This document shows positions 1 through 64,000 of a stretch of 64,000 bases of DNA, piece by piece. The notes under the pieces were generated by a model. That model did not search any database and was not told where the DNA came from. It was given only the letters and a program-made list of their open reading frames with translations. The position numbers were made by a program, and so were the translations under genes. Source of the stretch: a phage; assembly GCA_012549035.1 (NCBI GenBank), contig GCA_012549035.1_4805.1; one strand, given 5' to 3'. Numbering within the stretch: the first letter of the stretch is position 1; every line of letters begins with the position of its first letter.

Positions 1-174
1 CAGAGTTTAATCTGACTTTAGTTCCGTCATATTTAATAACATAACATTCACTTAATAATTCAAGTGGAGTTAATATGCTTATCGCATCAACCATTTCAAA
101 CGCGTCTATTGCGCTGAATTGATGTATTTCATAAGTAACTCCAAACAGCTCAATTACTTTATTCTTTCTCATAT

Positions 175-1047
175 TTAGGCCGATGGTGCAACGCCGCCCG
201 TCACCGTAAATATATCATCACGACTTGCTAAATCATATTCAAGTTGCATGATGACAAATGTGGTGTCGTTCAAGCTTGGGTTTAAGACTGATTTGAATTT
301 CACACCTTGGGCAAGCTTCAAATCCGCGTTATACATGCAAGTGAAGTCAGCACCCCACTCGTTCCACATCGGTATTCCGACAAATTCCTCAATCACCGTT
401 ATCTGTTCTGGATTCAGAATTTTGTCTTTATCCTTGACGATGAGCGTATCATCATCGATATATGCCGCAATAGAGTTCCTTTGATAGTTCTGAATCTCAA
501 GCAACAAGGCGGCTGCAACATATGTTGTGCGGCCTGGGTTAACAAGGCGCTGATTGTTAATCGAAGTATCGCATATAACAGTATCAATATCCATTTGCTT
601 TGCCGACCACTCCACAAACTCTTTGAATGTTGGGTTTGACGGTGCAGCTTGAGTGATAAACTTAGTCCTGTTTATCTGGTTGGTGTAGCAAGTGATGCGT
701 ATGACGATGTTCGGCGGCGGCGCTGTTATCTCGACCGTTGTGACTTGCCCCTTGTAGACTAAGTTGCTACTAACAACGTTGCCTTCTCTATATCCAGCTT
801 CAATTGTTACGTTGACATAATTCGCCGCCAATTGGCCTTGATCACGCAGACGTTTGTTGAATGCGGTGAAGTTGGAAAGCAGGTACTCTCTCAAGTACCC
901 TGTCAATCCTGCAACTTCGATTGTGGCCTTATTCTGCACGGAAAGTGCTGCCTTTTTGATTCGGCATCTGAGCATCAATCCTTCATCAAGCACTTGGCTT
1001 GTGCCATCCGGCATAGATAAGGTGACTTTAAGGATTCTCTTTTTCAA
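175..1047 (-). CDS. putative tail/baseplate protein (290 aa)
   Basis: Long ORF directly downstream of the tape-measure gene on the same strand; track start is TTG, first ATG at 1014; no motif recognised. Confidence 0.5.
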   Translation of the reverse strand: MKKRILKVTLSMPDGTSQVLDEGLMLRCRIKKAALSVQNKATIEVAGLTGYLREYLLSNFTAFNKRLRDQGQLAANYVNVTIEAGYREGNVVSSNLVYKGQVTTVEITAPPPNIVIRITCYTNQINRTKFITQAAPSNPTFKEFVEWSAKQMDIDTVICDTSINNQRLVNPGRTTYVAAALLLEIQNYQRNSIAAYIDDDTLIVKDKDKILNPEQITVIEEFVGIPMWNEWGADFTCMYNADLKLAQGVKFKSVLNPSLNDTTFVIMQLEYDLASRDDIFTVTGGVAPSA

Positions 1048-1051
1048 ATTA

Positions 1052-3232
1052 TCACCACTTCAAAGGTGTAGCAGTAAGGTTGTTTATGTCGTTGATATCA
1101 TCTTGTTCAAGCACCCGTTTCGTTTCGAATGCCGTGCTGCGTGGGTCTTGAGCGCCGTTGACGTTGATGACAACGTTTTTCTGACCCATAGTAATATCAC
1201 GCCCACCAGGTCGACTATTCGCGGAAAGGTCGCCGCCATATTTCTGGAATGCTTCAAGCTGGAATGCAGCAAGACGAGCGTTTTTCATCGCTTCGGCTTG
1301 AATGTTCGGTCTTACACCTGGAGTTGAAGCCAGTTGCATGTTTTTAATATAATCCCTTTGCGTGCCAAGCTTAAGGTAAGTTTGAGCAAAGTCAATATCA
1401 CCTTTGTTGACTTGTCCCTGCATCAACTGCTCAACTGGTACGTTCAGGTATCCTGCAATGGCTTCTTGCAATTGCCTGTATTGCACCGTTTGGCGCGATT
1501 GGCCTTGTACTGGTGCATAGCTGCCCTTTGGCGCTTCCGCTCCGCTACCGCTAAGTACTGGAGTAACTGGTGCACCTTGCGGCGCTGCCGTGGCATACTC
1601 ACCATTGGATTGTCGGTCGAGAGCGGCCATGACCTTTCCAGGATAAGCGCGTGTATTCTTGCCCCAGCCGCTGCGGTCGTAGCCACCGTGATACATCGTC
1701 AGCGCAAGATTCCAATCGCCGTTGGCAGCGTTTAAATACTCTTTCAACAGTTGAGCGCCGCCCATAATGTTTTGTCGAGGATCATTGCCATCGGTTATTC
1801 CAAGACCCTTGAAGTTAGAAGGCATTATTTGCATCAAACCAGTCGCGCCTGCTCCGCTCACAGCATTTGGATTGAATCCAGATTCAACTTCAGTCACGGC
1901 CTTCATCATCGCCACAGGTATGCCATAGCGTTTTGAAGCTTCCTCATATATTGAGTCATACGCTGTCGGGTTTCCTGACCCAAGATTATTCCCTATGGTC
2001 GCGCCAGTATTCAATGCAGGCGTTCCAGGCATCGCGGATTGCCCTGCGCTGCGCCCAATTTCACCTGCCCATGCCGCCCAAGCTTGACGCTCATCAATCA
2101 CGCCAGCAAAAGTTGACACGGCGCTTGAAAAAAGATTTATATCACGAGTGAAAAGCGCCTGTGCAGAACGTTGTTCAGCAGCGTTCTGCTCTTGATTCCT
2201 CTGGCGTTTCACATCGCCGTCTGCCATCTGCGTGATCCATCTATCAACGGCACGCTCGTGACGCTCGTTGACAGCGGCCTGCTTGTCGAACGGATGTTTC
2301 AAGTCAGCAATGAAATTGTCGACAAATTCGCTCCATCCGTCAGACATTCTTTGGAACATCATCTGGAATCCTTCGACTGTATCGGCGGTTTTGCTGACAA
2401 GCGTCGAGAATGCAGGCATAACGTTTTCACCGATGACCAGTTCAATACGCCGCCAATCTTCTTGAATTTGCCCCATACTATTTCGTATAGTCTCAAGAGC
2501 AGCTTGCTGTCTTTGCAGCTTCGCGGTTTCTTCGTCACTTATGCGCGTGCTTTCTTTCACAGACTGGTTGCGCTCACGAAGGGCGCGGACTTCATCAGCC
2601 GTGAATCCTGCCAGAGCACCAATGGCACGCGCGGTTTGCTCATTAACACTTCTCAGCTTTGTTCCAATTTCATCAAGCAGCTGATTCGTGTCTTTGATGC
2701 CGCCGTTACTGTTGAAAGGACTTGCCCCCATCTTGTTCAGCAACAAGTTGTCCTTGTTCATCACATCAGGGTTGGTGTATGCATTGAATGCCAAATTAGA
2801 AGCTTTGCTGATTAAATCGCGCGACCCCTGTGCGCCAAGGATGCCCCCTGAACTTTCATTCAACTGTCGTTGTAGTTGTTCGACACCCATTGGAGAGAGT
2901 CCGGCTTCAAAACCAAGCTTTCTTTGCGCTTCGTATTCTTTTCGAACATCAACGATGGATTTGACGACGACGGCCAATCCTGCGACAACAGGAACGAGCG
3001 CGGCAAAACGATATGTCAGCCGCGCAAGGATTCCGTCAATAGACCCCAGTTCAGCTGTGAGAGGCTTCAGCTCACCAAACACATCTTTGAATGCTCCGGT
3101 GAAGTCTTTACCAGCGGCCTTTGCCTTTTTGTTTGTCTGATCAACCTTATCTTGCAATTGCTCAAGACGATTGATGGACTCTTTCAAGTCCACCGTATAT
3201 TGAAGCACAAATTTTTCTAATGAGTCAGACAC
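1052..3232 (-). CDS. tail tape measure protein with soluble lytic transglycosylase (SLT) domain
   Basis: 726 aa; N-terminal coiled-coil-like region and hydrophobic segment AALVPVVAGLAVVV; SLT-like block VTEVESGFNPNAVSGAGATGLMQIMP...AQLLKEY; lies after the tube/assembly genes. Confidence 0.8.
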   Translation of the reverse strand: MSDSLEKFVLQYTVDLKESINRLEQLQDKVDQTNKKAKAAGKDFTGAFKDVFGELKPLTAELGSIDGILARLTYRFAALVPVVAGLAVVVKSIVDVRKEYEAQRKLGFEAGLSPMGVEQLQRQLNESSGGILGAQGSRDLISKASNLAFNAYTNPDVMNKDNLLLNKMGASPFNSNGGIKDTNQLLDEIGTKLRSVNEQTARAIGALAGFTADEVRALRERNQSVKESTRISDEETAKLQRQQAALETIRNSMGQIQEDWRRIELVIGENVMPAFSTLVSKTADTVEGFQMMFQRMSDGWSEFVDNFIADLKHPFDKQAAVNERHERAVDRWITQMADGDVKRQRNQEQNAAEQRSAQALFTRDINLFSSAVSTFAGVIDERQAWAAWAGEIGRSAGQSAMPGTPALNTGATIGNNLGSGNPTAYDSIYEEASKRYGIPVAMMKAVTEVESGFNPNAVSGAGATGLMQIMPSNFKGLGITDGNDPRQNIMGGAQLLKEYLNAANGDWNLALTMYHGGYDRSGWGKNTRAYPGKVMAALDRQSNGEYATAAPQGAPVTPVLSGSGAEAPKGSYAPVQGQSRQTVQYRQLQEAIAGYLNVPVEQLMQGQVNKGDIDFAQTYLKLGTQRDYIKNMQLASTPGVRPNIQAEAMKNARLAAFQLEAFQKYGGDLSANSRPGGRDITMGQKNVVINVNGAQDPRSTAFETKRVLEQDDINDINNLTATPLKW

Positions 3233-3235
3233 AGT

Positions 3236-3652
3236 TTACCCCTTGTTTGGAGTCTCGCCGCTGAGGAATGGCGCGATTAATCGCATCGATTCGCCGATGA
3301 ATGCTGCAGCCATTTCGCCGCCAGCTTGTTCCCAGTAGCCTTCACGCTCGGCGTGAGTATCTGGGTTTATACCGTTCTCCATGAGGACTGCTTCGAAGAC
3401 TTCTTTAAGGTTTTCCCAGTCACCAAGATGGTTGTCAATTAGTGCACCAGTACTTAATGGGATTTCTTGGCCCACATCAAGCTCGACTTTTGCGAAGCTC
3501 AACACTTCCATCGTATACTCTGAACGAAAAGCAGGGTCTTTCGACATTGCAAATTCGACAAAGCGACGCTGAATATTCCAGCCTTCCATCGCAGTCATTT
3601 TGCTGATTTTAATTTCTACTGTACGACCAGTTTGTTTGTTGGTGATCTTCAT
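3236..3652 (-). CDS. hypothetical tail assembly protein (138 aa)
   Basis: ORF packed tightly immediately upstream of the tape-measure gene, same strand. Confidence 0.55.
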   Translation of the reverse strand: MKITNKQTGRTVEIKISKMTAMEGWNIQRRFVEFAMSKDPAFRSEYTMEVLSFAKVELDVGQEIPLSTGALIDNHLGDWENLKEVFEAVLMENGINPDTHAEREGYWEQAGGEMAAAFIGESMRLIAPFLSGETPNKG

Positions 3653-3653
3653 T

Positions 3654-4214
3654 TTATATTCCTACTGTTGATTTTATTTTATTATATAACGAACTCACAG
3701 TTGTAGTCAAACTGACTGGTTCTTTAATAGCAACACCATTTGATGATTCGTCTGCAGATTGTTTAGGGTCGAAGCTTCCTTGAATGCTAAATGACGTTTG
3801 CTCGAAGGTTATTACTATTGAGACTCCATTCAAGTTTTCTTCTGACTGGGTTATTTCAACGTCGGACATCGACATTTTACTGGCAATGATGCTTCGTGAA
3901 GTTATTGAAAATGTGACTTCGTCATCATCAAATGAATTTATGATATTTTCAATTGTAGACTGGTCATTGCAAATTACGTTTAACGCCATATGGGCTGGCA
4001 TTACAACCTTTGTCGCCTGTAAATTGCTTACTGATGACGTGCTTGATACTTCGACAACCTGCATGGCTGTACCAGCAAGAGGGAATTGAGTTGTTTCTGC
4101 TGGGGATGTTATTTCTGCAGAAACAGGTGAAAGCCTTGTCCAGACAGGAAGACCTGTTGACTCATTCGTTATGGTCAAAGATTGACCAGAAAGCAGAATC
4201 GAAACGAAGTCCAT
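3654..4214 (-). CDS. hypothetical tail protein (186 aa)
   Basis: ORF in tail module, 1-nt spacing to neighbours. Confidence 0.55.
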   Translation of the reverse strand: MDFVSILLSGQSLTITNESTGLPVWTRLSPVSAEITSPAETTQFPLAGTAMQVVEVSSTSSVSNLQATKVVMPAHMALNVICNDQSTIENIINSFDDDEVTFSITSRSIIASKMSMSDVEITQSEENLNGVSIVITFEQTSFSIQGSFDPKQSADESSNGVAIKEPVSLTTTVSSLYNKIKSTVGI

Positions 4215-4747
4215 CAGAACATCCCCTTGATACCATTCATCACCTTTGTAGCGACGCCAGTGACGCTGGCAGAAGTTTCTTTTATGTATGCAATGCCGCG
4301 CTCTATTACTGTTGAGTCGCCTGCCTGCGCTGTTTGAATAGACACATCCTGCTGTGTTAATATCTCATGGAAGACCAATTGTATGGGCTGAGACGTTATA
4401 TTGTCAGCGTCCTGGCTGAAGTTGTTATTTTGCAGCACCATACGTTCGAATATTAGACCACGGGAATTAATTGTGTATATAGTCGACCTGTTTTGCAACA
4501 TCTTGGCTATTGCATCTGATGCGCTTTTCGTCTGAGCTATCACGGTGACAGTGAGTATTCGCGGCATCTTTACTCTGCCATCGACAATATAGCTGCCGTC
4601 TTCCCTTTGGTTTTTGAATATCTTCGCTTGGAGTCTTATTTTGACGTTGACTATGGCCCATCCAAGCGTGGATACTTCTCCAAGGTTGAAGCTCTTTATC
4701 GTGAAGCTTCTGTTTGATAGACTATATGACAGTAAATCGATAGCCAT
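4214..4747 (-). CDS. hypothetical tail protein (177 aa)
   Basis: ORF in tail module, overlapping stop/start with neighbours. Confidence 0.55.
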   Translation of the reverse strand: MAIDLLSYSLSNRSFTIKSFNLGEVSTLGWAIVNVKIRLQAKIFKNQREDGSYIVDGRVKMPRILTVTVIAQTKSASDAIAKMLQNRSTIYTINSRGLIFERMVLQNNNFSQDADNITSQPIQLVFHEILTQQDVSIQTAQAGDSTVIERGIAYIKETSASVTGVATKVMNGIKGMF

Positions 4748-5244
4748 TAAATGGACCCCAATATGCTCTGCGCCACGCCCTTGGCAATTTGAGACGTGCT
4801 CTGCGCGCCGCCGTAGCTGGCAAACACAAATGTGTATCGGTTTGTCTTGCGACGGCCTGATTGCTCTATGGAGTCACCAAGCGGACCGCTGATTATTGTT
4901 CCGTTAGAGAATGCCACCCTTCCACCGTCAGGATATGTAATAAGCATTGATGTCACATCCTGAATTGGCAACCACTTGAATCCCCCTTTACGGGCAGATA
5001 ATAAAAGCTTAAGATTTATGTCATCTTCAGTGTTTGGAATGACCGCAATGGATACGCGAACGACGGCGGCTTTGTCGTATATGCAAATGCCGCCGTCGTA
5101 AGTAAGTTGATAACCTACTGATTCAACTTCCTCAATAATTAGCGAATCCTGGTCATCAGACAAAGAACTGATATTCAGCCCAACAGGAAAAGATTGAAGA
5201 GCGACAATTCTAATGCTTGTGCCAAATCCACTAATATTGACCAT
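4747..5244 (-). CDS. tail tube-like protein, paralog of 6195..6662
   Basis: N-terminus MVNISGFGTSIRIVALQSFPVG aligns with MINVSGFGASIRLVASNTFPNG of 6195..6662; further shared blocks along the length. Confidence 0.6.
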   Translation of the reverse strand: MVNISGFGTSIRIVALQSFPVGLNISSLSDDQDSLIIEEVESVGYQLTYDGGICIYDKAAVVRVSIAVIPNTEDDINLKLLLSARKGGFKWLPIQDVTSMLITYPDGGRVAFSNGTIISGPLGDSIEQSGRRKTNRYTFVFASYGGAQSTSQIAKGVAQSILGSI

Positions 5245-5246
5245 GT

Positions 5247-5513
5247 TTACTCCGCAGATGCAGATTTAACTGCAGCAAGAATTTCATCCTTATAAGAAAG
5301 ACCCTTGATGTCGATGCCATTTTCTTTGGCATAAGACTTCAATTCTGAAACGCTCATGGAATCAAAATCGAGTTTTTGTTCAACGGACTTTTCTTCGACC
5401 TGCTCTTTGATTTCTGTAACAGACTCAACCTTCTTATTAAACAGCTCTGATGCGTCTTCAAATTTTTCGCCAAATTTCATGACGCCATTTGCAAAATGAA
5501 TTACTTGTGCCAT
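5247..5513 (-). CDS. hypothetical acidic protein (88 aa)
   Basis: ORF in tail module, tightly packed. Confidence 0.5.
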   Translation of the reverse strand: MAQVIHFANGVMKFGEKFEDASELFNKKVESVTEIKEQVEEKSVEQKLDFDSMSVSELKSYAKENGIDIKGLSYKDEILAAVKSASAE

Positions 5514-5869
5514 TATTGATTACTCACCTTTATACGTTCGCCATAAATAGTCACCACTTCTGCAGTGAATCCAAGGATACCGTTTTGGATGGTGACAGTC
5601 AATGAGTCGATTCCGGCAACGTCTGCTTTCTTCAGAATAGCATCTGCAATCGACTTTCGCGCACCGTCTTCGTCAACGGGCGACTTGAAAACGGTCCCCA
5701 AATAATCGACCCCGTTTTCTATATCGTACAAGTCTTCACCAAGTCGCATCTGATGCGCGGCCTTGATTACTTGCACCATCGCTTTTTCTCCTGAAAGAAT
5801 ATTTAAGTTTCTTCCATCAGGTAGAAAAAGGTCATTATTTTCGTTCACTTCAATGGTTAGAGTTGTCAA
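5513..5869 (-). CDS. hypothetical tail protein (118 aa)
   Basis: ORF in tail module, overlapping start/stop. Confidence 0.5.
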   Translation of the reverse strand: MTTLTIEVNENNDLFLPDGRNLNILSGEKAMVQVIKAAHQMRLGEDLYDIENGVDYLGTVFKSPVDEDGARKSIADAILKKADVAGIDSLTVTIQNGILGFTAEVVTIYGERIKVSNQ

Positions 5870-6195
5870 ATTGCAAACTCCGCTTCAGCAGTGGCCTGGA
5901 ATTCAGCCAACTCAGATTCTGACATGTAATATAGATTACAGCCGCCAGAGTTAAACCTTTCATAATCAGGTACGCTGTCGAAAATGAAATTACCGTACCC
6001 AATCATGAGATACTTATAAGGCACCATTGGGATACCACCAAAACAGCGCACCCCTTGAATCAAAAGTTCACCATTGCGATATACGTCGGCACACATATGC
6101 TCGATAGCGGCAAAAATGTGCAACTGCCAATATGCACCGTCAACGTTAAAGCTGATATTCTGGTTAGGTACGCTGTCAAGTGGTATTTGATACAT
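5866..6195 (-). CDS. hypothetical tail protein (109 aa)
   Basis: ORF in tail module, overlapping start/stop. Confidence 0.5.
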   Translation of the reverse strand: MYQIPLDSVPNQNISFNVDGAYWQLHIFAAIEHMCADVYRNGELLIQGVRCFGGIPMVPYKYLMIGYGNFIFDSVPDYERFNSGGCNLYYMSESELAEFQATAEAEFAI

Positions 6196-6662
6196 TATAA
6201 AATCTCTTGGTTGCTCACGCCAGTTTTGACTACGTTCTCAAACTTGAAGCGATATTGACGTGTTTTCACACGACCTTGAGACTGGATGCCAGGAATTACT
6301 GAACCAGTTGTCAAGGTGCCTTTGTTTAGCGTGATAACCATTCCAGAAGGATAAGTCAGCACAAGTGTGATCACGTCTTTTGCGGAGTTCTTGCGCTTGC
6401 CTACGCGGTTTGCAGCTGCAAGAACGTCCAAGTTGACATCACTTTCAGAAGTAGGGATGATGTTCACACCTACTTCAAGCGGGTTTGCACGGTTCCACAC
6501 TACTAAGTCACCGTTAAGGCCCATTGCAGCCTCAGAGATTTGCAGGTCCGGCGCGTCAATCGGATCAGCATCATCTGCAAAATCAGAAAGGGTCACACCA
6601 TTAGGGAAAGTGTTTGATGCTACCAAACGAATCGAAGCGCCAAAACCGGAAACGTTAATCAT
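6195..6662 (-). CDS. tail tube protein (155 aa)
   Basis: Immediately downstream of the sheath gene; paralogous to 4747..5244. Confidence 0.6.
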   Translation of the reverse strand: MINVSGFGASIRLVASNTFPNGVTLSDFADDADPIDAPDLQISEAAMGLNGDLVVWNRANPLEVGVNIIPTSESDVNLDVLAAANRVGKRKNSAKDVITLVLTYPSGMVITLNKGTLTTGSVIPGIQSQGRVKTRQYRFKFENVVKTGVSNQEIL

Positions 6663-6709
6663 TACAGATTCCTCTCAGAGAGATGGCCGCCAGTTACGGC
6701 GGCAATTAT

Positions 6710-8248
6710 TTAAATAAGAACGTCACGACCTTCAACGCGACGCACAGCATCATCTTTAGAGTAGATTAGCGTGTATGTTGCATAGTATTCGGTGCGGTTA
6801 TCGGAAGTGGTTTCAGTGTCAAAATCGACAGTCAACCAATAACCGATAGTCTCAACCTGCCGCCAAGCAGTGTTATCACCGGAAGTTTGCGTGATGTACT
6901 GTTTCTGGATTTCCGTCAGCGCCTTACCGACAGAGATGGTGCCGTTAACCTTCGCATTGTCAACAGCAACTTGAATCATTGCTTGTACAGTCGCTTTGCC
7001 TTCTTCGTTTGCAGGCACGCGACCAAGATTCAAGAACATGCTGAACAGCTGAGAAGTGATAGCAGATTTAAGCCACATCTCGTTGGCATAAGTGTTCATA
7101 TCAACTGCTGCGGTAGACCCGCCCATCAGAACACCACGCTGGAAGAACGCGAGAGTTTGACCAGCTTGCTGAGTCGCACCGATATAGTTTGCACGGTTTT
7201 GATCAGCAGTATCTGCGCGTGAATCAGTCGATACGGTTACATTTCGCGTTTCAAACTGATAATACATGTAGTTTTGAGTTGCATTTACAGTGTTATAGTT
7301 TGTCGCCGCGAGAATTTCAGCAGGTGCCTGGTCGATGTAATCATTCGCGAGGTTAGTTGCACGGATCATCATACCAACGCCTGAATAACCTTTCAACGCG
7401 GTATAGTATGAGCCGATGTTGGCGAATGCAGTCGAGAACAGATACATGTACATGTTGTTCTGCGAGTGAGTCCAAGCTGCAACGGCTGTGATTTCTTCCA
7501 GCGTTCGGTCTGCTCCAGCGAAAAGGAATGAGCCAAAGTTGTTGGAAATCTCCACAGATGCCGCGATGGCTTCTACCGGACTTGCTACACCCTGGCCAGC
7601 AACCGTAACGGTGCCAGTAGTCGTCCAACCAAGCGCCTGAGATGGGTCTGTAGGTTGGCCTGTGACGTTAATCGAAAGGTTTCCAGCGCCAGCGGTCGAC
7701 GTAGCGGCTTCCAAAGTGAACTGCTGGGTGTTGGCATTCCAATACACTTCTGCATCAGCAAGTGCAGGCACCGACGTGCCACCTTCTGCTGCAAACTTGG
7801 TGTTGATTGCCGTTTCCAAAAGTTCCGCTACGTTGGCAAGGCTTGTTGCCGCTGAAAGGTTGATGGCGTCAGTCAGGTAGTCTGTGCCGTCATAAGTGAT
7901 GCTTAAGATAGCGCCAGTGAATGCCTGGAAAGTGGCAAGTGTTTTAGGCTCAGTGTCGCCGATAACCATTGCAGGAATCGCCGTGGATACAACGCGAGAA
8001 AAGCTGATTGAATCAGGCGAGTTGATTTGCTTGCTGATGAATCCGAAATACAGTGCTGCACGCTTGTATTCTTCGGAAGAAAAACCGAAATATGATCCAA
8101 CGGCATCAGCAGTTGAAAATTCTGCTACAACGCCTGGCGGCAGAACTGTATTGGAAGTCATGATGCGAAGCGACAGTTTGCGAACTGCAACAGCCGCGCC
8201 TGCTCCGACCCCTGATACAATTTTAATATAACGAGATTGACTGATCAC
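6710..8248 (-). CDS. tail sheath protein (512 aa)
   Basis: Size, position upstream of tube, Gly/Thr/Ala-rich composition typical of contractile sheath proteins; family assignment from recollection only. Confidence 0.65.
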   Translation of the reverse strand: MISQSRYIKIVSGVGAGAAVAVRKLSLRIMTSNTVLPPGVVAEFSTADAVGSYFGFSSEEYKRAALYFGFISKQINSPDSISFSRVVSTAIPAMVIGDTEPKTLATFQAFTGAILSITYDGTDYLTDAINLSAATSLANVAELLETAINTKFAAEGGTSVPALADAEVYWNANTQQFTLEAATSTAGAGNLSINVTGQPTDPSQALGWTTTGTVTVAGQGVASPVEAIAASVEISNNFGSFLFAGADRTLEEITAVAAWTHSQNNMYMYLFSTAFANIGSYYTALKGYSGVGMMIRATNLANDYIDQAPAEILAATNYNTVNATQNYMYYQFETRNVTVSTDSRADTADQNRANYIGATQQAGQTLAFFQRGVLMGGSTAAVDMNTYANEMWLKSAITSQLFSMFLNLGRVPANEEGKATVQAMIQVAVDNAKVNGTISVGKALTEIQKQYITQTSGDNTAWRQVETIGYWLTVDFDTETTSDNRTEYYATYTLIYSKDDAVRRVEGRDVLI

Positions 8249-8260
8249 GTCGGTGTCCTC

Positions 8261-8746
8261 TTATTTAATGACTTGGCTGTTGACAGATTGCCACATAAGG
8301 CTGCTGTGAATTAAAGGTTTGTCGAATCCTTTCACACGCACGGTATATCTGGCGTTTCTTTGCCAAGGTCCGTTTTTAATTGATTCGACAATCTTTGCTT
8401 CCATCGCAAGCCCAATCTGACCTAATGCCTGTCTAGCGTCTATTTTACCGGAAAAAATCTTTTTAGCAATTTTATTCTCTATTTCACTGCGATCACTAAC
8501 GAATAATTCATAGGCATATCTCATGAATGGTCTGGGTGGCACTTCTACCCTGACTGGGCCTTGTCCAAAGTTCAAAACGGCTATGTGACCAAATTCATTA
8601 AGCCGCGCGACTTCTGACACCAACATCCCTTCTCCACCAGTTTCTGAAGGGTATCTGGTAGAATCAAACCATCCTGCCTCTACAGTAAGACCCTTCATCG
8701 ATTGAAGCGCCTTTATCTGTTTTTCTATCATTTTTGATTTTGTCAT
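8261..8746 (-). CDS. hypothetical head-tail connector/neck protein (161 aa)
   Basis: ORF between capsid and sheath genes. Confidence 0.5.
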   Translation of the reverse strand: MTKSKMIEKQIKALQSMKGLTVEAGWFDSTRYPSETGGEGMLVSEVARLNEFGHIAVLNFGQGPVRVEVPPRPFMRYAYELFVSDRSEIENKIAKKIFSGKIDARQALGQIGLAMEAKIVESIKNGPWQRNARYTVRVKGFDKPLIHSSLMWQSVNSQVIK

Positions 8747-8747
8747 A

Positions 8748-9329
8748 TCACACCGGAATATCGCCTAAATCGTTATTAACAGCTCTTGCAACAGCAGGCG
8801 TGTCAATTGAAATTGCGTTTCTGTGAAGGATTACCAAATCAAAAGAAGGAAACGATTCAAATTGCGACATGTCGTCATAGAACTTTTCATTGTTGTTCAT
8901 GTCGACTCTATATACTGAAGCTTGATGCTTTTTAAACCAATCTCTCAAATTAGCCTTGTGGGTTATGAATCTTGCTAAATAAGTCAAAACGTCATTAGCC
9001 GTAGGCTTTTCTGGATTGCCAGGGACTTCTGGAAATAAACCGCTAATTTGAAGACGTGTTGCGTATATCTGATCTTCAATATCTTTGAATTTTCCATTAA
9101 CGAATTGAGATTCATCATTGACAAATTCATTCTTTCTCATCGACCAACCGAATGGAACTGAGAATAAAAGGTTAAACCAAATCTGATCACCAGTCGGAAT
9201 GCCCTGTTGAGTCGGTTGGTATTTTTTCTGGACCGGAACAGCAGAAAGGTCTGCACGACTATACGCCGCCAGACCTTCTTCAATTCGCGTTGCCAGCATG
9301 TCAATCAGGTCGACATCTGTCATATACAC
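8748..9329 (-). CDS. hypothetical virion protein (193 aa)
   Basis: ORF in connector region. Confidence 0.5.
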   Translation of the reverse strand: MYMTDVDLIDMLATRIEEGLAAYSRADLSAVPVQKKYQPTQQGIPTGDQIWFNLLFSVPFGWSMRKNEFVNDESQFVNGKFKDIEDQIYATRLQISGLFPEVPGNPEKPTANDVLTYLARFITHKANLRDWFKKHQASVYRVDMNNNEKFYDDMSQFESFPSFDLVILHRNAISIDTPAVARAVNNDLGDIPV

Positions 9330-9330
9330 C

Positions 9331-9717
9331 TCAAGTAGACACTGGAAAGCTTTGTTTTACTTCCACGGCAAGGCAAGACGTCCAACCATCTTGGTCAAAC
9401 CATGTCGTTTCATCTTCCATCTTGTACGTTTTGCCACCAAACACAAAATAGTCGCCGGAAGCGTCGCGGTCAAGGTCAACAATGTCTTTGTCCACCCAGA
9501 TTTTGACATAGTTCTTTTGAAGCTCTAAACCAAGCTCAACGTATTGGTTTCGAAGTACAGCCTGCACCGAAGCAAGTAAGGTGATTGGTTCTTCATATGT
9601 AGTGACATAGTTGCGCATTTTATCAAGGGTGCGCCCCTTGTACATGTAATATTGAATCGGTTGGCGACCGATAACCTTTGTCGCAACTCGATATAAGTTT
9701 ACGCCAGGAATCCTCAC
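9331..9717 (-). CDS. hypothetical virion protein (128 aa)
   Basis: ORF in connector region. Confidence 0.5.
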   Translation of the reverse strand: MRIPGVNLYRVATKVIGRQPIQYYMYKGRTLDKMRNYVTTYEEPITLLASVQAVLRNQYVELGLELQKNYVKIWVDKDIVDLDRDASGDYFVFGGKTYKMEDETTWFDQDGWTSCLAVEVKQSFPVST

Positions 9718-10178
9718 CAGAATACCCCACCAATTTTACGAAATCCTTCGCGCTCTGGAAGACCACCGAATGACAAGCCACCAACGGCCAATGCTTGAAG
9801 AAGCGCCCACAACGCCATGCCATATGGAGTGCTTGATAGCCAGTATTCCCAGCCATCACTCGCAGGCGGCGCGACTTTGTTCACTGTGATGTCACCAATT
9901 GTTGCGCCAGTCACGAAGCCGCCTTGTTCAACTCCGTCACCAGAAGACACAGACACTTGTTGGTCTGCGGCTATGCATAAAAGATGAGCCGTCATATATT
10001 CCAATGCCAGCTCCAATTTACTGCCATTTAAAACACGACAAGGACTGTCTTGTGATTCAATAAATTCACATGCCATGTCATAGAATACTTGAAGTGTTGT
10101 GTCAGGGAATTTAACCTGATCAGCAAACTGTGGAAATTTAATTCTGAACTTTTCGTAATCTAATGACATGGCATTCAC
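9714..10178 (-). CDS. hypothetical virion protein (154 aa)
   Basis: ORF in connector region, 4-nt overlap with downstream gene. Confidence 0.5.
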   Translation of the reverse strand: MNAMSLDYEKFRIKFPQFADQVKFPDTTLQVFYDMACEFIESQDSPCRVLNGSKLELALEYMTAHLLCIAADQQVSVSSGDGVEQGGFVTGATIGDITVNKVAPPASDGWEYWLSSTPYGMALWALLQALAVGGLSFGGLPEREGFRKIGGVFW

Positions 10179-10183
10179 CTTAT

Positions 10184-10648
10184 TTAAACGCGGAATAAAT
10201 CATCTTCTTGGTCGCCGCTCAACTTTACCTTGATGCGCTTGTCAGCAGTTTCGCGCGTCATAGGCGCAAACGGGTCGTCTGACATGCTGCGAACTTCTTT
10301 AGCGACGGCTTTGTGATTGCCAACAATGTCGTGATTTACGACTTTCACCAAACCTTTTTCAAGATGCTGCTTAAACACGTGATGATCTTTCAGATGCTCA
10401 AAATCTGCATCGCTTACAACGGTGACGATTCCTTCAGGAGTCCACAAAGGTGCACCGTCAGCGCCTTTTGCCATTTCACCAAAGCCGGAAGTTGCTGAAG
10501 TAAGACCAGCGCCACCCTTGATCAGAATCTGTTTGCGGATGTTTGGAAGAGCGCCTGAACCAGCTTTTGCATTCGGGTTTTCTTTCACTTCCGTATAGAA
10601 GGTGTAGTTAACTGACATAGACATAGTTGAAACGATGTATTTTGACAT
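10184..10648 (-). CDS. hypothetical head completion protein (154 aa)
   Basis: First ORF downstream of the capsid gene. Confidence 0.5.
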   Translation of the reverse strand: MSKYIVSTMSMSVNYTFYTEVKENPNAKAGSGALPNIRKQILIKGGAGLTSATSGFGEMAKGADGAPLWTPEGIVTVVSDADFEHLKDHHVFKQHLEKGLVKVVNHDIVGNHKAVAKEVRSMSDDPFAPMTRETADKRIKVKLSGDQEDDLFRV

Positions 10649-10709
10649 TTTGTAGTCCTATTTATATAAGCCTCAGATAAGCCCCTACAGCCCTTGAGGT
10701 CTATTGATA

Positions 10710-10737
10710 TGGGGCGAAGCCTTTCGACCACGCCCCA
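10710..10737 (-). other. stem-loop downstream of major capsid gene
   Basis: TGGGGCG-N14-CGCCCCA inverted repeat between capsid gene stop (10764) and next gene; no clean U-tract on minus strand, so possibly an mRNA stabiliser or partial terminator. Confidence 0.35.
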
Positions 10738-10763
10738 TGTGTTTTACTGTGTAATCACAGCAA

Positions 10764-11903
10764 TTAAATACCAGTCATACGGACGACTGCGAAAGGACGC
10801 TTGAGCAAAACGCCTGCTGTTGCGTTTGCGTAGTCTTCAACGTAGCTCTTAGCACGCTTTTCAACGCCCAGAGTCATGAACTTGGTCTGAACCAGCTGAC
10901 TGAATACGGAACCATCATCGCTTGAGCCATCGATTGAGGAATCAATGTGATCAGCGTACAGGTATGCCACGTTCAAGAAAGTCGGGTCACTGCCAAGTGC
11001 GCCGTTGAGTTCCGGTGCAGACTTGATCTTCATCTTCGGATAAGTCTGGGTGATCCAGTCACGTACAGAAATACCGAAGTCAGTGGTGTTGGACAGCCAA
11101 TCGATAGAGTTTGTCGGCAGCGCCAGAGTCATGTCAACCTTCTCTGGATCAATCTGGTCCTGAGAGTTCACACGAATTTGACGAACCATCAAACGGATGT
11201 CTGCAGTCACCTGTTGGAAGGTCGCAGTAGCCCAGCCGGAAGTGGTGTTGGAAGTCATCGCCGCTGGCAGGTTTGGATCATTCAGGAAGCCGAACGTGCG
11301 GTTGTTCCCGTTGTACCAACCATAGAAGCCGATTGCGTTACGCATGATTTCCAGAGATACAGCGGCCTGCTGGCGTTTGGTTTCTGCGGAGTTCAGACGC
11401 ATCGCAGACGCGCGGCCTTCTTCCAGCATACCAACTGCCATGCCCATTTCACCGCGAACGATAGAGCGACGTTCAAAGTTTACGTTCCAGCTTGCCAGAG
11501 GAATAGAGGTGAAATCACCATATTCAACTGCGGTGCCAGCTGGTTCAACGATGCCCTGAACGATTTCTGCATCTTCCCACTGACCAACGGTATCAATACC
11601 AACCAGCTCGTCGATTTTACGAGCAGCCGTCATGATTTTGACGAAGCCAGGCAGCCACTGCTGCAGGAATTGCAACGGGGTCGGGATTGACGGAGTAGTC
11701 TGCGGCGCAGTAAACGCGGCGTCACCTACGCGAAAAGCGCCTGCACGGTTTAAGTGCTCAATCTGATCACGCACAATCGCGGAATCAAACACAATACCGA
11801 TACGAGCAAGCTGGGAAACAGCCGCGTCAGTAACGGATTGCATATCAAAAGGGCGCACCTTGCTCGCTGGGAGGCGAGAGTGTGTTTGGCTAATGCGAGT
11901 CAT
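10764..11903 (-). CDS. major capsid protein (379 aa)
   Basis: Size and position downstream of scaffold-like and 212-aa head genes; conserved three-gene head arrangement. Confidence 0.7.
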
Positions 11904-11917
11904 TATTCACCTGCCTA

Positions 11918-12556
11918 TTAACGAGTCAATTGTACAATGGTATAAGTGGAAGACTGGACGCTTGGGCCGGAAAGGGCAATAGCAGTCGGGTCAATCACGA
12001 TACCGCCTGGAATGGCAACCATGCCAGTTGGCAGTGAGCCAGTGTAGGCGATAATTGCACCGATAGGCAAGTTGTTCGGGTTGTTACCGCTGGAAATGCC
12101 TTTAGGTACATAAGCGAGCAGGTCGCCGTAGTTCAGCGTCTGCGGACTGGTGCTTGGGTTGAATACTTCAACTACGAGGCCCGTGCACATATCGTAGAAC
12201 TCGCCTTCGCTATATTGAGGCAGAACCATGCTGGCGCCCAAAGGACCAGTAGAGTTGCCATACAGAGCGTAACGCTTGCTGTTGCCAAGGATGCCATAGT
12301 AATTGGTGCCGCCCAGTTCAACTTCAAAGTCCTGCGCGCCCAAGGTTTTGGTTTGACCAGTACCCATTAAAGATACGTCATCTTTAAAACCAAACACACG
12401 GCTAATGGCGTTTACGTTTGCACCGTCGTTGGCGCTAACGATTCGGCCTGGCTTCCCACGCTGTGGGCCGTCGCGAACGATGTCGCCAGGAAAGCCAGTT
12501 GTATATTGACGGCCTACACTAGTTTGGAAAGTCATGTTTATTCCCCTTTCAACCAA
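11918..12556 (-). CDS. head structural protein (212 aa)
   Basis: Gly-rich ORF between scaffold-like and capsid genes. Confidence 0.55.
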   Translation of the reverse strand: MVERGINMTFQTSVGRQYTTGFPGDIVRDGPQRGKPGRIVSANDGANVNAISRVFGFKDDVSLMGTGQTKTLGAQDFEVELGGTNYYGILGNSKRYALYGNSTGPLGASMVLPQYSEGEFYDMCTGLVVEVFNPSTSPQTLNYGDLLAYVPKGISSGNNPNNLPIGAIIAYTGSLPTGMVAIPGGIVIDPTAIALSGPSVQSSTYTIVQLTR

Positions 12557-13956
12557 GCTTCAAATGCTTCGTCAGTTGCTGCAGAATCCGCAGCGGCCTT
12601 TTGTTTTGCGACTACACGCTGTTTTTGACCGTGTTCAACGCCGCGCAGATAATTATCCACAACGTCAAACTCAGCACCATCAACGCACTTCAAGCCTAAC
12701 TTTTTAGCGCCATATTTCGCTACGGACTTGGAGTCCATAGTTGCATGATCAAAGGCACCAACAACTTTAGACAGGCGCTGGTAGAGGCTATTCTTACGAG
12801 CAGAATCAGCGTAGAAAGCAGCAACTGCTGAATCAGATGCCATTGAGTGTTCCCCTTTTGCTGGACCTGGCGACGCTTTCGCCGCTTTTGTCGGTTTGTC
12901 ATCTTTTTCGACCGAAGCCCCCTTTACGTTGCTGTTTTGCAGGCCGCTAACCACATCTTCAGCTTTGTCGCAAGGTGATACATCTTCAGCCTTGACTTCA
13001 ACTTCTTCGTCTTTGACTTCGGCTTCAACTTCTTCTTCATCACCTACCGCGCCACCTTTCAGTTTTGCAATAAGTGCTTCGATTTGGCTGATCAATTGCG
13101 GAAGTTCGCCGCCAGCGTGAGATTCAGTTTCAACTTCAAACTTCTCTTCACCTTCTGGGGTTTCTTCTGCTTCTGCCTTGACTTCTGGATCAACCATTAC
13201 TTCTTCACGATTTTCGGTTGAGTCCTTCTCTTCTGCTTTCACTTCAACTTCATCCTGATGAGCAGCTTCAGCACTCTCTTCGTTCAGAAATTGTTCGAGC
13301 GCAGGGATCAGTGATTTCAGCTGTTCAACAGCATTATCACGCGCTTTACCTTTTAACGGTTTTGGCATGTCTAAATCCTCGTTGGATGGTGTTACAGTCG
13401 TCAAACAAAGATGGTCAAAGCAACGACCATCCAGCACCCGTGCACCTGGTACTCGACCAACGTCCACGAGAGCAATGTGGTTGCCGCGAAGAGTTGTCTG
13501 CACCACTTCATACGGCTGCCCGTCAAACTCTCCAGACTGTATGATGAATTCACAGTCATAGCCCAAAGACAAGTCAACCTTTCCAGAATCAATGGCCTTC
13601 TTCAGACGACGGCTAAACACTTTAAGGTCGCCGCGCATCCATGGCTTGTCATAATAAACATTGCCAGTCAGAACGCCATCAACTCCATACTCTTCGGGTG
13701 CTGTGTTATCCTCATCACCTTCAAATCCAGAAAGCATTTCGTGATTGTCGATGAAAGGGATATTTTTGAATGAATCTATCGCTTCGGGGTCTTTCACCGC
13801 TGACTCAGGGCGATAGACTTTTACGATGCGATTCGGATCACCATCAAGACCAACTTGACCAGCAGAATAATCAAAAATGCCAAATGACGAAATTGGACAA
13901 CCCATAATCGTCAAGAATCCATTTTTGTCAATTTCGCGTGCCGTTTGCATTCGCAT
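12538..13956 (-). CDS. scaffolding / prohead protease-like protein (472 aa)
   Basis: First gene of head operon; globular N-terminal half followed by a highly acidic E/K/A-rich C-terminal half typical of scaffold proteins. Confidence 0.6.
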   Translation of the reverse strand: MRMQTAREIDKNGFLTIMGCPISSFGIFDYSAGQVGLDGDPNRIVKVYRPESAVKDPEAIDSFKNIPFIDNHEMLSGFEGDEDNTAPEEYGVDGVLTGNVYYDKPWMRGDLKVFSRRLKKAIDSGKVDLSLGYDCEFIIQSGEFDGQPYEVVQTTLRGNHIALVDVGRVPGARVLDGRCFDHLCLTTVTPSNEDLDMPKPLKGKARDNAVEQLKSLIPALEQFLNEESAEAAHQDEVEVKAEEKDSTENREEVMVDPEVKAEAEETPEGEEKFEVETESHAGGELPQLISQIEALIAKLKGGAVGDEEEVEAEVKDEEVEVKAEDVSPCDKAEDVVSGLQNSNVKGASVEKDDKPTKAAKASPGPAKGEHSMASDSAVAAFYADSARKNSLYQRLSKVVGAFDHATMDSKSVAKYGAKKLGLKCVDGAEFDVVDNYLRGVEHGQKQRVVAKQKAAADSAATDEAFEAWLKGE

Positions 13957-14066
13957 CCACCCTCAAATAAGTATTGTGTATTATATCTAATGAAAAAAAC
14001 TTAGGCAAACAATAATTATGGTTTGAATATGTATAACAACCGATATAGCCGCGCCTTTATTAGTGT

Positions 14067-14346
14067 GATACGGATGATACGGATAAAATGAGGCGTATTT
14101 TTATCCGTATCGGTGTATAAGCCGCGCTATCACTGGTGTGCTACGGATGATACGGATGATACGGATACTTTTCATATATAAGAGTTTATAAAAAAAAATA
14201 AAATTAAATTATATATATAATTTTAAATTAATTTATTTGAATTCCTATATAGTACGGCGGCAACGCGTATCATCCGTATCATCCGTAAGATTCTTTTGAA
14301 AACAATAACTTACTTGATACGTATGATACGTCATTATACGTATAAA
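14067..14346. repeat. iteron-rich intergenic region A (9-bp GATGATACG-type units, AT-rich core)
   Basis: TACGGATGA x3 tandem at 14143-14168; GATACGGATGATACGGATA at 14067-14085; inverted copies TATCATCCG x2 at 14265-14293; AT-rich palindromic core 14170-14250. Confidence 0.7.
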
Positions 14347-14373
14347 ACTCGCGGCAATCCTTTGCCGATGAAT

Positions 14374-14511
14374 TCAGTGGATATTAAATAGCACTCCTGC
14401 AACTAAAACGCCAATCAGCATTGAGTCATAAACAGCCCATTTCCAAGAAAGCAAAGAGTTGCAATTAATATTTCGCACTTTAACATAATGTGACTGAATA
14501 ATCTTTTGCAT
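14374..14511 (-). CDS. small hydrophobic protein (45 aa)
   Basis: ATG at 14511 preceded by GAGGA 4 nt upstream; C-terminal hydrophobic stretch LIGVLVAGVLF; below track length cut-off. Confidence 0.35.
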   Translation of the reverse strand: MQKIIQSHYVKVRNINCNSLLSWKWAVYDSMLIGVLVAGVLFNIH

Positions 14512-14521
14512 AACTTCCTCT

Positions 14522-15442
14522 TTAGTTCAGCTTGATTGCGGTGATCTGTCCGTAAACGGTAGATGTCAATGCCTCTGTGCATTGATAGTTTAGATACACG
14601 TTGCCAGGCGCGGCAAGAGTGATTATCTTTGTTGGAATATTGCCGCCGAAACGACCTGCAGCCCGAATGCCAGCTGACATCGTAAATGCATCATCCGTAA
14701 TATCTGAATCGCTTGTTGACAATTTGGCTGTAATTCCGGTATTCGCTTGAATTCCTGCTGTCGCGACAGTCAACTGACTTGCCGTCACAAGCCACTTTCC
14801 TGCAGGAAGGTTTAAGGTCGCCAGATTAACCAAAGTGGTTGGAGGATTGCTAACACTGTTCGTGGCACTCTGGACGGTGCTTTCCGCTGCGTTAAGCACA
14901 CCGGAACCATCAATTGATAGAGTTGTACCGACCTTTACGCCGCCTAAAGTAGATGCTGACGCAATCGGCAATGAGTATTGAGTAACGCTAATTGTACCGT
15001 CACCTGCGACGCTTATTCCGCTTCCTATTTTGACGCCGCCGAGAACAGAAGCCGTTGCCGCTGGTAACGTGTATTGGTTGCCGCTTGATTTGACCACTTT
15101 AACGGCGACAGCATTCTTTGACCCTCCAGACTCCATTCCTATAATCACTGCTTCTCCAAAAGCGATGGTGATTGTAGATGCAGTTAAACCAGTCTGCACG
15201 TCTGTTATGTTCATTTTGGGAACTGAAAGTGTCAGATTCGGCTTGCTGGTAGAATCGCCATCATTACCGATCATAAAGAATTGACCAACTGAATTGTATC
15301 CAGACGCCAATGGCGGACTCAATGGAACAATCAGGTTTTTATCGGATGTAAATTCTGAAACAATCGCCAAACCGTTAGCATATACAGCAGGCAATACTGG
15401 CGTTTGTCCAGATAGAGGAAACGTGCTGATTGGTATCGTCAT
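14522..15442 (-). CDS. fiber-like protein with tandem repeats
   Basis: Tandem repeat blocks TLPAATASVLGGVKIGSGISVAGDGTISV / SLPIASASTLGGVKVGTTLSIDGSGVLNA; track start is GTG at 15511, preferred ATG at 15442 with GAGGT upstream. Confidence 0.6.
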   Translation of the reverse strand: MTIPISTFPLSGQTPVLPAVYANGLAIVSEFTSDKNLIVPLSPPLASGYNSVGQFFMIGNDGDSTSKPNLTLSVPKMNITDVQTGLTASTITIAFGEAVIIGMESGGSKNAVAVKVVKSSGNQYTLPAATASVLGGVKIGSGISVAGDGTISVTQYSLPIASASTLGGVKVGTTLSIDGSGVLNAAESTVQSATNSVSNPPTTLVNLATLNLPAGKWLVTASQLTVATAGIQANTGITAKLSTSDSDITDDAFTMSAGIRAAGRFGGNIPTKIITLAAPGNVYLNYQCTEALTSTVYGQITAIKLN

Positions 15443-15449
15443 AATGACC

Positions 15450-16301
15450 TCAAATGATTGGTATTTTTCTGCACTTGCAGTGTATTGCCCATCCAGGAGG
15501 ACCGATGTCACCCTTTTTGAACTTCAATTCGCCGCCAACTTCCCATAGGCGCTTGTCATCAAGTTTGAATCTCATTCCGTCGACGTGTTCATGAGAGATT
15601 CGCGGCTCCTTTCCTGCTCCTGAGTGCGCCCACTCAAATTCTTCGACTCCATTCTGGCGCATCCTTTCATCGCTTAGAACGCAATACAATTTGCTTGTCT
15701 GGTCTTTAGCGATCAAGTCGACTCTCTTTGCAGAGAAGTGTTTTACGTTTCGCAATGCCGCCTGAATGCCTGACGTGCCTTGCTGGGCTGGGTCGGGAGA
15801 AGTCAGCGAAAGCATGACTGCTTCGTACACTCTGTTGTGAATATCCTCGCCGACCTTAGTCACTAGAGTCGTGTTAAACTTCTCGCTTGTTCTAAGAGTG
15901 TTCTCAACGAATTTGTTATATGTGGCCTTTGGCGCTTCTATGCCTGCGGACTTAAGGCTTGCGAATGTAGCAGAAGTGGCACCCTTTTCGACCGATTTGA
16001 TAAAATCAGCGGCAATCTTCGACCCAACACGTGCAAACGCCTTTGCCCATTTCAGTTGCAGCCGTTTCATAAGGGTCTGGAATGTCGAATCAGCAGAGTC
16101 TTGCGCAAAAAACTTCTGCACCTGCTTCTTGTCAAGCCATTCTGAAATGCCTGCCTGATAGTCATCAATCATCGCATAGCAAAGACCTTTCATCTCACGA
16201 CGATAGGCCATCGCGATTGCGTTGGATGGGATTATCGGACTGCCGCGCCCGACTCTATCGGGTAAGCGGCGTTCACGTTTTTTCGAAGCTTTAAAAGCCA
16301 T
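15450..16301 (-). CDS. head morphogenesis protein (SPP1 gp7 / Mu F-like)
   Basis: Downstream of portal; C-terminal block HEHVDGMRFKLDD...GPPGWAIHCKCR typical of this family; start taken at ATG 16301 (MAFKASKK). Confidence 0.65.
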   Translation of the reverse strand: MAFKASKKRERRLPDRVGRGSPIIPSNAIAMAYRREMKGLCYAMIDDYQAGISEWLDKKQVQKFFAQDSADSTFQTLMKRLQLKWAKAFARVGSKIAADFIKSVEKGATSATFASLKSAGIEAPKATYNKFVENTLRTSEKFNTTLVTKVGEDIHNRVYEAVMLSLTSPDPAQQGTSGIQAALRNVKHFSAKRVDLIAKDQTSKLYCVLSDERMRQNGVEEFEWAHSGAGKEPRISHEHVDGMRFKLDDKRLWEVGGELKFKKGDIGPPGWAIHCKCRKIPII

Positions 16302-16302
16302 A

Positions 16303-18678
16303 TCAACCTTGCTTCGGTGAATTAGTAGGATTGTTGAGTGCTCCATATGCTTGAGAGCAATCACCCTTCAACCACTCCTTGAATGAGTTTACATCCAATT
16401 CGTGGATTGAGTCAAATCCATTCCAACCGTTACCAAATGATGCTTGATAAGCTTCTTTCGCTTCTTCTGCTGAATCGAATCCAAGCATACATTTGTGTTC
16501 ATCAAACTCGCCAGAGTAGTTATCGTTTTGGTTCACGATAAAAACTTTCGGTGACTTCAGATTTGGACCCACAAAGCAGTCGACTTCATCGCCGTCCGCG
16601 CCCTTGGTGCCCTTGATGAATCCGTAGTGGTGCGGCATCTTGACTGCCCATTCACCGTCAAGGCTGTTTCCTCTACGGATGCTGTTGCGAGGATTCTCAA
16701 TCCCAAGAATCAGTCCATGCAACTTCATCTTAGGTAATGATGCTGCGTCCATCTTTCCAACGTTGTGTCGTAAGTTTACGACATTACCTTTGACGCTTGG
16801 AAGGGTAGACGGTTGCACCGACCGTGAATCTTTTTGAGGGTCAAAATCCACATCCTGACCTTCTTTCAGGTAGTAATCCGCAATACCCTCCAGACCTTCT
16901 TTCAACTGCGTTAGGACATCAACCTGATGGCTTGATTCGTCATCGGTATCGTCCATGTTGATTTCAACAGGTGCTCTGTCAGGGTTTTCCGCCAACTCAC
17001 CACGCGCGGCACCCTCTGGCATAATACCTGTTTCGCTATAGAACTGGCCGCCCATCTTAACGACATCAGCTTTCGCCTGTTCAATATCGGCCTTACCTTG
17101 CAAGACTTCACCAGCAGACTTGCCAAGCAATGCCATATTCTCTGGAGACATCCCTGGGGTTTCTTCTGCTGCGTCTTCCGGCAGACGGTTGTAGCCGCTG
17201 TTTTTGTCGTCTTTGATGCGGTCGCGCTCTTCATCAGGAGAAATGACGCCAGCATCAATAAGAGTTTTGCCAGTGTTGGCTCGCTTATCATTGATTTCTG
17301 CAAGTTGAGTAGCAGTAAGTGAGCCAACTGGTTCCCATGCAACCTTAACATCGACATCCACCCCTTCTGATTTGAGAAGGATTTTGTAATGGCGGTCGAG
17401 AATTTTTGTCAGGTCATGCTGCTGGCACGTTTCCAACTCTTCGTGATAGCTGACCATCTCGAATTCACCAGTGGCATTAAAGCCTTTTGGCGAAGTCCCA
17501 AGCAGTTTGGTCGACGGAACTTTTGCGATTGCGGCCACCAGCTGGTACTGGTTCATGATGATGCTGTCGAAGTCTGACAAGTTGATGTCGAACTGGTCCA
17601 TCTCTTCTTTTTGGCCAAGCACTTTGACTGCATAGTTGTCGCGATACTTGATCCACATCATCAGACGTTCTGCAAAAGACCGCTCATTGGCAATCGCCTT
17701 GTCAACGTCGGTCCGCAGCGTGGTTGTACGCTTGGACATCGCCAGCAATGGCGCTTCGTTAGCGGTACGTTCAGCGGCATAGATGCGTTCATAAATCTGC
17801 TGAGTCAGAGGAATGCCGCCGTAAATATAAGTTGGCTTGAGAATATCAGCTGGCTCATCATTGCGCAAGATGATGAGGTGACTGCGATGATAACGTTGTC
17901 CGCTGATCACCCAGTATTCTGGATCATAGAAGTGCTGTGATGCAGGGTCTGCGGTATTTTCAGACGTCAAAAATGGCATCATCCAATAAGGGTCAACCTG
18001 AATGATTCCCTTGTAAGACCCCTTTGTCACACCATCAATGTTAAAAGGCTTGCTGTAATATTCTGGGTCATCGCTACGCACATCAAATATGATGACGCGG
18101 ATACCAAAAATATTTTTGAATCGTTCGGCTTCAACTAAGTGCTCTTTGATATTAAATTCTTTATCAATTTGCTTTAGGCGTTCGCTTGCCTGCACTGACA
18201 ATTCTGACTCAGAACTGGATTTGACTTCCCAACCTTTACGGACCGCATCGCGGCCTACCATGGAACACGCCTTGTTCACCAGCCAATGCTGTGCGATGAT
18301 GGCACAAGCTTGATAGCCGATGAATGACTGTGACAAATACCAGTTTTGAAGTTGAATAGGTACTGTGTATGGGTTGACCTGCCCTTCTGAACTGATGTTC
18401 TTCAAGGCATTATCCATAACTTTTTTGGATACTGTTGCGGAATCGACTGAACGACCTTTTATGATAGCAACACCGTCGCCATTAATATCAGGCTCATATA
18501 AAGGGAAGTCATCAACCGTTTTAAAGGTCGGTCGATTGCTTTCAGTCTTTTCCCAGCGTTGACCGCTGCCGCGCCTTTCAAGGCGTTCAAACGGTGCCAA
18601 TGGGTCGCCTGGCGGCATCTCCGCTGGTTCGGCTTCTGGTTGCGTCTTCTCCCAGAGTTTTATGCCAAGAATTTTCAT
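16303..18678 (-). CDS. portal protein with C-terminal inorganic pyrophosphatase-like domain
   Basis: Position between terminase and head morphogenesis genes; C-terminal ~130 aa carry YGFIKGTKGADGDEVDCFV and AEEAKEAYQASF, resembling family I PPase signature; track start is TTG 18711, ATG 18678 has an AGGTGG RBS. Confidence 0.7.
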   Translation of the reverse strand: MKILGIKLWEKTQPEAEPAEMPPGDPLAPFERLERRGSGQRWEKTESNRPTFKTVDDFPLYEPDINGDGVAIIKGRSVDSATVSKKVMDNALKNISSEGQVNPYTVPIQLQNWYLSQSFIGYQACAIIAQHWLVNKACSMVGRDAVRKGWEVKSSSESELSVQASERLKQIDKEFNIKEHLVEAERFKNIFGIRVIIFDVRSDDPEYYSKPFNIDGVTKGSYKGIIQVDPYWMMPFLTSENTADPASQHFYDPEYWVISGQRYHRSHLIILRNDEPADILKPTYIYGGIPLTQQIYERIYAAERTANEAPLLAMSKRTTTLRTDVDKAIANERSFAERLMMWIKYRDNYAVKVLGQKEEMDQFDINLSDFDSIIMNQYQLVAAIAKVPSTKLLGTSPKGFNATGEFEMVSYHEELETCQQHDLTKILDRHYKILLKSEGVDVDVKVAWEPVGSLTATQLAEINDKRANTGKTLIDAGVISPDEERDRIKDDKNSGYNRLPEDAAEETPGMSPENMALLGKSAGEVLQGKADIEQAKADVVKMGGQFYSETGIMPEGAARGELAENPDRAPVEINMDDTDDESSHQVDVLTQLKEGLEGIADYYLKEGQDVDFDPQKDSRSVQPSTLPSVKGNVVNLRHNVGKMDAASLPKMKLHGLILGIENPRNSIRRGNSLDGEWAVKMPHHYGFIKGTKGADGDEVDCFVGPNLKSPKVFIVNQNDNYSGEFDEHKCMLGFDSAEEAKEAYQASFGNGWNGFDSIHELDVNSFKEWLKGDCSQAYGALNNPTNSPKQG

Positions 18679-18840
18679 TGTTAACGCCACCTGACAGTGA
18701 AAGGGAATCAATCTATATTATAAATATTCATGTGTTTGTAAGCAAATGATATGTATGGTGATCATAAATAGTTCATAAAATATTTTGCTTTTGTATCATT
18801 TTGAGTTATATTTTAGTTAACCAAACGAAAGGAGATTGAA

Positions 18841-19257
18841 ATGAGCACAACAATTGTATTTGTCGTCTTGCACAACGGCGAAGTCGTTAACGTATGCGAA
18901 TATGAAGAACTGGCAAAGGCCACTGCTGCGCGATACGAAGGTGCTACTATTGACCCGTGGATTTTAGATGCGCGAAACGTCTTGCAGGCGACTTTGGATG
19001 AGTGGTTGTTGGGTCGCAAAGTCTATCCAGTAGACAACATCGACTCAATTCAAGGTGAAACAGTATATTTTGAAGATGAATGCGTTCGCGGCATCGGCAA
19101 ATTTATGGGATTGTGCCCATCTTCATCCAAAAATAAATTTTATCGTATTCAAGTTGAAGAAAACGATATGTTTGACAAAGTTACGCGCTCGATTGTTCCT
19201 GGCGGCGGCACTCCAATATTTATGGCAGAATCAGACATCAAAGGGATTATCAAATGA
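18841..19257 (+). CDS. hypothetical protein (138 aa)
   Basis: Strong RBS AAAGGAGATTGAA-ATG; plus-strand gene between minus-strand portal and terminase. Confidence 0.6.
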   Translation: MSTTIVFVVLHNGEVVNVCEYEELAKATAARYEGATIDPWILDARNVLQATLDEWLLGRKVYPVDNIDSIQGETVYFEDECVRGIGKFMGLCPSSSKNKFYRIQVEENDMFDKVTRSIVPGGGTPIFMAESDIKGIIK

Positions 19258-19493
19258 GAACTTTAACCGAACTCGATGTTTTGAAAGATGTTGCAGCCGC
19301 GCTGGGCGTTGAAGTCTCCGAAAAGTCGACACTGGGTGCACTGCGTCGTGATTTACTCGAAGCCGTCGACCGCAACGATTTTGATCGTAAGTGTTTGCAA
19401 AAGAAGATTCGACAGGCAGTAAGGGCGGGTAAGCGATTCCGTGCCAGGTCGTTTGCCGCAAGAAAACTCGACCTTCAGCACGGAATGCTTTAG
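19254..19493 (+). CDS. hypothetical basic protein (79 aa)
   Basis: ATGA start/stop overlap with upstream gene; ends 4 nt from terminase stop (convergent). Confidence 0.5.
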   Translation: MRTLTELDVLKDVAAALGVEVSEKSTLGALRRDLLEAVDRNDFDRKCLQKKIRQAVRAGKRFRARSFAARKLDLQHGML

Positions 19494-19496
19494 TTG

Positions 19497-20957
19497 TTAA
19501 AGGTTAGAGAAGAAGCCGGATGCTGCAACAATTGGTTTCATCAATGCCATGATTGCGGCGTCCGCTTTGTTAGGCGATTTAACTCCACGCTTTGCCATAT
19601 CCTTTTTCGATTCAACTTTGAACTTACCAAGAACAGACGTGTCTTTGCGCGGCGCTGACATCTCAAAAAGAAACGTCTCAATTTCTTCCGCAGACCAAGC
19701 AGGAATCCCAAGTTCTGGAATGCCGTCTGTGTCGATGGAAATCAACTCATCGGTCGGATATACGGCTTGCCCTGTCGCATACTCATATGTCTTTCTGAAT
19801 CGTTCGGCAATCTCAGTCCATTTTTGCGCTTTTATGTTTGCGAAATGGTCTTTATTGAGTATTTCAACGTGTGGTAACTCAAGGAAAACGTCATCAGGAT
19901 CATCAACAGCACCTTGCGCGTTGAACGCATTAAATTCGATTCTTGGGAATGTTGGATTTTCATGTATTGCATACTCATTGAGCTCATCAAATTTTGAACC
20001 AGCAAATGCACCGACACCGATGGCGTCATAGGTAATTGACGCGCCGAATGTCAATGCGTCTTTCCAAACTCCGCTTGCGGACTTAAGCAATTCATCTTCC
20101 AGACCTTCCCATGTCTTGATGCCACGTAATACGTTGCCTGTGACGAATGCAGTGGCGTTAAGGTCGTCGCCATCGTCCGCTACGTCAAAGCCTATACGGT
20201 TAGACCCTGACAAACTCCATCCCAGCGTAGGGTGCTTGTGGAGGTTAAGCGCAGCCTTAACGAATGCGCGGTTGATTACAGATTTGTCGCCGCCAGTCTT
20301 CGGCACGCCGCCATAAACGTGCTCTGCCTTTTTCGGGTCACGCTCGTACATGCCTGCAATAACGTCCAGCATTGTTTGCGACAAAAATGGATTGTCTTGC
20401 CAGTTTATCTTTTTAACAATGGCATTCTTCGGCGGTCGCATAACAAAGTTTTGGTAGACGAAATCGGCCTCTTCATCAGGGTTAAAGATGATCCATATTT
20501 CGGACCCTTCTTTACGGATTGTCGGCTCAATAATGTCCCACTGTTCTTCAGTAAGCGCGTGCGCTTCTTCCAGCCAAAGGACGTCAACACCTTCTGTTGA
20601 TTTAATTTCATCAACGTTACGTGCGATACCGTAAAATAGAAATTCAGATTTAGTTCTTTTATGTTCAATAGAGTTCTTTAATAAATTGAACTCATCTTTG
20701 AAATCAGAAATCTCTATTTTGTCTTTTAATAGAGTATATACAGATTCAGAAATCTTGTTCTGGAATTGTCGAACGCAAAGGAATTTTAATTTGAAGTTTG
20801 CCGCCAAATAAATAGCAAAACCAGCGGCATCGTGCGATTTGGAAGATGCACGACCGCCGTATATTACTTTGTATCGCGCTTTTGTCTTCCAGACTTCTTT
20901 TAAAGCAGGATTCAACTGGTACATGACTTTCCAATTATGTGTTAATATTTTATTCAT
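19497..20957 (-). CDS. terL: terminase large subunit
   Basis: 486 aa; N-terminal ATPase block KVIYGGRASSKSHDAAGF (Walker A-like) and overall large-terminase architecture. Confidence 0.85.
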   Translation of the reverse strand: MNKILTHNWKVMYQLNPALKEVWKTKARYKVIYGGRASSKSHDAAGFAIYLAANFKLKFLCVRQFQNKISESVYTLLKDKIEISDFKDEFNLLKNSIEHKRTKSEFLFYGIARNVDEIKSTEGVDVLWLEEAHALTEEQWDIIEPTIRKEGSEIWIIFNPDEEADFVYQNFVMRPPKNAIVKKINWQDNPFLSQTMLDVIAGMYERDPKKAEHVYGGVPKTGGDKSVINRAFVKAALNLHKHPTLGWSLSGSNRIGFDVADDGDDLNATAFVTGNVLRGIKTWEGLEDELLKSASGVWKDALTFGASITYDAIGVGAFAGSKFDELNEYAIHENPTFPRIEFNAFNAQGAVDDPDDVFLELPHVEILNKDHFANIKAQKWTEIAERFRKTYEYATGQAVYPTDELISIDTDGIPELGIPAWSAEEIETFLFEMSAPRKDTSVLGKFKVESKKDMAKRGVKSPNKADAAIMALMKPIVAASGFFSNL

Positions 20958-21033
20958 ATTATAGTTTGCTTGTGCAAGCTATATCAAGTAAAATTATGAT
21001 TCCAGCTTAGTAGTGGATAAAGGGTGATCTTTC

Positions 21034-21061
21034 GGCCAGATTCTTTCTGGCCATTTTTTTA
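21034..21061 (+). terminator. intrinsic terminator-like hairpin
   Basis: GGCCAGA-ttctt-TCTGGCC followed by TTTTTTT; lies between divergent terminase and 21075 genes. Confidence 0.5.
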
Positions 21062-21074
21062 TCAGGAGTAAACC

Positions 21075-21305
21075 ATGGCCCTAGTCAACATTCAACTCAC
21101 TCCCTCTTATACTTCCGTAATCTCTGTTGCTGAAAACGTATCAGGAGCACTTATTCAAGTTCGCGGCGGTGCCGCTGAGATTTGTTTTGGGGAAAAGGCC
21201 GATGACAATTTGATCGGAATCGCAGTTGTTGGTACAGTCACAATCCCGCCAGGCGTTGAGATTTTCGCAAAGGGAAGTGGCACATTAATTGCGTCTTCAC
21301 ACTAA
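21075..21305 (+). CDS. hypothetical protein (76 aa)
   Basis: RBS AGGAG 7 nt upstream of ATG. Confidence 0.55.
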   Translation: MALVNIQLTPSYTSVISVAENVSGALIQVRGGAAEICFGEKADDNLIGIAVVGTVTIPPGVEIFAKGSGTLIASSH

Positions 21306-21393
21306 TACGATGCCATGGACGGCATAATTCACAAAAAGTTTGCCTTTCTGAAACTCTGCGTTATAATCATATTAACTCAAAACCGGAGGTAAT

Positions 21394-21609
21394 ATGAAAC
21401 TCATCGACCGTGCCATCAAAGCCATAGATAACCATTCCACAGCTATTGCATTTGTAATGGGATTCTGTTTTACTGCTGCGTTTGGCGACGTTCAAACATT
21501 CAAGTCTGTCATCTTGTGCTGGTCTATCTGGTCCCTCATTTCTCTGGTTTTGATTCTTCCGATGACGTGGCTTGTCCTTACTTGTCTGGAATCTCAAGGT
21601 GAAGACTGA
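21394..21609 (+). CDS. small membrane protein (71 aa)
   Basis: RBS GGAGG; two predicted hydrophobic helices. Confidence 0.55.
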   Translation: MKLIDRAIKAIDNHSTAIAFVMGFCFTAAFGDVQTFKSVILCWSIWSLISLVLILPMTWLVLTCLESQGED

Positions 21610-21830
21610 TGAGACTATCAATCAAAGAGCGGGCAAAACGTCCCAAAAGGAGTGAGCCAAAAGCGAAATATACATGCGTAGGCGGTCCATTCGACGGTCA
21701 AGCGATGTGGCTTTCAAAATCTAATCCATCGACGGTTGAGTTTAGCCTTCATGGAATGCGCGGCAGATACCTGCTAAACAGAGAAACAATCGGCAGCACA
21801 TTTGTGGAGTGGAAAGAAAATGGCAAGTGA
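21609..21830 (+). CDS. hypothetical protein (73 aa)
   Basis: Start overlaps stop of upstream gene. Confidence 0.45.
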   Translation: MRLSIKERAKRPKRSEPKAKYTCVGGPFDGQAMWLSKSNPSTVEFSLHGMRGRYLLNRETIGSTFVEWKENGK

Positions 21831-22053
21831 ATTAACTTTAAAAGTACCAAAAGAAGTGCTAGATAAGGCATATGCAGATTCTGTAAAAGAATTGGCCGTG
21901 GTGCTTGGGATTGAAAATGAATTTAACGTTCAATTGCAATTCCTTAAGGACACGCTTCAAATTAAAGAGAATAGAGAGGCTGGAAGCGGTGCGCCTTTAG
22001 CTCTGGCAATCCTCTATACAGGTCTGATTTTGCAATCTGGAGACGAACTGTGA
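21820..22053 (+). CDS. hypothetical protein (77 aa)
   Basis: In-frame ATG at 21820 (MASELT) chosen to reduce overlap with upstream gene. Confidence 0.4.
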   Translation: MASELTLKVPKEVLDKAYADSVKELAVVLGIENEFNVQLQFLKDTLQIKENREAGSGAPLALAILYTGLILQSGDEL

Positions 22054-22211
22054 ATCGTTGGTGCAGTTGGAAGTTGAAACGACTCGCATGGGCCAATGCC
22101 GCCAATTCTGCTGGCCCAATCACCGCTGGTGTTGGGTCGATATGGGATGGCGAAGGCCGTTGGGACTCTCTGTGTGGCACGCGCCTATTCTTTCGCGTAA
22201 AATAATTATCA

Positions 22212-22232
22212 CCCTTCCCGCTTCGGGAAGGG
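22212..22232 (+). other. GC-rich stem-loop upstream of RBS
   Basis: CCCTTCCCG-ctt-CGGGAAGGG perfect 9-bp stem followed by AATTTAAAGAGG and ATG at 22250. Confidence 0.45.
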
Positions 22233-22249
22233 AATTTAAAGAGGTTATC

Positions 22250-22591
22250 ATGAACAACACTTTATCACAACTGTTAATCTGGACTATCGCCGCTATCATC
22301 GGCACCGTTATTATGATGTCAAGTGCAAAGGCTGAAACGGATATTTGCGGCAGGCTGATTTCTGAAAACGGCGAAATCTATTATGGCAACTCAAAAGGTG
22401 ATTATATATCGCCTGAAGTTTGCGCTCAGAAGAAAGCAGAAATGCAAAAGCAGTATCATGAAGATCAATCTATATCTCAAGCCGCTCTGATTGAATTAAG
22501 TATATCAGCCATCATCTTTCTAATCGTTTTTATGCTCATTATTAAACCAAATAATGGCAGCCACCGTCATATTCCTCTCAAAAGAAATTAA
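22250..22591 (+). CDS. membrane protein (113 aa)
   Basis: RBS AAAGAGG; N- and C-terminal hydrophobic segments; track ORF N-terminal extension rejected. Confidence 0.55.
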   Translation: MNNTLSQLLIWTIAAIIGTVIMMSSAKAETDICGRLISENGEIYYGNSKGDYISPEVCAQKKAEMQKQYHEDQSISQAALIELSISAIIFLIVFMLIIKPNNGSHRHIPLKRN

Positions 22592-22629
22592 GGTTATAAT
22601 ACGGTTGTCGACAAAACGAGGACCGTAAA

Positions 22630-24981
22630 ATGCCAAGGCTAATATTCAAAAACAACTTTGAGGTCGCGCTCGCTCAGCCAACGACGACTTCAGACACCAC
22701 AATCACAATCCGCTCAGGGTCGGGCTTTCCGGCCTTGGGCGCAAACGAGAGTGTAGTGGCGACAATCGTCGACGCTGCAACAGGCCTCCAATTCGAAATC
22801 ATCACAGTAACAGCCGTCGTTGGTGATGTCCTGACCGTTCAGCGTGCACAGGAAGGGACTGCAGCGCGTGCATGGGCTGCTGGTGACATGCTTTCCATTC
22901 GAACAACTGCTGCGACTTTGACGGGTACTGTCCGAAACTTTGGCGTAATTCCTAATGGAGTAAACCTTAACGCGCTGAACGGAAGCTGGTTCGGGCAGTA
23001 TTACCAACTGGCTGATTCTGGGGCATCAATATCACTCAACTATCCTGTCGCACAAGCGGGAATACTTGAAGTTTTACAAACGGGAGTTTCAACGAACGGA
23101 TGTGTTCAGCGATACACACCTTACAACACTAACACTGTATACCAGAGGCTGTATAATGCCATCACATCAACTTGGTCTGATTGGGTTCAAGTTTATAATA
23201 CGCAAAGCGTTATACCAGTCGCAAATGGCGGTACAGGACAAACGACCATCCAAGGGATGAAGTCTGCTTTTGGATTCGGAACGGTCGCTGATCAAAACAT
23301 TGTTCCCACTTCAATGGGCGGTACGGGATCAGCAGACAATGCGCAGGCATGGCTTAACATTCGTCCACAAGGGTCGACTCCGCTGGCTGGCGACCCTGTG
23401 AATGATTATGATGCCGCAACTAAGCGTTGGGTTGAGAACTTAGTAAATACTGGCACCGTTGGCCCAAGCATGAACGGTGTTATGAACTATGGCGTCGGTG
23501 ACTTCCACTTACGCGACAGTCGTGCTTATATTCAACCGTATGAAGTCGTTGCTGATGGGCAGTTGTTAAACCGCGCTGACTGGCCTGAACTTTGGGCGTA
23601 TGCGCAAATGCTTTCTCCTATTGCTGATGCCGACTGGCTTGCCGACCCAGCGAAACGCGGCAAGTATTCACTTGGTAATGGCACAACGACATTCCGTGTG
23701 CCAGACCGTAACGGTATTCAGACGGGATCAATAGATTCTCTTTACGGTCGAGGCGATGGTGGCAATTCAAGTCTCGACGGAACAGTGATTGAATCAGGTG
23801 CACCAGATATTCAAGGTTCCATCCGAACGGTTTCGGCAGCAGCTGTATTTGAAAACTCAGGGCAGAGCGGCGCATTTTACAATCAAGAGGCGACTTATCC
23901 TTATGCAGACCTTGGCAGCATAACTGCGCCAGGCGCTACAACAAATTATCCAAGGCGTGTGAGTTTTTCAGCCAATCGATCAAATTCCGTGTATGGCAGA
24001 ACGACAACCGAAATCCGACCGAAGTCATTCATCGGCGTTTGGGTAATCCGTGCATCTGGTGGGTTCGTGGCGGCGAATACGACTTGGAGCGTTATTAATG
24101 GTGACGCAGTAAAACCTGCAACCGGAACGCTTGTCAGAGGCGGCAGTGTAAAATCTGAATATAAAATTGGCACCAACATTGCGTATCAAGCATTCTTGCA
24201 AGCATACGGTAAGATTGATGGATTAACGTCTGAACAAGGTGCTGTGATATCTAATGGGGTGCAAGAATGGAAGTTTGCGCAAGACGGTACATTTTATTTC
24301 CCTGACTCCATAAATCAAATTGGCACGGAAAGGTCAGACGGGGCGTTGAATGTTAATGCATATCTCAGACCAAAAGACCTTGTTGCGAAACCGTTGAACT
24401 CAGTAGGCGTTTCAGCGTATGAAAGCAACGGCATGAGGATGATAAACTTCAACCAGTCAACACCTGGGTATGTATCATATTTTTCAGGGGATTGGTATGC
24501 TGGCAGTTATACATTCGGAGGCGTTCGAGGCACCGGAGTTGATTTGATGCACGCGCAAATATCCATAAACAATGGGCAAGGCGCTGCAGCAGACTTCAAA
24601 TTTCTACCTGATGGTACTGCTACTGCAGGGAACTGGGTAAGCACGTCTGATGAAAGGGTAAAAACAAATATTCAAAGGATTTCCGACCCGTTAGGAAAGA
24701 TGAGGTTGATCAAGGGTGTGACTTGGGAGCGCCTTGATAAGTCAGAGAAACCGAATGGCATCGGCTTTATAGCTCAAGATGTAGAAGGTGTATTCCCTGA
24801 CGCAGTAAGAACTTTGAAATATTCAAACACGGAACTTAAGGATGGCACGGTTGTAGAGAATATCAAGTCAGTCGACACTTACGGAGTGGCAGCGGCACTG
24901 CACCACGAGGCTATTCTCGCATTGATGGATCAAATAGATGAACTCAAGGCAGAGATAGCCGCGCTGAAAGAAGCGAAATAA
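22630..24981 (+). CDS. tail fiber protein with C-terminal intramolecular chaperone (S74-type) domain
   Basis: 783 aa; C-terminal block SDERVKTNIQ...GVTWERLDKSEKPNGIGFIAQDVEGVFPDAV...LMDQIDELKAEIAALK matches the endosialidase-chaperone auto-cleaving domain. Confidence 0.85.
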   Translation: MPRLIFKNNFEVALAQPTTTSDTTITIRSGSGFPALGANESVVATIVDAATGLQFEIITVTAVVGDVLTVQRAQEGTAARAWAAGDMLSIRTTAATLTGTVRNFGVIPNGVNLNALNGSWFGQYYQLADSGASISLNYPVAQAGILEVLQTGVSTNGCVQRYTPYNTNTVYQRLYNAITSTWSDWVQVYNTQSVIPVANGGTGQTTIQGMKSAFGFGTVADQNIVPTSMGGTGSADNAQAWLNIRPQGSTPLAGDPVNDYDAATKRWVENLVNTGTVGPSMNGVMNYGVGDFHLRDSRAYIQPYEVVADGQLLNRADWPELWAYAQMLSPIADADWLADPAKRGKYSLGNGTTTFRVPDRNGIQTGSIDSLYGRGDGGNSSLDGTVIESGAPDIQGSIRTVSAAAVFENSGQSGAFYNQEATYPYADLGSITAPGATTNYPRRVSFSANRSNSVYGRTTTEIRPKSFIGVWVIRASGGFVAANTTWSVINGDAVKPATGTLVRGGSVKSEYKIGTNIAYQAFLQAYGKIDGLTSEQGAVISNGVQEWKFAQDGTFYFPDSINQIGTERSDGALNVNAYLRPKDLVAKPLNSVGVSAYESNGMRMINFNQSTPGYVSYFSGDWYAGSYTFGGVRGTGVDLMHAQISINNGQGAAADFKFLPDGTATAGNWVSTSDERVKTNIQRISDPLGKMRLIKGVTWERLDKSEKPNGIGFIAQDVEGVFPDAVRTLKYSNTELKDGTVVENIKSVDTYGVAAALHHEAILALMDQIDELKAEIAALKEAK

Positions 24982-24988
24982 TTCACTC

Positions 24989-25016
24989 AAGGCGCTGAAA
25001 AGCGCCTTTACTTTAT
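24989..25016 (+). terminator. intrinsic terminator after tail fiber gene
   Basis: AAGGCGCT-gaaa-AGCGCCTT then T-rich TACTTTAT. Confidence 0.5.
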
Positions 25017-25034
25017 GCGCTATTAAGTTATACT
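25007..25034 (+). promoter_or_regulatory. sigma70-like promoter (TTTACT-N16-TATACT)
   Basis: Same element class as the island promoters; upstream of gene 25065. Confidence 0.35.
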
Positions 25035-25064
25035 CATTATACGTTAACAAGTGAGGTGAATGAA

Positions 25065-25346
25065 ATGAAATTTGAATACATCGATAAGGCCCAAAAAGCA
25101 AAGGCGCTGCCTAAATATGTCATCTGTGGTATTGATCCTGAAGATAACCGCTTGGTCTTCTTAAAGCAAGTTGATAGCAATGAATCTGGCGATGCAGTTA
25201 ATTGGTGCATTCCTTTGTTTGAGACAGCAGAAGAAGCCCAGAAAGTATTGTCAGAAAGCAATCTGCCTAAACACTACAACGTGATTTCACAAGATGACAT
25301 GGCAAAATTAGTGTTTAATTTTATGGATATTGGAGAAAGGTTCTAA
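25065..25346 (+). CDS. hypothetical protein (93 aa)
   Basis: ATG at 25065 with GAGGTG upstream. Confidence 0.5.
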   Translation: MKFEYIDKAQKAKALPKYVICGIDPEDNRLVFLKQVDSNESGDAVNWCIPLFETAEEAQKVLSESNLPKHYNVISQDDMAKLVFNFMDIGERF

Positions 25347-25555
25347 TGGAAATTAAATTATTGTCCGATTTCGTAAAAAGTATTGAATCCAAAGGAATGA
25401 CAATAAAGGCAAAGAAAGGTGGCCTTGTCTGCATCGATAAGCAACAAAGTGATCAGAGTATATCTCTTGATGATATCAAAACTATGCAAAAGCTTAACAA
25501 GAAGGGCGACTTGCACAAGTTCTTAATTGATATTGGGGCGGTGGACAATGGATAA
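25346..25555 (+). CDS. hypothetical protein (69 aa)
   Basis: RBS GGAGAAAGG; 1-nt overlap with upstream stop. Confidence 0.5.
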   Translation: MEIKLLSDFVKSIESKGMTIKAKKGGLVCIDKQQSDQSISLDDIKTMQKLNKKGDLHKFLIDIGAVDNG

Positions 25556-25646
25556 AGAATCACGACGCTTTGCATTTTGGGGCACGGTATGCATCGCCGC
25601 GCTGTTTGGAATCGCTTATGCAATTGTTTACGCTGCAGCGGCATAA
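25548..25646 (+). CDS. small hydrophobic peptide (32 aa)
   Basis: MDKESRRFAFWGTVCIAALFGIAYAIVYAAAA; overlaps stop of upstream gene, ends 2 nt before next ATG; weak RBS. Confidence 0.3.
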   Translation: MDKESRRFAFWGTVCIAALFGIAYAIVYAAAA

Positions 25647-25648
25647 TT

Positions 25649-26044
25649 ATGATCATCGATATTGAAAAGGCTCTCAAGCGCGAATTGACACCAGGTGCGA
25701 CTCCTGGAGAAGAAGCCTACTACCGACCGAAAGCGCAACGCACCAATGAGATTCCGGTTGTGAAGCGGACAGTGAATAAGAACGGTCAGCGGTCGCGACC
25801 ACGCTCTATCCGGTCCGGTGAAAGGCTGAAAACGATTCGCCAGTGTCTACAACGTCTCGAAATAATGGGTTGTCGCGCTTATATCGACCCTGATGGAAAG
25901 GTCATGGTGAGAATTGGCAATAGTACACAGCTACAAGACGGATTGCCCTGCGGCGAATCCAGACCCATAGCCAAGACCGACCGTGTGGCTACTGGTCGCG
26001 AGGTTGAGGAAAGTTGGTTGGGTGCTTTCTTATTAAAATATTGA
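25649..26044 (+). CDS. hypothetical basic protein (131 aa)
   Basis: In-frame ATG at 25649 (MIIDIEK) within track ORF 25577..26044. Confidence 0.5.
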   Translation: MIIDIEKALKRELTPGATPGEEAYYRPKAQRTNEIPVVKRTVNKNGQRSRPRSIRSGERLKTIRQCLQRLEIMGCRAYIDPDGKVMVRIGNSTQLQDGLPCGESRPIAKTDRVATGREVEESWLGAFLLKY

Positions 26045-26051
26045 GGTTAAT

Positions 26052-26246
26052 ATGAATAAAAATGAATCAGTAGCGTTCTTGCAATGGCTGGAAGGCGTGG
26101 TGGAGTATTACGCACCAAAAGACCGCTTCATCTTTCAAGGTAAAAGCTTCAAGCGCAAAGGACAAGCCCAGAAAGCAGCGCGTAAGTACTGGAAGGAAGT
26201 TTATTCAGATTTCTTTCAGCACATCGGCTCAGTTGGTATCGATTGA
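26052..26246 (+). CDS. hypothetical protein (64 aa)
   Basis: RBS TGAGG upstream of ATG. Confidence 0.5.
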   Translation: MNKNESVAFLQWLEGVVEYYAPKDRFIFQGKSFKRKGQAQKAARKYWKEVYSDFFQHIGSVGID

Positions 26247-26341
26247 TGAATCCAATCGTTACAATTAACAAACCGATTTGAATGCCGCGCTATGCGGCTT
26301 TATTATAATTCAAGTTAATCACCCTCATGAAAGGTAATGAT

Positions 26342-26722
26342 ATGTCAAATAAGAATGATTCTATTCACAATACATATACTAAAGGCAGCGGCACTGCTTT
26401 TGGTTCAAGTATCAAACTTGACGCTCCATCTTGCGATTCTGATGGATTGGAAGTCGGCAACCGCGACTTAACATGGGTTTTACGTCGCCAATCCGATTTA
26501 GAAGAGAAGCTGGAAAATATTGAGCGTTCTCTCGAAAGTTTGCGCGACCAGCTTTTTGGCTGTTCTGGAGATGAGTCAAAACCTGGACCATATGCAGCCA
26601 ATCGTGGTTTGATTGATAATATGCTTGCTATTACCGCTCGATCAATTGGTAAGACTGTGTCCATTGAATCATTGATCAGCCAGATTGCGGATGGCTTTGG
26701 TGATGCCCATAAGAGTGAATAG
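26342..26722 (+). CDS. hypothetical protein (126 aa)
   Basis: ATG 26342 preferred over 26327 (AAAGG upstream); TATAAT-like box at 26304-26309. Confidence 0.5.
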   Translation: MSNKNDSIHNTYTKGSGTAFGSSIKLDAPSCDSDGLEVGNRDLTWVLRRQSDLEEKLENIERSLESLRDQLFGCSGDESKPGPYAANRGLIDNMLAITARSIGKTVSIESLISQIADGFGDAHKSE

Positions 26723-26751
26723 TGGGTGTTGCTGATTTAACCGTGAATCGT

Positions 26752-26778
26752 GGGTCGCTGTTGCGGCCCTTTCTTTTG
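26752..26778 (+). terminator. intrinsic terminator
   Basis: GGGTCGC-tgtt-GCGGCCC stem (one G-U pair) followed by TTTCTTTTG. Confidence 0.6.
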
Positions 26779-26995
26779 CCTGCCGCGCAGGAGTGTACTG
26801 CAAAATTCCTGTGGGTACAAAATAGTACGGTACTGTCTAGGGCTTTTTCTTTGAAAAGTTAGTGGACCAAATGTGTCGTATTTTGATTAGTGTACCGCAA
26901 ATTTCATCAAGTACCAAAACGCACCAAAAGACCCATGCCATAAAAACCACACGAACGCAATAATCAATCGCCGTTACAGTTTCCAGCGTTACAAT

Positions 26996-27056
26996 TCGAA
27001 AGCGAATGATTCGACGCATAATAATATGAAGCACAATGATTCGAAAGCGAATGATT
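26996..27056. repeat. direct repeat ATTCGAAAGCGAATGATT x2
   Basis: Two copies about 44 bp apart inside the 600-bp non-coding gap. Confidence 0.6.
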
Positions 27057-27373
27057 GTGTGTAGGATAATATCGGTGGGGATTATTCGAGATGCATGTAA
27101 TTTCGCATGCGTACTATTTTCGGGCGAAGGGTCGGCATATTCCTCGTTTTAGTTCGGAACGAAGGGAAAGTTTTGCGCCTTTATAAAACAACGACTTACG
27201 CGACCCGCCCTAACGGTCCGATATAGGTGTCTATATAAAACAAGGACTTACTCGATGTTCTCCATTTAACGTAATACCTGTTATGCGAACTAAGGCGCAT
27301 CTCGATGAAGATTATGCGACGAAGAAGGGAAGGATAAAGGAGTTTTTTGCGGAGAAGCGCATCGAGATAGGGA

Positions 27374-27401
27374 CGAAGAAAAGCCGCGACTAAGCGCGGC
27401 C
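27374..27401 (-). terminator. intrinsic terminator (minus strand)
   Basis: On minus strand GCCGCG-cttagt-CGCGGC followed by TTTTCTTCG, 26 nt after stop of 27427..27636. Confidence 0.55.
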
Positions 27402-27426
27402 TATTAGTAACGGTGGGTGATTATAA

Positions 27427-27636
27427 TTAAAGGAATAATCCGGCGCGTTTAATTTGCCCAAGGACGTTATCGCGACGGCGACGCATAACCGCGTATTTAA
27501 CTTCTTCTTCGTATCCCCAGCCGCCGATGGATAACATCGCGTTCATATTATCGCATAATTCCTTAAGCTCGCGAAACATATCGATTACGGCGGTGCGATG
27601 GGCGCGCGCGTTAAGAGAGTTATTCATATTAGTCAT
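27427..27636 (-). CDS. hypothetical protein (69 aa)
   Basis: RBS AAGGAG; second gene of a two-gene minus-strand operon; CpG-rich codon usage. Confidence 0.55.
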   Translation of the reverse strand: MTNMNNSLNARAHRTAVIDMFRELKELCDNMNAMLSIGGWGYEEEVKYAVMRRRRDNVLGQIKRAGLFL

Positions 27637-27646
27637 TTTCTTCTCC

Positions 27647-27937
27647 TTAAAGGCTTACGATTTTAAAGTAAGTTACTTCGCCGCCGAGTTGCGGTACAGC
27701 GATATATTCGCCGCCGATTTCGGTGATCGTATAAACGAATCCGTTAATCGTTACGCGGTAGGATACGATGTCCTCGTCGCGATACTTGTAAAGGTCGAGG
27801 AAGTTGATCGGCTCATAAATAGACTCGATAATCGCGTCGACGTTAGAGAGATAAACGCTCTCTAAGGTTTCGCCAAATACGTTAGAGTTTTCGGAAGTTT
27901 CGACGCGAGCGGCGCGGATAGCGGATAAAGTAATCAT
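27647..27937 (-). CDS. hypothetical protein (96 aa)
   Basis: RBS AGGAG 6 nt upstream of ATG; preceded by promoter cassette and leader hairpin. Confidence 0.6.
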   Translation of the reverse strand: MITLSAIRAARVETSENSNVFGETLESVYLSNVDAIIESIYEPINFLDLYKYRDEDIVSYRVTINGFVYTITEIGGEYIAVPQLGGEVTYFKIVSL

Positions 27938-27961
27938 AATATTCTCCTAGTTAGTCGGGAG

Positions 27962-27982
27962 GGTAGCGACCTATTCGCTACC
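27962..27982 (-). promoter_or_regulatory. conserved 5'-UTR hairpin (cassette copy 1)
   Basis: On minus strand GGTAGCGA-atagg-TCGCTACC flanked by GGGA...TCCC; covaries with copy at 28524..28544. Confidence 0.45.
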
Positions 27983-28004
27983 TCATCCCCTCTCGATATA
28001 AAAC

Positions 28005-28033
28005 ATTATAGCCTTAGTGTACGAATAAGTAAA
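28005..28033 (-). promoter_or_regulatory. promoter cassette copy 1 (TTTACT-N17-TATAAT)
   Basis: Minus-strand GCTTTACTTATTCGTACACTAAGGCTATAATGTTTTATATCGAGAGGGG; near-identical to the 28473 and 28403 copies. Confidence 0.5.
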
Positions 28034-28043
28034 GCACTTTTCG

Positions 28044-28346
28044 TTATTTTGCGATAAAATATTTGTAAGCCTTATCGCCTTCTACGTCGATATACTCGAC
28101 GATAATTAATGCTTCGCCGCGCGGCGTAACCGTCTCGATAAGGGTAACGGCTTCGTCGTCGGTCTTCGCGAAGCGGATGGCGCTACGTTCGGCGTACTTG
28201 ATATCGTCGAAGGAAAGACCGACGAAGGCGACCGCGCGGACCTTAATGGCGCTAGATTCTAGTTCGGCGTTAACGGCGGCGATAAGAGAGCGAACGGTTA
28301 AACGGTCTTCGTCGTAAGTAAGGATGGAAGAGATTAAAGTGGTCAT
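28044..28346 (-). CDS. hypothetical protein (100 aa)
   Basis: ATG at 28346 with GGGAG-TTTTATT-ATG arrangement identical to neighbouring genes; track N-terminal TTG extension rejected. Confidence 0.55.
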   Translation of the reverse strand: MTTLISSILTYDEDRLTVRSLIAAVNAELESSAIKVRAVAFVGLSFDDIKYAERSAIRFAKTDDEAVTLIETVTPRGEALIIVEYIDVEGDKAYKYFIAK

Positions 28347-28402
28347 AATAAAACTCCCGATGCTAGTGGAAGGAAGGGCCATCGCCCGTCTCGATATAAA
28401 CA

Positions 28403-28430
28403 AGTATACGTGAGTGTACGAAGAAGTAAA
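28403..28430 (-). promoter_or_regulatory. promoter cassette copy 3 (TTTACT-N16-TATACT)
   Basis: Minus-strand CTTTACTTCTTCGTACACTCACGTATACTTGTTTATATCGAGACGGG. Confidence 0.45.
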
Positions 28431-28472
28431 GAAAAAGATAAATAATTTATCTCATTTTTATCGAAAAAGTGC

Positions 28473-28500
28473 TTTACTTTTTTCTACACTATATTATAAT
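28473..28500 (+). promoter_or_regulatory. promoter cassette copy 2 (TTTACT-N16-TATAAT)
   Basis: GCTTTACTTTTTTCTACACTATATTATAATGTACTCATATCGGGACGGG upstream of gene 28570. Confidence 0.5.
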
Positions 28501-28523
28501 GTACTCATATCGGGACGGGATGA

Positions 28524-28544
28524 GTTGACGAATAGGTCGTTAAC
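28524..28544 (+). promoter_or_regulatory. conserved 5'-UTR hairpin (cassette copy 2)
   Basis: GTTGACGA-atagg-TCGTTAAC with compensatory changes relative to the 27962 copy; followed by CTCCC-AAACT-AGGAG-ATG. Confidence 0.45.
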
Positions 28545-28569
28545 ACTGCTCCCAAACTAGGAGTTTATT

Positions 28570-29208
28570 ATGGCCAGTTTGAATCGTTTCTCCACCAGCG
28601 GCGACGTAATCGCAACCAAGACAGCCGACCTCGTTGCATTCTATAACGAAAATTCAGGCTCAAAGCCGATTAAAAAATTCGCGGACCGCCGGACCGCCGA
28701 GACTCGCGTAATCGCGTTAATCGAGTCCTTAAACGCGCTCGATGAGCCGTCCAACGAATCGCCCATCCCAGACGTGAAGGCGCGTGAGGAAGTGTCCAGC
28801 GATGTAAAAACGCATAAGGCGCGTGCGGTCGTTAAAAAGGCTGAGCCGACCCAGGAAGAACTCGACGCGATGAGTGATGAAGAGTATGAAGCCTTCGTTA
28901 AGAGCAGCCTTAATAGCGCTCCGGTTGGCGCTCCGGTTGGCGCGGATAAAATTGCCAGCCCTTCCCATCGCCGTTCGAATAGCGAAGGTATTGCAAAAAG
29001 TTGGGATAACAAGGAAGTGGCGCAAAAGCGTCTCACCCGTAACGGCGTTATGGTCGAGGGTGTAGGCGAGTTCAAATCGGTCCGCGTAGCGTTCGCCGCG
29101 CTGGGATTACCGGATAGCAAGCACATTCGCTTCCGCATGAAGCTTAAAGAAGCTGGACGCTTGAACTTCGAGTTCGGCAACAAGTCCTACACCTTCCAGA
29201 TTATCTAA
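28570..29208 (+). CDS. hypothetical protein (212 aa)
   Basis: RBS AGGAG; CpG-rich codon usage; Ala/Pro-rich linker APVGAPVGA; terminator directly downstream. Confidence 0.65.
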   Translation: MASLNRFSTSGDVIATKTADLVAFYNENSGSKPIKKFADRRTAETRVIALIESLNALDEPSNESPIPDVKAREEVSSDVKTHKARAVVKKAEPTQEELDAMSDEEYEAFVKSSLNSAPVGAPVGADKIASPSHRRSNSEGIAKSWDNKEVAQKRLTRNGVMVEGVGEFKSVRVAFAALGLPDSKHIRFRMKLKEAGRLNFEFGNKSYTFQII

Positions 29209-29215
29209 TCGAATG

Positions 29216-29237
29216 GCGGCCCTTCGGGGTCGCTTTT
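29216..29237 (+). terminator. intrinsic terminator
   Basis: GCGGCCC-ttcg-GGGTCGC followed by TTTT; mirror image of the stem at 26752. Confidence 0.6.
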
Positions 29238-29258
29238 CATAGTGCAAATTGGTGGCTT

Positions 29259-29522
29259 ATGAATACGCTTATTCTCATCGCTACGTTGTCCATCGGAAGT
29301 GGTCGCACCTTATCCCTTTATGATCATAGTGCAAATTGCGCTTACCCAACGCGCGTTGCGGCGATAGTTAATAGTGCAAATCGAATGCTATTCGAGACTT
29401 GTTGGCGGGTCGATAACGAGAAAGGGCGCATCGTCTTAGGTTATAGTGCAAATCTGCTGGTGGAGTCGTTCGACTGGACGGCGGAAGGTCGTAAATTGTT
29501 ACGTAAAGTGACTAAAAGATGA
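29259..29522 (+). CDS. possible small protein (87 aa) overlapping repeat array
   Basis: ORF with island-type codon usage; three in-frame motif copies each encoding SAN; may be non-coding. Confidence 0.35.
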   Translation: MNTLILIATLSIGSGRTLSLYDHSANCAYPTRVAAIVNSANRMLFETCWRVDNEKGRIVLGYSANLLVESFDWTAEGRKLLRKVTKR

Positions 29523-29583
29523 CTTATAATAATACACTTTCTAACGCGTTTATGGCTGCAGCCTTCCCCGTCGTATTACCGAT

Positions 29584-29624
29584 GGCCCTAGAAGTGGAGA
29601 AAATGTGTTCTAGGGCCGTTTTAT
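29584..29624 (+). terminator. terminator-like inverted repeat
   Basis: GGCCCTAGAA-N14-TTCTAGGGCC followed by GTTTTAT. Confidence 0.45.
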
Positions 29625-29636
29625 AGTGCAAATTGG

Positions 29637-30110
29637 CTAGTGGCGGGAGAATTGCTCACCCTCTTTGGCCGCCTCTCCAAAATCCTTGTAGAAATCGTCC
29701 ATGGAACGGCCCATTTTACTATTGCCATTCTCATCAATCATCGTGATGCCGTAGATGATATTCAGTTCACGAATGGCATTAAGCTTGGCTGATGCCGCGA
29801 CTTCTGGATCACGCACAAGCTTCACTAAATTGTGAATGGAACTCTTTACACTCCACAATTCCTTCAATGGCATCTCTTCCATACGCTTTTTGTAGCGCAT
29901 CTTGTAGTACGGATTGCGTTGCGTGCAGAGGATTCGCTGGCCAGTGTAGTTATCGGTCGCAACCTCCATGCCAAATACTAGTGCAAAAGCTGCGCGCATG
30001 TCATGGCCCTGAATAACAAGGTCAATGAACTCATCGAATAATGCCTGATTATGCTCTGCAAATCGCGGGTCTTCAAAGTCTTCAGGCATTGCTACATAAT
30101 CTTGACTCAT
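29637..30110 (-). CDS. hypothetical protein (157 aa), possible small terminase-like DNA-binding protein
   Basis: ATG at 30110 lies inside a motif copy; track TTG extension to 30305 rejected; weak resemblance to small-terminase N-terminal helix pattern, identity uncertain. Confidence 0.55.
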   Translation of the reverse strand: MSQDYVAMPEDFEDPRFAEHNQALFDEFIDLVIQGHDMRAAFALVFGMEVATDNYTGQRILCTQRNPYYKMRYKKRMEEMPLKELWSVKSSIHNLVKLVRDPEVAASAKLNAIRELNIIYGITMIDENGNSKMGRSMDDFYKDFGEAAKEGEQFSRH

Positions 30111-30338
30111 AGTGCAAATCCCATAGTGCAAATTAATAGTGTGAATTATACAATGATTGAACATTATATTCAAGTGCAGATTGATGTTCAAATTGGCTGT
30201 AAACGTACATAAATCATAGTGCTGAATGAATATCGGACCGTGGTGCGTGGTGTACTGTTTGATACGTATAAAAGAAATCCATCCCTTTCGCCGCTTGTTA
30301 TGCAAATCAATGACTTAGCCGCTGCTGGCTGGTTGAAG

Positions 30339-30612
30339 CGTATCATGACGTATCATCCGTATTGCCGCAAGTCTTTGTTTTTACTTATATCTTACGGATA
30401 ATACGTTAAATATATAAATTAACATAAGTATGAGGATGTAGAAAAAAATTAATTTAAATTAATTCAAAATGGAGTTAATTAATTTTTGAAATAATTCTGG
30501 TTACAATAAGGAAAAATGGCGTATCATCCGTATCATCCGTAAGATTCAGTGTACAAATCCAGGCGCGGCGCACCCTAGCGCCATGATACGGATAAAAACC
30601 TATCCGTAAGAG
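30339..30612. repeat. iteron-rich intergenic region B
   Basis: CGTATCAT(G/C) tandem units at 30339-30364 and 30519-30547; 29-bp segment GCGTATCATCCGTATCATCCGTAAGATTC identical to 14265-14293; AT-rich palindromes at 30410-30490; AATCCAGGCGCGGCGC x2. Confidence 0.7.
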
Positions 30613-30840
30613 TGTACGCTTCAAGCAAAGAATCCAGGCGCGGCGCGGCTTTCGCCACCACACACCACGGTTCACTCTCCAAAATCCGCACACTAAATTC
30701 CAAAATCCAATGCTCATACTCCAAAAATAAATCAAAATTTCCATTTTATTTATTATTTTCATCCACAATATCCTAAATTCTATCCGTATCAACCATGCCT
30801 CAACCCACCACTATTCACGCCACTCACTTCAAAATTTCCA

Positions 30841-30873
30841 TCGAAAACAACAAAAGGTCGCATAAAGCGACCC
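30841..30873 (-). terminator. intrinsic terminator ending the early operon
   Basis: On minus strand GGTCGC-tttat-GCGACC followed by TTTTGTTGTTTT, about 50 nt after stop of 30925..31464. Confidence 0.6.
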
Positions 30874-30924
30874 ATTGCACACATTCCATTATTCAAAACA
30901 CGTAAACGAGTGTTCTTTTATCCA

Positions 30925-31464
30925 CTATAATTTAGGCATCAATCCCTTTTCCGTTCTCCTTTTTATCTCGTCTTCTATCATTTTATTGGTTACTCTATAC
31001 CCAATCCTCTCCAATTCCAGCAATACTTCCTTTTGGTATTTTCTTATTTTTACGATGTCGACCGTATCCCTCCAATAAGATAATACCTTCTTAATGACTG
31101 ACTTTTCCATTTTATATCTGGCTGTCGTCATATATTTCATTTTGAAAATAGAGTTGATGGCATCCGTCTTTAACCATTCCTTTCTTAATTCAGGATGATC
31201 ATCCCAAAGAGCAATGGCGAACTCCTGCGGACTTTTGCACCTGCTTTGAAGCTCCTTTATGTAGTCGACCGTTTTCACTTTTCTATCTAAACGCTCGCGG
31301 CAAACGGTGCACTCTTCCTTGAGCAACCAATCGGCCTTCTTGTCAATTTGCAAAGTTGAATTACCATCCCTTTTATACCTGCCGCAAATGCTTATGCCTT
31401 CATCTTTTAAGAAGTAATGCAACTCTTTAGAGTATTTCGCTTTACGCCAAAAGCCTCCCATCAC
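30925..31464 (-). CDS. hypothetical Cys-rich protein (179 aa)
   Basis: Last gene of minus-strand early operon; CxxC-like pairs (CGRY...CTVC). Confidence 0.55.
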   Translation of the reverse strand: MMGGFWRKAKYSKELHYFLKDEGISICGRYKRDGNSTLQIDKKADWLLKEECTVCRERLDRKVKTVDYIKELQSRCKSPQEFAIALWDDHPELRKEWLKTDAINSIFKMKYMTTARYKMEKSVIKKVLSYWRDTVDIVKIRKYQKEVLLELERIGYRVTNKMIEDEIKRRTEKGLMPKL

Positions 31465-31883
31465 CCCTCCTTAACGACCCGATAAGCAACAATCTTTGCG
31501 CCAGTCGGGCTTGCCACTGCACCCCAGTTCAAATTATCCGAAGGGACGGCCTCTTTTGATTTATAACCGTTGAGTAATTCAAACATGACCATCTTCCCAG
31601 GCACCGGATTATCGCCACCAAACCACACGGTCCACGCTTCTTCCTTTTGTGCGACAGTCTTCTTGCTTTGTTCGATGATGTCACTAAAATTCTTCACTAC
31701 CAGCTCAGCGGCTTTGATGCACTCGTGGTATTGTTCAATCTCTTTTGTTAGAGAATCATTAAGCTTGAGTAGTGATTCATAGTCCTCATATGCAACAAAA
31801 CGTCCTTCGTGACTTTCTGGAACAGGAGTGATGTCGAAATCTTCTGTCGCCACATCGTATGTCAGATCATAACGTTGTATCAT
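31461..31883 (-). CDS. hypothetical protein with shared C-terminal domain (140 aa)
   Basis: C-terminus WTVWFGGDNPVPGK...IVAYRVVKEG paralogous to C-terminus of 33034..33534. Confidence 0.55.
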   Translation of the reverse strand: MIQRYDLTYDVATEDFDITPVPESHEGRFVAYEDYESLLKLNDSLTKEIEQYHECIKAAELVVKNFSDIIEQSKKTVAQKEEAWTVWFGGDNPVPGKMVMFELLNGYKSKEAVPSDNLNWGAVASPTGAKIVAYRVVKEG

Positions 31884-32367
31884 TTAACTTCTCCAAAATT
31901 TCAATAGCGATTTGCGTTTGCTTCTCAAGAGCGATACGCAACATGTCAATTTGCAAGTCACGGTGAGCCAGTTCAGCGGCGATGTCCGACTTGCTGTAAA
32001 GTCCTTCGTGAGTCATGGCATAAATGTGGCGCGTATAATAGCCGCCCTCGTCGAGTTGCTCGATGTCACGTTGCCCGACTGCGTATTGTTTATCGGTTGA
32101 TGGCGCTTGGATTTTGATTGATTCGACTTCTTGAAGAGAATAAATTGATGCTGGTCGGTTCTCTTCAAACGTCTTTACTTGGTCAATGCGCTGACACCAA
32201 GATGATTCACCGATTTCAAATCCCCACTGTCCGTGTGTGCTTACCCATGAAGGTTTCTTCTCATACACCCAAATGCTGCCATTAGAATCGCGCGCAACGA
32301 ATCGTGCACGAGCGTCTATTTCGTATTCTTTACCTTCGAACTTGATGCGCTGTCTATTGTTAGTCAT
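31867..32367 (-). CDS. hypothetical protein (166 aa)
   Basis: ORF in early operon, overlapping start/stop. Confidence 0.5.
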   Translation of the reverse strand: MTNNRQRIKFEGKEYEIDARARFVARDSNGSIWVYEKKPSWVSTHGQWGFEIGESSWCQRIDQVKTFEENRPASIYSLQEVESIKIQAPSTDKQYAVGQRDIEQLDEGGYYTRHIYAMTHEGLYSKSDIAAELAHRDLQIDMLRIALEKQTQIAIEILEKLNDTTL

Positions 32368-32696
32368 GATGCATCCTTAGTTGGATAGAATTTAGGGTTG
32401 TTCTTATAGAATGCCTTGAGCCATGCCTTTGCTTCTGCGATGCTGCTGAACTCTTCCTTGGAGAGTCCGGTGCGGTCCTCGCCTGCGACCTTGAAATGGA
32501 TGCGCACCTTGAGCCGAAGGTTGGTTGCTCTCGCGTAGTGGCCTTCATAGCCGTGATGGTCGAGGCTTACGATTGCGGCAAGCAGCTCGCAGTCTTCTTT
32601 ATCGGGATTGCCGCTGTAACAAGTCGGCCAGCCGCGACGTTGGAATGACCTGTATTGGCCTGTTGGCTCAGGGTCCACGTACCATTTCAATTTCAT
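32364..32696 (-). CDS. hypothetical protein (110 aa)
   Basis: ORF in early operon, 4-nt overlaps. Confidence 0.5.
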   Translation of the reverse strand: MKLKWYVDPEPTGQYRSFQRRGWPTCYSGNPDKEDCELLAAIVSLDHHGYEGHYARATNLRLKVRIHFKVAGEDRTGLSKEEFSSIAEAKAWLKAFYKNNPKFYPTKDAS

Positions 32697-33034
32697 TTAA
32701 CCTTCTCCAATTGGAATCTTGTTTCTGGAAAGCCTGCGACAAACATGTCACGACCCTCGACATCACGCTTCACGAACCAACGCATGCCGTTGACTACCGT
32801 GAAGACAATTTGCCTTCCATCAATAATAAGTCCTTTTGCCTCATAAAGCAAATAAGTCTGACCGACTTTGAAGCTCAATATGTCCTTGCTTGTGCTGGTG
32901 CACTTGAGCCGCCACTGGGTGAGATTGGATTCACTCGCCTCGATGTCAACAACCTTACCGCGCAGCGGCGATGTGCGTTGAATCTCTTTCATTTGCTCGT
33001 CGAACGTTAGCTCACGGCCTTCTTGCTCTTCCAT
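32693..33034 (-). CDS. hypothetical protein (113 aa)
   Basis: ORF in early operon. Confidence 0.5.
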   Translation of the reverse strand: MEEQEGRELTFDEQMKEIQRTSPLRGKVVDIEASESNLTQWRLKCTSTSKDILSFKVGQTYLLYEAKGLIIDGRQIVFTVVNGMRWFVKRDVEGRDMFVAGFPETRFQLEKVK

Positions 33035-33534
33035 TATTCCTCCACGACGCGATAAGCGATGATGTCATCGCCGCTTCCAACGTGCTTCCATCTTACTGAT
33101 TGTGAGCCGTAACACCCGACGGACTTTATCCCGCTTCTCATTTTGTACTTGATAATCTTCCCAGGCACCGGATTCTCGCCTCCAGCCCATTCAATCCAAC
33201 CTTCATGAGACTCTTCGGACTTCTTCAATTGCTCATGCTTCTCACCAATGTGGGCAATTGGTTGGTTGCTGTTGTAAAAGAATCCAAGCGCAACATCGTA
33301 GCACGGATGACTATGAGAAAGACAGATGTCATCACACCAAAGCTCCATGGTGCGCGACTTAAGCGTCATGATATTGGTATACCACTCGATGGTGTAGTGG
33401 TCGTTAAGGTTGCCGACGATGTAGAAGTTGCGACAAAAGTGCGAAGCATCGTCAGACTTCTCGCGGCGATAGCTTTTGATTGCGCCAGCCTTTACAGCCA
33501 TTTCCAGTACTGCTTCGAGTTGTTTGATTTTCAT
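33034..33534 (-). CDS. hypothetical protein with shared C-terminal domain (166 aa)
   Basis: C-terminus WIEWAGGENPVPGK...IIAYRVVEE paralogous to 31461..31883. Confidence 0.55.
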   Translation of the reverse strand: MKIKQLEAVLEMAVKAGAIKSYRREKSDDASHFCRNFYIVGNLNDHYTIEWYTNIMTLKSRTMELWCDDICLSHSHPCYDVALGFFYNSNQPIAHIGEKHEQLKKSEESHEGWIEWAGGENPVPGKIIKYKMRSGIKSVGCYGSQSVRWKHVGSGDDIIAYRVVEE

Positions 33535-33767
33535 TTCTTTACTCCGAGTTCAATTTGATAGCCGATTGACAATTCATTTTCGCCGATGGTAAATGCATCG
33601 ACGGGCTGCGACATCACCGCTTTTAAATATACCTTCTTGCGCCGCTTCGCCTTGTACAAGCAACGGTCGCCGCTGCGGTTGTAAATATTAAGCCAGGTGC
33701 GCTTACTAATCTTATACGGCACATGCGGCTTGATGAATAATAAACGGGCCTTAAGATTTGATGTCAT
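33531..33767 (-). CDS. hypothetical basic protein (78 aa)
   Basis: ORF in early operon, overlapping start/stop. Confidence 0.45.
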   Translation of the reverse strand: MTSNLKARLLFIKPHVPYKISKRTWLNIYNRSGDRCLYKAKRRKKVYLKAVMSQPVDAFTIGENELSIGYQIELGVKK

Positions 33768-34044
33768 AATATTTACCTCCAGCCATATTCTCTTTAATTT
33801 CTTTTAATGCTGCACGACCTGCTTTTGTCATCACCACGGATGAATAGCGCGTCGTGTCTTTCTCACCTGGCATTGCCCAATCAACAAGGCCCAGGCGGAA
33901 TAAGACAGGGATTGATGGCGCATTGATGTCGTGAAATAGTGATGGCCGCTTTTCATAAGCCTTCTTGCGGTCGCCGCGCAGCATGTATGGCGTTCCGTCT
34001 TCCATCCGGTACAATGTTTGAATTTGCGCTAGGCTTAGTCTCAT
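33751..34044 (-). CDS. hypothetical protein (97 aa)
   Basis: ATG 34044 with GGAGAA RBS; track start is TTG at 34059. Confidence 0.5.
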   Translation of the reverse strand: MRLSLAQIQTLYRMEDGTPYMLRGDRKKAYEKRPSLFHDINAPSIPVLFRLGLVDWAMPGEKDTTRYSSVVMTKAGRAALKEIKENMAGGKYYDIKS

Positions 34045-34225
34045 TGTTGTCTTCTCCAAACTGCGTGTAATGTTTTCTGGTCGAACTTGGACAGCGTTTC
34101 ACGCTCCGATGCCTTAAGGAATCGCGTGCCAAAGAATAACATACCTTGCGGCGTTTTAACGAGCGACACGCCTTTGTTACGGTAAAGCTTACCAAGGCTG
34201 ATGCGTTGTGGACTTCGGTACTCAT
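33953..34225 (-). CDS. possible Arg-rich small protein (90 aa), overlapping frame
   Basis: ATG 34225 with AAGGAG RBS right after promoter cassette, but overlaps 33751..34044 by about 90 nt and has low-complexity composition. Confidence 0.3.
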   Translation of the reverse strand: MSTEVHNASALVSFTVTKACRSLKRRKVCYSLARDSLRHRSVKRCPSSTRKHYTQFGEDNNETKPSANSNIVPDGRRNAIHAARRPQEGL

Positions 34226-34253
34226 AATCAGTTCTCCTTTGCTTGATGAACTA

Positions 34254-34281
34254 AGTATAATACAGGCAAATAAAAAGGCAA
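34254..34281 (-). promoter_or_regulatory. early-operon promoter cassette copy 1 (TTGCCT-N16-TATACT)
   Basis: Minus-strand TCAAAAAGGTGAGCTAGATGCTTGCCTTTTTATTTGCCTGTATTATACTTAGTTCATCAAG; near-duplicate at 35514..35542. Confidence 0.45.
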
Positions 34282-34303
34282 GCATCTAGCTCACCTTTTT
34301 GAA

Positions 34304-34564
34304 TTAAATATTCTTCGCCTCTTCGTGGAGGCCGACTGACCTTAGTTTGCGTCGCAAGTAAGCTTTCTTCTCGCTCTCCCGTCCTGCTGGGGTGACTCGC
34401 CAACGTAATGTGTTCTCCAGATTCTTGCGTCGGTTGTGCTCGTCGAGTAGCTCTACCAGTGCCTTTGCATCGTCGAGTGTTAACACCACGGGCCGCGACC
34501 CATTAACGGCTTGTCGAAGCTTCCGCGCGGCAACGGCCAGCTTAGTCATCGGACCCTTGTTCAC
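34304..34564 (-). CDS. hypothetical protein (86 aa)
   Basis: ORF in early operon. Confidence 0.5.
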   Translation of the reverse strand: MNKGPMTKLAVAARKLRQAVNGSRPVVLTLDDAKALVELLDEHNRRKNLENTLRWRVTPAGRESEKKAYLRRKLRSVGLHEEAKNI

Positions 34565-34953
34565 GGCAACTCCTTATTCATCGGCGTTATGGAAAGCACC
34601 TTCACTTCAGTGATGTCACGGTTGTATTCGCGCTTGATTTGTAGAATCTGGGATTGGATGCGCGCGATAAAATGCGGCGTGATTCCTTCCTTAACGTTAA
34701 TCCAGGCCGCAAGCTGCATCGAGTCGATGTCACTTCTCAATGTCGTTGGGCAGTTAATAGCACTTGGTGCACCACTAGCACCGTAAGCAAGTTGCGCGTC
34801 ATAAGCTGAATACTTGAATGACACCAGGAACATTCTTTCTTCAAGCTGACTCTCGCTCTTAGGATTCTTATCACAATTAGTCATGTGCTGCACAAACTCT
34901 TCGTGTGGAAGATGCATCACATCGTGGCAATACGGACAACGTTTCATTCTCAT
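34561..34953 (-). CDS. hypothetical zinc-finger-like protein (130 aa)
   Basis: N-terminal CPYCH...H...C motif. Confidence 0.5.
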   Translation of the reverse strand: MRMKRCPYCHDVMHLPHEEFVQHMTNCDKNPKSESQLEERMFLVSFKYSAYDAQLAYGASGAPSAINCPTTLRSDIDSMQLAAWINVKEGITPHFIARIQSQILQIKREYNRDITEVKVLSITPMNKELP

Positions 34954-35186
34954 TTTGCATACTCCATAGCATATTGCTGCAGCTTAAACGCAGCCTTTTG
35001 TAATTGTTTGTGGCGTTCAAATAACGTCTCACGCTTTTCAGCAGGGCAATCGGCGCGAAGCATTGTTATGGCAACGCTTGACATAGCATTCAATAAAAAC
35101 TGAAAACAAGACACCATTCTCAGCTCATTGCGCTTGTTGAAAGACAACTTACCCAGCGCGGCATTCATAATTGCACCTCGACACAC
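34950..35186 (-). CDS. hypothetical protein (78 aa)
   Basis: ORF in early operon, 4-nt overlap. Confidence 0.45.
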   Translation of the reverse strand: MCRGAIMNAALGKLSFNKRNELRMVSCFQFLLNAMSSVAITMLRADCPAEKRETLFERHKQLQKAAFKLQQYAMEYAK

Positions 35187-35482
35187 GATTCACTAGCCGA
35201 GAATCCCCAGCCTTCCAGACCGACTTCGCCGCAACAGCGCACCTTTGCCCAACCAGTCATGAGCCATTGGCGATACTTTTCGAAGTATGTTGGCTTTTCT
35301 GAATAACAATGAACAAGGCCGTCGTCATCAATGGCCACGTAACGCGTCCAAGGCGCAACGGGTACAACTACGTCGGGGTGCGACTCTGGCCAAGGCTTGA
35401 TGTGTACAGCTGTGTTCAAGTCTACGTTTAACACGCTGCCTAACCGCTCGTCTTGCTCCTGGTCGATGCCTAAGTAAATCAT
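35165..35482 (-). CDS. hypothetical protein (105 aa)
   Basis: ATG 35482 with GAGGTG RBS; track N-terminal extension rejected. Confidence 0.5.
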   Translation of the reverse strand: MIYLGIDQEQDERLGSVLNVDLNTAVHIKPWPESHPDVVVPVAPWTRYVAIDDDGLVHCYSEKPTYFEKYRQWLMTGWAKVRCCGEVGLEGWGFSASESCVEVQL

Positions 35483-35513
35483 AATCACCTCGCTTGTTTG
35501 TCTTGATGAAAAG

Positions 35514-35542
35514 AGTATAAGTATTGATAAAAGAAAAGGCAA
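35514..35542 (-). promoter_or_regulatory. early-operon promoter cassette copy 2 (TTGCCT-N17-TATACT)
   Basis: Minus-strand TCAAAAAGGTGAGCTAAATGCTTGCCTTTTCTTTTATCAATACTTATACTCTTTTCATCAAG. Confidence 0.45.
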
Positions 35543-35566
35543 GCATTTAGCTCACCTTTTTGATAT

Positions 35567-35899
35567 TCATTTTACATAGTGAAGTAGGTCAATCTCTATC
35601 TGTTCACGTGTCCTTGTTATCTTTGTATCACCCGTCCGGTGAGAGAATCGATAGATGGTCAACTCTCCGTCACCTCCTCTATCGAACTTCATGTTGGCTA
35701 GTCGACAAGCATATATTGCATTAAGCTTATTACCATAAGACAAAATGTTAAATGTCAAAACGGTATCGCCCATCCTCACATTCTCTTTTATGCACCTCTT
35801 TAAGAAGTAATAGGACTCGGCAAAGGCGTTGTGCCTTTTCCAGATTTCGTTCACCTTCCTACGCTCATGCGCGGCAAGTATCTGATCACGGGTCATCAC
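35567..35899 (-). CDS. hypothetical protein (110 aa)
   Basis: ORF in early operon. Confidence 0.5.
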   Translation of the reverse strand: MMTRDQILAAHERRKVNEIWKRHNAFAESYYFLKRCIKENVRMGDTVLTFNILSYGNKLNAIYACRLANMKFDRGGDGELTIYRFSHRTGDTKITRTREQIEIDLLHYVK

Positions 35900-36132
35900 T
35901 GCACCTCTGTTATTCCGGTAATTCGAACGATGACGGTGTCATCCAAATTGAACTGCTGCCGCGCGACGCGTTTGATGTCGTCCTTAAGGTCAGAAATCAA
36001 CTCCCTTGTTAACACTGTACGCTCTGAGACGCCATATTGAACGTCAAAGGTATACTCGCCATAAAATACCGCGCCATTGGGAAGTTGAACGACATAGAAT
36101 GCCATATACATGGCGTTAATATAATCTTCCAT
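35896..36132 (-). CDS. hypothetical protein (78 aa)
   Basis: Internal ATG (MEDYINAMY) chosen to avoid overlap with 36132..36479. Confidence 0.4.
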   Translation of the reverse strand: MEDYINAMYMAFYVVQLPNGAVFYGEYTFDVQYGVSERTVLTRELISDLKDDIKRVARQQFNLDDTVIVRITGITEVQ

Positions 36133-36479
36133 CACACATTCTCCACGGGTCGACGAATGAGTTTGCGTAATCCTTCGGGCCAGACCTTCTTGATGACGGC
36201 CTTTGCTGGGCTGGATGAAAGCTTCTTCAGCTTCAATAGGACACATCCTTCATCACCGTTCGGTTGCACCTGGATAACGACTCGCGCTTGTCGGTCGATG
36301 ACCATGACATCGCCAATGCGAATGTCTTTTACCAACACGCCCATCTCCTTCGTGCCGGATACGCCATTGATGTGATCAAAACCTTTTCGCAGCGGCTTCA
36401 TCCTTTCTTCTCCTGCCATTTCTCTGACACGTTTCTTAATCTCTGCGCCAAACAACACTTCGTCTTTAACATGAGCCAT
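36132..36479 (-). CDS. hypothetical protein (115 aa)
   Basis: ORF in early operon. Confidence 0.5.
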   Translation of the reverse strand: MAHVKDEVLFGAEIKKRVREMAGEERMKPLRKGFDHINGVSGTKEMGVLVKDIRIGDVMVIDRQARVVIQVQPNGDEGCVLLKLKKLSSSPAKAVIKKVWPEGLRKLIRRPVENV

Positions 36480-36960
36480 GGTCGAGCACCTTATAAAGAA
36501 TGCAAGAAGGACTGCTGAACTCCCTTAATGCATAAGCCACGTTCAAGCTGCCAGGTTCTTTCTTTGCGTTTGTCACTTCCATGTATTGGCAACCGTTTAT
36601 GCTGTATCGCCTTACTACAACAGCATTGAAAATCTGACTGCCGTAATATACGCAAACAATAACGTCACCAACTTCTATCTTATCAGCCGGAACAGGCTTA
36701 AGGCGCGGCTTTTTATCAACATAAGTTTGAATAGGAACTCTTACGCAACGTGATTGATGGTGAATAGGTCTTGTTGCACCCTTGACGTTTCGCTTCAGTA
36801 ATTCATCGATGGCATAGTCGACATCATCACTTTTAAACTCATTCATGATAAAGTTTCTTACCTTTACACGAATGTTGACATCTGCCTCTGCACGTCTCAA
36901 TGCGTGTAAAATTTCTTCACACTCTTCTTTGTTTAACATTAAAGGGCGATGAATGATCAT
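36466..36960 (-). CDS. hypothetical protein (164 aa)
   Basis: RBS GAGGT 5 nt upstream of ATG. Confidence 0.55.
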   Translation of the reverse strand: MIIHRPLMLNKEECEEILHALRRAEADVNIRVKVRNFIMNEFKSDDVDYAIDELLKRNVKGATRPIHHQSRCVRVPIQTYVDKKPRLKPVPADKIEVGDVIVCVYYGSQIFNAVVVRRYSINGCQYMEVTNAKKEPGSLNVAYALREFSSPSCILYKVLDHGSC

Positions 36961-36962
36961 AA

Positions 36963-37118
36963 TTAACCTCTGATTTGTGACACAAAACGTTTATAGTGTT
37001 CTTTGGCCAGGACGCGTGCGCGCTCTTTCGTATGGCCGCTGGCTTCAAGTACGCGGCGAAGCTGCTTGATTGCGTCTGCCTTACTGATTTTATTATCGCT
37101 AAATTGATATTTATTCAT
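36963..37118 (-). CDS. small protein (51 aa)
   Basis: ATGA overlap with upstream stop and 2-nt gap to downstream ATG; MNKYQFSDNKISKADAIKQLRRVLEASGHTKERARVLAKEHYKRFVSQIRG. Confidence 0.4.
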   Translation of the reverse strand: MNKYQFSDNKISKADAIKQLRRVLEASGHTKERARVLAKEHYKRFVSQIRG

Positions 37119-37336
37119 GCTTCACAAGCCGCCTTAATTTGACGTGTAGTAACGATGACCACTTCACCAACCAGTGACTTGTCATCTTCTTTTACCGTAT
37201 CGATTCGAACGCGGTAGTGATTGCGACCGCGCAAATCGGTAAGGTATTCATCCAGCTCAAGGATGGTGCCTGCTCGCATATGTTGTCCTGATACCCAACG
37301 GATACGGTCGCCAGCCTTAAGGGTTTTCTTGCTCAT
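37115..37336 (-). CDS. hypothetical protein (73 aa)
   Basis: Internal ATG (MSKKTLKAGDRI) avoids overlap with 37344..37622. Confidence 0.45.
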   Translation of the reverse strand: MSKKTLKAGDRIRWVSGQHMRAGTILELDEYLTDLRGRNHYRVRIDTVKEDDKSLVGEVVIVTTRQIKAACEA

Positions 37337-37343
37337 CTTCAAC

Positions 37344-37622
37344 TCACTTATAATATTTAAACATAGCCGCGCAAAAGTCTTGCATGGCATTCTTAATTTG
37401 CTTCTTGAACAACGGATCATGCATCGTTTCAACATTCGTCTTAATCCGAACGTGACCGATAACATCAAACGCAGTCGCTGGCATCGGCTCATAGATTTCA
37501 TGATCGTTCAAGATTATGTCTAGCTTTGACTCAGAAATCACGGGATAATTCTTGCCAGCAGTAAATTGGTCATCAATAGATGATATGCACTTGACAAAGA
37601 ATACTTTGTATGTAGTAATCAT
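37344..37622 (-). CDS. hypothetical protein (92 aa)
   Basis: ORF in early operon. Confidence 0.5.
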   Translation of the reverse strand: MITTYKVFFVKCISSIDDQFTAGKNYPVISESKLDIILNDHEIYEPMPATAFDVIGHVRIKTNVETMHDPLFKKQIKNAMQDFCAAMFKYYK

Positions 37623-37828
37623 AGAGAATCCTTCGGGCCGCAGTAGCGCCCGTCCAGGTAGCGGTCGTATTGGATTAAAGCGAATGTTTTCAATGAAAGG
37701 TTACGGCGCTTAAACAGGTGACCCGTTGATGGATTCCGCTCGTGCGCCGTTGGATAAAGGCGTGTCAGGTAGTGGATGAGGACTTGTAAAGCCCTACGTT
37801 GCTTTGTTATTCTCCCTTGTGTATTCAT
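37619..37828 (-). CDS. hypothetical basic protein (69 aa)
   Basis: ATGA overlap with downstream gene start; lies in GC-rich, possibly structured region. Confidence 0.35.
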   Translation of the reverse strand: MNTQGRITKQRRALQVLIHYLTRLYPTAHERNPSTGHLFKRRNLSLKTFALIQYDRYLDGRYCGPKDSL

Positions 37829-38018
37829 GGCTGAATCTACCCTCTGTCAATATCCGGTCATGGATAACTATACCAGTACAGCGCAGGCGGTTGGCATTGC
37901 TTCTCGCCTTTGCTGCTTGATGAGGATTGAACAAGCCAAACAAACTAGCCTTAAACGCAAACTGGTAATATTTGATTAAGGTACTAAGTGCTAACTCAAT
38001 CCTGTCTAAATTAATCAT
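37794..38018 (-). CDS. hypothetical protein (74 aa)
   Basis: RBS GAGGTG 6 nt upstream of ATG 38018. Confidence 0.45.
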   Translation of the reverse strand: MINLDRIELALSTLIKYYQFAFKASLFGLFNPHQAAKARSNANRLRCTGIVIHDRILTEGRFSHEYTRENNKAT

Positions 38019-38057
38019 AATATCACCTCGTCAGAAAAGCAAATATTTTGATGATAA

Positions 38058-38705
38058 TTATCCTGTGGCCTGCATATTGCGTACATACTTCTGCTCTAAT
38101 GAATAGATGAAGTCGGCGACAGTCAATCCCTTCGTGTGCCATTCATACATGGTGAAGCCTGTATTCAGGAAATAGCCGCGCACCTTGTCCATCGCTTCAG
38201 CTTCCTCCATTGAAGCCATCAGCGCGGCGACGTTGTCATAAGAAGGCACAAATCCCTTCTTGCGTAGCGCATTGCGCAAATCTTTAGTTCTGAAGCCAAT
38301 CTTGCAAGGGTCATCGCGGCCCGTGGATGATGCAACCTTTGGAAGAGCAAGGAACTCTTTGAGGAACATTGCAATGTTCAAGTCGCCTGCATCATCAAGC
38401 TTCTGGATTCGGTTGCGACCGCGACCCTTGAATTCACTCGCACGAGGGTGAGCGCCAAAACAGTGCGCCCCTTCCAGTTTAGGGTCAATGATCATCACAT
38501 CTTTCCCAATGCGCAGCTCTACGTAGTAAAGATAAGACTCATCGACAAGCTTTGTGCGCTTGCAAGTGATTGAGTCCTTATCATAACCAAAGCCGCGCAA
38601 CACGGTTGAGATCATTCGGTTCATTTCTTCGCCGTGAACGTCACTTTCTTTGTTCAGTTCACCAAGATGTTGAAAGAATTTAGCGATGTTGATTGCTTTA
38701 TTCAT
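38058..38705 (-). CDS. hypothetical protein (215 aa)
   Basis: 1-nt overlap with helicase gene stop. Confidence 0.55.
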   Translation of the reverse strand: MNKAINIAKFFQHLGELNKESDVHGEEMNRMISTVLRGFGYDKDSITCKRTKLVDESYLYYVELRIGKDVMIIDPKLEGAHCFGAHPRASEFKGRGRNRIQKLDDAGDLNIAMFLKEFLALPKVASSTGRDDPCKIGFRTKDLRNALRKKGFVPSYDNVAALMASMEEAEAMDKVRGYFLNTGFTMYEWHTKGLTVADFIYSLEQKYVRNMQATG

Positions 38706-40375
38706 CAGAATTCATCCTTATCTCTTCCCAAAGAACGTTTACGCTCAATAACCTTCTTCAAGAATTCAATATCTTCAGGGTCAGACTCATCGCGGATAAG
38801 ATACGCTAAGATGGTCATCAAATCAGAAATGTATTCTCCTGCTTCATTCTTAATCAGCGGCGTAAAGTACCCGCGCTGGTTGCGATAGGTTGCAGGCTCA
38901 AAACCAAGCTTCGACATGTGCGGCGCAAGGGTACGAGAGAAAGGCGACTTGCCACACTTCGCTCTGAATCCCATAGCAATAGCGCCACTGGTGATGTGCC
39001 AGCGTCCGCTGTGATGTCGGTCATAAGGCGCGGTGATGACGACTTCAACAAGGTCGTTGTCGACCATCTCATCACGGATAACGCCGCGCGCACGTTCCAT
39101 TTCGTTCTTGCTGAACTCAGTAAGCATGCGAGATGTTTCACCAACAAACGCGTTATAGCCTGCTTCGCCGTGCTTCTCCATCCACGCAGCGCACTCAGCC
39201 ATAAGCTGCCAAACGTCTTCTTTCAAAGTGGAAAGGTCGGCTTGGAAGTCCTTAGACCAGTTCGGTTGCCCGTCCTTGTCAGCGAGTTGGCCAACAAAGA
39301 TAGGGTACACACGACGGTTGCCCGTGTCGTCACGCTGCATGCCTGCGTATTCGTTGCCGTCCATGATCGCAATCCACTGGCGTGGTTTAACCTGCGTATC
39401 TTCAAATTTGAAGTCCAGGTCATCTTCCGTCTTAGTCAGGAATGCTTTCATGTTTTCGATGTCGGCCTTTTTAAAGCCTGTCATCTCGCCAACGTTCGCG
39501 ATAATTGAGCGACCCGTGATAGCTCGCAAGAACGGGTTGAAGTTTTGCGCGGCTAAGTTCAACGGAATCGGTGTTGCGTGGCGGTCGTTCATAATAGCTT
39601 CGCAAAGCAGCTTGCTAAAATAACTCTTCCCTGCGTTCTGGCCGCCGATGAGCGCAATGGAGATTGGCGCTTGACAGCCAGGGTTGGTCAGGCGGTTGTA
39701 GAGCGATAGCCAAAAATACACACCGATTTGTCGGTTTAACTCTGTATCGAACGGTCGGAATAGCTCGATAAGGTATTTCTCGATGCGCGCAGTACCGTCC
39801 CATTCAGGCAGCTTCTTGTAGAAGAAGTCCATCAGGTCGTCGCGCTGATAACGCATGGCCCATTCCTTATAGGATTGAGCGACCTGACGTGAGTTTGGGT
39901 TGGACAACCCTGCTGCGTCGACAGCGGCAACTATCTCTGTGACTTCCAAGGTACGGTCAGTGAATGTTTCGCCGCGATGGTCGACTAAGCGCCCACGAAA
40001 AGTATCTTTGTGAGGGAATGGAACAACGCCACTTCCCTTATCAAACAACGCGTCGAACACCGCATAACGGTTCATGTCACTCGTCCGGTCTGCCTGTAGA
40101 ACGAAGTCATCTTTAGTCGGCTTGTAGTGAGGGAACTTGATTACCTGAAGTGAGGCGAGCAAGCGTGCTCTTTCAACCAAGTCTTCTTCACCGTAGCATT
40201 CCATGCGCTCTGAATCTTTTTCAACGGCTTTATGTTGAAGGCTGATTTTAGCTCTGGTGCCTTGCTGCTCTGCTGCCTGCATTTCTTCCGAAACACCTGC
40301 ATCTTGAATTTCGTCAAAGATTGCACCAAATTCATCACCTGTATCCTCTGGAAGATTGTCATTATTAATTGACAT
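38705..40375 (-). CDS. SF3-type NTPase / helicase (VirE / D5-like primase-associated)
   Basis: 556 aa; Walker A IALIGGQNAGKS and downstream architecture typical of phage/plasmid primase C-terminal helicase domains. Confidence 0.7.
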   Translation of the reverse strand: MSINNDNLPEDTGDEFGAIFDEIQDAGVSEEMQAAEQQGTRAKISLQHKAVEKDSERMECYGEEDLVERARLLASLQVIKFPHYKPTKDDFVLQADRTSDMNRYAVFDALFDKGSGVVPFPHKDTFRGRLVDHRGETFTDRTLEVTEIVAAVDAAGLSNPNSRQVAQSYKEWAMRYQRDDLMDFFYKKLPEWDGTARIEKYLIELFRPFDTELNRQIGVYFWLSLYNRLTNPGCQAPISIALIGGQNAGKSYFSKLLCEAIMNDRHATPIPLNLAAQNFNPFLRAITGRSIIANVGEMTGFKKADIENMKAFLTKTEDDLDFKFEDTQVKPRQWIAIMDGNEYAGMQRDDTGNRRVYPIFVGQLADKDGQPNWSKDFQADLSTLKEDVWQLMAECAAWMEKHGEAGYNAFVGETSRMLTEFSKNEMERARGVIRDEMVDNDLVEVVITAPYDRHHSGRWHITSGAIAMGFRAKCGKSPFSRTLAPHMSKLGFEPATYRNQRGYFTPLIKNEAGEYISDLMTILAYLIRDESDPEDIEFLKKVIERKRSLGRDKDEF

Positions 40376-40511
40376 TTAATCCTCCTGATACGGCTTTGTT
40401 ATATTGTTGCATGGATATATCCTTTCAGGGTGCGGTAAATAAACGCCAGAAATCTGGCGTTGTATATTAATATAGTAAAACTCAATTTAAAGCAATATAA
40501 CTGGTGAACTA

Positions 40512-40802
40512 TCAGCAAGGAAATTGGTTGGCGTATGCCTTTCTCAATTTGTTTACTGATTGAACAGCATGAAGGTATTGGCAATCGGTGAAGATGCGGC
40601 GCAAATGATCCATAGAAGACAGGTCATCGTTAGTAACCACCAGAATCTCTTCCGAAGGACAGCCAGCCTCTTTGGCAATCTCATTGAGATTTGCGCCACT
40701 AATTTCTTCAACACGTTTCACCTCATCGATACCGTAAACATCAACGGCAACTTCGATGTCGTCATCGCTGATATTTTCACCATAAAGAATTACAATATTC
40801 AT
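40512..40802 (-). CDS. hypothetical acidic protein (96 aa)
   Basis: ORF in replication-proximal part of minus operon. Confidence 0.45.
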   Translation of the reverse strand: MNIVILYGENISDDDIEVAVDVYGIDEVKRVEEISGANLNEIAKEAGCPSEEILVVTNDDLSSMDHLRRIFTDCQYLHAVQSVNKLRKAYANQFPC

Positions 40803-40921
40803 CCGCTCACCCCTGCCAAATAATATGCCATATCCAATACATATAATAGCCCCAGGATGATGACAAGGGAAATGATTAATGTGTATTTCTTTACGGCTTT
40901 CATAAGTATCTATACCTAAAT

Positions 40922-41185
40922 TTACTGTTGAGGATCACCAATGGAGTCTGTTGCATCCCATTCAACGCGTGCTGTACGTTCTGCTGGTGGACAACCTTCG
41001 CCAGCGTAAAGTTCCACAACACCTTCATGAGAGCGGCACTGGCACTCTACAAGGTCGCCATCCTCCCAGGCGCCTTCCTCCGCGTTGCGATGTTGCCGCA
41101 CCTTGATAACATCGCTCGCACAGTTAGGACAAGTCGAGAGATTGCTGGTAACGTTCCAGATGAACTCGTTACGGAAAGCACCCAT
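40922..41185 (-). CDS. hypothetical zinc-ribbon protein (87 aa)
   Basis: ATG 41185 with GAGGTG RBS; CPNC...CQC motif. Confidence 0.45.
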   Translation of the reverse strand: MGAFRNEFIWNVTSNLSTCPNCASDVIKVRQHRNAEEGAWEDGDLVECQCRSHEGVVELYAGEGCPPAERTARVEWDATDSIGDPQQ

Positions 41186-41186
41186 G

Positions 41187-41477
41187 CTACACCTCTTGAT
41201 CTCTTTGCTGTTGAATCGCGACTGAAGCTTCGTCAAAATTGACTGGCTCAACAGTGAACGTTGCGCTGACGGTAAGGTCTTTAATAGTCAGAAGTGTGTT
41301 GAATCGCTCGGCCTGAAGATTCATAGCGACATGCGTTGATACGTTAAGGATTGCACCAACAACTTCCTCCACTGCGTAGCCTGCAAACAAGGGGAGAATC
41401 TGGTTGACAAGCTTAAGCTCGTTTTCAACACGAAGCTTTTGTGCTTCTTCAACGGTCATCATTTTTGGTTCGTTCAT
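41187..41477 (-). CDS. hypothetical protein (96 aa)
   Basis: ATG 41477 with AAGGAA RBS. Confidence 0.45.
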   Translation of the reverse strand: MNEPKMMTVEEAQKLRVENELKLVNQILPLFAGYAVEEVVGAILNVSTHVAMNLQAERFNTLLTIKDLTVSATFTVEPVNFDEASVAIQQQRDQEV

Positions 41478-41481
41478 TTTT

Positions 41482-41628
41482 TTATTCCTTAACAAATTCA
41501 GAGTAGTGTTTGGCCGCAGCCGCTTGATGGTGAGCCATGACTCCTTGAAGGGTCGGAAGCTCTGCTGGTTTAGGTTCTAACGACTTTAACAGACATTCAA
41601 CCTCGATGTTCAATTCTTCGCTTTGCAT
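41482..41628 (-). CDS. small protein (48 aa)
   Basis: RBS AGAGGTG; stop overlaps RBS of downstream gene. Confidence 0.35.
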   Translation of the reverse strand: MQSEELNIEVECLLKSLEPKPAELPTLQGVMAHHQAAAAKHYSEFVKE

Positions 41629-41686
41629 GAATCACCTCTGCTTCAGTTCATAAAATGATTATAGTTGCTATGAAAATAAAAGCAAA

Positions 41687-42769
41687 CTATTTTATGCCAC
41701 CTGCACGACGATTTATCATGTCAAGTTGATTCTCAATATAAGGCATGACGATTGCTTCAACAAAAGCAGTCCAACCTTTCTTGCCTTCCCCTTTCCGGTG
41801 ACAGTCGTGGGCGCAACCGAACACAAATTCATGTTCTGCACCAGGGATAGGGCCGCGAAAGTAAGCGCCATACGGGTCGCCGTTGGTGTGCTCTTCACCC
41901 CAAGGACAGATTATGCGGCACTTGCCTGACATATTCTCGATGACGTCGCCATCAGACCCTTCACCCATCTTGTTGCGCGCTAGAATTTGCTGGGCTATTT
42001 TATACCAAACGGCATCATACTTGTATTCATCGACGTCAATTTGAATCTCACGCTTTTGCGGCATGACGACGTGAAAGCCAAATGCCTGACAAATGTCTTC
42101 GATGGTGTAGCGCAAGGAGTAGTCTGCATGGACAAGTCGGCAGCGGAACGGGTCGCCGTTCTCATCGACATATTTATAGGGGCCGTCGTGAGTCACACGC
42201 TTGTTATTGATGCACCCAGGAACACGGCCCACGCGCGTTACGTCTTTAATCGTGTTGTCGCCGCCCTTCTTGAGTACCATGTTAACGAAAGACCCAAGGA
42301 ACGCTTTGAACTGAATAAGATGGTCAATCGGTTCTTTAAAGAAGTACCAAAGCTGGTGGTTGTTCGGTGAAGTCTCGACGATGACAGTCGGCTTCAGTCG
42401 CTCAAAAAAGAATTCCAAATCTAAATCGCCTTTGGACCCTTTACCGTGACCGATGTCGTCGACCATCATCGCCATACCGTGACCAAAGGCCGACTCTGTA
42501 CGCCAGTATCGCATCTCACCCGTCTTTGGGTTGGGAGACTTACGCATTGAACTGATGCAAGCATAGCCGTTTTGGTGCTGCATGAGCGGCTTGCCCAACT
42601 TCCAAGGCTTAGGCCAGAAGCTGCTGTTAATCTTCTTGCCGCGCTCGTCAGTCTGCACCGTTGCTTCAGGAGCAAACACCGTCATGACGCGCTCATCTTC
42701 TGGGATGCCTCTTTGGAGTTCTGTTAAAAACTCTTCAATTATTTTTGCTTCTTCTCTTAAACTAGCCAT
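41687..42769 (-). CDS. putative DNA primase (primase-polymerase-like) with C-terminal zinc-binding motif
   Basis: 360 aa; motif VETSPNNHQLWYFF resembles the sGxGxH motif of archaeo-eukaryotic-type primases; C-terminal C/H cluster; upstream of SF3 helicase. Confidence 0.5.
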   Translation of the reverse strand: MASLREEAKIIEEFLTELQRGIPEDERVMTVFAPEATVQTDERGKKINSSFWPKPWKLGKPLMQHQNGYACISSMRKSPNPKTGEMRYWRTESAFGHGMAMMVDDIGHGKGSKGDLDLEFFFERLKPTVIVETSPNNHQLWYFFKEPIDHLIQFKAFLGSFVNMVLKKGGDNTIKDVTRVGRVPGCINNKRVTHDGPYKYVDENGDPFRCRLVHADYSLRYTIEDICQAFGFHVVMPQKREIQIDVDEYKYDAVWYKIAQQILARNKMGEGSDGDVIENMSGKCRIICPWGEEHTNGDPYGAYFRGPIPGAEHEFVFGCAHDCHRKGEGKKGWTAFVEAIVMPYIENQLDMINRRAGGIK

Positions 42770-42862
42770 CTTTCTTTCCTTTGGTGATCAATACCTGCAG
42801 TATAATATTGAGTGATACAAAGTCAACAATATTTACCATTTAGTTCACAATTTCGATTTACT

Positions 42863-42891
42863 TTGCTTTATACTATATCTGCAATTATACT
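42863..42891 (+). promoter_or_regulatory. sigma70-like promoter (TTGCTT-N17-TATACT)
   Basis: In AT-rich divergent region between primase-like (minus) and 42930 (plus) genes. Confidence 0.35.
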
Positions 42892-42929
42892 ATCAGAAAA
42901 TATTTCCGCACTAACAAAGGTCGCCTGAA

Positions 42930-43256
42930 ATGAACGAAAAAGAGACGAAGCAACGCGAACGTGCAACACACGTCGGAATCGTTGAGTCCTTCCTTAATAC
43001 AAGATTGAATTCAAGCCTAACAATCATGCGATTCCTGGGTCAACCAGACAGAATCAAATTTATTTTTGCCGCAAATCCGGTATCGCTGTACATCCCTGTT
43101 GAATCCATGGCGTACTTAGTGCGCGACGAGAAAGGATGGAAGATACCAAACACAACTGTTTTCTTCAGCCATGTTGATGGTGAGATGTTTGAACGAAAAG
43201 AAGATTGCCATTTTATTCCAGTATATCTGGACCTTGAAAGCGTAGTGGAGTTATAA
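42930..43256 (+). CDS. hypothetical protein (108 aa)
   Basis: First gene of plus-strand replication module. Confidence 0.55.
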   Translation: MNEKETKQRERATHVGIVESFLNTRLNSSLTIMRFLGQPDRIKFIFAANPVSLYIPVESMAYLVRDEKGWKIPNTTVFFSHVDGEMFERKEDCHFIPVYLDLESVVEL

Positions 43257-44440
43257 TGAACATTCCAGAATTTAATGATGAGCCAGTGATTCAGTTTAAC
43301 GCGCAACAAATCGACGCCATCGAGAAAGCCGTTGCATGGTACAAGCGATTGCAGGACGGTAAAACGACGAAGCGCGTGTTTTTCATCGCTGGCTATGCAG
43401 GAACTGGTAAAACCTCTATTGCTCGCGAGATTGTGCGCCGTTGTGTCGGTGAGTATGGAGCTATCTATATTGCGCCGACCGGAAAGGCTGCAAGCCGATT
43501 AAAGCAAAAAGGCTGTCGTGGCGCTAAGACCCTTCACCAGTTCATCTATAACGTGCGCGGCGTAAATGACGACAATGAGCCAATCTTTTCGAGAAAGTCA
43601 AAGCTGGATGAAAGGCCGCACCTTGTTGTACTCGATGAAGCGTCGATGGTTGGCGAGTGGGACACAGAGCGCCTTCTTGATCACCGCATCCCTGTCCTGG
43701 CATTAGGCGACATTGGACAAGTCCCTCCGGTAAAAGCCGCCGCCTACTTTACTGAAGATGCCGTTGACGTACTGTTAACAGAAATCATGCGGCAAGGGAA
43801 AGAGTCCAATATAATCCGCGCCTCCTTCTTCGTGCGCCAAGGCAACCGCCTTCCTCCGCGTGAATACGATGACGTCAAAGTATTGGCAGAATCGCCGCGC
43901 GTTACTGCATTGAAGAAATTCATGGGCGAAGATGATCAAATTATTTGCTCCTATAATAGCACCAAAGATAAATGGAATTCATTATTACGGCAAGTGAGCG
44001 GACGTATAACGCCAATGCCAGGAATCGGCGAGAAAGTTATTTGCACCTTCAACCAGCACGGGCCAGGATTCTGTAATGGCGAGCAAGGGATTGTTATTAG
44101 CTATGAGCCAGTGCCGGACTTTGAAAGGGATGAAGATGAGTCGAATGAAATAATGTATGTCAACTTGCGTTCATTGACTGATGGTAAAGATATAAAGGTA
44201 AAGATTAATCCTCTTTCCTTCTCTACTGATCAGGAAGTGCGCAAAGAAGCGCAACGTGCTGTTGGCGGGATGGACTACGGCTATGTCATCACGGTGCACA
44301 AATCGCAAGGCAGCGAGTGGGACAATGTGTGCGTGCTGGAAGAAATCTTGCGCGGCGTTCCGTACTCCAAGATGATGTACACCGCTATCACCCGTGCTAA
44401 GAAGAATCTGACCGTGTACCGTGATTTGAAAGCGCGTTAA
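43256..44440 (+). CDS. SF1 DNA helicase (Dda / RecD-like)
   Basis: 394 aa; Walker A FIAGYAGTGKTS, DEAS box VVLDEASMV, and C-terminal ITVHKSQGSEWD motif. Confidence 0.75.
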   Translation: MNIPEFNDEPVIQFNAQQIDAIEKAVAWYKRLQDGKTTKRVFFIAGYAGTGKTSIAREIVRRCVGEYGAIYIAPTGKAASRLKQKGCRGAKTLHQFIYNVRGVNDDNEPIFSRKSKLDERPHLVVLDEASMVGEWDTERLLDHRIPVLALGDIGQVPPVKAAAYFTEDAVDVLLTEIMRQGKESNIIRASFFVRQGNRLPPREYDDVKVLAESPRVTALKKFMGEDDQIICSYNSTKDKWNSLLRQVSGRITPMPGIGEKVICTFNQHGPGFCNGEQGIVISYEPVPDFERDEDESNEIMYVNLRSLTDGKDIKVKINPLSFSTDQEVRKEAQRAVGGMDYGYVITVHKSQGSEWDNVCVLEEILRGVPYSKMMYTAITRAKKNLTVYRDLKAR

Positions 44441-44593
44441 TGTTGACGTAAATTTACGAAAAATAAAACTGAAAATCAGTTTAATTAAAGTGGCATTGCC
44501 GCCATAGTTTTTAGTTGCTACTGGCGGCAACTGAAGGCATAATTAAGTTATCCCAAACGGGGAATATAAAATAAACTAATTTATTTAAGGACT

Positions 44594-45439
44594 GTGAATA
44601 TGGCCGAAGCAATCAAAGTATTATCTAAAGAAGAAAAACAAGCAGCCGCAGCAGAACGTCGTCGCGTGGCTGAAGAAAAACGCCTGGCTAAAAAGAAAGA
44701 AGCCGAAGAGAAACGCCAGAAGCGTGAGCAGGAAAAACAAGCCAAGCGTGAAGAAGCTGCGCTGAAACGCAAGCAGGCTGCTGATGAGAAGGCTCAGAAG
44801 CGTGCTGAAGAAGCAGCTAAGAAAGCTAAAGAGCGTGCAGAAAAGGCTGCTGCTAAGAAAGCAGAGCGTGAAGCCGCTAAAGCAGCAAAAGAAATCGAAA
44901 AGGCAAAGGCTAAAGAAGAAGCCAAGCGCCTGAAAGCTGAGCAGGCTGCGGCCAAGAAAGCAGAGCGTGATCAAGCCCGTGCTGCAGCGAAGGCCGAAAA
45001 AGAGAAGGCCAAAGAAGAAGCTAAAGCGAAACGCAAGGCAGAGCGTGAAGCTGCTAAGATTGCGGCGAAAGAAGCTGCAGAACAGCAGAAAGAACAGCGT
45101 AAGAAAGAAGCTGAAGAACGTCGCAAAGCCATCGCAGAACGTAAGGCTGCTAAAAAGGCAAACGGTCAGCGTCGTGCAAAAGCCACTCACTTCATCTACA
45201 CTGGCAATGGCCTGAGCCAGCCGCAAGAGCATTCCACTCGTGGACGCGTTCTGGCGGCGATCAAAGAAGGCGAAGTTGGCGTGGCGCAGTCTATCGATGA
45301 GCTGGGCGAAAAAGTTAAAGATCAACTGTTTGGCGCTTCCGTTCGCTCCTACCTGAGCAAGCTGGAAGAGATGGGCCACATCGAGTTTGTCGATGTTGAA
45401 TCCAACGACGATGCTGAAGACGGTGATCAAGCGGAATAA
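44594..45439 (+). CDS. K/E/A/R-rich charged-helix protein with globular C-terminal domain (281 aa)
   Basis: About 190 aa of AEEKR/AKKAE-type low complexity, then about 80-aa C-terminal domain; host-optimal codons. Confidence 0.6.
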   Translation: MNMAEAIKVLSKEEKQAAAAERRRVAEEKRLAKKKEAEEKRQKREQEKQAKREEAALKRKQAADEKAQKRAEEAAKKAKERAEKAAAKKAEREAAKAAKEIEKAKAKEEAKRLKAEQAAAKKAERDQARAAAKAEKEKAKEEAKAKRKAEREAAKIAAKEAAEQQKEQRKKEAEERRKAIAERKAAKKANGQRRAKATHFIYTGNGLSQPQEHSTRGRVLAAIKEGEVGVAQSIDELGEKVKDQLFGASVRSYLSKLEEMGHIEFVDVESNDDAEDGDQAE

Positions 45440-45467
45440 CCTGTAGGACGGTTATATAGCGGTAATT

Positions 45468-45494
45468 GACCCACACTTGTTGTGGGTCTTTTTT
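45468..45494 (+). terminator. intrinsic terminator
   Basis: GACCCACA-cttgt-TGTGGGTC followed by TTTTTT. Confidence 0.65.
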
Positions 45495-45573
45495 CGTCTG
45501 TACTAAATAGAAATGACTTGTTGCTGTAAAATAATTTAGCTATTATACTTCTCATATCACCCACAAAGGACAA

Positions 45574-46569
45574 ATGAACATGAAACAACATGTAATGATT
45601 ATCGGCGGCGGTTTGGCAGGACTTATTACCGCGTGTCACTTCCCGAACTCTATTGTGTACGAAGCAGGGGAGCGAGCGCAGCAGCACAAGGCGTTGCTAC
45701 GCTTTCGCGGCGAAGAAGTAAGCCGTATTACCGGAATCCCTTTTAAGGCCGTGACAGTTGACAAGGCTGTGTATTTTCGCGGCAACTACTACCACGACCA
45801 TTGCCCAATCAACCTTGCCAATATGTATTCCATGAAGGTCACCAATCAATTCGGTAGCCGCTCAATTATGAAGCTTAAAACTGCAACGCGTTATATTGCG
45901 CCTGATGACTTTTATGATCAGCTTGTCGACAAACTGGGTGACCGCATATTCTTTAACACTCCTGTTGATACGCTTTGCGGCTATAGCGAGACGCCAATCA
46001 TCAACACGTCGCCGCTGCCAGTCATGATGAAGCTTGCTGGGATTGATCAAAAGATTGATTTCTCATTCGATAAGGCGAACATTCGTGTTTACCGCTTTAA
46101 GATTAAACGCAAGTGTGAACTGTATCAAACCATTTACTTCCCTGACTACTCCGTCAGAACTTACCGCGCATCAATCACTGGCGACACATTGATCATCGAA
46201 ACAATTCCTTTGGTTAGCGTAAGTGAAGCTGCAGTTGAAGCCGCTGGCGGCATTACTCGTTACCGTGACATTAAGTTGCGTGCAGAAGTTGACGAAGTGT
46301 TGACAGCCTTTGGCCTCTCATGGAGTGACATTACTCTTGAAGAAGTTGAAAAGGTCGACCAGAAATATGGCAAGATTGTCGACATTCCGAAGGACTTGCG
46401 ACACGCCCTACTCCTGCAGCTGACTATGGATTTGAACGTGTTTAGTGTCGGTCGATTTGCTACCTGGCGCAACATTTTGCTTGATGATGTCGCTCATGAC
46501 CTTGTTGAAGTTGAAAAACTCATCAAAGCAAATAACTATCAAAAATTTGCTTATATTGCTAATAAATAA
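45574..46569 (+). CDS. FAD/NAD(P)-binding oxidoreductase-like protein (331 aa)
   Basis: N-terminal Rossmann dinucleotide-binding motif MIIGGGLAGL. Confidence 0.55.
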   Translation: MNMKQHVMIIGGGLAGLITACHFPNSIVYEAGERAQQHKALLRFRGEEVSRITGIPFKAVTVDKAVYFRGNYYHDHCPINLANMYSMKVTNQFGSRSIMKLKTATRYIAPDDFYDQLVDKLGDRIFFNTPVDTLCGYSETPIINTSPLPVMMKLAGIDQKIDFSFDKANIRVYRFKIKRKCELYQTIYFPDYSVRTYRASITGDTLIIETIPLVSVSEAAVEAAGGITRYRDIKLRAEVDEVLTAFGLSWSDITLEEVEKVDQKYGKIVDIPKDLRHALLLQLTMDLNVFSVGRFATWRNILLDDVAHDLVEVEKLIKANNYQKFAYIANK

Positions 46570-46634
46570 TTTGCTTTCTGCTTCAATGGGCGTATACTTT
46601 AATCATTGAAGCAGAACTCATAGAGGAAACGAAA

Positions 46635-47081
46635 ATGAAACGAATCACTGGAATCGCGCTTGCCGCAACCGCTATTCTCGGCACCATGTATATGGAAGCT
46701 ACTGAAGCGGCTGTCCGCACTTCCGATTCAGTAGCTGTGTATGATTGCGAAGCGATGGACGGTAAAACCGCAGCAGCCACTGGCGCAACTATCACGGCTT
46801 ACATCGGCGTGAACGAGCAAGAAGGTCTGAATATTCAGATTCAAGGATTCACAGGCAAAGGTGCCAACCGCACTCCTTGGATGCAACGTTTCACTTTCGT
46901 TCAGCCTCGTTCAACTGGCGGCTTTATCAACCTGATTGGTGAAAATCGTTCTGGTGCAGAAATCTTTACATCAATGAGTTCTAATAATGAACCAAAGAAA
47001 AGTTTTCAGTTGCTTTATAACGCACAATTCGTTTATCATTGCACCTTCTCTGGTGATCAGCAACTAGTAAATTACCGTTAA
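46635..47081 (+). CDS. secreted/periplasmic protein (148 aa)
   Basis: N-terminal signal-peptide-like MKRITGIALAATAILG. Confidence 0.55.
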   Translation: MKRITGIALAATAILGTMYMEATEAAVRTSDSVAVYDCEAMDGKTAAATGATITAYIGVNEQEGLNIQIQGFTGKGANRTPWMQRFTFVQPRSTGGFINLIGENRSGAEIFTSMSSNNEPKKSFQLLYNAQFVYHCTFSGDQQLVNYR

Positions 47082-47094
47082 TAGGATAATTAAA

Positions 47095-47904
47095 ATGAAA
47101 GTTGAATTAATTCGATACACCCAAGATGCACTTGACCTTTTGCTGGAAACAAAGAACACGCGCATGACTGGTAAGCCTGTCTCTGAGATGACGGAATCAG
47201 AGAAGCAAGAGCATTGGCGCTACATGCTTGACACCATCAAGTCGCCTTTTGACTTTGTGGACTATATCTTTGACATCACCGCTGTATCAAAGAATATGAC
47301 TCATCAGATGGTACGCACACGCACAGGTGCATATCAAGAACGCACCAGCCGCGCTCAGGAATCTTCTGCATTTGATGCGATTCGTCCGAAGGCATTCGAG
47401 CACCCTTCTGACTGCAATGATGAAAATGCATTTGATGATGTGCACATAAGACATCACTCATTGGCAGAGAAATGGGATGATGCAATGGCGACTATCGATG
47501 CTTTGTATCAAGAACTTCGCGCGGCTGGCGCAGAGATTCAAGATGCACGTGCCGTGTTGCCTTCTAATATGCAAACGCATATCATGGCAAAGTTCAACTT
47601 GCGCACCCTGCAACAAATGGCTTCCAACCGCTTGTGTACGCGCACCCAAGGCGAGTATCAGGAAGTTTTCCGTGCGATGGTAGCGGAAGTCCTCAAGGTG
47701 CACCCGTGGGCTAATCCTTTACTACAGCCGCAATGCATCGGTATGGGCAAGTGCGCATTCCCTCGCCATGGCAAGGCCCATTGCCCTTGGTATCGTGATT
47801 GGATGGATACCACTGCACAGCAAGAAGAGTTGCGCATCCAGTTTTGGGATGCCGCGCCAATCACCAATAATCCAGTTGCTAAAGATGGAGTATCAAAAGG
47901 ATGA
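47095..47904 (+). CDS. ThyX-like (flavin-dependent thymidylate synthase family) protein with RTR in place of RHR
   Basis: N-terminus MKVELIRYT and block ARAVLPSNMQTHIMAKFNLRTLQQMASNR resemble ThyX; signature region reads VRTRTGAYQERTS. Confidence 0.6.
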   Translation: MKVELIRYTQDALDLLLETKNTRMTGKPVSEMTESEKQEHWRYMLDTIKSPFDFVDYIFDITAVSKNMTHQMVRTRTGAYQERTSRAQESSAFDAIRPKAFEHPSDCNDENAFDDVHIRHHSLAEKWDDAMATIDALYQELRAAGAEIQDARAVLPSNMQTHIMAKFNLRTLQQMASNRLCTRTQGEYQEVFRAMVAEVLKVHPWANPLLQPQCIGMGKCAFPRHGKAHCPWYRDWMDTTAQQEELRIQFWDAAPITNNPVAKDGVSKG

Positions 47905-48773
47905 GCATTAAAAACAGCGAAATCTTAAACGTATTCGACCTTGACGGAACGCTGTTTGATGACCGTTGGCGCTTAGACCGCATCAAGGTGGCAGGTCCGT
48001 TGTCAGACTATGATGACTATCACAGCGGTATTGGTTATGATCAGTTCTATCCTCACATTGCATCAGCAGTAGAGTCGGCATCTCTTCGCGGTGAGGCGGT
48101 TGAATATTGGACTGCAAGGCCAGAAAAATACAGACAAGTGACTTTTGAACGTCTGGACAATGTTTTCCCTTTTGATGAATTTACAATCAAGATGAGAGAC
48201 TATGGCGACAAACGTCCATCAACTATTATGAAATCTGCATGGCTATCGCACGCTTTGCGGCACGGCGATTATCGAATCATCAATGTATTCGACGACCGAC
48301 AAGACGTACTCGCGCGGATGCAAGATGAAGCATTGTATTATAACTCCGTTGCTCAAAATAAAATCGCTTTTACATTTAATCTTTGCAAAGCAGGTGAAGT
48401 GGTGCAACAATTAGCAATTGATCCAAGCGCAACAGGGCAAGAAGAGACTAAGGCTGTGGAAGTTGAACAATCTCCGGCAACTGCCGCCGATATTCTTGAT
48501 GCGATGGCCGCGACCTTCCGTGAGCGCAATGCCGTTTATGGCGATAACGCTGTGATGGTAGGTCAGGTTATGCAGGTGTTGTTCCCTAATGGCGTAACTT
48601 TGAAGACACCGGAAGACTACCACATGTGGCATCTGTTCGAGCTTAAGATTGTCAAGCTTACACGCTTCGCAATCAGCGGCCTGAAGCACGAAGACTCAAT
48701 ACGCGACGATGGTGTTTATAGCGCCATGTGTGAACGTCTTGTAAACACCCATAATATTAATTTCAATAAATAG
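47901..48773 (+). CDS. HAD-superfamily phosphatase fused to C-terminal domain of unknown function
   Basis: HAD motif I VFDLDGTLFDD and motif IV-like NVFDDRQD; about 140-aa unknown C-terminal domain. Confidence 0.55.
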   Translation: MSIKNSEILNVFDLDGTLFDDRWRLDRIKVAGPLSDYDDYHSGIGYDQFYPHIASAVESASLRGEAVEYWTARPEKYRQVTFERLDNVFPFDEFTIKMRDYGDKRPSTIMKSAWLSHALRHGDYRIINVFDDRQDVLARMQDEALYYNSVAQNKIAFTFNLCKAGEVVQQLAIDPSATGQEETKAVEVEQSPATAADILDAMAATFRERNAVYGDNAVMVGQVMQVLFPNGVTLKTPEDYHMWHLFELKIVKLTRFAISGLKHEDSIRDDGVYSAMCERLVNTHNINFNK

Positions 48774-48838
48774 TTTACTTGTGCGTTTCGATGAGTTATA
48801 TTTACCTCATCGAAACGAAGTCCAAAAAGGATAAATAA

Positions 48839-49522
48839 ATGAAAAAAGTAATTGTTGTAACAGGTTCCAATTCCGGTCTTGGTAAATCTATTTTTGACAC
48901 CCTTGGCGCTTACGGTCATAACGTGCTTGGCATCGATTCAGCATACGGATATGACGTCCGCGATGCTAAACAGATGAAAGAAATTTTAAGCCCATGTGAT
49001 GTTGAAGGCTTGATCAACTGTGCTGGTGTCAACTCTAACAATTGGTTTGAAGATGTAAACTATGAAGAGTTTAACCGCGTTATGCACACCAACGCATTCT
49101 CTTTCGTTAACACGACTCAGGCTGCGCTGAAAAGTCTTATCGACAACAAAGGCTTTGTGATCAACATCGTTTCCAACGCTGCGCATATTCCTATGACGTC
49201 CAGCTTGTGTTATAATGCATCCAAGGCCGCTGCGCTTATGATCAGCAAGCAGATGGCTCACGAACTTACGCCTAAGTACGGCATCACGGTATTCTCTATT
49301 AGTCCTAACAAGTTGCGCGGCACTGGCATGTCTAAACAGATTGAAGATGCCGTTTGCGCGACTCGCGGCTGGACTCCTGAATACGCTGCTGAATACCAGA
49401 AAAAGGCATTGATGAATGGATTGGAAACTGAGCCGCAAGTAATTGCTGACTTCATTCGCCATATCTTAATTACGGGCGCATGGCGCTTTATGTCTGGCAC
49501 TGATATTCCATTTGGTAAATAA
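48839..49522 (+). CDS. short-chain dehydrogenase/reductase (SDR) family protein
   Basis: TGSNSGLG cofactor motif and YNASK catalytic motif. Confidence 0.65.
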   Translation: MKKVIVVTGSNSGLGKSIFDTLGAYGHNVLGIDSAYGYDVRDAKQMKEILSPCDVEGLINCAGVNSNNWFEDVNYEEFNRVMHTNAFSFVNTTQAALKSLIDNKGFVINIVSNAAHIPMTSSLCYNASKAAALMISKQMAHELTPKYGITVFSISPNKLRGTGMSKQIEDAVCATRGWTPEYAAEYQKKALMNGLETEPQVIADFIRHILITGAWRFMSGTDIPFGK

Positions 49523-49614
49523 CAAACATTTGAAGTTGTCACACCCGCTCCTGAAAAGAAACAGGACGAAGACAACACAGTAATTAATCAATAATATTTA
49601 ATTAAGGAAACAAA

Positions 49615-50166
49615 ATGCCACATTTTAAAATTGAACAAATCGCCCTGTCAATTCCAGATGCTCAGCGCGCACAGGATTTCTTGGCTAAAATCGGCCTGAC
49701 AGAATGGTTCCATGATCATGTTGTTGCTACTGGTCGCGTATTTGAAGCTGATGACTTTAAAGGTCGTCGCGACGATTGCACCAATGAAGCTGACTTGCGC
49801 TTCAACTATCAGGCTGGCAACGGTACTGATGGTGGCGCTGGTAAGCCTCTTGAGCTTGAAATCCTTGACTACACAATGGGCTGCAACTGGATTAACGAAA
49901 ACATCGAATATATCGATGCGCATGACAATCAGGTCAGCCATCTTGGCATGCACGTAACTGCCGCTGAACTTGCTGAATGGCGTAAGTTCTTTAGCGAAGA
50001 AGGCATTCAGGTTGCACAGGAAGTTGTAACTGACTCTCATACCAACCCGAACATTGCTGGTCAACGTCGTTACAACTATGTGATCTTTGATACGCGTGAA
50101 ATCATCGGTGTTGATTTGAAGTTTATCGTGCGCTTGAATCAAGACGGTACTCCGTACACTGTATAA
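49615..50166 (+). CDS. hypothetical protein (183 aa), possibly VOC/glyoxalase-like
   Basis: ORF with good context; fold assignment speculative. Confidence 0.5.
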   Translation: MPHFKIEQIALSIPDAQRAQDFLAKIGLTEWFHDHVVATGRVFEADDFKGRRDDCTNEADLRFNYQAGNGTDGGAGKPLELEILDYTMGCNWINENIEYIDAHDNQVSHLGMHVTAAELAEWRKFFSEEGIQVAQEVVTDSHTNPNIAGQRRYNYVIFDTREIIGVDLKFIVRLNQDGTPYTV

Positions 50167-50220
50167 CGAATCGTGAATCTGTGGCCGTCCTAATGGGCGG
50201 CCTTTTTGTAGGAGGCCAAT

Positions 50221-50763
50221 GTGTTATTTCTCCCTTATGACTTCGAAACAACCGGATTAACCGTGCACCCGAAAGCGCCGCTTGGAATGCAGCCGCGCCC
50301 TATTGAATTTGCAGGCTTGCTGACAGACGGCAAAGAGATTCTTGAAACGTTTGAATTCATAATTAATCCTGAAATCGTGATCGAAGAAATCATCACAAAG
50401 ATTACCGGATTAACAAATGAAGACCTTGAGTGCAATCCACCGTTCATCAATTTCGTCCCGCAGCTAAAAGAAATCCTCAAGAAGACTGATGCAACTATCG
50501 CGCACAACCATGCGTTCGATAAAAACATTCTTGATTATGCACTACAGCGCGAAGGACTTACGCTTGATGATGTTAATTTTCCAGAAATAAACATATGTAC
50601 AGTTGAGCAAACCTTGCCTATTTTTGGCCGAAGAGTTAAGCTTCAAGAGCTGTATGAATTATATTTCGGAAAATATGAACAGAAGCACCGTGCATTAGAC
50701 GACGTAATATTACTGCACAAAGTCTGCCAACAAATTGGCGTATATGACATCTGGAGTAAATAA
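50221..50763 (+). CDS. DnaQ-like 3'-5' exonuclease (DEDDh)
   Basis: Exo I YDFETTGL, Exo II HNHAFDKNIL, Exo III HRALDD motifs. Confidence 0.7.
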   Translation: MLFLPYDFETTGLTVHPKAPLGMQPRPIEFAGLLTDGKEILETFEFIINPEIVIEEIITKITGLTNEDLECNPPFINFVPQLKEILKKTDATIAHNHAFDKNILDYALQREGLTLDDVNFPEINICTVEQTLPIFGRRVKLQELYELYFGKYEQKHRALDDVILLHKVCQQIGVYDIWSK

Positions 50764-53660
50764 TGTTTCCACAATTGAGAGTTCGCAGCGGTTACACGTT
50801 CAAAGAAGTTTATGGACGGCATCCTGAAATTATAGCACGGCTCAAAGAGTTGGGCTGCGAAGTCGCGGCATTAGTTGATAACAACACATGGGGTCACGTT
50901 CGCTGGGAAAAGGAATGCCAGAAAAATGATATTAAGCCTATGTTTGGAATGGAGATTCCAATCATCGACCCTGATGCGGACCCTAAAAAGGGATTCAAAC
51001 CGAAGGCTTGGATATTGGCCCTTGACTTAAAATCTTTTTACAACGCTACAACACTTTCAACGCAGCGCGGTGGACTTACCCGTTCAGAGTTCGGTGCGCT
51101 CGATGGCGTCGTTAAATTCTGTGGCGGTGCCGTGGAGTTGCTGCGGCCAGAGGACTACGACTATATAGACGTCAACCCATCATCGTTCCTTTTGGCAAAG
51201 CGCCAGGCATTGGCTCATCGTAGCAGTGGAAGGCCGCTGGTTTTAACCGGATACAACCACATGCCTTCACCTGAGCACGTTGACTTTGCTTATGCGTGGG
51301 AAGTGCGCGACACGGTCAAGCCGCACTGCATCGTTGACGCGGAAGACTTGCGCAAACAGCTTAAAGGCATCTTGACTGAAGATGAGCTCAATCAGGCAAC
51401 GGCCAATGCTGTTGACATAGCAAACGGCATAGTCGGACTTGACCTGAAATTACGCAAGGCACCGATTATTCACCTTGCTGGTGACATGGTAAAGCTTGCT
51501 CGCGAGGGTATGGAGTACCGTCTAAAAGCAGGTCACATCAAAGAATGGACTCAGGAATACGAGGACCGCTTCAACGAAGAAATTCACCAGATTCAGCTGA
51601 AAGATTTCGACTCATACTTTCTGGTGGTAGCGGACCTTGTACGATTCGCAAAAACAAAAATGCTCGTCGGTCCTGCGCGCGGCTCATCGGCTGGTTCACT
51701 TGTTTGCTATTGCCTCGGCATCACGGAAGTGGACCCAATCCCGTATAAGCTGCTGTTTGCCCGATTCATCGACGTAAGCCGCGCCGACCTTCCTGACATC
51801 GACATCGACTTTGAAGATACCAAACGCTATATGGTGTTTGATTATCTTAAAGAGAAATACGGCGAAATGAACGTTGCAAAGCTTGGCAACATCAACACGC
51901 TTAAGGCCAACTCAGTAATGGCTCAAGTTGGTAAGAAGTTCAACATTGGATACCACGAAACAGCCAACATTAAAAACGCACTGCTTGAATACTCATCCGG
52001 TGACGCCCGTTATGGTCACGGCCTGGAGGATACCTTTGCAACAACGACCACGGGTCAAGAGTTCGTGGCTAAATATCCCGATGCCGCGCGATGCATGGGT
52101 GACCTTGAGATTCACCCTTCCCACACTGGCGTTCACGCAGCGGGAATCATCGTGTGTAATGACCCAATCTCTGATTACTGTACTGTAACTGCAGAAGGGA
52201 TTGCGCAAATCGATAAGCCTGACAGCGAATACCTCAACCTTTTGAAGCTTGATGCACTGGGCCTTCGTACTCTCGGCATCATTTCTGATACAGGCGTCAT
52301 TGATGCTGAAACGCTGTACGGAATCAAGCTTGATGATCAAAGTGTCCTTGACATTCTTAATGAAAACAAAATGTCAGGCATCTTCCAGTTTGAAGGTGAT
52401 GCTGTACGCTCAGTAACAAACTTTGTGCACGTCGATAACTTTAACAAAATCGACAACCTGACGGCGTTGGGTCGACCTGGACCATTGTCATCCGGTATGG
52501 CCCAGAAATACATTGAACGCGCGGCAGGGCGTGCGCCGATTGAGTACGACGTGCCGCAGCTTGAGCCGTACTTGAAAGAGACTTACGGCGTGTTTCTTTA
52601 CCAAGAGCAAATCATGGCCGTGGTTAAAGAGATTGGTTCATTTGACTGGGCGAAAACATCCGCTGTACGTAAGGCGATGTCAGGCCGTAAGGGTGAGGAA
52701 TACTTTAACAAGCTTGGCGAAGACTTCGTTGCAGGCGCAATAAATAATGGCGTGCCGGAAGCGGATGCAAGAAAGCTTTGGCAGGCGATGGCGACGTTCG
52801 GGTCATGGGGCTTTAACAAGTCACACTCCGTGTCATACGCGGTCGTGACCTACTGGACCTTGTGGCTTAAACGACACTACCCGTTGGAATTTGCCGCTGC
52901 TTGCTTACGCGCTGCTAAGGACGAAGACCAGACGATTGCGATATTACGTGAACTTGCGAAGGAAGGCGTGGATTATGTGCCAATCGATCCTGATCACTCT
53001 TCAATGAACTGGACCATCGCTAACGGAAAGCTAATCGGCGGCATCATGAACGCTAAAGGGTACGGAATGGTGAAGGCGATGAAGTACATCGAAGCACGTG
53101 AAGCCGGAACCTTAACGCAAAAGCAGAAGGATGCATTGGCCAATGCTGAAGTCAAATACGGCGACCTTACAGAGATGCACACCAAGTTCGGCTGGGCATA
53201 TAATGACCCATATCTTATTGGCGTCACTTCCGGCGCTTCAATACGCCAGATGAAGGAAGTAGGCGATGATGAGCGTGCAATAGTAATCGGCAAGTTGACA
53301 AAGAAAGTGCTTGCGGACGAGAATGAAGCAACACGCATCCGTAAACGACTTGAGCGCGGCATCTATACAAAGCACGGCAAGCTTAAAAAGGGTCTTCAAG
53401 CTGATGGCCGCTACGCAGAGTTTGACCAGTACGGGAACAAGCTTGAGACTCAGTTCATCGACCTTATGTGCAAAGACGACTCGACCGACTCGCCAATGCG
53501 ATTCAGGATTCGTCCAGAGAAGTTCCAGAAGTACGGGAAGTACATCGCTGAAAACGTCGGGAACGGCGCATTCTTCCTGATGAAAGGTCGTAAGCTTGAA
53601 GGCATTGACATGTTCATTGTTGACGTGATCAAACAGGTGTACCCAGATGGCAACAAATAA
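50763..53660 (+). CDS. DnaE-type DNA polymerase III alpha-like catalytic subunit
   Basis: 965 aa; N-terminal PHP-like start and PDIDIDF polymerase active-site motif. Confidence 0.75.
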   Translation: MFPQLRVRSGYTFKEVYGRHPEIIARLKELGCEVAALVDNNTWGHVRWEKECQKNDIKPMFGMEIPIIDPDADPKKGFKPKAWILALDLKSFYNATTLSTQRGGLTRSEFGALDGVVKFCGGAVELLRPEDYDYIDVNPSSFLLAKRQALAHRSSGRPLVLTGYNHMPSPEHVDFAYAWEVRDTVKPHCIVDAEDLRKQLKGILTEDELNQATANAVDIANGIVGLDLKLRKAPIIHLAGDMVKLAREGMEYRLKAGHIKEWTQEYEDRFNEEIHQIQLKDFDSYFLVVADLVRFAKTKMLVGPARGSSAGSLVCYCLGITEVDPIPYKLLFARFIDVSRADLPDIDIDFEDTKRYMVFDYLKEKYGEMNVAKLGNINTLKANSVMAQVGKKFNIGYHETANIKNALLEYSSGDARYGHGLEDTFATTTTGQEFVAKYPDAARCMGDLEIHPSHTGVHAAGIIVCNDPISDYCTVTAEGIAQIDKPDSEYLNLLKLDALGLRTLGIISDTGVIDAETLYGIKLDDQSVLDILNENKMSGIFQFEGDAVRSVTNFVHVDNFNKIDNLTALGRPGPLSSGMAQKYIERAAGRAPIEYDVPQLEPYLKETYGVFLYQEQIMAVVKEIGSFDWAKTSAVRKAMSGRKGEEYFNKLGEDFVAGAINNGVPEADARKLWQAMATFGSWGFNKSHSVSYAVVTYWTLWLKRHYPLEFAAACLRAAKDEDQTIAILRELAKEGVDYVPIDPDHSSMNWTIANGKLIGGIMNAKGYGMVKAMKYIEAREAGTLTQKQKDALANAEVKYGDLTEMHTKFGWAYNDPYLIGVTSGASIRQMKEVGDDERAIVIGKLTKKVLADENEATRIRKRLERGIYTKHGKLKKGLQADGRYAEFDQYGNKLETQFIDLMCKDDSTDSPMRFRIRPEKFQKYGKYIAENVGNGAFFLMKGRKLEGIDMFIVDVIKQVYPDGNK

Positions 53661-54069
53661 CCGTGAGCAGAAATACATATTCGTCCCATTGAAGAAGCAT
53701 TCGGAATCAATATTGAAGCTTCAACGAATCGAGTCAATGACGGGCGATGGCGTGCCGGACGTAATCGGCACCAACCGGAAAGGGCGCGGCTTTTGGCTTG
53801 AAATGAAGTTCTTTGAATCGTGGCCTGCAAGGGCCACCACTGCACCTTTCAGAAATGCATTTGAGAAAGGCCAATGCAGCTTTCTTTCTTCGTGGAATGA
53901 TTGGAAATACCCATCATTTGTTCTGCTTAAGGTTGATTCTGAGAAGATGTTTTATTTAGTCCACCCTTCTATTGAATTAAAGCGTTATAATACTGCAGAC
54001 GTTCAACGTGAGATAATCGTGAAGGGAACTATTCATCACATCATCAAGTATTTAGAGGAATTGTCATGA
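53647..54069 (+). CDS. VRR-NUC domain nuclease
   Basis: GDGVPDVIGTNRKGRGFWLEMK matches the D...E.K nuclease core. Confidence 0.6.
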   Translation: MATNNREQKYIFVPLKKHSESILKLQRIESMTGDGVPDVIGTNRKGRGFWLEMKFFESWPARATTAPFRNAFEKGQCSFLSSWNDWKYPSFVLLKVDSEKMFYLVHPSIELKRYNTADVQREIIVKGTIHHIIKYLEELS

Positions 54070-55589
54070 AAACACAAGGAATGCGCCACCAATTATTGGC
54101 GCTTGATAAAGCAGGCCGCAGAAAATACTTTGCTTATTTCATGGAGCAGGGTCTTGGTAAAACCTGGACTGCTTTGGCAGAGTTTGAAAAGCATTTCACC
54201 GCTGGCGCATTTGACGCCATGGTTGTCATCGCTCCTAATGGTGTACACTCAAACTGGATTCGTCGTGAAGCGCCAGAGCACCTTTCCATCAAGTGGATTG
54301 GGCATTACTGGCGCGGCAATGACAAGATGAAAACTAAAAAGGGCAAAGCAATTTGGGAGAAGATGTTTGCTGATCACTATCCTGAAGGTGAAGTGCCTGC
54401 GCGCATCTTCTCATTCAACATTGACACGGTGAATACGCCAGTCGGTTATCAACACATTGAGTCCGTACTGAAGAAGTACCGCTGTTTGATGATCATTGAT
54501 GAATCGACGCGTATCAAAAATAACACAGCCAAGCGTTCCATCAAGGTTGTGGAATTGGGACGGCTGGCAAAGGCCCGTCGAATCCTTTCCGGTACGCCGC
54601 TGCCGCGCTCGCCTGCTGATATTTACATGCAGTATCACTTCCTTGAAGCTGGCTTGCTTGGCACCAAATCGTTCCGTGCATTCAATTCTGAATTCACGGT
54701 GCTGCTTGAAGCGCACGACCCAGAGATGCAGGCCATTCTCAAGAAAATCGGCGGCAACGGTTATGGCATTCCGCAAGTGCCGCGCAAAGACCAGTTTGGC
54801 CGACCGATGTATAAAAACCTTGACAAGCTTATCCGGCTGATGGAGCCGCACTATTTCCGCGCGACAAAAGCGGAATACCTGCCGGAACTTCCAGAGAAGG
54901 TGTACAAGTTTATCGACTTCGAGTTGTCGCCTAAGCAGCGCGATGTCTATGATGAACTCAAGAATGAGTACAACTATCTGATGGAGTATAAAGGCGAAGA
55001 AGAAAACGTTAAGTTTGAGATGATCGCATCTCGCACTAAGATGAAGCAGGTGACATCAGGCTTTGTTAAGGTGTATGATGAGATGGTCTACATGGAAGAT
55101 AACCCACGATTCACGGCCTTTAAGGACTATGTTGAAGGGGTGTTGGAAGATGACCCAGAGCGCAAATTCATTGTGTGGGCAATCTTTAAGGAAGAGATGA
55201 ACCAGATTAAGGATTGGCTTGAGTCTGAAGGCGTGGTCACTGGTGTGTACAACGGTGAAACGTCAAAAGAGCAGCGCGAGTTCTTGATTGATGACTTCCA
55301 GAAAAACACAGTCGAGAACGGTGGGACGCAAGTCTTAGTTTGTCACGCTGCAGCGGCAGGCATCGGAATCACGCTTACCGCCGCCGACTTGGCAATCTAT
55401 TATTCTTGCAACTATGACAACGAGTTGCGCAAGCAATCCGAAGACCGAAATCACCGCATCGGCACCAAATCAAGCGTGTTGTATGTTGATTTTATTGGGG
55501 TTGATACCATCGACGAAGAAATTCAGCGTTCATTGAGTATGAAGTCTATGCTTGCTGATCACATCCTCGACGGCAAAAAGATGAATTAA
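54066..55589 (+). CDS. SNF2-family helicase
   Basis: Walker A GLGKT, DExx box LMIIDESTR, conserved C-terminal helicase motifs. Confidence 0.75.
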   Translation: MKTQGMRHQLLALDKAGRRKYFAYFMEQGLGKTWTALAEFEKHFTAGAFDAMVVIAPNGVHSNWIRREAPEHLSIKWIGHYWRGNDKMKTKKGKAIWEKMFADHYPEGEVPARIFSFNIDTVNTPVGYQHIESVLKKYRCLMIIDESTRIKNNTAKRSIKVVELGRLAKARRILSGTPLPRSPADIYMQYHFLEAGLLGTKSFRAFNSEFTVLLEAHDPEMQAILKKIGGNGYGIPQVPRKDQFGRPMYKNLDKLIRLMEPHYFRATKAEYLPELPEKVYKFIDFELSPKQRDVYDELKNEYNYLMEYKGEEENVKFEMIASRTKMKQVTSGFVKVYDEMVYMEDNPRFTAFKDYVEGVLEDDPERKFIVWAIFKEEMNQIKDWLESEGVVTGVYNGETSKEQREFLIDDFQKNTVENGGTQVLVCHAAAAGIGITLTAADLAIYYSCNYDNELRKQSEDRNHRIGTKSSVLYVDFIGVDTIDEEIQRSLSMKSMLADHILDGKKMN

Positions 55590-55663
55590 TATCAAAAATA
55601 ATTTGACTTGTCACGGAAGATGAGTCATAATTACTTCATCGAAACGAAACAGAGGAATACAAA

Positions 55664-55927
55664 ATGGTACGCATCCTTGAACGTTACAAAAATGAAGCTA
55701 CTGGAGTAATCGCTTTCAAACGTCTTTTGGTCAAAGAAATTGACGGAATGTTCCGCGTTGTTAAAGAGTTTGATTATGGCAACGGTGCTGGGGTGAATAC
55801 CGTTATTATGCCTGGCATCAAGGCATATAAAACCTTAAAAGGCGCTGAGAAGGCTTTGGCGGCTTGGAAACCTGAACGTTATCAAATGACCCGTGTTGAA
55901 GGGCTAATGCAAGAAGGTAAAATATGA
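55664..55927 (+). CDS. hypothetical protein (87 aa)
   Basis: ORF with RBS-like GAGGAA upstream. Confidence 0.5.
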   Translation: MVRILERYKNEATGVIAFKRLLVKEIDGMFRVVKEFDYGNGAGVNTVIMPGIKAYKTLKGAEKALAAWKPERYQMTRVEGLMQEGKI

Positions 55928-56481
55928 GCAATATTAATTGGGAAGATGATTTGCCGCAGGTTGCTCCTGAGAGCATTCAAGAGCGCCTTGCGCGCTTAGT
56001 ATCTGAACTGGCAGAACGCCAAGAAGCTTTGACGGAGCTTGAAGATGAAGCTGATATGCAAAAGCAGCGCATCAGTGAAATCAAAACTGTTCTGCTTCCT
56101 GGCGTTATGGATGAGCTTGGTGTGTCTGAAATCAAGCTTGAGGACAAGACCAAAATCAAGGTCGAGTCAAAGGTGAATGCTTCAATCAAGAAAGAAAACG
56201 AATTAAAAGTTTTCGATTGGCTTGTCAACAACGGTTACGGCGGCTTGATCAAGTCCAGCGTCACGGCTGAGTTCGGTCGCGAAGAAATCGAACAGGCGCA
56301 AGAGATTGTTGCCGCGCTGCGTGAAGATGGTGTTGAAGCCACGTTGAAACAAGGCGTTCACTCTGCTACACTGAAGTCGTTTGTAAAAGAACAGCTGGAA
56401 GCGGGCAATCCAGTTAGTGAAGATATTAGCGTTTTTGAATACAAAGAAGCTAAAATAACCTTGCCTAAAAGCAAAAAGTAA
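55924..56481 (+). CDS. hypothetical acidic protein (185 aa)
   Basis: ATGA overlap with upstream gene. Confidence 0.5.
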   Translation: MSNINWEDDLPQVAPESIQERLARLVSELAERQEALTELEDEADMQKQRISEIKTVLLPGVMDELGVSEIKLEDKTKIKVESKVNASIKKENELKVFDWLVNNGYGGLIKSSVTAEFGREEIEQAQEIVAALREDGVEATLKQGVHSATLKSFVKEQLEAGNPVSEDISVFEYKEAKITLPKSKK

Positions 56482-56540
56482 TTTAACCTTTATCTTGAAA
56501 TCAGGTTGCCACGAAACTTGATACTATAGGAAAATATCAA

Positions 56541-57401
56541 ATGTCTAAGAAAGAAACTACCGAAGTTGCAGTGAAAAACACCCAGATGTCCGCTATGGCT
56601 GATTTTGTCGACATGACCGATTTTGGCGCTGGTTTTGAAGGTGCCGATGCCGATGCGTATGCCATTCCTTTTATCGTCGTACTGCAGAAGATGTCTCCTA
56701 TGGTCGACGAAGATGATCCAAAACACGTTCCTGGCGCAAAAGCTGGCATGCTTTACAACACCGTTACTGGTGAGTTGTATGACGGCAAGAAAGGCGTGCA
56801 GATCATCCCTTGCGCATTCAAACGCACCTTCATTCTTTGGGGCGGTCGCGAGTCCGACGATAAAGGCTTTAAAGGTGAATTCACCAAAGAGCACGTTGAT
56901 GCAGAAGTCGCGGCAGGCCGCGCTGTTGAGATCAACGGTAAGGTATTCGTGCCGGACGAAAACGGCAAGGTGCACGAGAAGAAATCTCCTTACTACGCAG
57001 ATACACGCAACCACTTCGTAATTCTGTTGAACGAAGAAACTGGTGAATTTGGTAGCGCAATGCTGTCTCTGACTTCTTCCATGATCAAGCCGTCTCGCAT
57101 GCTGATGACCGCTCTGCAGCAGAAGAAAGTTCAGACTCCGCAGGGTCTGAAAACGCCGCCGACCTTTATGAACATCGTTCGCATGGGTACTGCATCCCAG
57201 TCCAAAGACGGCAACACCTGGTCTGTTCTGAAGTTTGAGCTGGAAGGTCTGGTGCAGGACAAAGGCCTGTACGAAGTCGCCAAGGCATTCCACAACGACG
57301 TAGTTGGCGGTAACGTTAACATCGACCGCAGCAAGCAGGAAGAAGCAAGCGGTGCCGCTGGTCCTGTCAATGAAACTCCGACCGACGCAGAAGAGTTTTA
57401 A
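56541..57401 (+). CDS. ssDNA-binding protein-like
   Basis: 286 aa; acidic C-terminal tail ending in DAEEF (terminal Phe as in T7 gp2.5 and bacterial SSB); in replication module. Confidence 0.45.
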   Translation: MSKKETTEVAVKNTQMSAMADFVDMTDFGAGFEGADADAYAIPFIVVLQKMSPMVDEDDPKHVPGAKAGMLYNTVTGELYDGKKGVQIIPCAFKRTFILWGGRESDDKGFKGEFTKEHVDAEVAAGRAVEINGKVFVPDENGKVHEKKSPYYADTRNHFVILLNEETGEFGSAMLSLTSSMIKPSRMLMTALQQKKVQTPQGLKTPPTFMNIVRMGTASQSKDGNTWSVLKFELEGLVQDKGLYEVAKAFHNDVVGGNVNIDRSKQEEASGAAGPVNETPTDAEEF

Positions 57402-57458
57402 TCGACAATCAAATCAACAAGGCTGCCGATTGGCGGCCTTTTATTTATCTGGTGCATC

Positions 57459-57977
57459 ATGATAGAAAGAATTGTACCGCTCCTGAAGATTCTGGCCCTT
57501 GTTGGCGCGTTTGCCGCTGGATCATACGTTGAAGAACTGCAGCAAACCAACGCATCACTGGCCAAGGATAACCAATATCTGACATCGCTGAATGAGCGTA
57601 AGGACAAGATAAATGCACTCGAAGAGCAAATTGCATCTTTACAGGTTGAATCGGCATCGGCATATGAGAAAGGTCGCCAGGAAGCGCAACTGGTTGCTGA
57701 TGACACTATTGCTCGTTACAAGTCTGGGAATATCAAGCTGCGCGCGCAACTCAGCTGCTCCCGTGAGTTACTCAGGAGTGTGCCCGACTCTGCGACCACT
57801 GGACGCCTCTCTGTCCCAGAAGGAAACTGTGGACTATCAGAAGAGGATGTCAGATTTCTTGTTCAGTTCGCCGCAGAAACAAATCGATTAAAAGAGAAAG
57901 TTAATAGCTTGATTGATACTTATAATCAGGCTAAAATAAAAATCGATCAATTCAATGCATCAAAGGAAAATAAATGA
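57459..57977 (+). CDS. i-spanin (Rz-like)
   Basis: N-terminal transmembrane helix IVPLLKILALVGAFAAG then coiled-coil-prone domain; contains embedded +1 lipoprotein ORF. Confidence 0.5.
   Translation: MIERIVPLLKILALVGAFAAGSYVEELQQTNASLAKDNQYLTSLNERKDKINALEEQIASLQVESASAYEKGRQEAQLVADDTIARYKSGNIKLRAQLSCSRELLRSVPDSATTGRLSVPEGNCGLSEEDVRFLVQFAAETNRLKEKVNSLIDTYNQAKIKIDQFNASKENK
57700..57891 (+). CDS. o-spanin (Rz1-like) lipoprotein, embedded
   Basis: +1 frame ORF inside Rz-like gene; MTLLLVTSLGISSC lipobox-type signal, Pro-containing mature region. Confidence 0.45.
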   Translation: MTLLLVTSLGISSCARNSAAPVSYSGVCPTLRPLDASLSQKETVDYQKRMSDFLFSSPQKQID

Positions 57978-58597
57978 AACAGATTTATGCAAACATTCGC
58001 CAGTGGGCTTCTGACCGTAACATCATCCAAGGTTGCGACCTTAAGGACCAATACCCGAAGCTTATCAGCGAGTTCGGGGAGTTAACCGACCACGTTGATC
58101 AACTCCATGACCTTGTGTTCTTCGACCCTGAAATTGGATATACAGAGCAAGCCATCTGTGACTTGCAGGCAGCAATTAAGGACGACATCGGCGATTGCCT
58201 TGTTGTGTTGACCATCCTGGCAGCGCAAAACGGTACTGAAATCGAAAACATTAATGGCGGCGGTTGCGCTGATAAAGGTGCTCACCCTCATTCATTTATC
58301 CTTCGCCTGGCAAAGACCCTTGGACGACTTGGTGATGCAATCGCTAAGAATCAGACCATGGATATTGACGTGACCATCATGGCCGCAGCCGATTACCTTT
58401 CCGGCGTAGCTCATGATTATGGCCTTCGCTTATCCGACTGTGCGCAAGCGGCCTACGAAGACATTAAAGACCGAAAAGGTGTCATGTACAACGGCACATT
58501 CATCAAATCGACTGATCCAGCTTATGAGCACTCCTGCAAAATGGTAAAGAAGCTGGAACTTGAAGACCGTGTGATCAGAGAAGTTACAGGACAATAA
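57974..58597 (+). CDS. MazG-like nucleotide pyrophosphohydrolase
   Basis: ISEFGELTDH and DIGDCLVVL resemble MazG EExxE/D metal-binding helices. Confidence 0.5.
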   Translation: MKQIYANIRQWASDRNIIQGCDLKDQYPKLISEFGELTDHVDQLHDLVFFDPEIGYTEQAICDLQAAIKDDIGDCLVVLTILAAQNGTEIENINGGGCADKGAHPHSFILRLAKTLGRLGDAIAKNQTMDIDVTIMAAADYLSGVAHDYGLRLSDCAQAAYEDIKDRKGVMYNGTFIKSTDPAYEHSCKMVKKLELEDRVIREVTGQ

Positions 58598-58599
58598 TT

Positions 58600-59562
58600 A
58601 TGACAGCATTAAAACCAATGAAGGGTTGCCAACGTAAGCAAATAATCGAGCGCGGCGAGGACGTGCCGCTGCCTTGCGGACTGTCATTCAAGGTCGATGG
58701 CATACGTGCAATGGCGTATGACAACTTGCCAATGGGCACTTCCGGCATGCCGTTGCGCAACGTTCAAATCAAAAAAGAGTTCCTCTTCTTGGGTGAATTA
58801 ATTCACGGACTTGATGGAGAGCTAATCGACGGCAATCCGAATGACAAGAACGTCATGCAACAGGCCTATACTGCATGCATGAATACTGATGCAATCACTA
58901 ACTTTACATGGTGGGTGTTTGATGACTTCAGTGACCCTGATTTGCCTTTTGAAAAGCGTTATGCAAACTATCGAGCTAGAGTTGCTGAGGTCAATCAGCA
59001 TCTCATCAACCATGGTCGACGCCCATTCCTTCGCGCTCTCGAATATCGAAACATCGAAAATATGGAACAGTACGCGGCGATGCAAATCGAAGCAGACCAG
59101 CTTGGATATGAAGGCTTGTATGGCAAGTCTTGGACGGGCAAATACAAGCATGGCCGCGCAACGCCAAAGTCACGTGATGTATGGAAGGATAAGCCGTGGA
59201 CGGATGAAGAAGGATTGATCATAGACTTCGTTGAGATGATGGAGAACAACAACGAAGCATTCATTGACGAATTGGGTCGCACCAAGCGTTCAAAAGAGGC
59301 TGAAGGTTTAGTTGCGAAAGGATACCTTGGCTCATTTGTAGTCGTCAATCCAAAATATGTTGATGAGAAAGGTGAAATGATTCCTTTCCGCGTTTCAGCT
59401 GGTTCGATGCCTATGGCAGAGCGTAAAATGCTTTGGGAGAATCGCGAGAACTATCGCGATAAATATCTAACGTATAAATTCTTTAACTTTGGCATCGTTG
59501 ATGTGCCGCGCTCTGCTTTGTATAAATGCTTCCGTGATATTACCGATATGGAGTATTTTTAA
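58600..59562 (+). CDS. ATP-dependent DNA ligase
   Basis: Motif I LSFKVDGIR (KxDGxR adenylation lysine). Confidence 0.7.
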   Translation: MTALKPMKGCQRKQIIERGEDVPLPCGLSFKVDGIRAMAYDNLPMGTSGMPLRNVQIKKEFLFLGELIHGLDGELIDGNPNDKNVMQQAYTACMNTDAITNFTWWVFDDFSDPDLPFEKRYANYRARVAEVNQHLINHGRRPFLRALEYRNIENMEQYAAMQIEADQLGYEGLYGKSWTGKYKHGRATPKSRDVWKDKPWTDEEGLIIDFVEMMENNNEAFIDELGRTKRSKEAEGLVAKGYLGSFVVVNPKYVDEKGEMIPFRVSAGSMPMAERKMLWENRENYRDKYLTYKFFNFGIVDVPRSALYKCFRDITDMEYF

Positions 59563-59636
59563 GACACTAGATAAATAATTGGTGCGGATAATCTATCGCG
59601 TCGTTTTATAGAATTTAATATACAGTGTATACATAA

Positions 59637-59662
59637 AGCCGGAAATCTCCGGCTTTTCTTTT
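59637..59662 (+). terminator. intrinsic terminator
   Basis: AGCCGGA-aatc-TCCGGCT followed by TTTCTTTT. Confidence 0.6.
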
Positions 59663-59738
59663 ATTTACCTTTCGCCTTATTTACTTTCAAAACCTTCGGC
59701 CTATACTATTAATATTCGTAATCAAAAGGTGAATTATA

Positions 59739-60281
59739 ATGAAATCGAAAACTTTAAAGATTGTTTTGATCACCATCATGGCTATGCTGACAGTCTTGTT
59801 CTTCACCAAAAGTGCAGCGGCTGAAAGTATGTTTACGCCGCCAAATAGTAATGCCAAAGTGTTAACGAGATATTTTAACAACGGCCAATCGTTCGAATTT
59901 TGCTGGAACAAATATGATGTGATAAAGGAAAGGTTTGATAAGGAAAAGATGTGCGTAATGAATGATCGCGGTCGCCAAGTCGTTTCGTTTGTGTTCGGAA
60001 TGTCAATTGCAAAAGTTGATGCCGCTGAAATCGTTGTCAGGTATAATACATTGGACAGCGGCCTTGTCGACAAGACATACCCTGTTGCAGTAGACAGCAG
60101 GACAGGCGGCGCACTCATACTCACTCCAGAAGATAAATCAGATGTCGTTAACATGCTCATCAACAGCAAAGACGTAATCGTGTTTTATCATGTTGAAGGC
60201 GTATCAGACTACCAAATGGCCTACTATCCACTGCCCTTAAGAGATGCTTCAGGTAATGTTAAGACACAGGAAGTGCGTTGA
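59739..60281 (+). CDS. secreted protein (180 aa)
   Basis: Signal-peptide-like N-terminus IVLITIMAMLTVLFFTKSAAA. Confidence 0.55.
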   Translation: MKSKTLKIVLITIMAMLTVLFFTKSAAAESMFTPPNSNAKVLTRYFNNGQSFEFCWNKYDVIKERFDKEKMCVMNDRGRQVVSFVFGMSIAKVDAAEIVVRYNTLDSGLVDKTYPVAVDSRTGGALILTPEDKSDVVNMLINSKDVIVFYHVEGVSDYQMAYYPLPLRDASGNVKTQEVR

Positions 60282-60508
60282 CATGGGTGGTAGTTATGCA
60301 GAAAGATTTGGAAGAAAACAAAAGGCTGAAAAAGGCTTTGACGTCTCAAATCTTGTCCCTGTTGGTAAAGCTTATTGGGGAGTCAATCAGCAACAAGGTG
60401 GCACGGGCTGCGATTGTTGGCGTGATTGGCATGGCGGGGTATTACTTCGACTTGCCAGACATTGATACAAGTTCCGCGTCGCCTGTCCAGGTTGAAGCCG
60501 TAAAATAA
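60278..60508 (+). CDS. small membrane protein (76 aa)
   Basis: ATGA overlap with upstream gene; hydrophobic segment AAIVGVIGMAGYYF. Confidence 0.45.
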   Translation: MTWVVVMQKDLEENKRLKKALTSQILSLLVKLIGESISNKVARAAIVGVIGMAGYYFDLPDIDTSSASPVQVEAVK

Positions 60509-60533
60509 ACAAAGGCCCATATGGGCCTTTTTC

Positions 60534-61178
60534 TTACATGACTGCTAGTGCATCCTTGTAACGCTTCCGTCGCAAATCCCCATGGTTAGCCGTATTCGGC
60601 GCGACCCCGTTAATCCGCTTCACGGTCGAATCAAATGCACCCGCATCGGCAAGTGGAATGCAACCGCTGTTCTTGAAGAACCACGCCGCGCTGTCAGCGA
60701 TGTATTTCGGCTCAGTCAAAATGTCAGGGTTATTCAATGCGTCATACCCTGATTGCTTTGAATACTCTGCATAGTTAGCCTTTCCAGTCAGCTGAATGGC
60801 ACCACGGCCACGGTACTTCCAACCGTCGCCAGATGCTACCGAACCATTTCCCATTCGGTTTGCATATGTATTATTGGCGATTTCCATTGGTTTACGGGCA
60901 ATCGACAATGCCAAGGCGTTTGGTGCGCCACCGAAACGACCGCTGGCGCTGTAACGGCTAGGCCACGTATTAGCAAGACCTTGAGCGGAATAATTCAGGT
61001 TTTCCACAAAGGTCTTCAGGCTGCCTGTTTCCACTCCTACGTTTGCAAGCAGCGCCGCGATGGCATTCTTGCTTTTGATTCCGTAGTGCTCACAAGCCTG
61101 CTTGAAGGGGTCGACCCATTTTTCAGCAACATCCATGCTGCATCCGGTCCCTTTAGATATTACGTTTGCATTAATCAT
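60534..61178 (-). CDS. endolysin, glycoside hydrolase family 19-like
   Basis: Blocks VGVETGSL, YRGRGAIQLTGKANY and AAWFF resemble GH19 chitinase/lysozyme signatures. Confidence 0.65.
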   Translation of the reverse strand: MINANVISKGTGCSMDVAEKWVDPFKQACEHYGIKSKNAIAALLANVGVETGSLKTFVENLNYSAQGLANTWPSRYSASGRFGGAPNALALSIARKPMEIANNTYANRMGNGSVASGDGWKYRGRGAIQLTGKANYAEYSKQSGYDALNNPDILTEPKYIADSAAWFFKNSGCIPLADAGAFDSTVKRINGVAPNTANHGDLRRKRYKDALAVM

Positions 61179-61186
61179 AAATCACC

Positions 61187-62974
61187 TTATGCGCTTCTGT
61201 ACCAGCCGTTCAAGACGACATATCGCGGCAGAGTTGAAACAGCCGTTGGGACGGACTGCCCTGCATCGCCAGTGTTACCGACCACATCGTGAGTGTGAGC
61301 GGGGAGGGTATATCCATGGCTGTGATTGCCAGCGTAATTTATATTCAACCCATGAGTGTGTGACCCAGAAGATTGAATATTGTGAACGTGGTTGCCGTTA
61401 GTTGAGGTGTTGTATTTATAGTTGTCCCAGTCGCCGCCCTTTCGACTTCCGAAGTTGTTGTGCGTCCCATCATACACGCCATACCGCGCATCATTCGTAT
61501 TTGCTTCACCCCAGCTACTGTCATGGTGGTGGTTGCCTGCTGAATCCATTCCGTGCACGTGAGCACCGTTTTGACTGGTATCGCCTGTGTGGTTATGGTT
61601 GCCTGCGTCTCCAGTGGTATTGGACCATGGACCACTCTGTCGCGTAGTTATGTTCACGCTGTGATTGTGCAGAGGAAGCATGGCGGCGGTAAGAGTAACA
61701 GAGTCTGCACCTCCAGTGTCAAGACCGTTTCTTGCCGTGCCAGACGTCCTGATGACCATGTTATCAGGCAACCTGGTCCATACCTGACCGTAAGCGCCCA
61801 GTTTAGTATTTGGGTTAGTGCCATTAGTCAAGAATCGAGTCTCACCGACTTCGAATACATCACCCATAGTTATCAACTTCGCGGCCAAAGCATCGAGTTG
61901 GCGCTTTGTAACAAACTGTTGCGGCTCACTAGCATCGACACCGATTTGCGCCGCGCCGAATGCTTGAAGAAGACGCCAAACGGTGCCGTCATAAATAATA
62001 GTAAAAGGAAGAAGCCCGACGATGGACCCTGCTGGCAGCTCGCCGCCGTCGAATCCAAGGACTGCAACTTTGTTTGCACCAATGGTCACGGTAACAGGTC
62101 CGGTAGTCGTGACATCATTGACAATTGTCAGGCGACTACCTGCTGACGGCGGCCATGCATAACCTGCCGGAACGGTAAGGATTATATCTTGTGCACCTTT
62201 ACCTGATGCAAGATTCGGCGTGCCGATTTGCACGTCTTGAACAGTTGCATTTTGAATCCAAGCACTCCAAGCACCAGACGTATAAGAGCGGGTGAAAACA
62301 TATCCGTTCATTGACGTGTATTGTTGCAGGGCGAAAGTCTGCGCATCAACCTGCCAAGCGCAAACCTGGAGACGACCTGCAACCTTCGTCGCACCAACCG
62401 CGTTCGGGATGTTAGAGCAGAGAGCGGCAACGGTGTCAGATTGAATGACAATAGTTGTGGAAGTCGTGATATTATCAAAGTCCACAAAGTTTGAAATCAG
62501 TCCGCGAACAAAATACGGGTTTTGCGCATCGCCGCCAGCAGGCATAGGAATATATTTTCGCGCTTCGCTAGGCAGCGTCAATTCCTGCCAAGATTCCGTT
62601 TCGCCGTTAGCTGGGACTGCGCTGGTGTTGCCGTCAACCACGCTCTGGAAAATGCGCCATTCAGGCGCTGAAGGAGTTCCAGAGTTGCTTACTACGATGG
62701 CGTTTTTTGGGTATCCATCCGGCTTCAAGTCAGACGAGAAATACTGTTGAGCGCCGTGGTCCTGGATGAACATAAGGTTGTCGGTGATCAGATTCAACAA
62801 CCAGTTCATCGACTCACGTTCAACTGCTTTCGCGGCGACATTTCCGGCTTCCAGCGCAAGTGCATAGTCAGGGGTGTAGCCGCGCTGGAAGTTCACATAA
62901 CCGCTTGGACTTGCATCCGGCACCACGGATACATCACCGCTTTGCGCGAAAGGTCTGTTAATAAGTGTTGGCAT
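61187..62974 (-). CDS. tail fiber protein with collar-type motif and His-rich C-terminus
   Basis: TLTAAMLPLHNHSV collar-like motif; C-terminal HxH-rich repeats (NHNHTG, HVHG, HHHD, HTHG, HSHG); start taken at ATG 62974. Confidence 0.65.
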   Translation of the reverse strand: MPTLINRPFAQSGDVSVVPDASPSGYVNFQRGYTPDYALALEAGNVAAKAVERESMNWLLNLITDNLMFIQDHGAQQYFSSDLKPDGYPKNAIVVSNSGTPSAPEWRIFQSVVDGNTSAVPANGETESWQELTLPSEARKYIPMPAGGDAQNPYFVRGLISNFVDFDNITTSTTIVIQSDTVAALCSNIPNAVGATKVAGRLQVCAWQVDAQTFALQQYTSMNGYVFTRSYTSGAWSAWIQNATVQDVQIGTPNLASGKGAQDIILTVPAGYAWPPSAGSRLTIVNDVTTTGPVTVTIGANKVAVLGFDGGELPAGSIVGLLPFTIIYDGTVWRLLQAFGAAQIGVDASEPQQFVTKRQLDALAAKLITMGDVFEVGETRFLTNGTNPNTKLGAYGQVWTRLPDNMVIRTSGTARNGLDTGGADSVTLTAAMLPLHNHSVNITTRQSGPWSNTTGDAGNHNHTGDTSQNGAHVHGMDSAGNHHHDSSWGEANTNDARYGVYDGTHNNFGSRKGGDWDNYKYNTSTNGNHVHNIQSSGSHTHGLNINYAGNHSHGYTLPAHTHDVVGNTGDAGQSVPTAVSTLPRYVVLNGWYRSA

Positions 62975-62984
62975 TGCCGTTCCT

Positions 62985-63980
62985 CTACACGATGTATTTA
63001 ATTTTTGATAAAAGGGTTGATGCCCAATCACCAGTTAAGTCAGTTATGTTCATGCTTGAAACATAACCACCAGCAGCACTTCTCGGAAAGTTTACTGTTG
63101 CTACAACATCACCATTAGAAGCAATCAATTGAACTCCAGTGGCAAGTGATCCTGGGTTTTTGATGTATATAGAAGTCGCAGTTTTCTTTGCGAAATCTTC
63201 GCTTGTTGAAATTGCAAGCGCATTCATCGTACTACCAGACACAAGCATCAAGCTTAAAATATCAAGTTCAAGAGTCGTACCAACTTCGGTCGGCAAGTCT
63301 TTCCCTGATATCAAACCGATGCTGATGCCGCCTGTTGATCCATCCCAGGTAGCGCCTTCAACAATCTCAGCGGCAAGGTCAATTTCGATACGTTGCAAAT
63401 CACCTGCGCCTATGTTGTAGAATTTAGGGATATAGCCACCCATCCCATCCGGTACAGTTACAAAAAGTTTTTGACCGTTAACCGTGTTGTTTTTGACTAT
63501 TGCGATAAATGACAAAGGGCCAGTCAGGGTGCCAGTGTATTTAGTAGCAAGTACAGCGCGTGCATAACCGGATGCTGGCACAGTCCCTATTGTAGCGGAA
63601 AGCTTGAATGATGGGAACTGGTTGGGCACACCGCTGATTGGCGTCGCTGTTACAGTGTTTGTGCCATCCTCAATTATATTGCCAAAAGATGTACCGTCAT
63701 TTGGCTGTGTGTAGCGCCAATAGTTAGTGATTGCCGTGCGTGGTATTTCACGACCAAAGTCATCTCTTGATGCTTTTGAGATTGAATAGTCGTTGACAAG
63801 CGCGCCGTCGACGACCTGGTTTACACCTTTCAAAGATTCAAGCTGGCGTATCACACCGTTGAAGTTGTTCAGCGGCCACTCGTTAATGCCGCCAACTCTG
63901 ATGATACCGTCAGTGTTAATCCACGCAACACCTTCCGTTTCAAATCCTACGCGCGTGTCTGTTATGTCGCTGACAGTCAA
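62985..63980 (-). CDS. tail fiber / baseplate-associated protein
   Basis: 331-aa ORF upstream of fiber gene; true start may lie nearer the window edge. Confidence 0.5.
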   Translation of the reverse strand: MTVSDITDTRVGFETEGVAWINTDGIIRVGGINEWPLNNFNGVIRQLESLKGVNQVVDGALVNDYSISKASRDDFGREIPRTAITNYWRYTQPNDGTSFGNIIEDGTNTVTATPISGVPNQFPSFKLSATIGTVPASGYARAVLATKYTGTLTGPLSFIAIVKNNTVNGQKLFVTVPDGMGGYIPKFYNIGAGDLQRIEIDLAAEIVEGATWDGSTGGISIGLISGKDLPTEVGTTLELDILSLMLVSGSTMNALAISTSEDFAKKTATSIYIKNPGSLATGVQLIASNGDVVATVNFPRSAAGGYVSSMNITDLTGDWASTLLSKIKYIV

Positions 63981-64000
63981 ATCGATATCAGATAAGTCTG

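Follow-up and report, generated by a model that had tools for sequence, protein, structure and literature searches.

Near-exclusion of the dinucleotides CA and TG from a conserved gene block in the terminal repeat of a PB1-like coliphage

Introduction

The DNA considered here, referred to as the window, is a 64,000-nucleotide stretch of phage sequence (contig GCA_012549035.1_4805.1) and is that of a Wifcevirus, a PB1-like myovirus of E. coli. A block of five genes within it differs in composition from its surroundings, which raises the question of how this difference arose and what keeps it in place. The original prediction saw a CpG-rich island at 27374–29640, framed by terminators and equipped with its own promoters, and suggested that it had been acquired horizontally as a host-takeover or anti-defence cassette.

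Layout of the block

The five open reading frames are present where they had been predicted. Among 10 wifcevirus genomes the variable sites at first, second and third codon positions number 0/2/7 in g69, 30/23/48 in g96, 15/9/41 in g100, 11/19/88 in g212 and 3/4/23 in g87, a pattern which indicates that all five are real genes; in the non-coding DNA at 26927–27380 variation is flat (20/24/26). The reading frame of g87, initially listed as merely possible, is further supported by a homologue in Kylevirus (29% identity, E 5e-11). The features of the region are these:

26927–30470 (no strand): direct terminal repeat, one collapsed copy, about 3.5 kb
26927–27380 (no strand): non-coding distal end of the repeat, with direct repeats at 26994–27072 (family D4)
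27381–27402 (minus): intrinsic terminator 3' of the leftward genes, −12.7 kcal/mol, followed by a U-tract
27427–27636 (minus): g69, accessory gene, phrog_10377 ('transcriptional regulator', by annotation only)
27647–27937 (minus): g96, small acidic protein, pI 4.2, lacking His, Cys, Trp and internal Met
28005–28033 (minus): predicted g96 promoter, TTTACT-17-TATAAT, with conserved leader and RBS (repeat families I1, I2, I4)
28044–28346 (minus): g100, small acidic protein, pI 4.7, lacking His, Gln, Cys, Trp and internal Met
28403–28430 (minus): predicted g100 promoter, TTTACT-16-TATACT
28473–28500 (plus): predicted g212 promoter, TTTACT-16-TATAAT
28570–29208 (plus): g212 (phrog_4730), a core gene in PB1-like phages; its N- and C-terminal domains are conserved
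29215–29238 (plus): intrinsic terminator 3' of g212, −18 kcal/mol, z −3.6
29259–29522 (plus): g87, conserved small protein with a hydrophobic N-terminus
29239–30133 (plus): ATAGTGCAAAT array, seven exact copies, located within g87, around it and to either side of terS
29456–29463 (plus): Chi site GCTGGTGG, oriented so as to act on RecBCD entering at the left genome end, as established RecBCD–Chi polarity dictates
29581–29625 (no strand): bidirectional terminator between g87 and terS
29637–30110 (minus): small terminase subunit gene (terS), within the repeat and of ordinary composition

The block is a self-contained unit framed by terminators, as had been proposed. Its promoters are three near-consensus sigma-70 sequences set in a shared promoter–leader–RBS cassette, which has no other copy in the window. 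Judged by consensus matches only, these predicted promoters score 9–10 out of 12, two of the three having a perfect −10 hexamer, and each is followed by the shared leader and RBS.

Position 30470 corresponds to the left physical end of the genome and 26927 to the inner boundary of the repeat, which in the second copy is the right physical end. The window itself holds one copy, and the repeat is assigned by homology to the Ro157lw record, whose identical 3533-bp ends map to 30470→26927 of the window, and to the 3673-bp repeat predicted by PhageTerm in Mansfield (PMC6753283). The whole island lies inside the repeat, filling its distal part and stopping about 100 bp before the inner boundary. These last 100 or so nucleotides are TG-rich on the strand ending 3' at the right terminus (TG 10 versus CA 2 in the orientation of the record). 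The block is very probably a module of early or pre-early type situated in the terminal repeat; we infer both its early timing and the order of DNA entry, for which the direction that the Chi arrays face offers indirect support.

None of the proteins could be given a demonstrated function. The g96 and g100 families have pI values of 4.0–4.7; such small acidic proteins, presumably expressed early, may be DNA mimics of the Ocr or ArdA kind, although neither gave a family match to known anti-restriction proteins of this and similar kinds. Searches of Pfam, PHROG and PADLOC with the five proteins returned no homologue of the A1 metallophosphatase, A2 or dmp, and the AlphaFold model of g96 has a pLDDT of 50.7, too low for a fold search. 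An early host-takeover or anti-defence function, as first suggested, is plausible by analogy with the terminal repeats of T5 and SPO1.

Loss of CA and TG

The CpG richness is real: a sliding-window check gave an observed/expected ratio of 1.83 in 27374–29640 against 1.13 for the window, with a peak of 2.1–2.2 in 27001–28500 and ordinary G+C (0.45–0.48). CpG is however not the primary signal, which is the near-exclusion of CA and TG from both strands. Observed/expected ratios in the block are 0.55 for CA, 0.61 for TG, 1.84 for CG and 1.12 for TA, compared with 1.16, 1.19, 1.10 and 0.66 elsewhere. An index of CG+TA versus CA+TG reaches 0.66 in 1-kb windows of the island, whilst outside it averages −0.157 ± 0.076 with a maximum of 0.088, placing the island more than 10 SD from the rest of the window. 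The predicted bounds do enclose a distinct block, but the anomaly begins further left, at about 27050, and consists of two zones inside the terminal repeat:

27050–28450 (no strand): core of the CA/TG-excluded zone, 8–17 CA+TG per 300 bp against about 40 elsewhere, index 0.55–0.78
28451–29640 (no strand): intermediate zone, CpG-rich with partial CA/TG depletion, index 0.2–0.35

What CA and TG remain in the core lie mostly in Met codons, promoters and codon junctions. The two dinucleotides are equally depleted on one strand (31/32, 24/24, 28/27 and 33/26), and the depletion persists in non-coding DNA past the terminator. All trinucleotides containing CA or TG are depleted, CAG/CTG most strongly (16–50 fold), and ACG is enriched.

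Codon choice in the island depends on the codon that follows, so that the exclusion acts across codon boundaries. When the next base is A, NNY codons have C as their third base in 37 of 240 island cases compared with 451 of 681 in the control (P 3e-44); when it is G, they have T there in 26 of 443 compared with 450 of 965 (P 3e-60). Within codons, the ratio NCA:NCG is 7:102 (control 315:256) and NTA:NTG is 95:11 (control 96:229). Sense-strand CA and UG stand at 0.06–0.35 of control at every codon phase. CpG and TpA are raised because they arise as the synonymous replacements for CA and TG, and the island proteins lose His, Gln, Cys, Trp and internal Met.

Conservation and maintenance

Kylevirus, Myosmarvirus and two metagenomic lineages share this layout and composition, which about 70 other PB1-like loci do not have. 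The CA/TG-free zone again ends 50–150 bp before the repeat boundary in Kyle (3603-bp repeat), MTx (3566 bp) and the two metagenomic lineages, and at one locus, L021, a pair of entire genes is free of CA and TG but for the ATG start codon. Each of the 10 aligned wifceviruses has g96, g100, g212 and g87, which are also found in other genera. The g96, g100 and g87 families keep their synteny across genera with proteins only 29–49% identical, and g212 is a core gene in all PB1-like phages (356 records). Gene content does vary between close relatives, as the idea of an accessory island had implied, but this concerns only g69, found in about 10 wifceviruses, and a few sporadic inserts, such as those that relatives carry at 28037 and 28554, and leaves the core genes and their synteny intact.

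Genes gained in relatives show the same bias. A homologue of g69 in Webervirus, a Klebsiella phage, has ordinary composition (CG 1.2–1.3, TA 0.5–0.6, CA 0.9, TG 1.7–1.9), whereas g69 in the window has CG 2.33, TA 1.3, CA 0.3 and TG 0.7, meaning that the bias is imposed by the locus and was not left by a donor genome. Together with the core status of g212 and the conserved families and synteny, this makes the claim of horizontal acquisition largely wrong.

The composition is also maintained against change. Across the 10 genomes 101 of the 291 sites of g96 are variable and CA/TG remains low; counts in g96 and g100 stay at 3–13 where about 41 are expected. New variants do create CA or TG, in 58 of 157 transitions where 42% of those possible would have this effect, and at polymorphic sites the CA/TG allele is in the minority in 25 of 36 cases, compared with 45 of 95 in the flank. 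It is highly probable that selection at the level of DNA acts against the CA:TG step.

What is the exclusion for?

The explanation that we favour, at a probability of roughly 0.4, is that early genes in the terminal repeat avoid a word which some enzyme, most likely a nuclease, recognises in duplex DNA. That the reader belongs among nucleases or defence enzymes is itself a tentative proposal. The repeat, like the first-step-transfer repeat of T5, would lie exposed in the cell at a time when phage protection is not yet established, and the three strong cassette copies would drive g96, g100 (with the accessory g69) and g212 from it. Selection on the duplex would remove the CA:TG base-pair step, with CpG richness as a by-product. 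Under coding constraint CA and TG are replaced by their transition neighbours: NCA by NCG, NTG by NTA, NNC before A by NNT, and NNT before G by NNC. Candidate readers are host restriction enzymes of the CAG/CACAG type and an early activity of the phage itself that degrades host DNA. In the proximal part of the repeat, outward-facing Chi sites would act as the guard instead; those facing the left end number 9 in Kyle, 6 at L021, 4 in MTx and 1 in the wifceviruses.

Several published observations bear on this proposal. T5-like phages are restricted only if sites lie in the terminal repeat (PMC10644984). The means by which T5 DNA evades the phage's own A1 nuclease has been described as unresolved (10.64898/2026.04.02.716235), and it has been proposed that sites are missing from the T5 DNA which enters first (10.1101/866236). 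Wifceviruses resisted all tested restriction systems but EcoP1_I (PMC11990801). In the repeat of Bas99 there are six AGACC sites, in both orientations, and no CACAG (4.9 expected), EcoRI, EcoRV or EcoAI site. CACAG is presumably the EcoCFT_II site, as a matching site count (92) suggests.

Other results weigh against this explanation. The Bas99 repeat contains one EcoKI site, and the proximal third of the repeat, which would be equally exposed, has ordinary CA/TG. ATG starts and promoters keep CA/TG, which shows that isolated instances are tolerated. Avoidance of palindromes is no stronger in the islands than outside them, and the set of absent words grows little, 38.4% of 6-mers being present against 44.7%. 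We know of no enzyme that reads a bare CA:TG step, and no gene for one was found in the window. A bolder version, in which an enzyme active at the start of infection reads only this step or a very degenerate word, and the first-expressed genes are written in a 14-dinucleotide alphabet invisible to it, is doubtful. Such an enzyme could be the host-DNA-destroying activity of the phage or a widespread enterobacterial defence.

A second explanation, which we consider unlikely though not negligibly so, places the cause in the mechanics of the terminal repeat, the CA/TG-free zone serving replication, recombination or packaging of genome ends. It might act as a primase-site desert leaving a long 3' tail for strand invasion, in handling by RecBCD and RecA, or as the run-up to the terminal packaging cut. 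In three genera the distribution of CA and TG does follow the termini: the strand with its 3' end at the left terminus is rich in TG for about 1.5 kb and bears the Chi arrays, that with its 3' end at the right terminus is rich in TG over its final 100–200 nt, and the zone between is without both dinucleotides, halting at its usual distance from the boundary irrespective of the genes in it. E. coli DnaG primase starts at CTG, and CAG/CTG is the most depleted trinucleotide. Primase, RecBCD and RecA are however single-strand readers and predict a strand asymmetry, at odds with the equal loss of CA and TG on one strand; all NTG and CAN words are removed and not CTG alone, and Pbunavirus and Xanthomonas relatives have no CA/TG-poor zone near their g212 gene.

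Generalist avoidance of restriction is improbable. Dropping one complementary dinucleotide pair would shrink the set of words and hence the number of chance sites for unknown specificities, and CA/TG would seem the cheapest pair to drop, costing only rare amino acids. No comparable stretch of the window has so few distinct 5-, 6- and 7-mers (z −4.4 to −5.7), and only repeat-borne sites matter in T5-like phages (PMC10644984). The absolute gain is nevertheless small, 5-mers falling from 85.4% to 76.8% and bipartite 3-N6-4 motifs from 15.1% to 14.4%, whilst palindromes containing CG or TA become commoner. Palindromic words as a whole are avoided no more strongly than elsewhere (observed/expected 0.86 in islands versus 0.92 for 4-mers, 0.70 versus 0.71 for 6-mers), GATC being the exception (0.18 versus 0.43).

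Selection on RNA, by which transcripts avoid CA and UG so as to escape an endoribonuclease or to block internal or antisense translation starts, has little probability. It could draw on the two L021 genes whose sole UG is in the AUG start codon and on the presumed abundance of island transcripts, which their promoters suggest would be the highest among early ones. Sense CA and UG are however depleted alike, which would need two separate RNA specificities; the depletion extends into non-coding DNA past the terminator, and ACG, a ChpBK-type site, is enriched. We give as little weight to a local mutational bias acting without selection, for example through repair or resynthesis of the repeat. Coding and non-coding DNA are affected alike, and the island is richer in CG↔TA double differences that lack an intermediate (4–7 in 1.4 kb) than the flank (1 in 2 kb), but such a bias needs opposite transitions according to the neighbour (C to T before A, T to C before G), CA/TG-creating variants are common and yet stay in the minority, and the repeat's own proximal part shows no such effect.

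A horizontally acquired cassette still carrying its donor's composition would fit the atypical composition and the movement of g69 and the inserts between genomes, but is extremely improbable given core genes and synteny kept through deep protein divergence, an outside g69 homologue of ordinary composition, a bias at steady state despite heavy sequence turnover, and no genome known to us with CpG observed/expected above 2 and CA/TG near 0.

Parallels with known systems

The closest parallel is the first-step-transfer region of T5, likewise a long direct terminal repeat with small genes of no assigned function, divergent sigma-70 promoters and a non-coding, repeat-rich stretch at the inner boundary. 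The T5 repeat also shows a step in CpG (1.33 versus 0.77 ± 0.11 outside), although its CA/TG depletion is only mild (0.94 versus 1.02). It is 10 kb long, compared with 3.5 kb here, the window phage is a contractile-tailed myovirus, and A1, A2 and dmp found no counterparts in the window. Both T5-like phages and wifceviruses show broad restriction resistance without DNA modification (PMC8594841, PMC10644984, PMC11990801).

A cluster of small genes with repeated promoters and RBS in the terminal repeat of a myovirus is also seen in SPO1, a Bacillus phage whose host-takeover module of small early genes, with repeated strong promoters and RBS, reportedly lies in the terminal redundancy (Stewart et al. 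1998). Its genes are unrelated and its host different, and we know of no dinucleotide exclusion reported for it.

Restriction-site avoidance in phage genomes shares the removal of short words, strongest in first-exposed DNA (PMC10644984), but in the window a whole dinucleotide pair is removed in place of specific sites, and palindromes are avoided as elsewhere. Islands due to horizontal transfer share atypical composition and gene content that varies between close relatives; here composition is set by the locus, not the donor, and the core is vertically inherited. As in Chi protection against RecBCD, correctly oriented GCTGGTGG sites cluster near the DNA end, but the arrays adjoin the island and lie outside it, and the island cannot hold Chi because Chi contains TG. 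Fungal repeat-induced point mutation leaves low CpA/TpG and high TpA in repeated DNA, a resemblance to the island of indices only, since here CpG is raised and the genes are intact under purifying selection.

Significance

Near-absolute loss of one dinucleotide pair is highly unusual, the more so as it runs across codon boundaries, costs five amino acids and has outlasted protein divergence to below 30% identity. In the literature searched, no description of such a CA/TG exclusion was found. The case also cautions against taking every compositional island in a phage genome as a sign of horizontal transfer. An early anti-defence module would be of practical interest, given that therapy with wifceviruses and their Pseudomonas relatives is in use or under consideration. 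The exclusion marks, from sequence alone, a stretch of DNA acted on with extremely short specificity. It may bear on what unmodified virulent phages need to conceal their first-exposed DNA from, and on the restriction resistance of T5-like phages and wifceviruses, for which no protection is known. If an enzyme reading the CA:TG step does exist, it would provide a sequence-level answer to how unmodified first-injected T5 DNA survives whilst host DNA is destroyed.

Genes and transcription signals of the block

The 3 kb around the island (the block at 27374-29640) are 93-96% identical to 29 Wifcevirus genomes. Wifceviruses are E. coli/Shigella myoviruses of ~68 kb, distantly related to the Pseudomonas PB1-like phages (PMC11990801). 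An NCBI contig of 68,163 bp labelled Escherichia coli (P0019) carries an annotated protein with 100% identity to the window's g212; the source is probably a whole phage genome that was submitted as bacterial sequence.

All five open reading frames of the original prediction exist: g69 (27427-27636), g96 (27647-27937) and g100 (28044-28346) on the minus strand, and g212 (28570-29208) and g87 (29259-29522) on the plus strand. Among 10 aligned wifceviruses, variation in each of the five is concentrated at third codon positions (variable sites at positions 1/2/3: g69 0/2/7, g96 30/23/48, g100 15/9/41, g212 11/19/88, g87 3/4/23). Together with a Kylevirus homologue (29% identity, E 5e-11), this pattern identifies g87, formerly only a possible ORF, as a real gene. 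In 26927-27380 variation is even across codon positions (20/24/26), so this stretch is non-coding. The framing terminators and the block's own promoters, also foreseen, are present as three predicted terminators and three copies of a promoter cassette:

27381-27402, minus strand, predicted terminator
29215-29238, plus strand, predicted terminator
29581-29625, bidirectional, predicted terminator

The promoter-leader-RBS cassette consists of GTGCTTTACTT...TACACT...TATAAT followed by a ~70-nt common leader; it precedes g96, g100 and g212 and occurs nowhere else in the window.

Exclusion of the CA:TG step

The CpG anomaly for which the block was originally singled out is stronger than had been stated. 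CpG observed/expected (o/e) is 1.83 in 27374-29640 versus 1.13 in the whole window, with a peak of 2.2 and ordinary G+C. CpG is not, however, the primary signal. Across 26927-29640 the o/e values are 0.55 for CA and 0.61 for TG versus 1.16 and 1.19 elsewhere (a normal CA/TG density is about 140 per kb), while CG stands at 1.84 (1.10 elsewhere) and TA at 1.12 (0.66 elsewhere); the sum over all pyrimidine-purine steps does not change. By an index of CG+TA versus CA+TG in 1-kb windows, the island lies more than 10 SD from the remaining window. All trinucleotides with a CA or TG in them are under-represented, CAG/CTG 16-50 fold. The core of this CA/TG-poor zone spans 27050-28450, and an intermediate zone continues to ~29640.

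When 15 island genes from five lineages were compared with control genes, the synonymous choice between C and T at the third position was found to depend on the first base of the following codon. Before A, C is used in 37/240 island cases versus 451/681 controls (P 3e-44), and before G, T is used in 26/443 versus 450/965 (P 3e-60); before C or T these genes show no comparable third-position bias. Since the choice depends on the next codon's first base, codon or tRNA adaptation is ruled out as the cause. NCA:NCG codons stand at 7:102 in the island and 315:256 in controls, and NTA:NTG at 95:11 and 96:229. Residues with obligate CA- or TG-containing codons have almost gone from the island proteins, g96 and g100 lacking His, Cys, Trp and internal Met altogether and having at most one Gln, and at one metagenomic locus (L021) two complete genes (690 nt) are without CA or TG save in their ATG start codons. 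On any given strand CA and TG are equally depleted, and the depletion continues into non-coding DNA past the terminator. Together, the codon-boundary effect, the equality on one strand and the non-coding depletion indicate that the rule acts on the duplex CA:TG step. Its synonymous consequences are the higher CpG and TpA and the preference for TCG/CGA/ACG/CTC/TTA codons; the latter, rightly noticed earlier, is a by-product rather than the primary feature.

A repeated binding motif was rejected as the source of the bias, no word exceeding Markov expectation across lineages. An H-NS-type TCGATAAATT enrichment was likewise set aside, on raw word counts: the enriched words, of the CGATAA and TCGATA type, hold only CG and TA steps, themselves enriched. 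GATC has an o/e of 0.18 in the islands of the window, Kyle, MTx and two metagenomic loci (L021, L023) versus 0.43 in these phages' control regions; for CTAG the density in the window's island is ~7 times that of the remaining window.

Probable selection at the locus

The composition is very probably kept by selection rather than by mutational bias. Among 10 wifceviruses g96 is variable at 101/291 sites, yet each genome has 5-13 CA/TG in this gene against ~41 expected; g100 has 3-11. Variants creating CA/TG make up 58/157 segregating transitions, whilst 42% of possible transitions would create one, and the CA/TG allele is in the minority at 25/36 polymorphic sites in the island versus 45/95 in the flank. 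Direct CG<->TA double differences are commoner in the island than in the flank. A neutral mutational bias would need opposite transitions according to the neighbouring base.

The horizontal origin proposed for the block was not borne out. g212 belongs to the core genome of PB1-like phages (356 records), and the g96, g100 and g87 families are found across genera at 29-49% identity or less. Of the five genes only g69 is accessory, occurring in ~10 wifceviruses and 308 Klebsiella Webervirus genomes. In Webervirus its dinucleotides are ordinary (CG 1.2-1.3, TA 0.5-0.6, CA 0.9, TG 1.7-1.9) whereas in the window they are biased (CG 2.33, TA 1.3, CA 0.3, TG 0.7). On these sequences, the composition is imposed by the locus and is not a donor's signature. 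The same layout is found in Pantoea phage Kyle, Serratia phages MTx, WR01 and MyoSmar and two metagenomic lineages.

Myosmarviruses carry two g212 paralogues (1690-2196 and 5254-6288 at the WR01 locus). In WR01 the paralogue inside the CA/TG-free zone is almost without CA/TG, and the one outside has a long N-terminal extension and ordinary composition; the pair provides a natural control, within one genome, for the effect of the locus. Gene gain and loss inside the island is concentrated at 28037, where F13 and ECO71P1 have inserts, at 28554, where most relatives hold a ~350-bp extra gene paralogous to g96, and at 27431-27656; g69 is missing from 7/10 aligned wifceviruses.

Position in the terminal repeat and recurrence

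The Ro157lw record has identical 3533-bp ends, mapping to the window from 30470 (the left genome end) to 26927, and in Mansfield PhageTerm predicted a direct terminal repeat of 3673 bp that covers these genes (PMC6753283). The block therefore lies wholly within the terminal repeat. Starting at the left physical end, the repeat holds in turn an AT-rich terminus, the gene for the small terminase subunit (terS), g87 and g212 (read toward the left end), divergent promoters, g100, g96, g69 and ~450 bp of non-coding DNA, after which comes the repeat boundary. The CA/TG-poor zone occupies the distal repeat and ends ~100 bp before the boundary.

The zone is also present in wifceviruses with extra genes there, and these genes carry the same bias. 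It recurs in Kyle (repeat 3603 bp) and MTx (PhageTerm repeat 3566 bp; PMC6588376), where the repeat boundary is mapped and the zone ends 50-150 bp before it, and also in WR01, MyoSmar and two metagenomic lineages of the same synteny. Among 79 IMG/VR loci encoding the g212 family, minimum CA/TG o/e values of 0.13-0.29 are confined to Wifcevirus, Kyle, MTx and MyoSmar; ~70 others have minima of at least 0.54, with G+C of 0.48-0.68. Nothing comparable was seen in Pseudomonas PS44 or Xanthomonas XcP1.

The strand ending 3' at the right terminus is TG-/GT-rich in its last 100-200 nt, adjoining the CA/TG-free zone (TG:CA 10:2 in window 26927-27030, ~100 nt; 25:3 in Kyle 3400-3603; 13:5 in MTx 3400-3566). 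The opposite strand is the TG-rich one over the proximal 1.5 kb, markedly so in MTx and Kyle. Inverted arrays of the 9-mer GATACGGAT around very AT-rich palindromic spacers lie in an internal intergenic region (14047-14348) and on both sides of the left terminus at 30470 (30261-30790); they may be origin-like or terminase-related elements. ATAGTGCAAAT occurs in seven exact copies, all on the plus strand within 29239-30133 and none elsewhere in the 64 kb. Two stand in tandem between the terS promoter and ATG, one follows the terS stop codon, one lies 10 nt before the ATG of g87 and three lie in-frame within the g87 coding sequence, where each is read as Ser-Ala-Asn. Kyle, L021 and L023 have related T(T/C)GCACTA arrays in the corresponding part of the repeat, and the ATAGTGCAAAT array may bind the small terminase or a regulator.

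Chi sites in the proximal repeat are oriented for RecBCD coming from the left end; Kyle has 9 within 2 kb, L021 6, MTx 4 and wifceviruses 1.

29456-29463, Chi, toward the left genome end
29636-29643, one-mismatch Chi copy (GCTAGTGG)
28592-28599, reverse-oriented Chi, in no relative
Kyle 255-1972, MTx 179-1276 and L021 4138-5375, Chi clusters, all toward the left genome end

A symmetric protective pair was discounted, the reverse Chi at 28592 being unique to this phage. The orientation is what would be expected if RecBCD could reach the left end, and this repeat would then be the first into the cell.

Why CA:TG might be excluded

It is attractive to consider that the first-exposed genes are kept free of the CA:TG step so that they would go unseen by a duplex-reading nuclease or defence enzyme, a reading to which a probability of about 0.35 is assigned. 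T5-like phages are restricted only if the terminal repeat itself carries sites (PMC10644984). Unmodified T5 DNA survives, in a way not yet explained, while host DNA undergoes A1-dependent destruction (10.64898/2026.04.02.716235); one proposal is that the DNA entering first lacks sites (10.1101/866236). Wifceviruses resist every restriction system tested except EcoP1_I, a pattern that the authors leave unexplained (PMC11990801). The repeat of the wifcevirus Bas99, which plates on a K-12 derivative, contains 6 AGACC sites, in both orientations, one EcoKI site, no CACAG (4.9 expected) and no EcoRI, EcoRV or EcoAI site. CACAG is presumably the EcoCFT_II site, an assignment made from a matching count of 92.

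The main rival, held as unlikely, is that the mechanics of the terminal repeat (end metabolism) shape the composition. CA and TG are indeed sorted by the termini in three genera, each 3'-ending strand being TG-rich near its end, with CA and TG both absent between. However, one strand loses CA and TG to the same extent, which argues against readers of single strands (primase, RecBCD, RecA), weakens the primase-desert and RecA ideas, and favours a duplex reader. General restriction avoidance fares worse, since palindromes are avoided no more in the island than elsewhere and only modestly more words are missing from it.

T5 is not a full parallel. Its terminal repeat (first-step-transfer DNA, 1-10219; AY543070 1-64000) has a CpG o/e of 1.33 versus 0.77 +/- 0.11 in the 54 kb that follow, the value changing abruptly at the repeat boundary, but CA/TG scarcely differs across it; the repeat is CpG-rich relative to its own genome and barely CA/TG-depleted. 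The CpG step possibly has a mundane cause, the pre-early genes being readable with host tRNAs only.

Proteins and likely role of the module

As anticipated, Pfam, PHROGs and PADLOC scans placed none of the five proteins in a family of known function; the only family matches were phrog_10377 ('transcriptional regulator', g69) and phrog_4730 (unknown function, g212). Searches of the PDB by sequence and profile, made for g212, gave no match. AlphaFold2 models of g96 (10 sequences, pLDDT 50.7) and g212 (14 sequences, 46.7) were below fold-search quality because the alignments lacked diversity. Word-indexed searches returned near-identical wifcevirus proteins only, even with a distant-relative profile, and only two remote relatives of g96 came out of an exhaustive search. 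Both the g96 and the g100 family consist of small acidic proteins (pI 4.0-4.7, net charge -5 to -20), a profile resembling that of many DNA-mimic inhibitors.

A literature search found no description of such dinucleotide exclusion. As far as could be found, an early module in a terminal repeat is known as a kind, and the CA/TG property of this one is apparently undescribed. The closest known arrangements are the first-step-transfer repeat of T5 and the host-takeover module of SPO1. What survives of the cassette originally envisaged, its horizontal origin set aside, is plausibly a self-contained early module through which accessory genes come and go.

Follow-up and report, generated by a model that had tools for sequence, protein, structure and literature searches.

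Why should three promoters that share much of their sequence stand within 640 bp of one phage genome, and does the hairpin that follows them act as RNA? The question arises from a stretch of 64,000 nucleotides of phage DNA (contig GCA_012549035.1_4805.1; hereafter the window, meaning the whole stretch analysed), which is 95% identical to ECML-117 and related phages and represents an ECML-117-like Wifcevirus. An earlier note on this DNA had placed three promoter-like elements at 28033..28005 and 28430..28403 on the minus strand and at 28473..28500 on the plus strand, and all three were found there: the 19-nt core CTTTACTTNTTCGTACACT has three matches in the window, with 0, 0, and 2 mismatches, against 0.04 expected by chance. 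An extra match to the core motif at 15813, which is not accompanied by a −10 box, was dropped. The three elements are of the sigma-70 type (TTTACT-N16/17-TATAAT or TATACT, with A/T tracts upstream), their hexamers match at 10/12, 9/12, and 10/12 positions with a spacing of 16-17 nt, and they have in common both promoter boxes, half of the spacer, and the first transcribed bases, ATATCGRGA. The description of the cassettes as near-identical holds for the −35 and −10 boxes, the 5′ half of the spacer between them, and the initial transcribed sequence, but not beyond these parts, because whole cassettes, compared as their Mansfield orthologues, are 75% identical between A and C and only about 59% identical between A and B or B and C. 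Their distance from the genes, given earlier as about 60 nt, was measured as 56-69 nt from the −10 box to the ATG.

The promoter of cassette A (28005..28045, minus strand) consists of an A-tract, the −35 box TTTACT (28033..28028), a 17-nt spacer containing TTCGTACACT, and the −10 box TATAAT (28010..28005), and it is kept in every Wifcevirus locus examined. It is followed on the same strand by the conserved initial transcribed sequence ATATCGAGA (27991..27999) and by the Shine-Dalgarno sequence AGGAG of gene A (27944..27948), whose predicted probability of being unpaired is 0.96. Cassette B, also on the minus strand, has its promoter at 28403..28440 (−35 TTTACT, 28430..28425; the same TTCGTACACT in the spacer; −10 TATACT, 28408..28403) and its initial transcribed sequence ATATCGAGA at 28389..28397. 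The promoter of cassette C lies on the plus strand (28465..28500: an A-tract, −35 TTTACT at 28473..28478, a spacer with TTCTACACT, and −10 TATAAT at 28495..28500) and is followed by ATATCGGGA (28507..28515). Promoters B and C stand back to back across an AT-rich divergent spacer with UP-element-like A/T tracts (28432..28471). The short motif ATCGRRAS was not enriched in the window outside promoter contexts. Because the searched literature gave no mapped promoters or start sites, and no half-life or expression data, for Wifcevirus or Asteriusvirus, promoter activity and the position of the 5′ end are treated here as predictions.

Folding of the three leaders, which the earlier note had proposed, gave a hairpin in each of them. 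In cassettes A and C it is a two-tier structure. That of A (27957..27989, minus strand) has an outer GGGA/UCCC helix and an inner helix of GGUAGCGA (27982..27975) and UCGCUACC (27969..27962) around the loop AUAGG (27974..27970), and thus comprises 8 + 4 bp with an internal loop; that of C (28517..28553, plus strand) has the same outer GGGA/UCCC and an inner helix of UUGACGA (28525-28531) and UCGUUAA (28537-28543) around AUAGG (28532-28536), comprising 7-8 + 4 bp. The pattern GGGATGAG-N4-CGAATAGGTCG-N4-C occurs exactly twice in the window, against 0 expected. The note had quoted the stem sequences correctly and was right that two copies carry this hairpin, but they are the first and the third copies, not the first and the second. 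The hairpin of A has a minimum free energy of −20.1 kcal/mol (z −4.25 against shuffles) and that of C one of −12.7 kcal/mol in the window copy, with a z of only −2.0. A covariance model of the A/C hairpin, a search likewise suggested beforehand, was run with filters off over the window and the Asteriusvirus terminal repeat described below; it recovered only these two copies, at 69 (A) and 60.5 bits (C), the next match having an E-value of 0.42.

The stems of the two copies differ while pairing is kept, as had been claimed. Between A and C of the window, two of the eight pairs are changed on both sides (G-C/U-A and G-C/A-U) and one becomes G·U, and across 14 distinct variants from different phages the inner helix is 97.3% paired, with three pairs altered on both sides. 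This pairing score was reached by 0 of 500 shuffles, and controls in which the helix was slid were paired at just 17-56% of positions. One-sided changes in the C stem are A-to-G substitutions, which yield G·U on the sense strand and are kept in several phages, and mismatches are confined to single phages (A·A in kaset, C·A in Bas98). The outer helix has been rebuilt from other sequences in EC150 and TH35. Hairpin C also folds better on the sense strand (−12.7 kcal/mol) than on the antisense strand (−10.8 kcal/mol); for A, the two strands are equivalent (−20.1 and −20.0 kcal/mol, respectively). These results support selection on the A/C leader hairpin for pairing, as RNA on the sense strand, and the retention of pairing with differing stems suggests that it acts through structure rather than through sequence. 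The argument for a functional RNA structure made in the earlier note is therefore upheld by pairing, covariation, folding against shuffles, and the hairpins with other stems in relatives. The independent compensatory events in the A/C helix are few, about three.

The apical 11 nt of the structure, CGAAUAGGUCG, do not vary among the A and C copies of at least 20 phages, and the stem beneath them does. The variants sort by locus and not by genome, and therefore there is no sign of gene conversion. In the window cassettes, the start of the hairpin is 15-23 nt past the −10 box, which would leave an unpaired 5′ tail of 4-8 nt if transcription starts 6-8 nt past the −10 box. Between the hairpin and the Shine-Dalgarno sequence lie 8 unpaired nucleotides in A (27957 to 27948) and 5 in C (28553 to 28559), and the Shine-Dalgarno sequence is predicted to be open in all A and C variants (unpaired probability of 0.61-0.96). 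A search of Rfam with the entire window gave no match at gathering thresholds, and one with 27400-29000 gave none at E ≤ 10. When IMG/VR and metagenomes were scanned for the pattern of the A/C hairpin, only Wifcevirus genomes with stems already known came up, so that the power to detect covariation was not raised; five further matches, with neither promoter nor pairing, were attributed to chance.

Cassette B bears a short hairpin of its own (28373..28390, minus strand; core GGGC-GAUG-GCCC, 28387..28376), which the first reading had overlooked. At the same position, Mansfield has GAGGC-GAUGG-GCCUC and ECO71P1 has GGGAG-GCGUU-CUCCC, and three different hairpin sequences thus occupy one position among different phages. 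The Shine-Dalgarno sequence of cassette B is predicted to be paired with an upstream CUUCC in the window (unpaired probability of 0.02) and is less paired in its orthologues (0.56-0.68 in WFC, EC150, and ECO71P1). The paired state in the window contradicts a simple role of the hairpin in keeping the Shine-Dalgarno sequence open for that copy.

The surroundings of the cassettes, namely a terminal repeat, paralogous genes, modular gene swapping, and similar cassettes in jumbo phages, were also overlooked in the first reading. All three cassettes probably lie inside a direct terminal repeat, whose approximate extent (26927..30470) was deduced by homology to the PhageTerm-annotated repeat of Mansfield (L001 2497-6169). 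Cassette A precedes gene A (27647..27937, minus strand), which encodes a 96-aa acidic ORFan (pI 4.2) and is a paralogue of the 94-aa gene found after cassette C in most relatives: the protein shares 32% amino acid identity with that encoded by Mansfield_005, the 94-aa gene of that phage (E 6e-6). Proteins of this A/C family are strongly acidic (pI 4.05-4.2). The coding DNA of the two genes is 56% identical, against 51% for shuffled sequence, and their cassettes are 75% identical. By these sequence comparisons, A and C go back to an old duplication, in inverted orientation, of the promoter together with its leader and gene, and the paralogue behind cassette C has been deleted in the window. There, cassette C is fused directly to the gene for a 212-aa basic protein (28570..29208, plus strand; phrog_4730), which is 47% identical to its homologue in Pantoea phage Kyle. 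Cassette B precedes gene B (28044..28346, minus strand), which encodes a 100-aa acidic ORFan. A terminator-like hairpin (27381..27402, minus strand), which the Mansfield, WFH, and WFC annotations list as a terminator, closes the leftward unit formed by genes B and A and, where present, a 69-aa gene; no terminator separates gene B from cassette A, and transcripts of B should therefore read through A. Searches of Pfam, PHROG, and PDB with the sequences of the proteins encoded after the cassettes revealed no function, and a NusA match (E 0.5) was regarded as noise.

Cassettes of this kind also occur in other phages. In Kyle, a distant relative, the promoter is kept, and hairpins of other sequence are present in two of the four cassettes and missing from the other two; the loop of its cassette 2 is similar (CGG-AAUAGA-CCG). 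Kyle genes 6 and 7 were considered as members of the gene A family, but the homology was not significant. A scan of IMG/VR for the −10 box with the initial transcribed sequence returned only Wifcevirus-like and Asteriusvirus-like contigs, and the 21.5-kb terminal repeat of Asteriusvirus vB_Ec-M-J contains 25 cassettes with the same order of parts: AAAAAGTNCTT, a −35 box, N17, TATAAT, GTTTTAYATCGAGAG, a hairpin of G-run and C-run, CUAAC or ACUA, and a Shine-Dalgarno sequence. The spacing of the parts, the location in a terminal repeat, and the small ORFans downstream are also shared with the window, and one of these cassettes is identical to cassette A over 25 nt, including the initial transcribed sequence of the latter, although the two phage groups are otherwise unrelated. 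The Asteriusvirus hairpins were folded sequence by sequence; MAFFT/RNAalifold treatment of the leaders mis-registered the helix. The 25 cassettes have 21 distinct hairpins, all with z < −2, situated mostly 12 nt from the −10 box, and in their core helices of 7-9 bp the only non-Watson-Crick pairs are G·U, A·C pairs appearing only in two cassettes where automatic extension had overrun the hairpin. The two lineages differ in the −35 box (TTGCA or TTGACA in Asteriusvirus, TTTACT in the window phage) and in the form of the hairpin, which in Asteriusvirus is a single helix of 7-9 bp with a 3-5-nt loop and in cassettes A and C of the window has an additional inner helix of 8 bp with the invariant AUAGG loop; the Asteriusvirus copy at E 0.42 was fitted by the A/C covariance model through deletion of this inner helix. 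The searched literature contained no description of the early-gene cassettes in the terminal repeat of Asteriusvirus (121Q/PBECO4/vB_Ec-M-J). Several Asteriusvirus promoters are without a hairpin, as are some of those of Kyle, and the hairpin is thus an optional part.

The closest known concept is the promoter-early stem-loop (PeSL) cassette of the T4-like phages RB49/phi1, PST, and nt-1 (PMC2839356; PMC4122927). PeSL cassettes are repeated composites of about 100 bp made up of an AT-rich tract, a near-consensus sigma-70 early promoter, a stem-loop of G-run and C-run, a Shine-Dalgarno sequence, and an ATG, and they precede small ORFans in a hyperplastic region where close relatives differ by the gain, loss, or replacement of genes. 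Mini-circles, each with an ORF and a cassette, that arise during infection also belong to the PeSL concept. The window cassettes have a near-consensus sigma-70 promoter with AT-rich DNA upstream, an adjacent polyG/polyC stem-loop (GGGA/UCCC in A and C, GGGC/GCCC in B), and three copies within 640 bp before ORFans in a hyperplastic region. What they appear to lack is a stem-loop in or around the promoter that terminates upstream transcription. The stem-loop of phi1 overlaps the −35 and −10 boxes or stands between them and precedes a T-rich −10 box, and therefore can terminate upstream transcripts, whereas in the window and in Asteriusvirus the stem-loop starts 12-23 nt after the −10 box, is predicted to be part of the transcript of its own promoter, and is followed by no U-tract; copies B and C of the window, moreover, have no upstream gene to terminate. 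The window phage is also not T4-like, and its cassettes are situated in a terminal repeat.

With a probability of about one half, we regard the three elements as copies of one portable cassette for immediate-early expression, with the hairpin as a cis-acting structural module of the 5′ UTR. Such a cassette would begin with an A/T-rich tract, followed by a host sigma-70 promoter (CTTTACTT-N17-TATAAT) and a purine-rich initial transcribed sequence (AUAUCGAGAGGGG). A GC-rich hairpin would come next, with the G-run of that sequence as its 5′ arm and a complementary C-run as its 3′ arm, and after it a short linker, unpaired and similar to ACUAAC, and a strong Shine-Dalgarno sequence. Host RNA polymerase would fire the promoters once the terminal repeat enters the cell, and the hairpin, formed in the nascent 5′ UTR, would act in cis via its pairing and not via the sequence of its stem. 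Our best guess is that an SD-like purine run and an anti-SD-like pyrimidine run are locked together in one helix, so that the real ribosome-binding site would stay open whichever gene follows the cassette, and the hairpin might also partly protect the mRNA at its 5′ end. Since promoter and leader are kept over about 100 bp and the genes behind them are not, the cassettes would mark boundaries at which small early genes are gained, lost, or swapped, as has been described for the PeSL cassettes of T4-like phages (PMC2839356).

Several other explanations have to be weighed. The hairpin might act mainly on transcripts started upstream, as an attenuator, a processing signal, or a 3′-end protector that separates cistrons, a role proposed and partly shown for PeSL stem-loops, one of which lowered the expression of downstream lacZ as strongly as rrnB T1 (PMC2839356). 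The read-through from gene B, whose transcripts would hold hairpin A internally, and the 25 tandem promoters of Asteriusvirus, which have no terminators between the genes and would place every intergenic hairpin in read-through RNA, agree with such a role. We nevertheless think it rather unlikely, because CUAAC, ACUA, or CCUUCC, instead of a U-tract, follows the hairpins of Wifcevirus and Asteriusvirus, which are placed differently from that of phi1, because those of the back-to-back cassettes B and C would occur only in their own 5′ UTRs, and because the fixed distance from the −10 box in Asteriusvirus suggests a tie to the transcript of the cassette itself. That the inverted repeat lacks a role as RNA and persists within a duplicated DNA module, or acts at the DNA level, for example, as a linker or hot spot for the recombination that shuffles genes, as has been speculated for the GGGG...CCCC motif of PeSL (PMC2839356), is unlikely. 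The inverted duplication that produced A and C, the indel and duplication junctions at cassette edges, and the equal folding of the two strands of hairpin A would fit it, but neither neutral drift nor a sequence-specific DNA site would be expected to show two-sided compensation with intermediates that are only G·U on the sense strand. It also leaves unexplained why, in the absence of traces of gene conversion, the cassette is far better conserved than the coding DNA of the paralogues, and why hairpins of unrelated sequence stand at the same position in the B variants, Kyle, and Asteriusvirus.

The translational operator suggested in the earlier note belongs to a broader idea, that the A/C hairpin is a specific site for a protein, either an early phage protein or a host factor, and serves as an operator of translation or stability or as a "self" tag of immediate-early mRNAs. 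The invariant apical CGAAUAGGUCG above a variable stem, the similar loop in Kyle cassette 2, and the association of this hairpin type with a paralogous gene pair speak for it, but shared descent could explain the loop (P ~0.04 for 11 unchanged bases at 75% identity), and the hairpin ends before the ribosome-binding site without overlapping it. The very acidic proteins downstream are unlike RNA-binding autoregulators, and no candidate for a cognate RNA-binding protein emerged; the sole annotated regulator nearby (69 aa, phrog_10377) is absent from most of the relatives in which the hairpin is retained; the gene driven by cassette C in the window is a different one; and the structure matches no Rfam family. 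We consider a protein site just as improbable as a DNA-level repeat. The other two functions named in that note, an RNase III processing site and an RNA thermometer, are very improbable. In being stable, having an internal loop, and belonging to an early phage leader, the hairpin loosely resembles the early RNase III sites of T7, and the paired Shine-Dalgarno sequence of cassette B would suit a thermometer. RNase III sites, however, need about two helical turns (~20 bp) of double-stranded RNA, far more than the ~12 bp found here with an internal loop between them, and in A and C the Shine-Dalgarno sequence and the AUG lie open outside the hairpin, that of A being too stable, at about −20 kcal/mol, to melt near 37-42 °C. 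The pairing in B, for its part, is lost in orthologues.

Apart from PeSL, two other known systems resemble the leader in part. Hairpins that stabilize mRNA from its 5′ terminus are known from the ompA 5′ UTR and, as the stem-loop GGGAGACCACAACGGUUUCCC, from the leader of T7 gene 10. They share with the cassettes a GC-rich, 5′-proximal hairpin, an unpaired linker, a strong Shine-Dalgarno sequence, a highly expressed mRNA, and the primacy of structure over sequence, but in them the hairpin must stand at the 5′ end or no more than a few nucleotides from it. A tail of 4-8 unpaired nucleotides, as predicted here, is reportedly at or beyond the limit for such protection. A block to RNase E scanning was considered as well, but this idea is weakened by the finding that scanning readily bypasses a simple orthogonal stem-loop (PMC9943677). 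The nut site of lambda (boxA and boxB) and the put site of HK022 resemble the leader in that, just past early promoters, a short conserved sequence leads into a small hairpin whose loop is conserved and whose stem covaries. Their stem and loop sequences are, however, unrelated to those of the window hairpin, which has no Rfam match, and a nut/boxB-like antitermination was discarded because the early units contain no internal terminator and the phage has no N-like arginine-rich protein.

If the expression-cassette reading is correct, the idea of a promoter and stem-loop cassette, hitherto restricted to T4-like phages, would extend to two more coliphage lineages, in a new location, the terminal repeats that are the first DNA to enter the cell, and in a new form, with the hairpin belonging to the mRNA instead of serving as a terminator. 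The 25-nt identity between a 68-kb myovirus and jumbo phages of 350 kb points either to the exchange of modules between unrelated phages or to strong convergence on one design for early expression in E. coli. A bolder reading, which we regard as quite improbable, is that the hairpin and the conserved start AUCGAGAG form a recognition element for immediate-early transcripts that has been shared horizontally between Wifcevirus and Asteriusvirus; a host or phage factor would then privilege these mRNAs, for example, by protection from nucleases or preferential loading of ribosomes, and the inner helix with AUAGG in A and C would be a grafted, lineage-specific operator. Wifceviruses are reported to replicate extremely fast (PMC11990801), which makes their immediate-early expression signals of interest. 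The portable cassette, if real, would provide an annotation rule for the immediate-early genes of phages of the Wifcevirus and Asteriusvirus types and compact natural parts (promoter, insulating leader, and ribosome-binding site) for trials in synthetic biology.

The cassettes would also show where small genes for host takeover or antidefence are swapped. Three different genes stand behind cassette C, depending on the phage: the 94-aa gene, a 104-aa gene unrelated to it, or, with nothing in between, the 212-aa gene. Phages that are ~94% identical differ by five kinds of indel within 2 kb. Indel or duplication junctions are located at the cassette edges at 28038-28050, 27937, and 28553-28591, and three of the five junction types fall at such edges, a small sample in which intergenic junctions are to be expected anyway. 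Of the 15 relatives compared, 12 show BLAST segments that overlap at the deletion junction of the window (28553..28594, plus strand), whose Shine-Dalgarno/start region has two homologous stretches in relatives, one made up of the end of cassette C and the start of the 94-aa gene and the other just upstream of the 212-aa gene. The arrangement of the window is shared by ECML-117 and RCIP0319, and the segments of F13 abut differently.

The sequence and a promoter scan agree with the coordinates that the earlier note gave for three sigma-70-like promoters: A (TTTACT-17-TATAAT; minus strand, -35 at 28033..28028 and -10 at 28010..28005), B (TTTACT-16-TATACT; minus, 28430..28403) and C (TTTACT-16-TATAAT; plus, 28473..28500). 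The 19-nt core CTTTACTTNTTCGTACACT matches them with 0, 0 and 2 mismatches, where 0.04 matches would be expected, and (T)ATATCGRGA lies downstream of all three; a fourth match of the core, at 15813, was discarded because it lacks a -10 box. The promoter-leader units concerned, cassettes A, B and C, had been described as near-identical but are better called homologous, with identities in the Mansfield orthologues of 75% for A/C and ∼59% for A/B and B/C. Some 30 Wifcevirus myophages of Escherichia/Shigella, among them ECML-117, FEC19, WFC, WFH, Mansfield and Bas98-101, share 92-95% identity with the region 27400-29300. In Mansfield, PhageTerm predicts a direct terminal repeat of 3.7 kb that encloses the homologous stretch and by alignment corresponds to roughly 26927-30470 of the window. 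The cassettes would therefore reside in DNA carried at each end of the genome and first to enter the cell.

The leaders of cassettes A and C fold into a two-tier hairpin, in which an internal loop separates an outer GGGA/UCCC helix from an inner helix of 7-8 bp capped by an AUAGG loop. The motif GGGATGAG-N4-CGAATAGGTCG-N4-C occurs twice (0 expected), in A (27962-27989, minus) and C (28517-28544, plus), so the hairpin assigned by the earlier note to its first and second copies belongs to the first and third, and the stem sequences it quoted are correct. Hairpin A has a folding energy of -20.1 kcal/mol (z = -4.25; 0/200 shuffles fold equally well) and hairpin C one of -12.7 kcal/mol (z = -2.0), the sense strand of C folding better than the antisense (-12.7 versus -10.8 kcal/mol). 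Cassettes taken from 20 Wifcevirus loci gave eight distinct A and six distinct C hairpins, in whose alignment 97.3% of the inner-helix cells are paired; none of 500 column shuffles matched the observed score, and sliding the partner strand lowered pairing to 17-56%. Both partners changed in three pairs (G-C/U-A, U-A/A-U and G-C/A-U); the number of independent events is small, with about three double changes. In the C stem, the one-sided changes replace A by G (UUAACGA, UUAGCGA and UUGACGA against UCGUUAA) and give G·U on the sense strand only. The outer helix is re-formed with GGGG/CCCU-type sequence in EC150 and as GACGGG/CCCGUC in the C copy of TH35, and a mismatch was found in two single-phage variants (A·A in kaset and C·A in Bas98). 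Scans of IMG/VR and metagenomes for the A/C hairpin returned no new stems, and Rfam had no match in the window. Comparison of the variants indicates that the leader hairpins are real RNA structures, as had been proposed, and the functions named along with that proposal found no support. A three-codon mini-ORF lies in the 5' arm right after the G-run of both hairpins (AUG-AGG-UAG at 27975-27983, minus, in A; AUG-AGU-UGA at 28521-28529, plus, in C of the window); its stop in hairpin C of relatives is UAA or UAG, so that all three stop codons occur among the C variants. This is probably a coincidence, given that ECO71P1 has GUG in place of the AUG and that EC150 and kaset have lost it.

The leader of cassette B differs from these, being shorter and containing a small hairpin of its own, GGGC-GAUG-GCCC, which had been overlooked, and the same position holds three hairpins across phages (GGGC/GCCC, GAGGC/GCCUC and GGGAG/CUCCC). 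In the window (28347-28372, minus), the pyrimidine tract CUUCC of this cassette is predicted to pair with the Shine-Dalgarno (SD) sequence GGGAG (P unpaired 0.02), a pairing that is weaker or missing in the WFC, EC150 and ECO71P1 orthologues.

What seems most notable is that one early-expression design in terminal repeats is common to separate lineages. Outside Wifcevirus, BLAST matched 25 nt of cassette A exactly (ATAATGTTTTATATCGAGAGGGGAT) to intergenic sequence of Asteriusvirus jumbo phages (350 kb; 121Q, PBECO4, K64-1 and others), and in vB_Ec-M-J the match lies inside a 21.5-kb direct terminal repeat. This repeat carries 25 small genes, each behind AAAAAGTACTTGCA-N17-TATAAT-GTTTTACATCGAGAG, and the promoter is followed, in that order, by a 7-9-bp G-run/C-run hairpin, CUAAC/ACUA, SD and ATG. 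The hairpin, which usually starts 12 nt past the -10 box, takes 21 distinct sequences, with z < -2 in 25/25 (mean -4.1) and alternative Watson-Crick pairs at helix positions 4, 6, 7 and 8; G·U pairs are the sole noncanonical ones in the 7-9-bp core helices, A·C pairs appearing in two cassettes only where automatic helix extension overran the hairpin. The best Asteriusvirus copy under the A/C covariance model was not significant (E 0.42) and was aligned by deletion of the inner helix, which fits the idea that the A/C hairpin might be the common G/C hairpin with an added inner helix. Pantoea phage Kyle is a distant relative in which synteny is kept and the homologue of the 212-aa protein encoded at 28570..29208 (plus) is 47% identical. 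It retains the promoter CTTTACTT-N17-TATAAT; hairpins with different sequences (GAAGGGG-AAAUGAA-CCUCUUC and GGC..CGG-AAUAGA-CCG..GCC) are found in its two leftward cassettes, and the short leaders of the two rightward ones contain none. Comparison of the three groups indicates that the hairpin is recurrent, fixed in position and variable in sequence, yet optional. No paper on promoters, transcription starts or leader hairpins of either Wifcevirus or Asteriusvirus turned up in a literature search. The jumbo-phage cassettes (vB_Ec-M-J, 1-21525) also contain the palindrome AGTACT twice per promoter, on the upstream side of the -35 element, overlapping it (AAAAAGTACTTGCA), and often again directly before the -10 box (AGTACTGTATAAT); GTAC is found within the Wifcevirus spacer block TTCGTACACT as well, with ACAC at the same place in Kyle spacers, and the palindrome could be bound by a regulator. 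The annotated start of EcMJ_009 (ATG 5251; vB_Ec-M-J, 5225-5275) falls inside the loop of a cassette hairpin, AGGGAGAA-AUGG-UUCUCCCU, and the true start is probably further downstream.

The description of these units as portable early promoter-leader cassettes whose RNA hairpin is under structural selection stands on much firmer ground than the hairpin's specific role, which we infer. Among the functions suggested previously, an RNase III site is rejected given a helix of only ∼12 bp, and an RNA thermometer because the SD lies outside the hairpin and is predicted to be open, with hairpin A of the window at about -20 kcal/mol; an operator overlapping the ribosome-binding site is likewise rejected, since the hairpin ends 5-8 nt before the SD and the encoded proteins are acidic. 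Antitermination of the nut type was ruled out, there being neither an internal terminator nor an N-like protein. A classic 5'-terminal stabilizer is possible but would not be a clean one, both because 4-8 unpaired nucleotides would precede the hairpin if transcription starts 6-8 nt past the -10 box, and because scanning RNase E readily bypasses orthogonal stem-loops (PMC9943677).

The reading we prefer, to which we give a probability of about one half as the whole explanation, is a portable early promoter-leader cassette whose hairpin neutralizes SD-like and anti-SD-like runs. The purine-rich start AUCGAGAGGGG is SD-like and the subsequent C-run anti-SD-like; one helix pairing the two might neutralize both and thereby keep the linker and the true SD single-stranded regardless of the gene attached, and the hairpin would give some protection to the 5' end. 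The same purine-rich start is similar to the initial transcribed sequence of T5 N25, which is escape-proficient. The neutralizing helix fits the SD predicted to be open in all A and C variants (P 0.61-0.96) and the hairpin-less Kyle leaders, which are without the G-run, but it does not fit the predicted paired SD in cassette B of the window.

The closest described system is the promoter-early stem-loop (PeSL) cassette of T4-like phages. This repeated unit combines a sigma-70 promoter close to consensus, preceded by an AT-rich tract, with a neighbouring GGGG...CCCC stem-loop and SD/ATG; it is located before ORFans in hyperplastic regions and mediates the shuffling of genes via recombination (PMC2839356, PMC4122927). 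One PeSL hairpin of phi1 was shown to act as a terminator (PMC2839356), and inspection of the phi1 sequences placed the hairpins between or over -35 and -10, followed by a T-rich -10 box, which suits such a role. In Wifcevirus and Asteriusvirus, in contrast, the hairpin comes after the predicted start and is not followed by a U-tract, and the back-to-back cassettes B and C have no gene upstream, so the terminator feature that defines PeSL appears to be absent; we file the cassettes as a PeSL-like portable module, a variant rather than a strict member. A fourth promoter, TTTACT-N16-TATACT (24989-25070, plus), has a -35 element overlapping the 3' arm of a terminator-like hairpin (AAGGCGCUGAAAAGCGCCUU), and this terminator-promoter composite of the classic PeSL type is conserved in all covering Wifcevirus loci. 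Beyond the terminal repeat, a second class of promoter cassette (48768-48842 and about 55583-55665, both plus) has a hairpin overlapping the -10 region and a leader TCATCGAAACGAA-SD, whose motif ATCGAAACGA is found also in the hairpin-less Kyle cassettes and phi1 PeSL leaders.

Most relatives carry behind cassette C a 94-aa gene (Mansfield_005; 3915-4199 of the Mansfield locus) that is a paralogue of gene A, the gene behind cassette A (32% identity, E 6e-6), and cassettes A and C are therefore an old inverted duplication of promoter, leader and gene; gene B, behind cassette B, is related to neither. Identity between the paralogues is 56% in coding DNA, where shuffled sequence gives 51%, compared with 75% for the cassettes, and the cassette variants track locus, not genome, which favours purifying selection of promoter and leader over gene conversion. 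The 94-aa gene is absent from the window, ECML-117 and RCIP0319, and its deletion junction falls in the SD/start region (28553-28591); both flanks are homologous to this region in 12/15 compared relatives. Cassette C is followed by the 94-aa paralogue, by an unrelated 104-aa gene (1654-1968 of the WFC locus) or directly by the 212-aa gene; the 104-aa protein of WFC-type phages and the 94-aa protein of Mansfield-type phages, close relatives of each other, are only 16% identical and have the initial residues MAI in common. The proteins behind the cassettes are small acidic ORFans (pI 4.05-4.7), for which Pfam, PHROG and PDB contained no relatives.

Five kinds of rearrangement occur within 2 kb among phages that are ∼94% identical: presence or absence of a 69-aa phrog_10377 gene (27427-27636, minus); in ECO71P1 and RCIP0363, an insertion of 176 bp with a 50-aa ORF, precisely at the upstream boundary of cassette A (28038-28050); in F13, a tandem duplication joined at the first base of the gene A start codon, the A of ATG (27937); in WFC, WFH, CWP003 and Bas98, a gene A whose 3' part has been replaced from 27824 onwards; and the indel of the 94-aa gene behind cassette C. 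The F13 duplication (2199-2606 of its locus) comprises the 3' part of gene B and cassette A, and the first cassette A is left without a start codon downstream. The phrog_10377 protein is basic and annotated as "transcriptional regulator"; its gene is found in the window, ECML-117, F13 and SP13, and most relatives lack it, the junctions at 27426 and 27657 being clean.

Follow-up and report, generated by a model that had tools for sequence, protein, structure and literature searches.

The window analysed here is a stretch of 64,000 nucleotides (64 kb) from a Wifcevirus, an E. coli myovirus whose relatives include WFC, WFH and Mansfield. The locus under study holds the plus-strand genes gp4 and gp3, each followed by a terminator hairpin, and, convergent with gp3, the minus-strand gene of the small terminase (TerS) (Table 1). 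The earlier note on this DNA had described the last gene as possibly small-terminase-like, and the assignment was upheld by three lines of evidence. A profile of 6 homologs matched PDB 7UXE, the TerS of phage E217, over residues 4-151 (E=1.3e-45); the AF2 model of the protein (pLDDT 72) found 7uxe_A as its best Foldseek match (E=5.5e-6), followed by the TerS proteins of PaP3 and NV1; and a Mansfield protein 100% identical to it carries the TerS annotation in GenBank. The predicted fold is that of a TerS (helical N-terminal domain, oligomerisation helices, short beta C-terminal part). In the structural alignment the protein shares 38% identity with E217 TerS (PDB 7UXE; Lokareddy et al. 2022), and in both phages TerS is encoded far from the large terminase (TerL). 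A scan of IMG/VR for TerS relatives returned close relatives only.

Both hairpins, which fold with z about -4, are annotated as terminators in WFH and WFC, and a copy of the 11-mer described below directly follows each of them. The gp3 frame, which the earlier note had called dubious, is a conserved gene; the three copies placed in frame within it were found as stated (offsets 67, 112 and 184, all 1 mod 3). For gp4, the Pfam search gave a weak NUMOD-like match (E=0.039, one member). It was also considered as a rival binder of the motif and set aside, with an unusable single-sequence AF2 model (pLDDT 45.6) and no PDB relative.

Table 1 Features of the locus in window coordinates. For motif copies, the strand is that on which ATTTGCACTAT reads.
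Feature	Position	Strand	Remarks
Direct terminal repeat, 3544 bp	26927..30470	.	mapped onto the window from relatives (PMC6563267; PMC6753283)
gp4, 212 aa, phrog_4730	28570..29208	+	conserved as far as Pbunavirus
Terminator hairpin 3' of gp4	29211..29238	+	-18 kcal/mol
Exact motif copy	29239..29249	-	1222-1232 nt from left end; between gp4 terminator and gp3 start codon
gp3, 87 aa, conserved small protein	29259..29522	+	signal-peptide-like N-terminus, 2 conserved Cys; hosts three motif copies
Exact motif copy	29326..29336	-	within gp3, in frame, encodes HSAN
Exact motif copy	29371..29381	-	within gp3, in frame, encodes NSAN; N-S-A invariant in homologs
Exact motif copy	29443..29453	-	within gp3, encodes YSAN
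Terminator hairpin 3' of gp3	29581..29625	+	between convergent gp3 and TerS; -24.7 kcal/mol
Exact motif copy	29623..29633	-	between second terminator and TerS stop codon
TerS (small terminase), 157 aa	29637..30110	-	PDB 7UXE profile match, Foldseek, Mansfield annotation
Degenerate copy CTAGTGCAAAA (top strand TTTTGCACTAG)	29978..29988	-	within TerS, encodes AFAL of N-terminal helical region
Exact motif copy	30109..30119	-	overlaps TerS start codon; third of three tandem copies, 13-14 bp spacing
Exact motif copy	30123..30133	-	TerS 5' leader; second tandem copy
Degenerate copy ATAGTGTGAAT (top strand ATTCACACTAT)	30136..30146	-	9/11; abuts -10 hexamer of proximal TerS promoter
Two overlapping sigma70-like TerS promoters (TTGAAC-17-TATAAT, TTGAAT-17-TATAAT)	30145..30191	-	predicted by consensus scan only
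Degenerate copy	30171-30181		8/11 match
Degenerate copy ATAGTGCTGAAT (top strand ATTCAGCACTAT)	30216..30227	-	one inserted base; outermost; 244-255 nt from left end
17-nt inverted repeat ATCTTACGGATAATACG / CGTATCATCCGTAAGAT	30389..30545	.	94% complementary; brackets cut site, centre 30467
AT-rich quasi-palindrome with left end	30444..30496	.	AAATTAATT / AATTAATTT, centre 30470.5

An 11-mer array confined to one locus

The 11-mer ATAGTGCAAAT occurs in seven exact copies, all on the plus strand of the window within 29239-30133, and a search of both strands found none elsewhere in the 64 kb. Dinucleotide shuffles gave a mean of 0.10 copies and a maximum of 2. Three to four degenerate copies bring the array to a total of about 10, in a single orientation. 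The relative Bas99, whose complete genome has 68,355 bp, likewise showed nine copies (at most 1 mismatch), all confined to the array and in one orientation; the motif is restricted to one locus in both sequences scanned. Matches with two mismatches were not enriched across the whole window (22 vs 27.7 expected), so the signal is carried by the exact and near-exact copies. These results bear out the earlier note, which had counted seven exact and at least two degenerate copies in one orientation, spanning two terminators and not seen in the rest of the window, and two of the checks it had proposed, a count against shuffles and a profile search of the 157-aa protein, both came out in its favour. 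Its statement that one copy contains the ATG of the gene holds as overlap and falls short of full containment, with 2/3 bases of the minus-strand ATG (30110-30108) covered by the copy at 30109.

The top strand of the genome corresponds to the minus strand of the window, where the motif reads ATTTGCACTAT; since the TerS gene lies on that strand, this is the probable functional reading. The array covers about 990 bp, its copies spaced 13 to 486 bp apart, and lies partly in coding sequence, its compact part being a cluster of five copies upstream of TerS, 245-362 nt from the left genome end. A CRISPR array, which the earlier note had already dismissed, was rejected: the unit is only an 11-mer, the spacing is irregular and copies fall within genes, whereas CRISPR arrays have repeats of at least 23 bp, regular spacing and unique spacers. 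A phage or host promoter family, whose motif would precede many transcription units, was rejected as well, as the motif is limited to one 1-kb stretch and not found elsewhere in the genome, and inspection revealed neither a -35 partner nor a sigma54 -24 element at the right distance; the sigma70-like TerS promoters are distinct from the motif. A literature search for the motif string matched unrelated primers only.

The left genome end beside the array

The left physical end of the genome was mapped from near-identical phages to the bond between window positions 30470 and 30471. The position derives from 5 records sequenced by 4 groups (WFH, WFC, Ro157lw, SP13 and Mansfield), all of which begin at the same base (PMC6753283, PMC6563267); the Mansfield record was opened at PhageTerm-predicted repeat boundaries. 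The TerS start codon lies 360 nt downstream of this end, and the array occupies about 245 to 1232 nt inside the terminal repeat. Exact and mismatch scans found no copies in the window beyond 30470. The cut site sits at the midpoint of both an AT-rich palindrome and a 17-nt inverted repeat, and the array flanks it on a single side. The 17-nt inverted repeat is part of a cluster of ACGGAT/ATCCGT words (30345-30795), and its layout around the end recurs in three diverged relatives (L012, L013 and L145). A left cut site, symmetric flanks and a one-sided array are gathered within 1.3 kb, which bears on the poorly understood way in which terminases define the two boundaries of multi-kb direct terminal repeats.

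An AT-rich block adjoining direct repeats is also an origin-like arrangement, and the array might be a replication origin composed of iterons or weak DnaA-box-like sites on which an initiator would load, with the AT-rich sequence at 30400-30500 as the unwinding element. In addition, the reverse complement of the T5 repeat discussed below, ATTTGCACA, is one position off the DnaA box TTWTNCACA, and the Serratia phage MyoSmar carries a gene for a VirE-domain DNA primase just upstream, outside the repeat. However, virion ends map to the AT-rich block, the wifcevirus motif is two positions off the same consensus, position 9 included, and no canonical DnaA box was found close to the terminus, either in the window or in 7 relatives. 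The irregular spacing of 13 to 486 bp also differs from the tandem arrangement of about 20 bp typical of iterons, and no initiator gene is among the adjacent genes. We consider an origin very improbable. The earlier note had read the array as pac or operator/iteron architecture. The TerS neighbour, the terminus 360 nt from its start codon and the locus-unique motif are consistent with the first part as far as sequence can tell, while regular iteron spacing, nearby DnaA boxes and an adjacent initiator gene did not appear. None of the three observations that the note had set against its own reading (similar motif density genome-wide, no packaging terminus nearby, no DNA-binding fold in the adjacent protein) was made when each was examined.

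Conservation of the array and a candidate packaging site

Arrays of ATYYGCACTAY in one orientation surround TerS at the same position in L012, L013, L014, L145 and the Pantoea phage Kyle. In the first four, TerS is 45-70% identical and the flanks cannot be aligned, but the array is retained; the AT-rich block always lies 355-390 nt upstream of TerS in the relatives compared. Within the genus, variation is lower in the motif columns than around them (4/88 vs 147/1235, p=0.036). The degenerate copy at 30136..30146 is invariant across 9 wifceviruses, the TerS-internal one keeps its position in L012, and some relatives have an extra copy within gp4. The motif drifts within the TerS lineage, reading ATCCGCACTA in L014. 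MyoSmar, which has the same end-to-TerS layout and a TerS 35% identical, showed no array above shuffle level, and neither did Pbunavirus Pa193 beside its TerS. CCACCAGC in MyoSmar and CTAACACTCA in Pa193 (four copies, near TerS only) were tried as equivalent arrays and did not exceed shuffles. The upstream copies of L012, spaced by 26, 14, 30, 12, 12 and 13, suggest a 13.4-bp lattice that a decamer ring might fit; this lattice was rejected, as the weak copies of the window at 278 and 290 fall off it.

The best explanation of these results, which we hold at about even probability, is that the array is a terminase recognition (pac/cosB-like) element that also overlaps the promoter and start codon of TerS. 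In lambda, HK97, P22, SPP1, Sf6 and P1 alike, the recognition site is located within or adjacent to the TerS gene. The array has the same setting: it adjoins the mapped genome end, its sequence is unique to the locus, and its copies are placed upstream of, across the start codon of, within and downstream of the TerS gene. We infer that TerS is the reader, that packaging runs toward the array and that TerS regulates itself. About ten copies of ATTTGCACTAT start 245 nt inside the left end and extend 1 kb inward, through the TerS promoter, start codon and gene body and then the small gene downstream. On concatemeric DNA, a TerS ring oligomer, homologous to the E217 decamer, would load on these one-orientation sites and place the large terminase at the AT-rich quasi-palindrome close by; the cut at the mapped position would make the left end, and packaging would proceed inward. 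The three tandem copies, 13-14 bp apart, would cover the TerS transcription start and ATG and so may allow TerS to repress its own synthesis. Overexpression of TerS lowers the infectivity of E217 (PMC9611059), consistent with a requirement that TerS be tightly controlled.

The layout of end, array and TerS gene resembles that of lambda, in which the cosN nicking site is followed by the cosB R-sites for gpNu1 and then by the Nu1 gene. As in lambda cos and the pac sites of P22, SPP1, Sf6 and P1, the end falls in a cut region of partial symmetry, the repeated recognition words are found only on the side facing the TerS gene, this gene begins a few hundred bp away from the end, and the site is unique in the genome. 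The window differs in having a 3.5-kb direct terminal repeat in place of cohesive ends or headful cuts. Known cosB and pac sites are compact, with 3-7 elements within about 100-300 bp, whereas the candidate site here has some ten copies in one orientation, partly genic, over about 1 kb. This lack of compactness and the irregular spread through coding sequence count against a packaging site, as do the distance of 8.7 kb to TerL and the lack of an array in MyoSmar and Pa193. E217 belongs to the pbunaviruses, which are reported to package by the headful mechanism and to have circularly permuted genomes, unlike the window with its terminal repeat. The structure of the E217-type TerS is solved and we know of no DNA site for it; the array offers a concrete, conserved candidate sequence. 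In vitro, E217 TerS itself did not bind DNA appreciably (PMC9611059), which also weighs against this reading.

The three tandem copies, which lie between the TerS -10 hexamer and ATG, would also suit operators. The copies might be operator sites only, timing TerS and the convergent gp4-gp3 unit with no part in packaging; the regulator could be, for example, gp4, TerS as a pure repressor, or the 69-aa phrog_10377 'transcriptional regulator' (27427-27636, minus strand). Copies do lie directly 3' of both terminators, a small regulator-family protein is encoded inside the terminal repeat, and the NUMOD-like match of gp4, though weak, points the same way. Most copies, however, lie within or downstream of genes, away from promoters, and the motif is non-palindromic, in one orientation throughout and spread across 1 kb. 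Pbunavirus retains gp4, but no array was detected there. Operators alone would also leave the fixed relation to the physical end and the parallel with T5 unexplained, and we regard this explanation as unlikely.

A core word shared with direct repeat D of T5

The core of the 11-mer, ATTTGCAC(A/T), is also that of 'direct repeat D' (DRD) of T5 and relatives such as My1; neither this core nor the terminal-repeat context was in the earlier note. The DRD belongs to Repeat Region 3 of the T5 terminal repeat (Wang 2005 annotation of AY587007; Davison, bioRxiv 10.1101/866236). In T5, whose repeat ends at 10139, TGTCGGATTTGCACA occurs in 9 copies of one orientation (9672-10409), 6 inside and 3 outside the boundary. 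My1, whose repeat ends at 12854, has 9 copies of (T)GTCGGATTTGCACTAY (12351-13294) in the same 6+3 pattern, and its unit includes the full wifcevirus 11-mer. The array of the window agrees with these in the core word GGATTTGCAC(A), in having about nine repeats of a single orientation, and in where it stands, at the same extremity of a long direct terminal repeat and facing the end in a fixed orientation. The phages themselves belong to unrelated families. The T5 and My1 copies stand astride the boundary in a large non-coding region with no TerS gene nearby, whereas all copies in the window lie inside the repeat, interleaved with genes and overlapping TerS and gp3 coding sequence, and their flanking conserved bases differ. 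No TerS homolog was detectable in T5-like phages, and tblastn of all window ORFs against T5-like loci (about 10 kb around the arrays) gave no matches.

The common core weakens a purely TerS-specific reading of the motif. The array may instead be a terminal-repeat signal of the T5 DRD type, with a reader common to both phage families and TerS as a mere neighbour, a serious alternative that we rate as possible and clearly the lesser choice. In its simplest form the reader would possibly be a host (Enterobacterales) DNA-binding or translocating protein, or else an unrecognised phage protein common to both. It would act on the terminal repeat by defining or processing the boundary, by pausing DNA entry, as proposed for the injection-stop region of T5, or by handling exposed ends. 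Besides the nine one-orientation copies around the same core in T5 and My1, both families orient the word alike with respect to the closest physical end, with GTGCAAAT reading toward it, and the nearest in-repeat copy lies at a similar distance from that end (244 bp in T5, 245/325 bp in the window, about 355 bp in My1). No protein common to both families was detectable in the T5-like regions compared. A dispersed, strictly polar and coding-tolerant layout resembles signals for translocating enzymes, and in Kyle, L013, L145 and MyoSmar the same segment also holds a cluster of Chi sites in the correct orientation. In a scan for pairs of GGATTTGCAC, all but about five (L208, L211, L234, L235 and L239) of the contigs with at least 4 one-orientation copies of ATTTGCAC were 96-123 kb long, T5-like in size, with My1 and T5 alone confirmed as T5-like. 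An IMG/VR scan with pairs of TGCACTAT was discarded as too permissive, yielding chance matches and tandem repeats.

Other results argue against a shared reader. The T5 DRD itself has no established function (bioRxiv 10.1101/866236). Each family strongly conserves flanks of its own, GTCGG on the 5' side in T5 and CTAT on the 3' side in the window, a pattern more usual for phage-specific readers. All wifcevirus copies fall within the repeat boundary, and the motif drifts within the TerS lineage and is absent from MyoSmar. Arrays of GGATTTGCAC also occur in unrelated IMG/VR contexts, so the short shared core could be convergence. In its broadest form, in which the wifcevirus 11-mer and the T5 and My1 DRD arrays make up one class of polar terminal-repeat signal in unrelated Enterobacterales phages, read by a common, probably host or translocating, protein that marks one extremity of the repeat and governs boundary cutting, duplication, RecBCD protection or entry pausing, the idea is slightly more doubtful still. 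The core nevertheless links two unrelated phage families and offers a way to decide between packaging, DNA entry and a host factor for the T5 repeats; if such a class were real, the wifcevirus repeat, being compact, would offer a tractable system for a fifty-year-old question, what the T5 repeat region does. Short direct-repeat arrays also flank the terminal repeat of the fixed-end phage T7 (SRL/SRR); these lie outside its 160-bp repeat, consist of heptamer units and are not TerS-associated.

A few minor observations concern Chi in the window. 'Motif B' (CCACCAGC), considered as a second phage motif, was discarded because it is actually the complement of Chi. An exact Chi sequence (GCTGGTGG, 29456-29463, plus strand) lies 2 nt past the motif copy at 29443..29453, and a Chi-like sequence (GCTAGTGG, 29636-29643) lies 2 nt past the copy at 29623..29633.

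The 11-mer array and the small terminase gene

The window belongs to Wifcevirus, an E. coli myovirus genus, with 90-95% identity to RCIP0319, WFH, WFC, Ro157lw, Bas98-101 and Mansfield. A window scan recovered seven exact copies of ATAGTGCAAAT, all on the plus strand, and none in the rest of the 64 kb on either strand, against a mean of 0.10 and a maximum of 2 in dinucleotide-preserving shuffles. The earlier note, which had described seven exact and at least two degenerate copies in one orientation within about 1 kb and nowhere else in the window, was thus confirmed. Matches with two mismatches were not enriched across the window, so the signal is the cluster of exact and near-exact copies. 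In the complete Bas99 genome (68,355 bp), the motif at ≤1 mismatch occurred nine times, only in the array and in a single orientation.

The 157-aa protein encoded within the array had no Pfam match and a PHROG of unknown function. A profile built from it and five homologs gave one match in the PDB, nearly full length, to 7UXE (E=1.3e-45), the small terminase (TerS) of Pseudomonas phage E217. The sole significant Foldseek match of its AlphaFold model (pLDDT 72) was 7uxe_A, with the small terminases of PaP3 and NV1 next in rank, and the 100% identical Mansfield protein is already 'terminase small subunit' in GenBank. These results settle the protein, suspected before to be small-terminase-like, as TerS, an identity that is not new. 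A review (PMC9611059) describes E217 TerS as a decamer that is encoded far from the large terminase (TerL), did not bind DNA appreciably in vitro and lowers infectivity when overexpressed. In Bas99, TerL and TerS lie 8.7 kb apart and no second TerS is annotated.

Two sigma70-like promoters are directed at TerS. The first of three tandem copies (spacing 13-14 bp) directly adjoins the -10 element of the proximal promoter. The last tandem copy overlaps the TerS ATG; it had been said to contain this codon, and it covers only two of its bases. Beyond the TerS stop codon comes another copy; the convergent gene gp3 holds three in frame, and one lies between gp3 and the terminator of the next gene, gp4. 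The two terminators proposed earlier were supported by strong folding (-18 and -24.7 kcal/mol, z about -4) and by annotation in WFH and WFC. As noted before, the copies in gp3 are in frame, always encoding x-S-A-N/D, but the gene is not dubious: it is genuine and conserved, with homologs in three comparison contigs (L012, L013 and L014), and its product has two invariant Cys, a C-W-R motif and an N-terminus resembling a signal peptide. An array of operators only seems improbable and fits less well, as most copies are not at promoters.

The tandem copies also yield a five-codon upstream ORF whose stop overlaps the TerS start codon (ATGA). It is probably a side effect of the motif, since the upstream ATGs of L012 are in another frame. 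In Wifcevirus and as far away as Pbunavirus, the gp4 gene (phrog_4730) is kept beside TerS (Pa193 gp02 is 39% identical), and its product carries an invariant C-terminal block, PxSKHIRFRMxLK. Its single Pfam match was weak (I-HmuI NUMOD-like DNA-binding domain, E=0.039), and its predicted structure had a pLDDT of 46.

Features of the array and terminal repeat, in window positions
Feature	Position	Strand	Detail
Exact 11-mer copies	29239, 29326, 29371, 29443, 29623, 30109, 30123	+	ATAGTGCAAAT
Degenerate copy	29978		CTAGTGCAAAA
Degenerate copy	30136		ATAGTGTGAAT
Degenerate copy	30171-30181		8/11
Degenerate copy	30216-30227		ATAGTGCTGAAT, one base inserted
TerS gene	29637-30110	-	157 aa
TerS promoters	30191-30163; 30173-30145		sigma70-like
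Upstream ORF	30107-30124	-	ATG GGA TTT GCA CTA TGA
gp3	29259-29522	+	87 aa
gp4	28570-29208	+	212 aa
Terminal-repeat gene	27427-27636	-	69 aa; PHROG 10377, annotated 'transcriptional regulator'
Terminal repeat	26927-30470		mapped from relatives
Left physical end (cut)	30470/30471		mapped from relatives
Quasi-palindrome arms	30456-64; 30477-85		AAATTAATT; AATTAATTT
Inverted repeat, 17 nt	30389-30405; 30529-30545		ATCTTACGGATAATACG; CGTATCATCCGTAAGAT; centre 30467
ACGGAT/ATCCGT cluster	30345-30795		7 of 41 hexamers in the window
Chi and Chi-like sites	29456-29463, 29636-29643, 28362-28369; 28592-28599	+; -	GCTGGTGG, GCTAGTGG
Motif-like word	26889-26904		TTAGTGTACCGCAAAT

Physical ends and symmetry of the cut site

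A terminal repeat of ~3.7 kb was given for WFC and WFH by Korf et al. (PMC6563267). In the WFH, WFC, Ro157lw and SP13 records, the first 3.5-3.9 kb recurred at the end with 0 mismatches. These four and Mansfield share an identical first base (...TTAATTAACTCC/ATTTTGAATTAATTT; slashes mark boundaries), and the right boundary ...GGGTCTTT/TGGTGCG is common to four of the five. The left end mapped onto the window makes its minus strand the genome top strand, on which the motif reads ATTTGCACTAT. A packaging terminus near the array, a prediction of the earlier note, was located, with the array 245-1232 nt inside it.

An AT-rich quasi-palindrome is centred on the cut, as is a 17-nt inverted repeat (94% complementary), and ACGGAT/ATCCGT hexamers are enriched about 25-fold around it. 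The right repeat boundary showed nothing comparable. The same design, in slightly different words, was found in L012, L013 and a further contig, L145; L012 retains AAATTAACTCC/ATTTTGAAAAC at the cut, with its own flanking inverted repeats centred there. Every lineage has an AT-rich block 355-390 nt ahead of the TerS ATG. A replication origin is a still more doubtful reading than operators and fits less well, because the vicinity of the end lacks a canonical DnaA box, the copies are irregularly spaced and the AT-rich block coincides with the mapped ends.

About 23 nt outside the right boundary, a word resembling the motif with a five-base insert is kept in WFH, WFC, SP13 and Mansfield; it may be there by chance. 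Dozens of public (metagenomic) assemblies carry the gp4 gene on 3.2-3.9-kb contigs, close to the terminal repeat in length. Such contigs suggest frequent separate assembly of the repeat at double coverage, and a common presence of wifceviruses in E. coli sequencing runs, as contaminants or residents. The repeat contains one exact Chi per orientation, each oriented for recognition by RecBCD entering at the nearer physical end, and two Chi-like sites. In relatives, conspicuous one-orientation Chi clusters lie near the same end: in Pantoea phage Kyle (9 exact sites in 2 kb), L013 (6 in 1.8 kb), L145 (5 in 2 kb) and Serratia phage MyoSmar (4 in 340 bp). Such terminal clusters are known in P1 and some lambdoid phages (PMC12315714); no report was found for the wifcevirus group.

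Conservation with TerS and the candidate packaging site

The protein database contains few TerS homologs (6 clusters, 45-99% identity). Identity to TerS was 70% in L012 (72.5 kb), 50-53% in L013 and L145 and 45% in L014; the Kyle record, with gp4 at 47% identity, begins 356 nt before gene 1, which occupies the TerS position. All five carry 7-10 copies of ATYYGCACTAY (mostly ATCCGCACTA in L014), on the TerS strand only, from ~100 nt upstream to ~900 nt downstream of TerS; their flanking DNA can no longer be aligned. Within the genus, variation was lower in motif columns than elsewhere in the region (4/88 versus 147/1235, Fisher p=0.036). In MyoSmar, the TerS-homolog gene starts 387 nt from the extremity of a PhageTerm-predicted repeat of 3,559 bp and reads inward, the same layout as in wifceviruses. 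Neither MyoSmar nor Pbunavirus Pa193 had a repeat array above shuffle level. Members of the Pseudomonas Pbunavirus group, distant relatives of Wifcevirus (PMC11990801), are reported to be headful packagers (PMC12345254).

The array is polar and unique in the genome, lies by a mapped end and symmetric cut, and is conserved with the TerS lineage. For these reasons we rank first, at about an even chance, a terminase-recognition site. The TerS site lies in or beside the TerS gene in lambda, HK97, P22, SPP1, Sf6 and P1, which also favours this reading. The lambda order, cosN-cosB-Nu1, is matched here by symmetric cut site, one-sided word array and TerS gene. TerS would bind the array copies, and packaging would proceed from the left physical end beside them. 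Since the tandem copies cover the TerS leader and start codon, the layout suggests that the same binding would limit TerS synthesis, as autoregulation.

Core word shared with T5 direct repeat D

IMG/VR was scanned for two exact 11-mers within 41 bp. The matches were wifceviruses, irrelevant 9-bp tandem repeats and the T5-like siphovirus My1, a Pectobacterium phage. The My1 genome contains (T)GTCGGATTT(G)CAC nine times in one orientation, and two of these copies include the exact 11-mer. They occupy non-coding DNA where the 12,854-bp terminal repeat has its inner edge: six within the repeat, at 355-503 bp from its end, and three beyond it. In T5, the annotated 'direct repeat D' is TGTGCAAATCCGACA (reverse complement TGTCGGATTTGCACA), with nine copies at 9672-10409 and the repeat ending at 10139; these repeats lie in a region discussed as an injection-stop signal (bioRxiv 10.1101/866236). 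A further scan found 4-9 one-orientation copies of the same word on most matched contigs of 96-123 kb, T5-like in size, with T5-like identification covering My1 and T5 only.

As the T5 and My1 repeats end where the right physical ends of these genomes lie, their geometry agrees with that of wifceviruses: all have the array at an extremity of a long terminal repeat, with GTGCAAAT pointing to the physical end and 244-355 bp between that end and the closest copy within the repeat. Judged by sequence, the two families are unrelated: tblastn found no T5-like homologs of TerS and gp4, and window ORFs had no match in T5-like loci (~10 kb around their arrays). Pure chance is unlikely, since My1 holds the full 11-mer and the geometry matches.

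The main rival to terminase recognition, which we hold possible but rather unlikely, is a terminal-repeat signal of the direct repeat D kind, read by a shared, possibly host, factor. It is favoured by a core word that crosses phage families, the dispersed polar layout over 1 kb, the absence of DNA binding reported for E217 TerS and the Chi clusters of matching orientation in relatives. The short common core could also be convergence, since a few viral contigs unrelated to these phages also carry GGATTTGCAC arrays, whose units resemble sigma54 promoters or, at 21 bp, iterons.

Both the TerS annotation and the existence of the terminal repeat were public before. In the literature searched, no account turned up of the 11-mer array, of the symmetric architecture at the cut site or of the core shared with T5. 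As a candidate packaging site, the array is a further case of a known kind of element; it is the link to T5 that would surprise a specialist. On one unrelated 38.7-kb IMG/VR viral contig (L235:8150-8560), a dense TTGGCATGG(G/T)ATTTGCA(C/G) array fits the sigma54 -24/-12 consensus.
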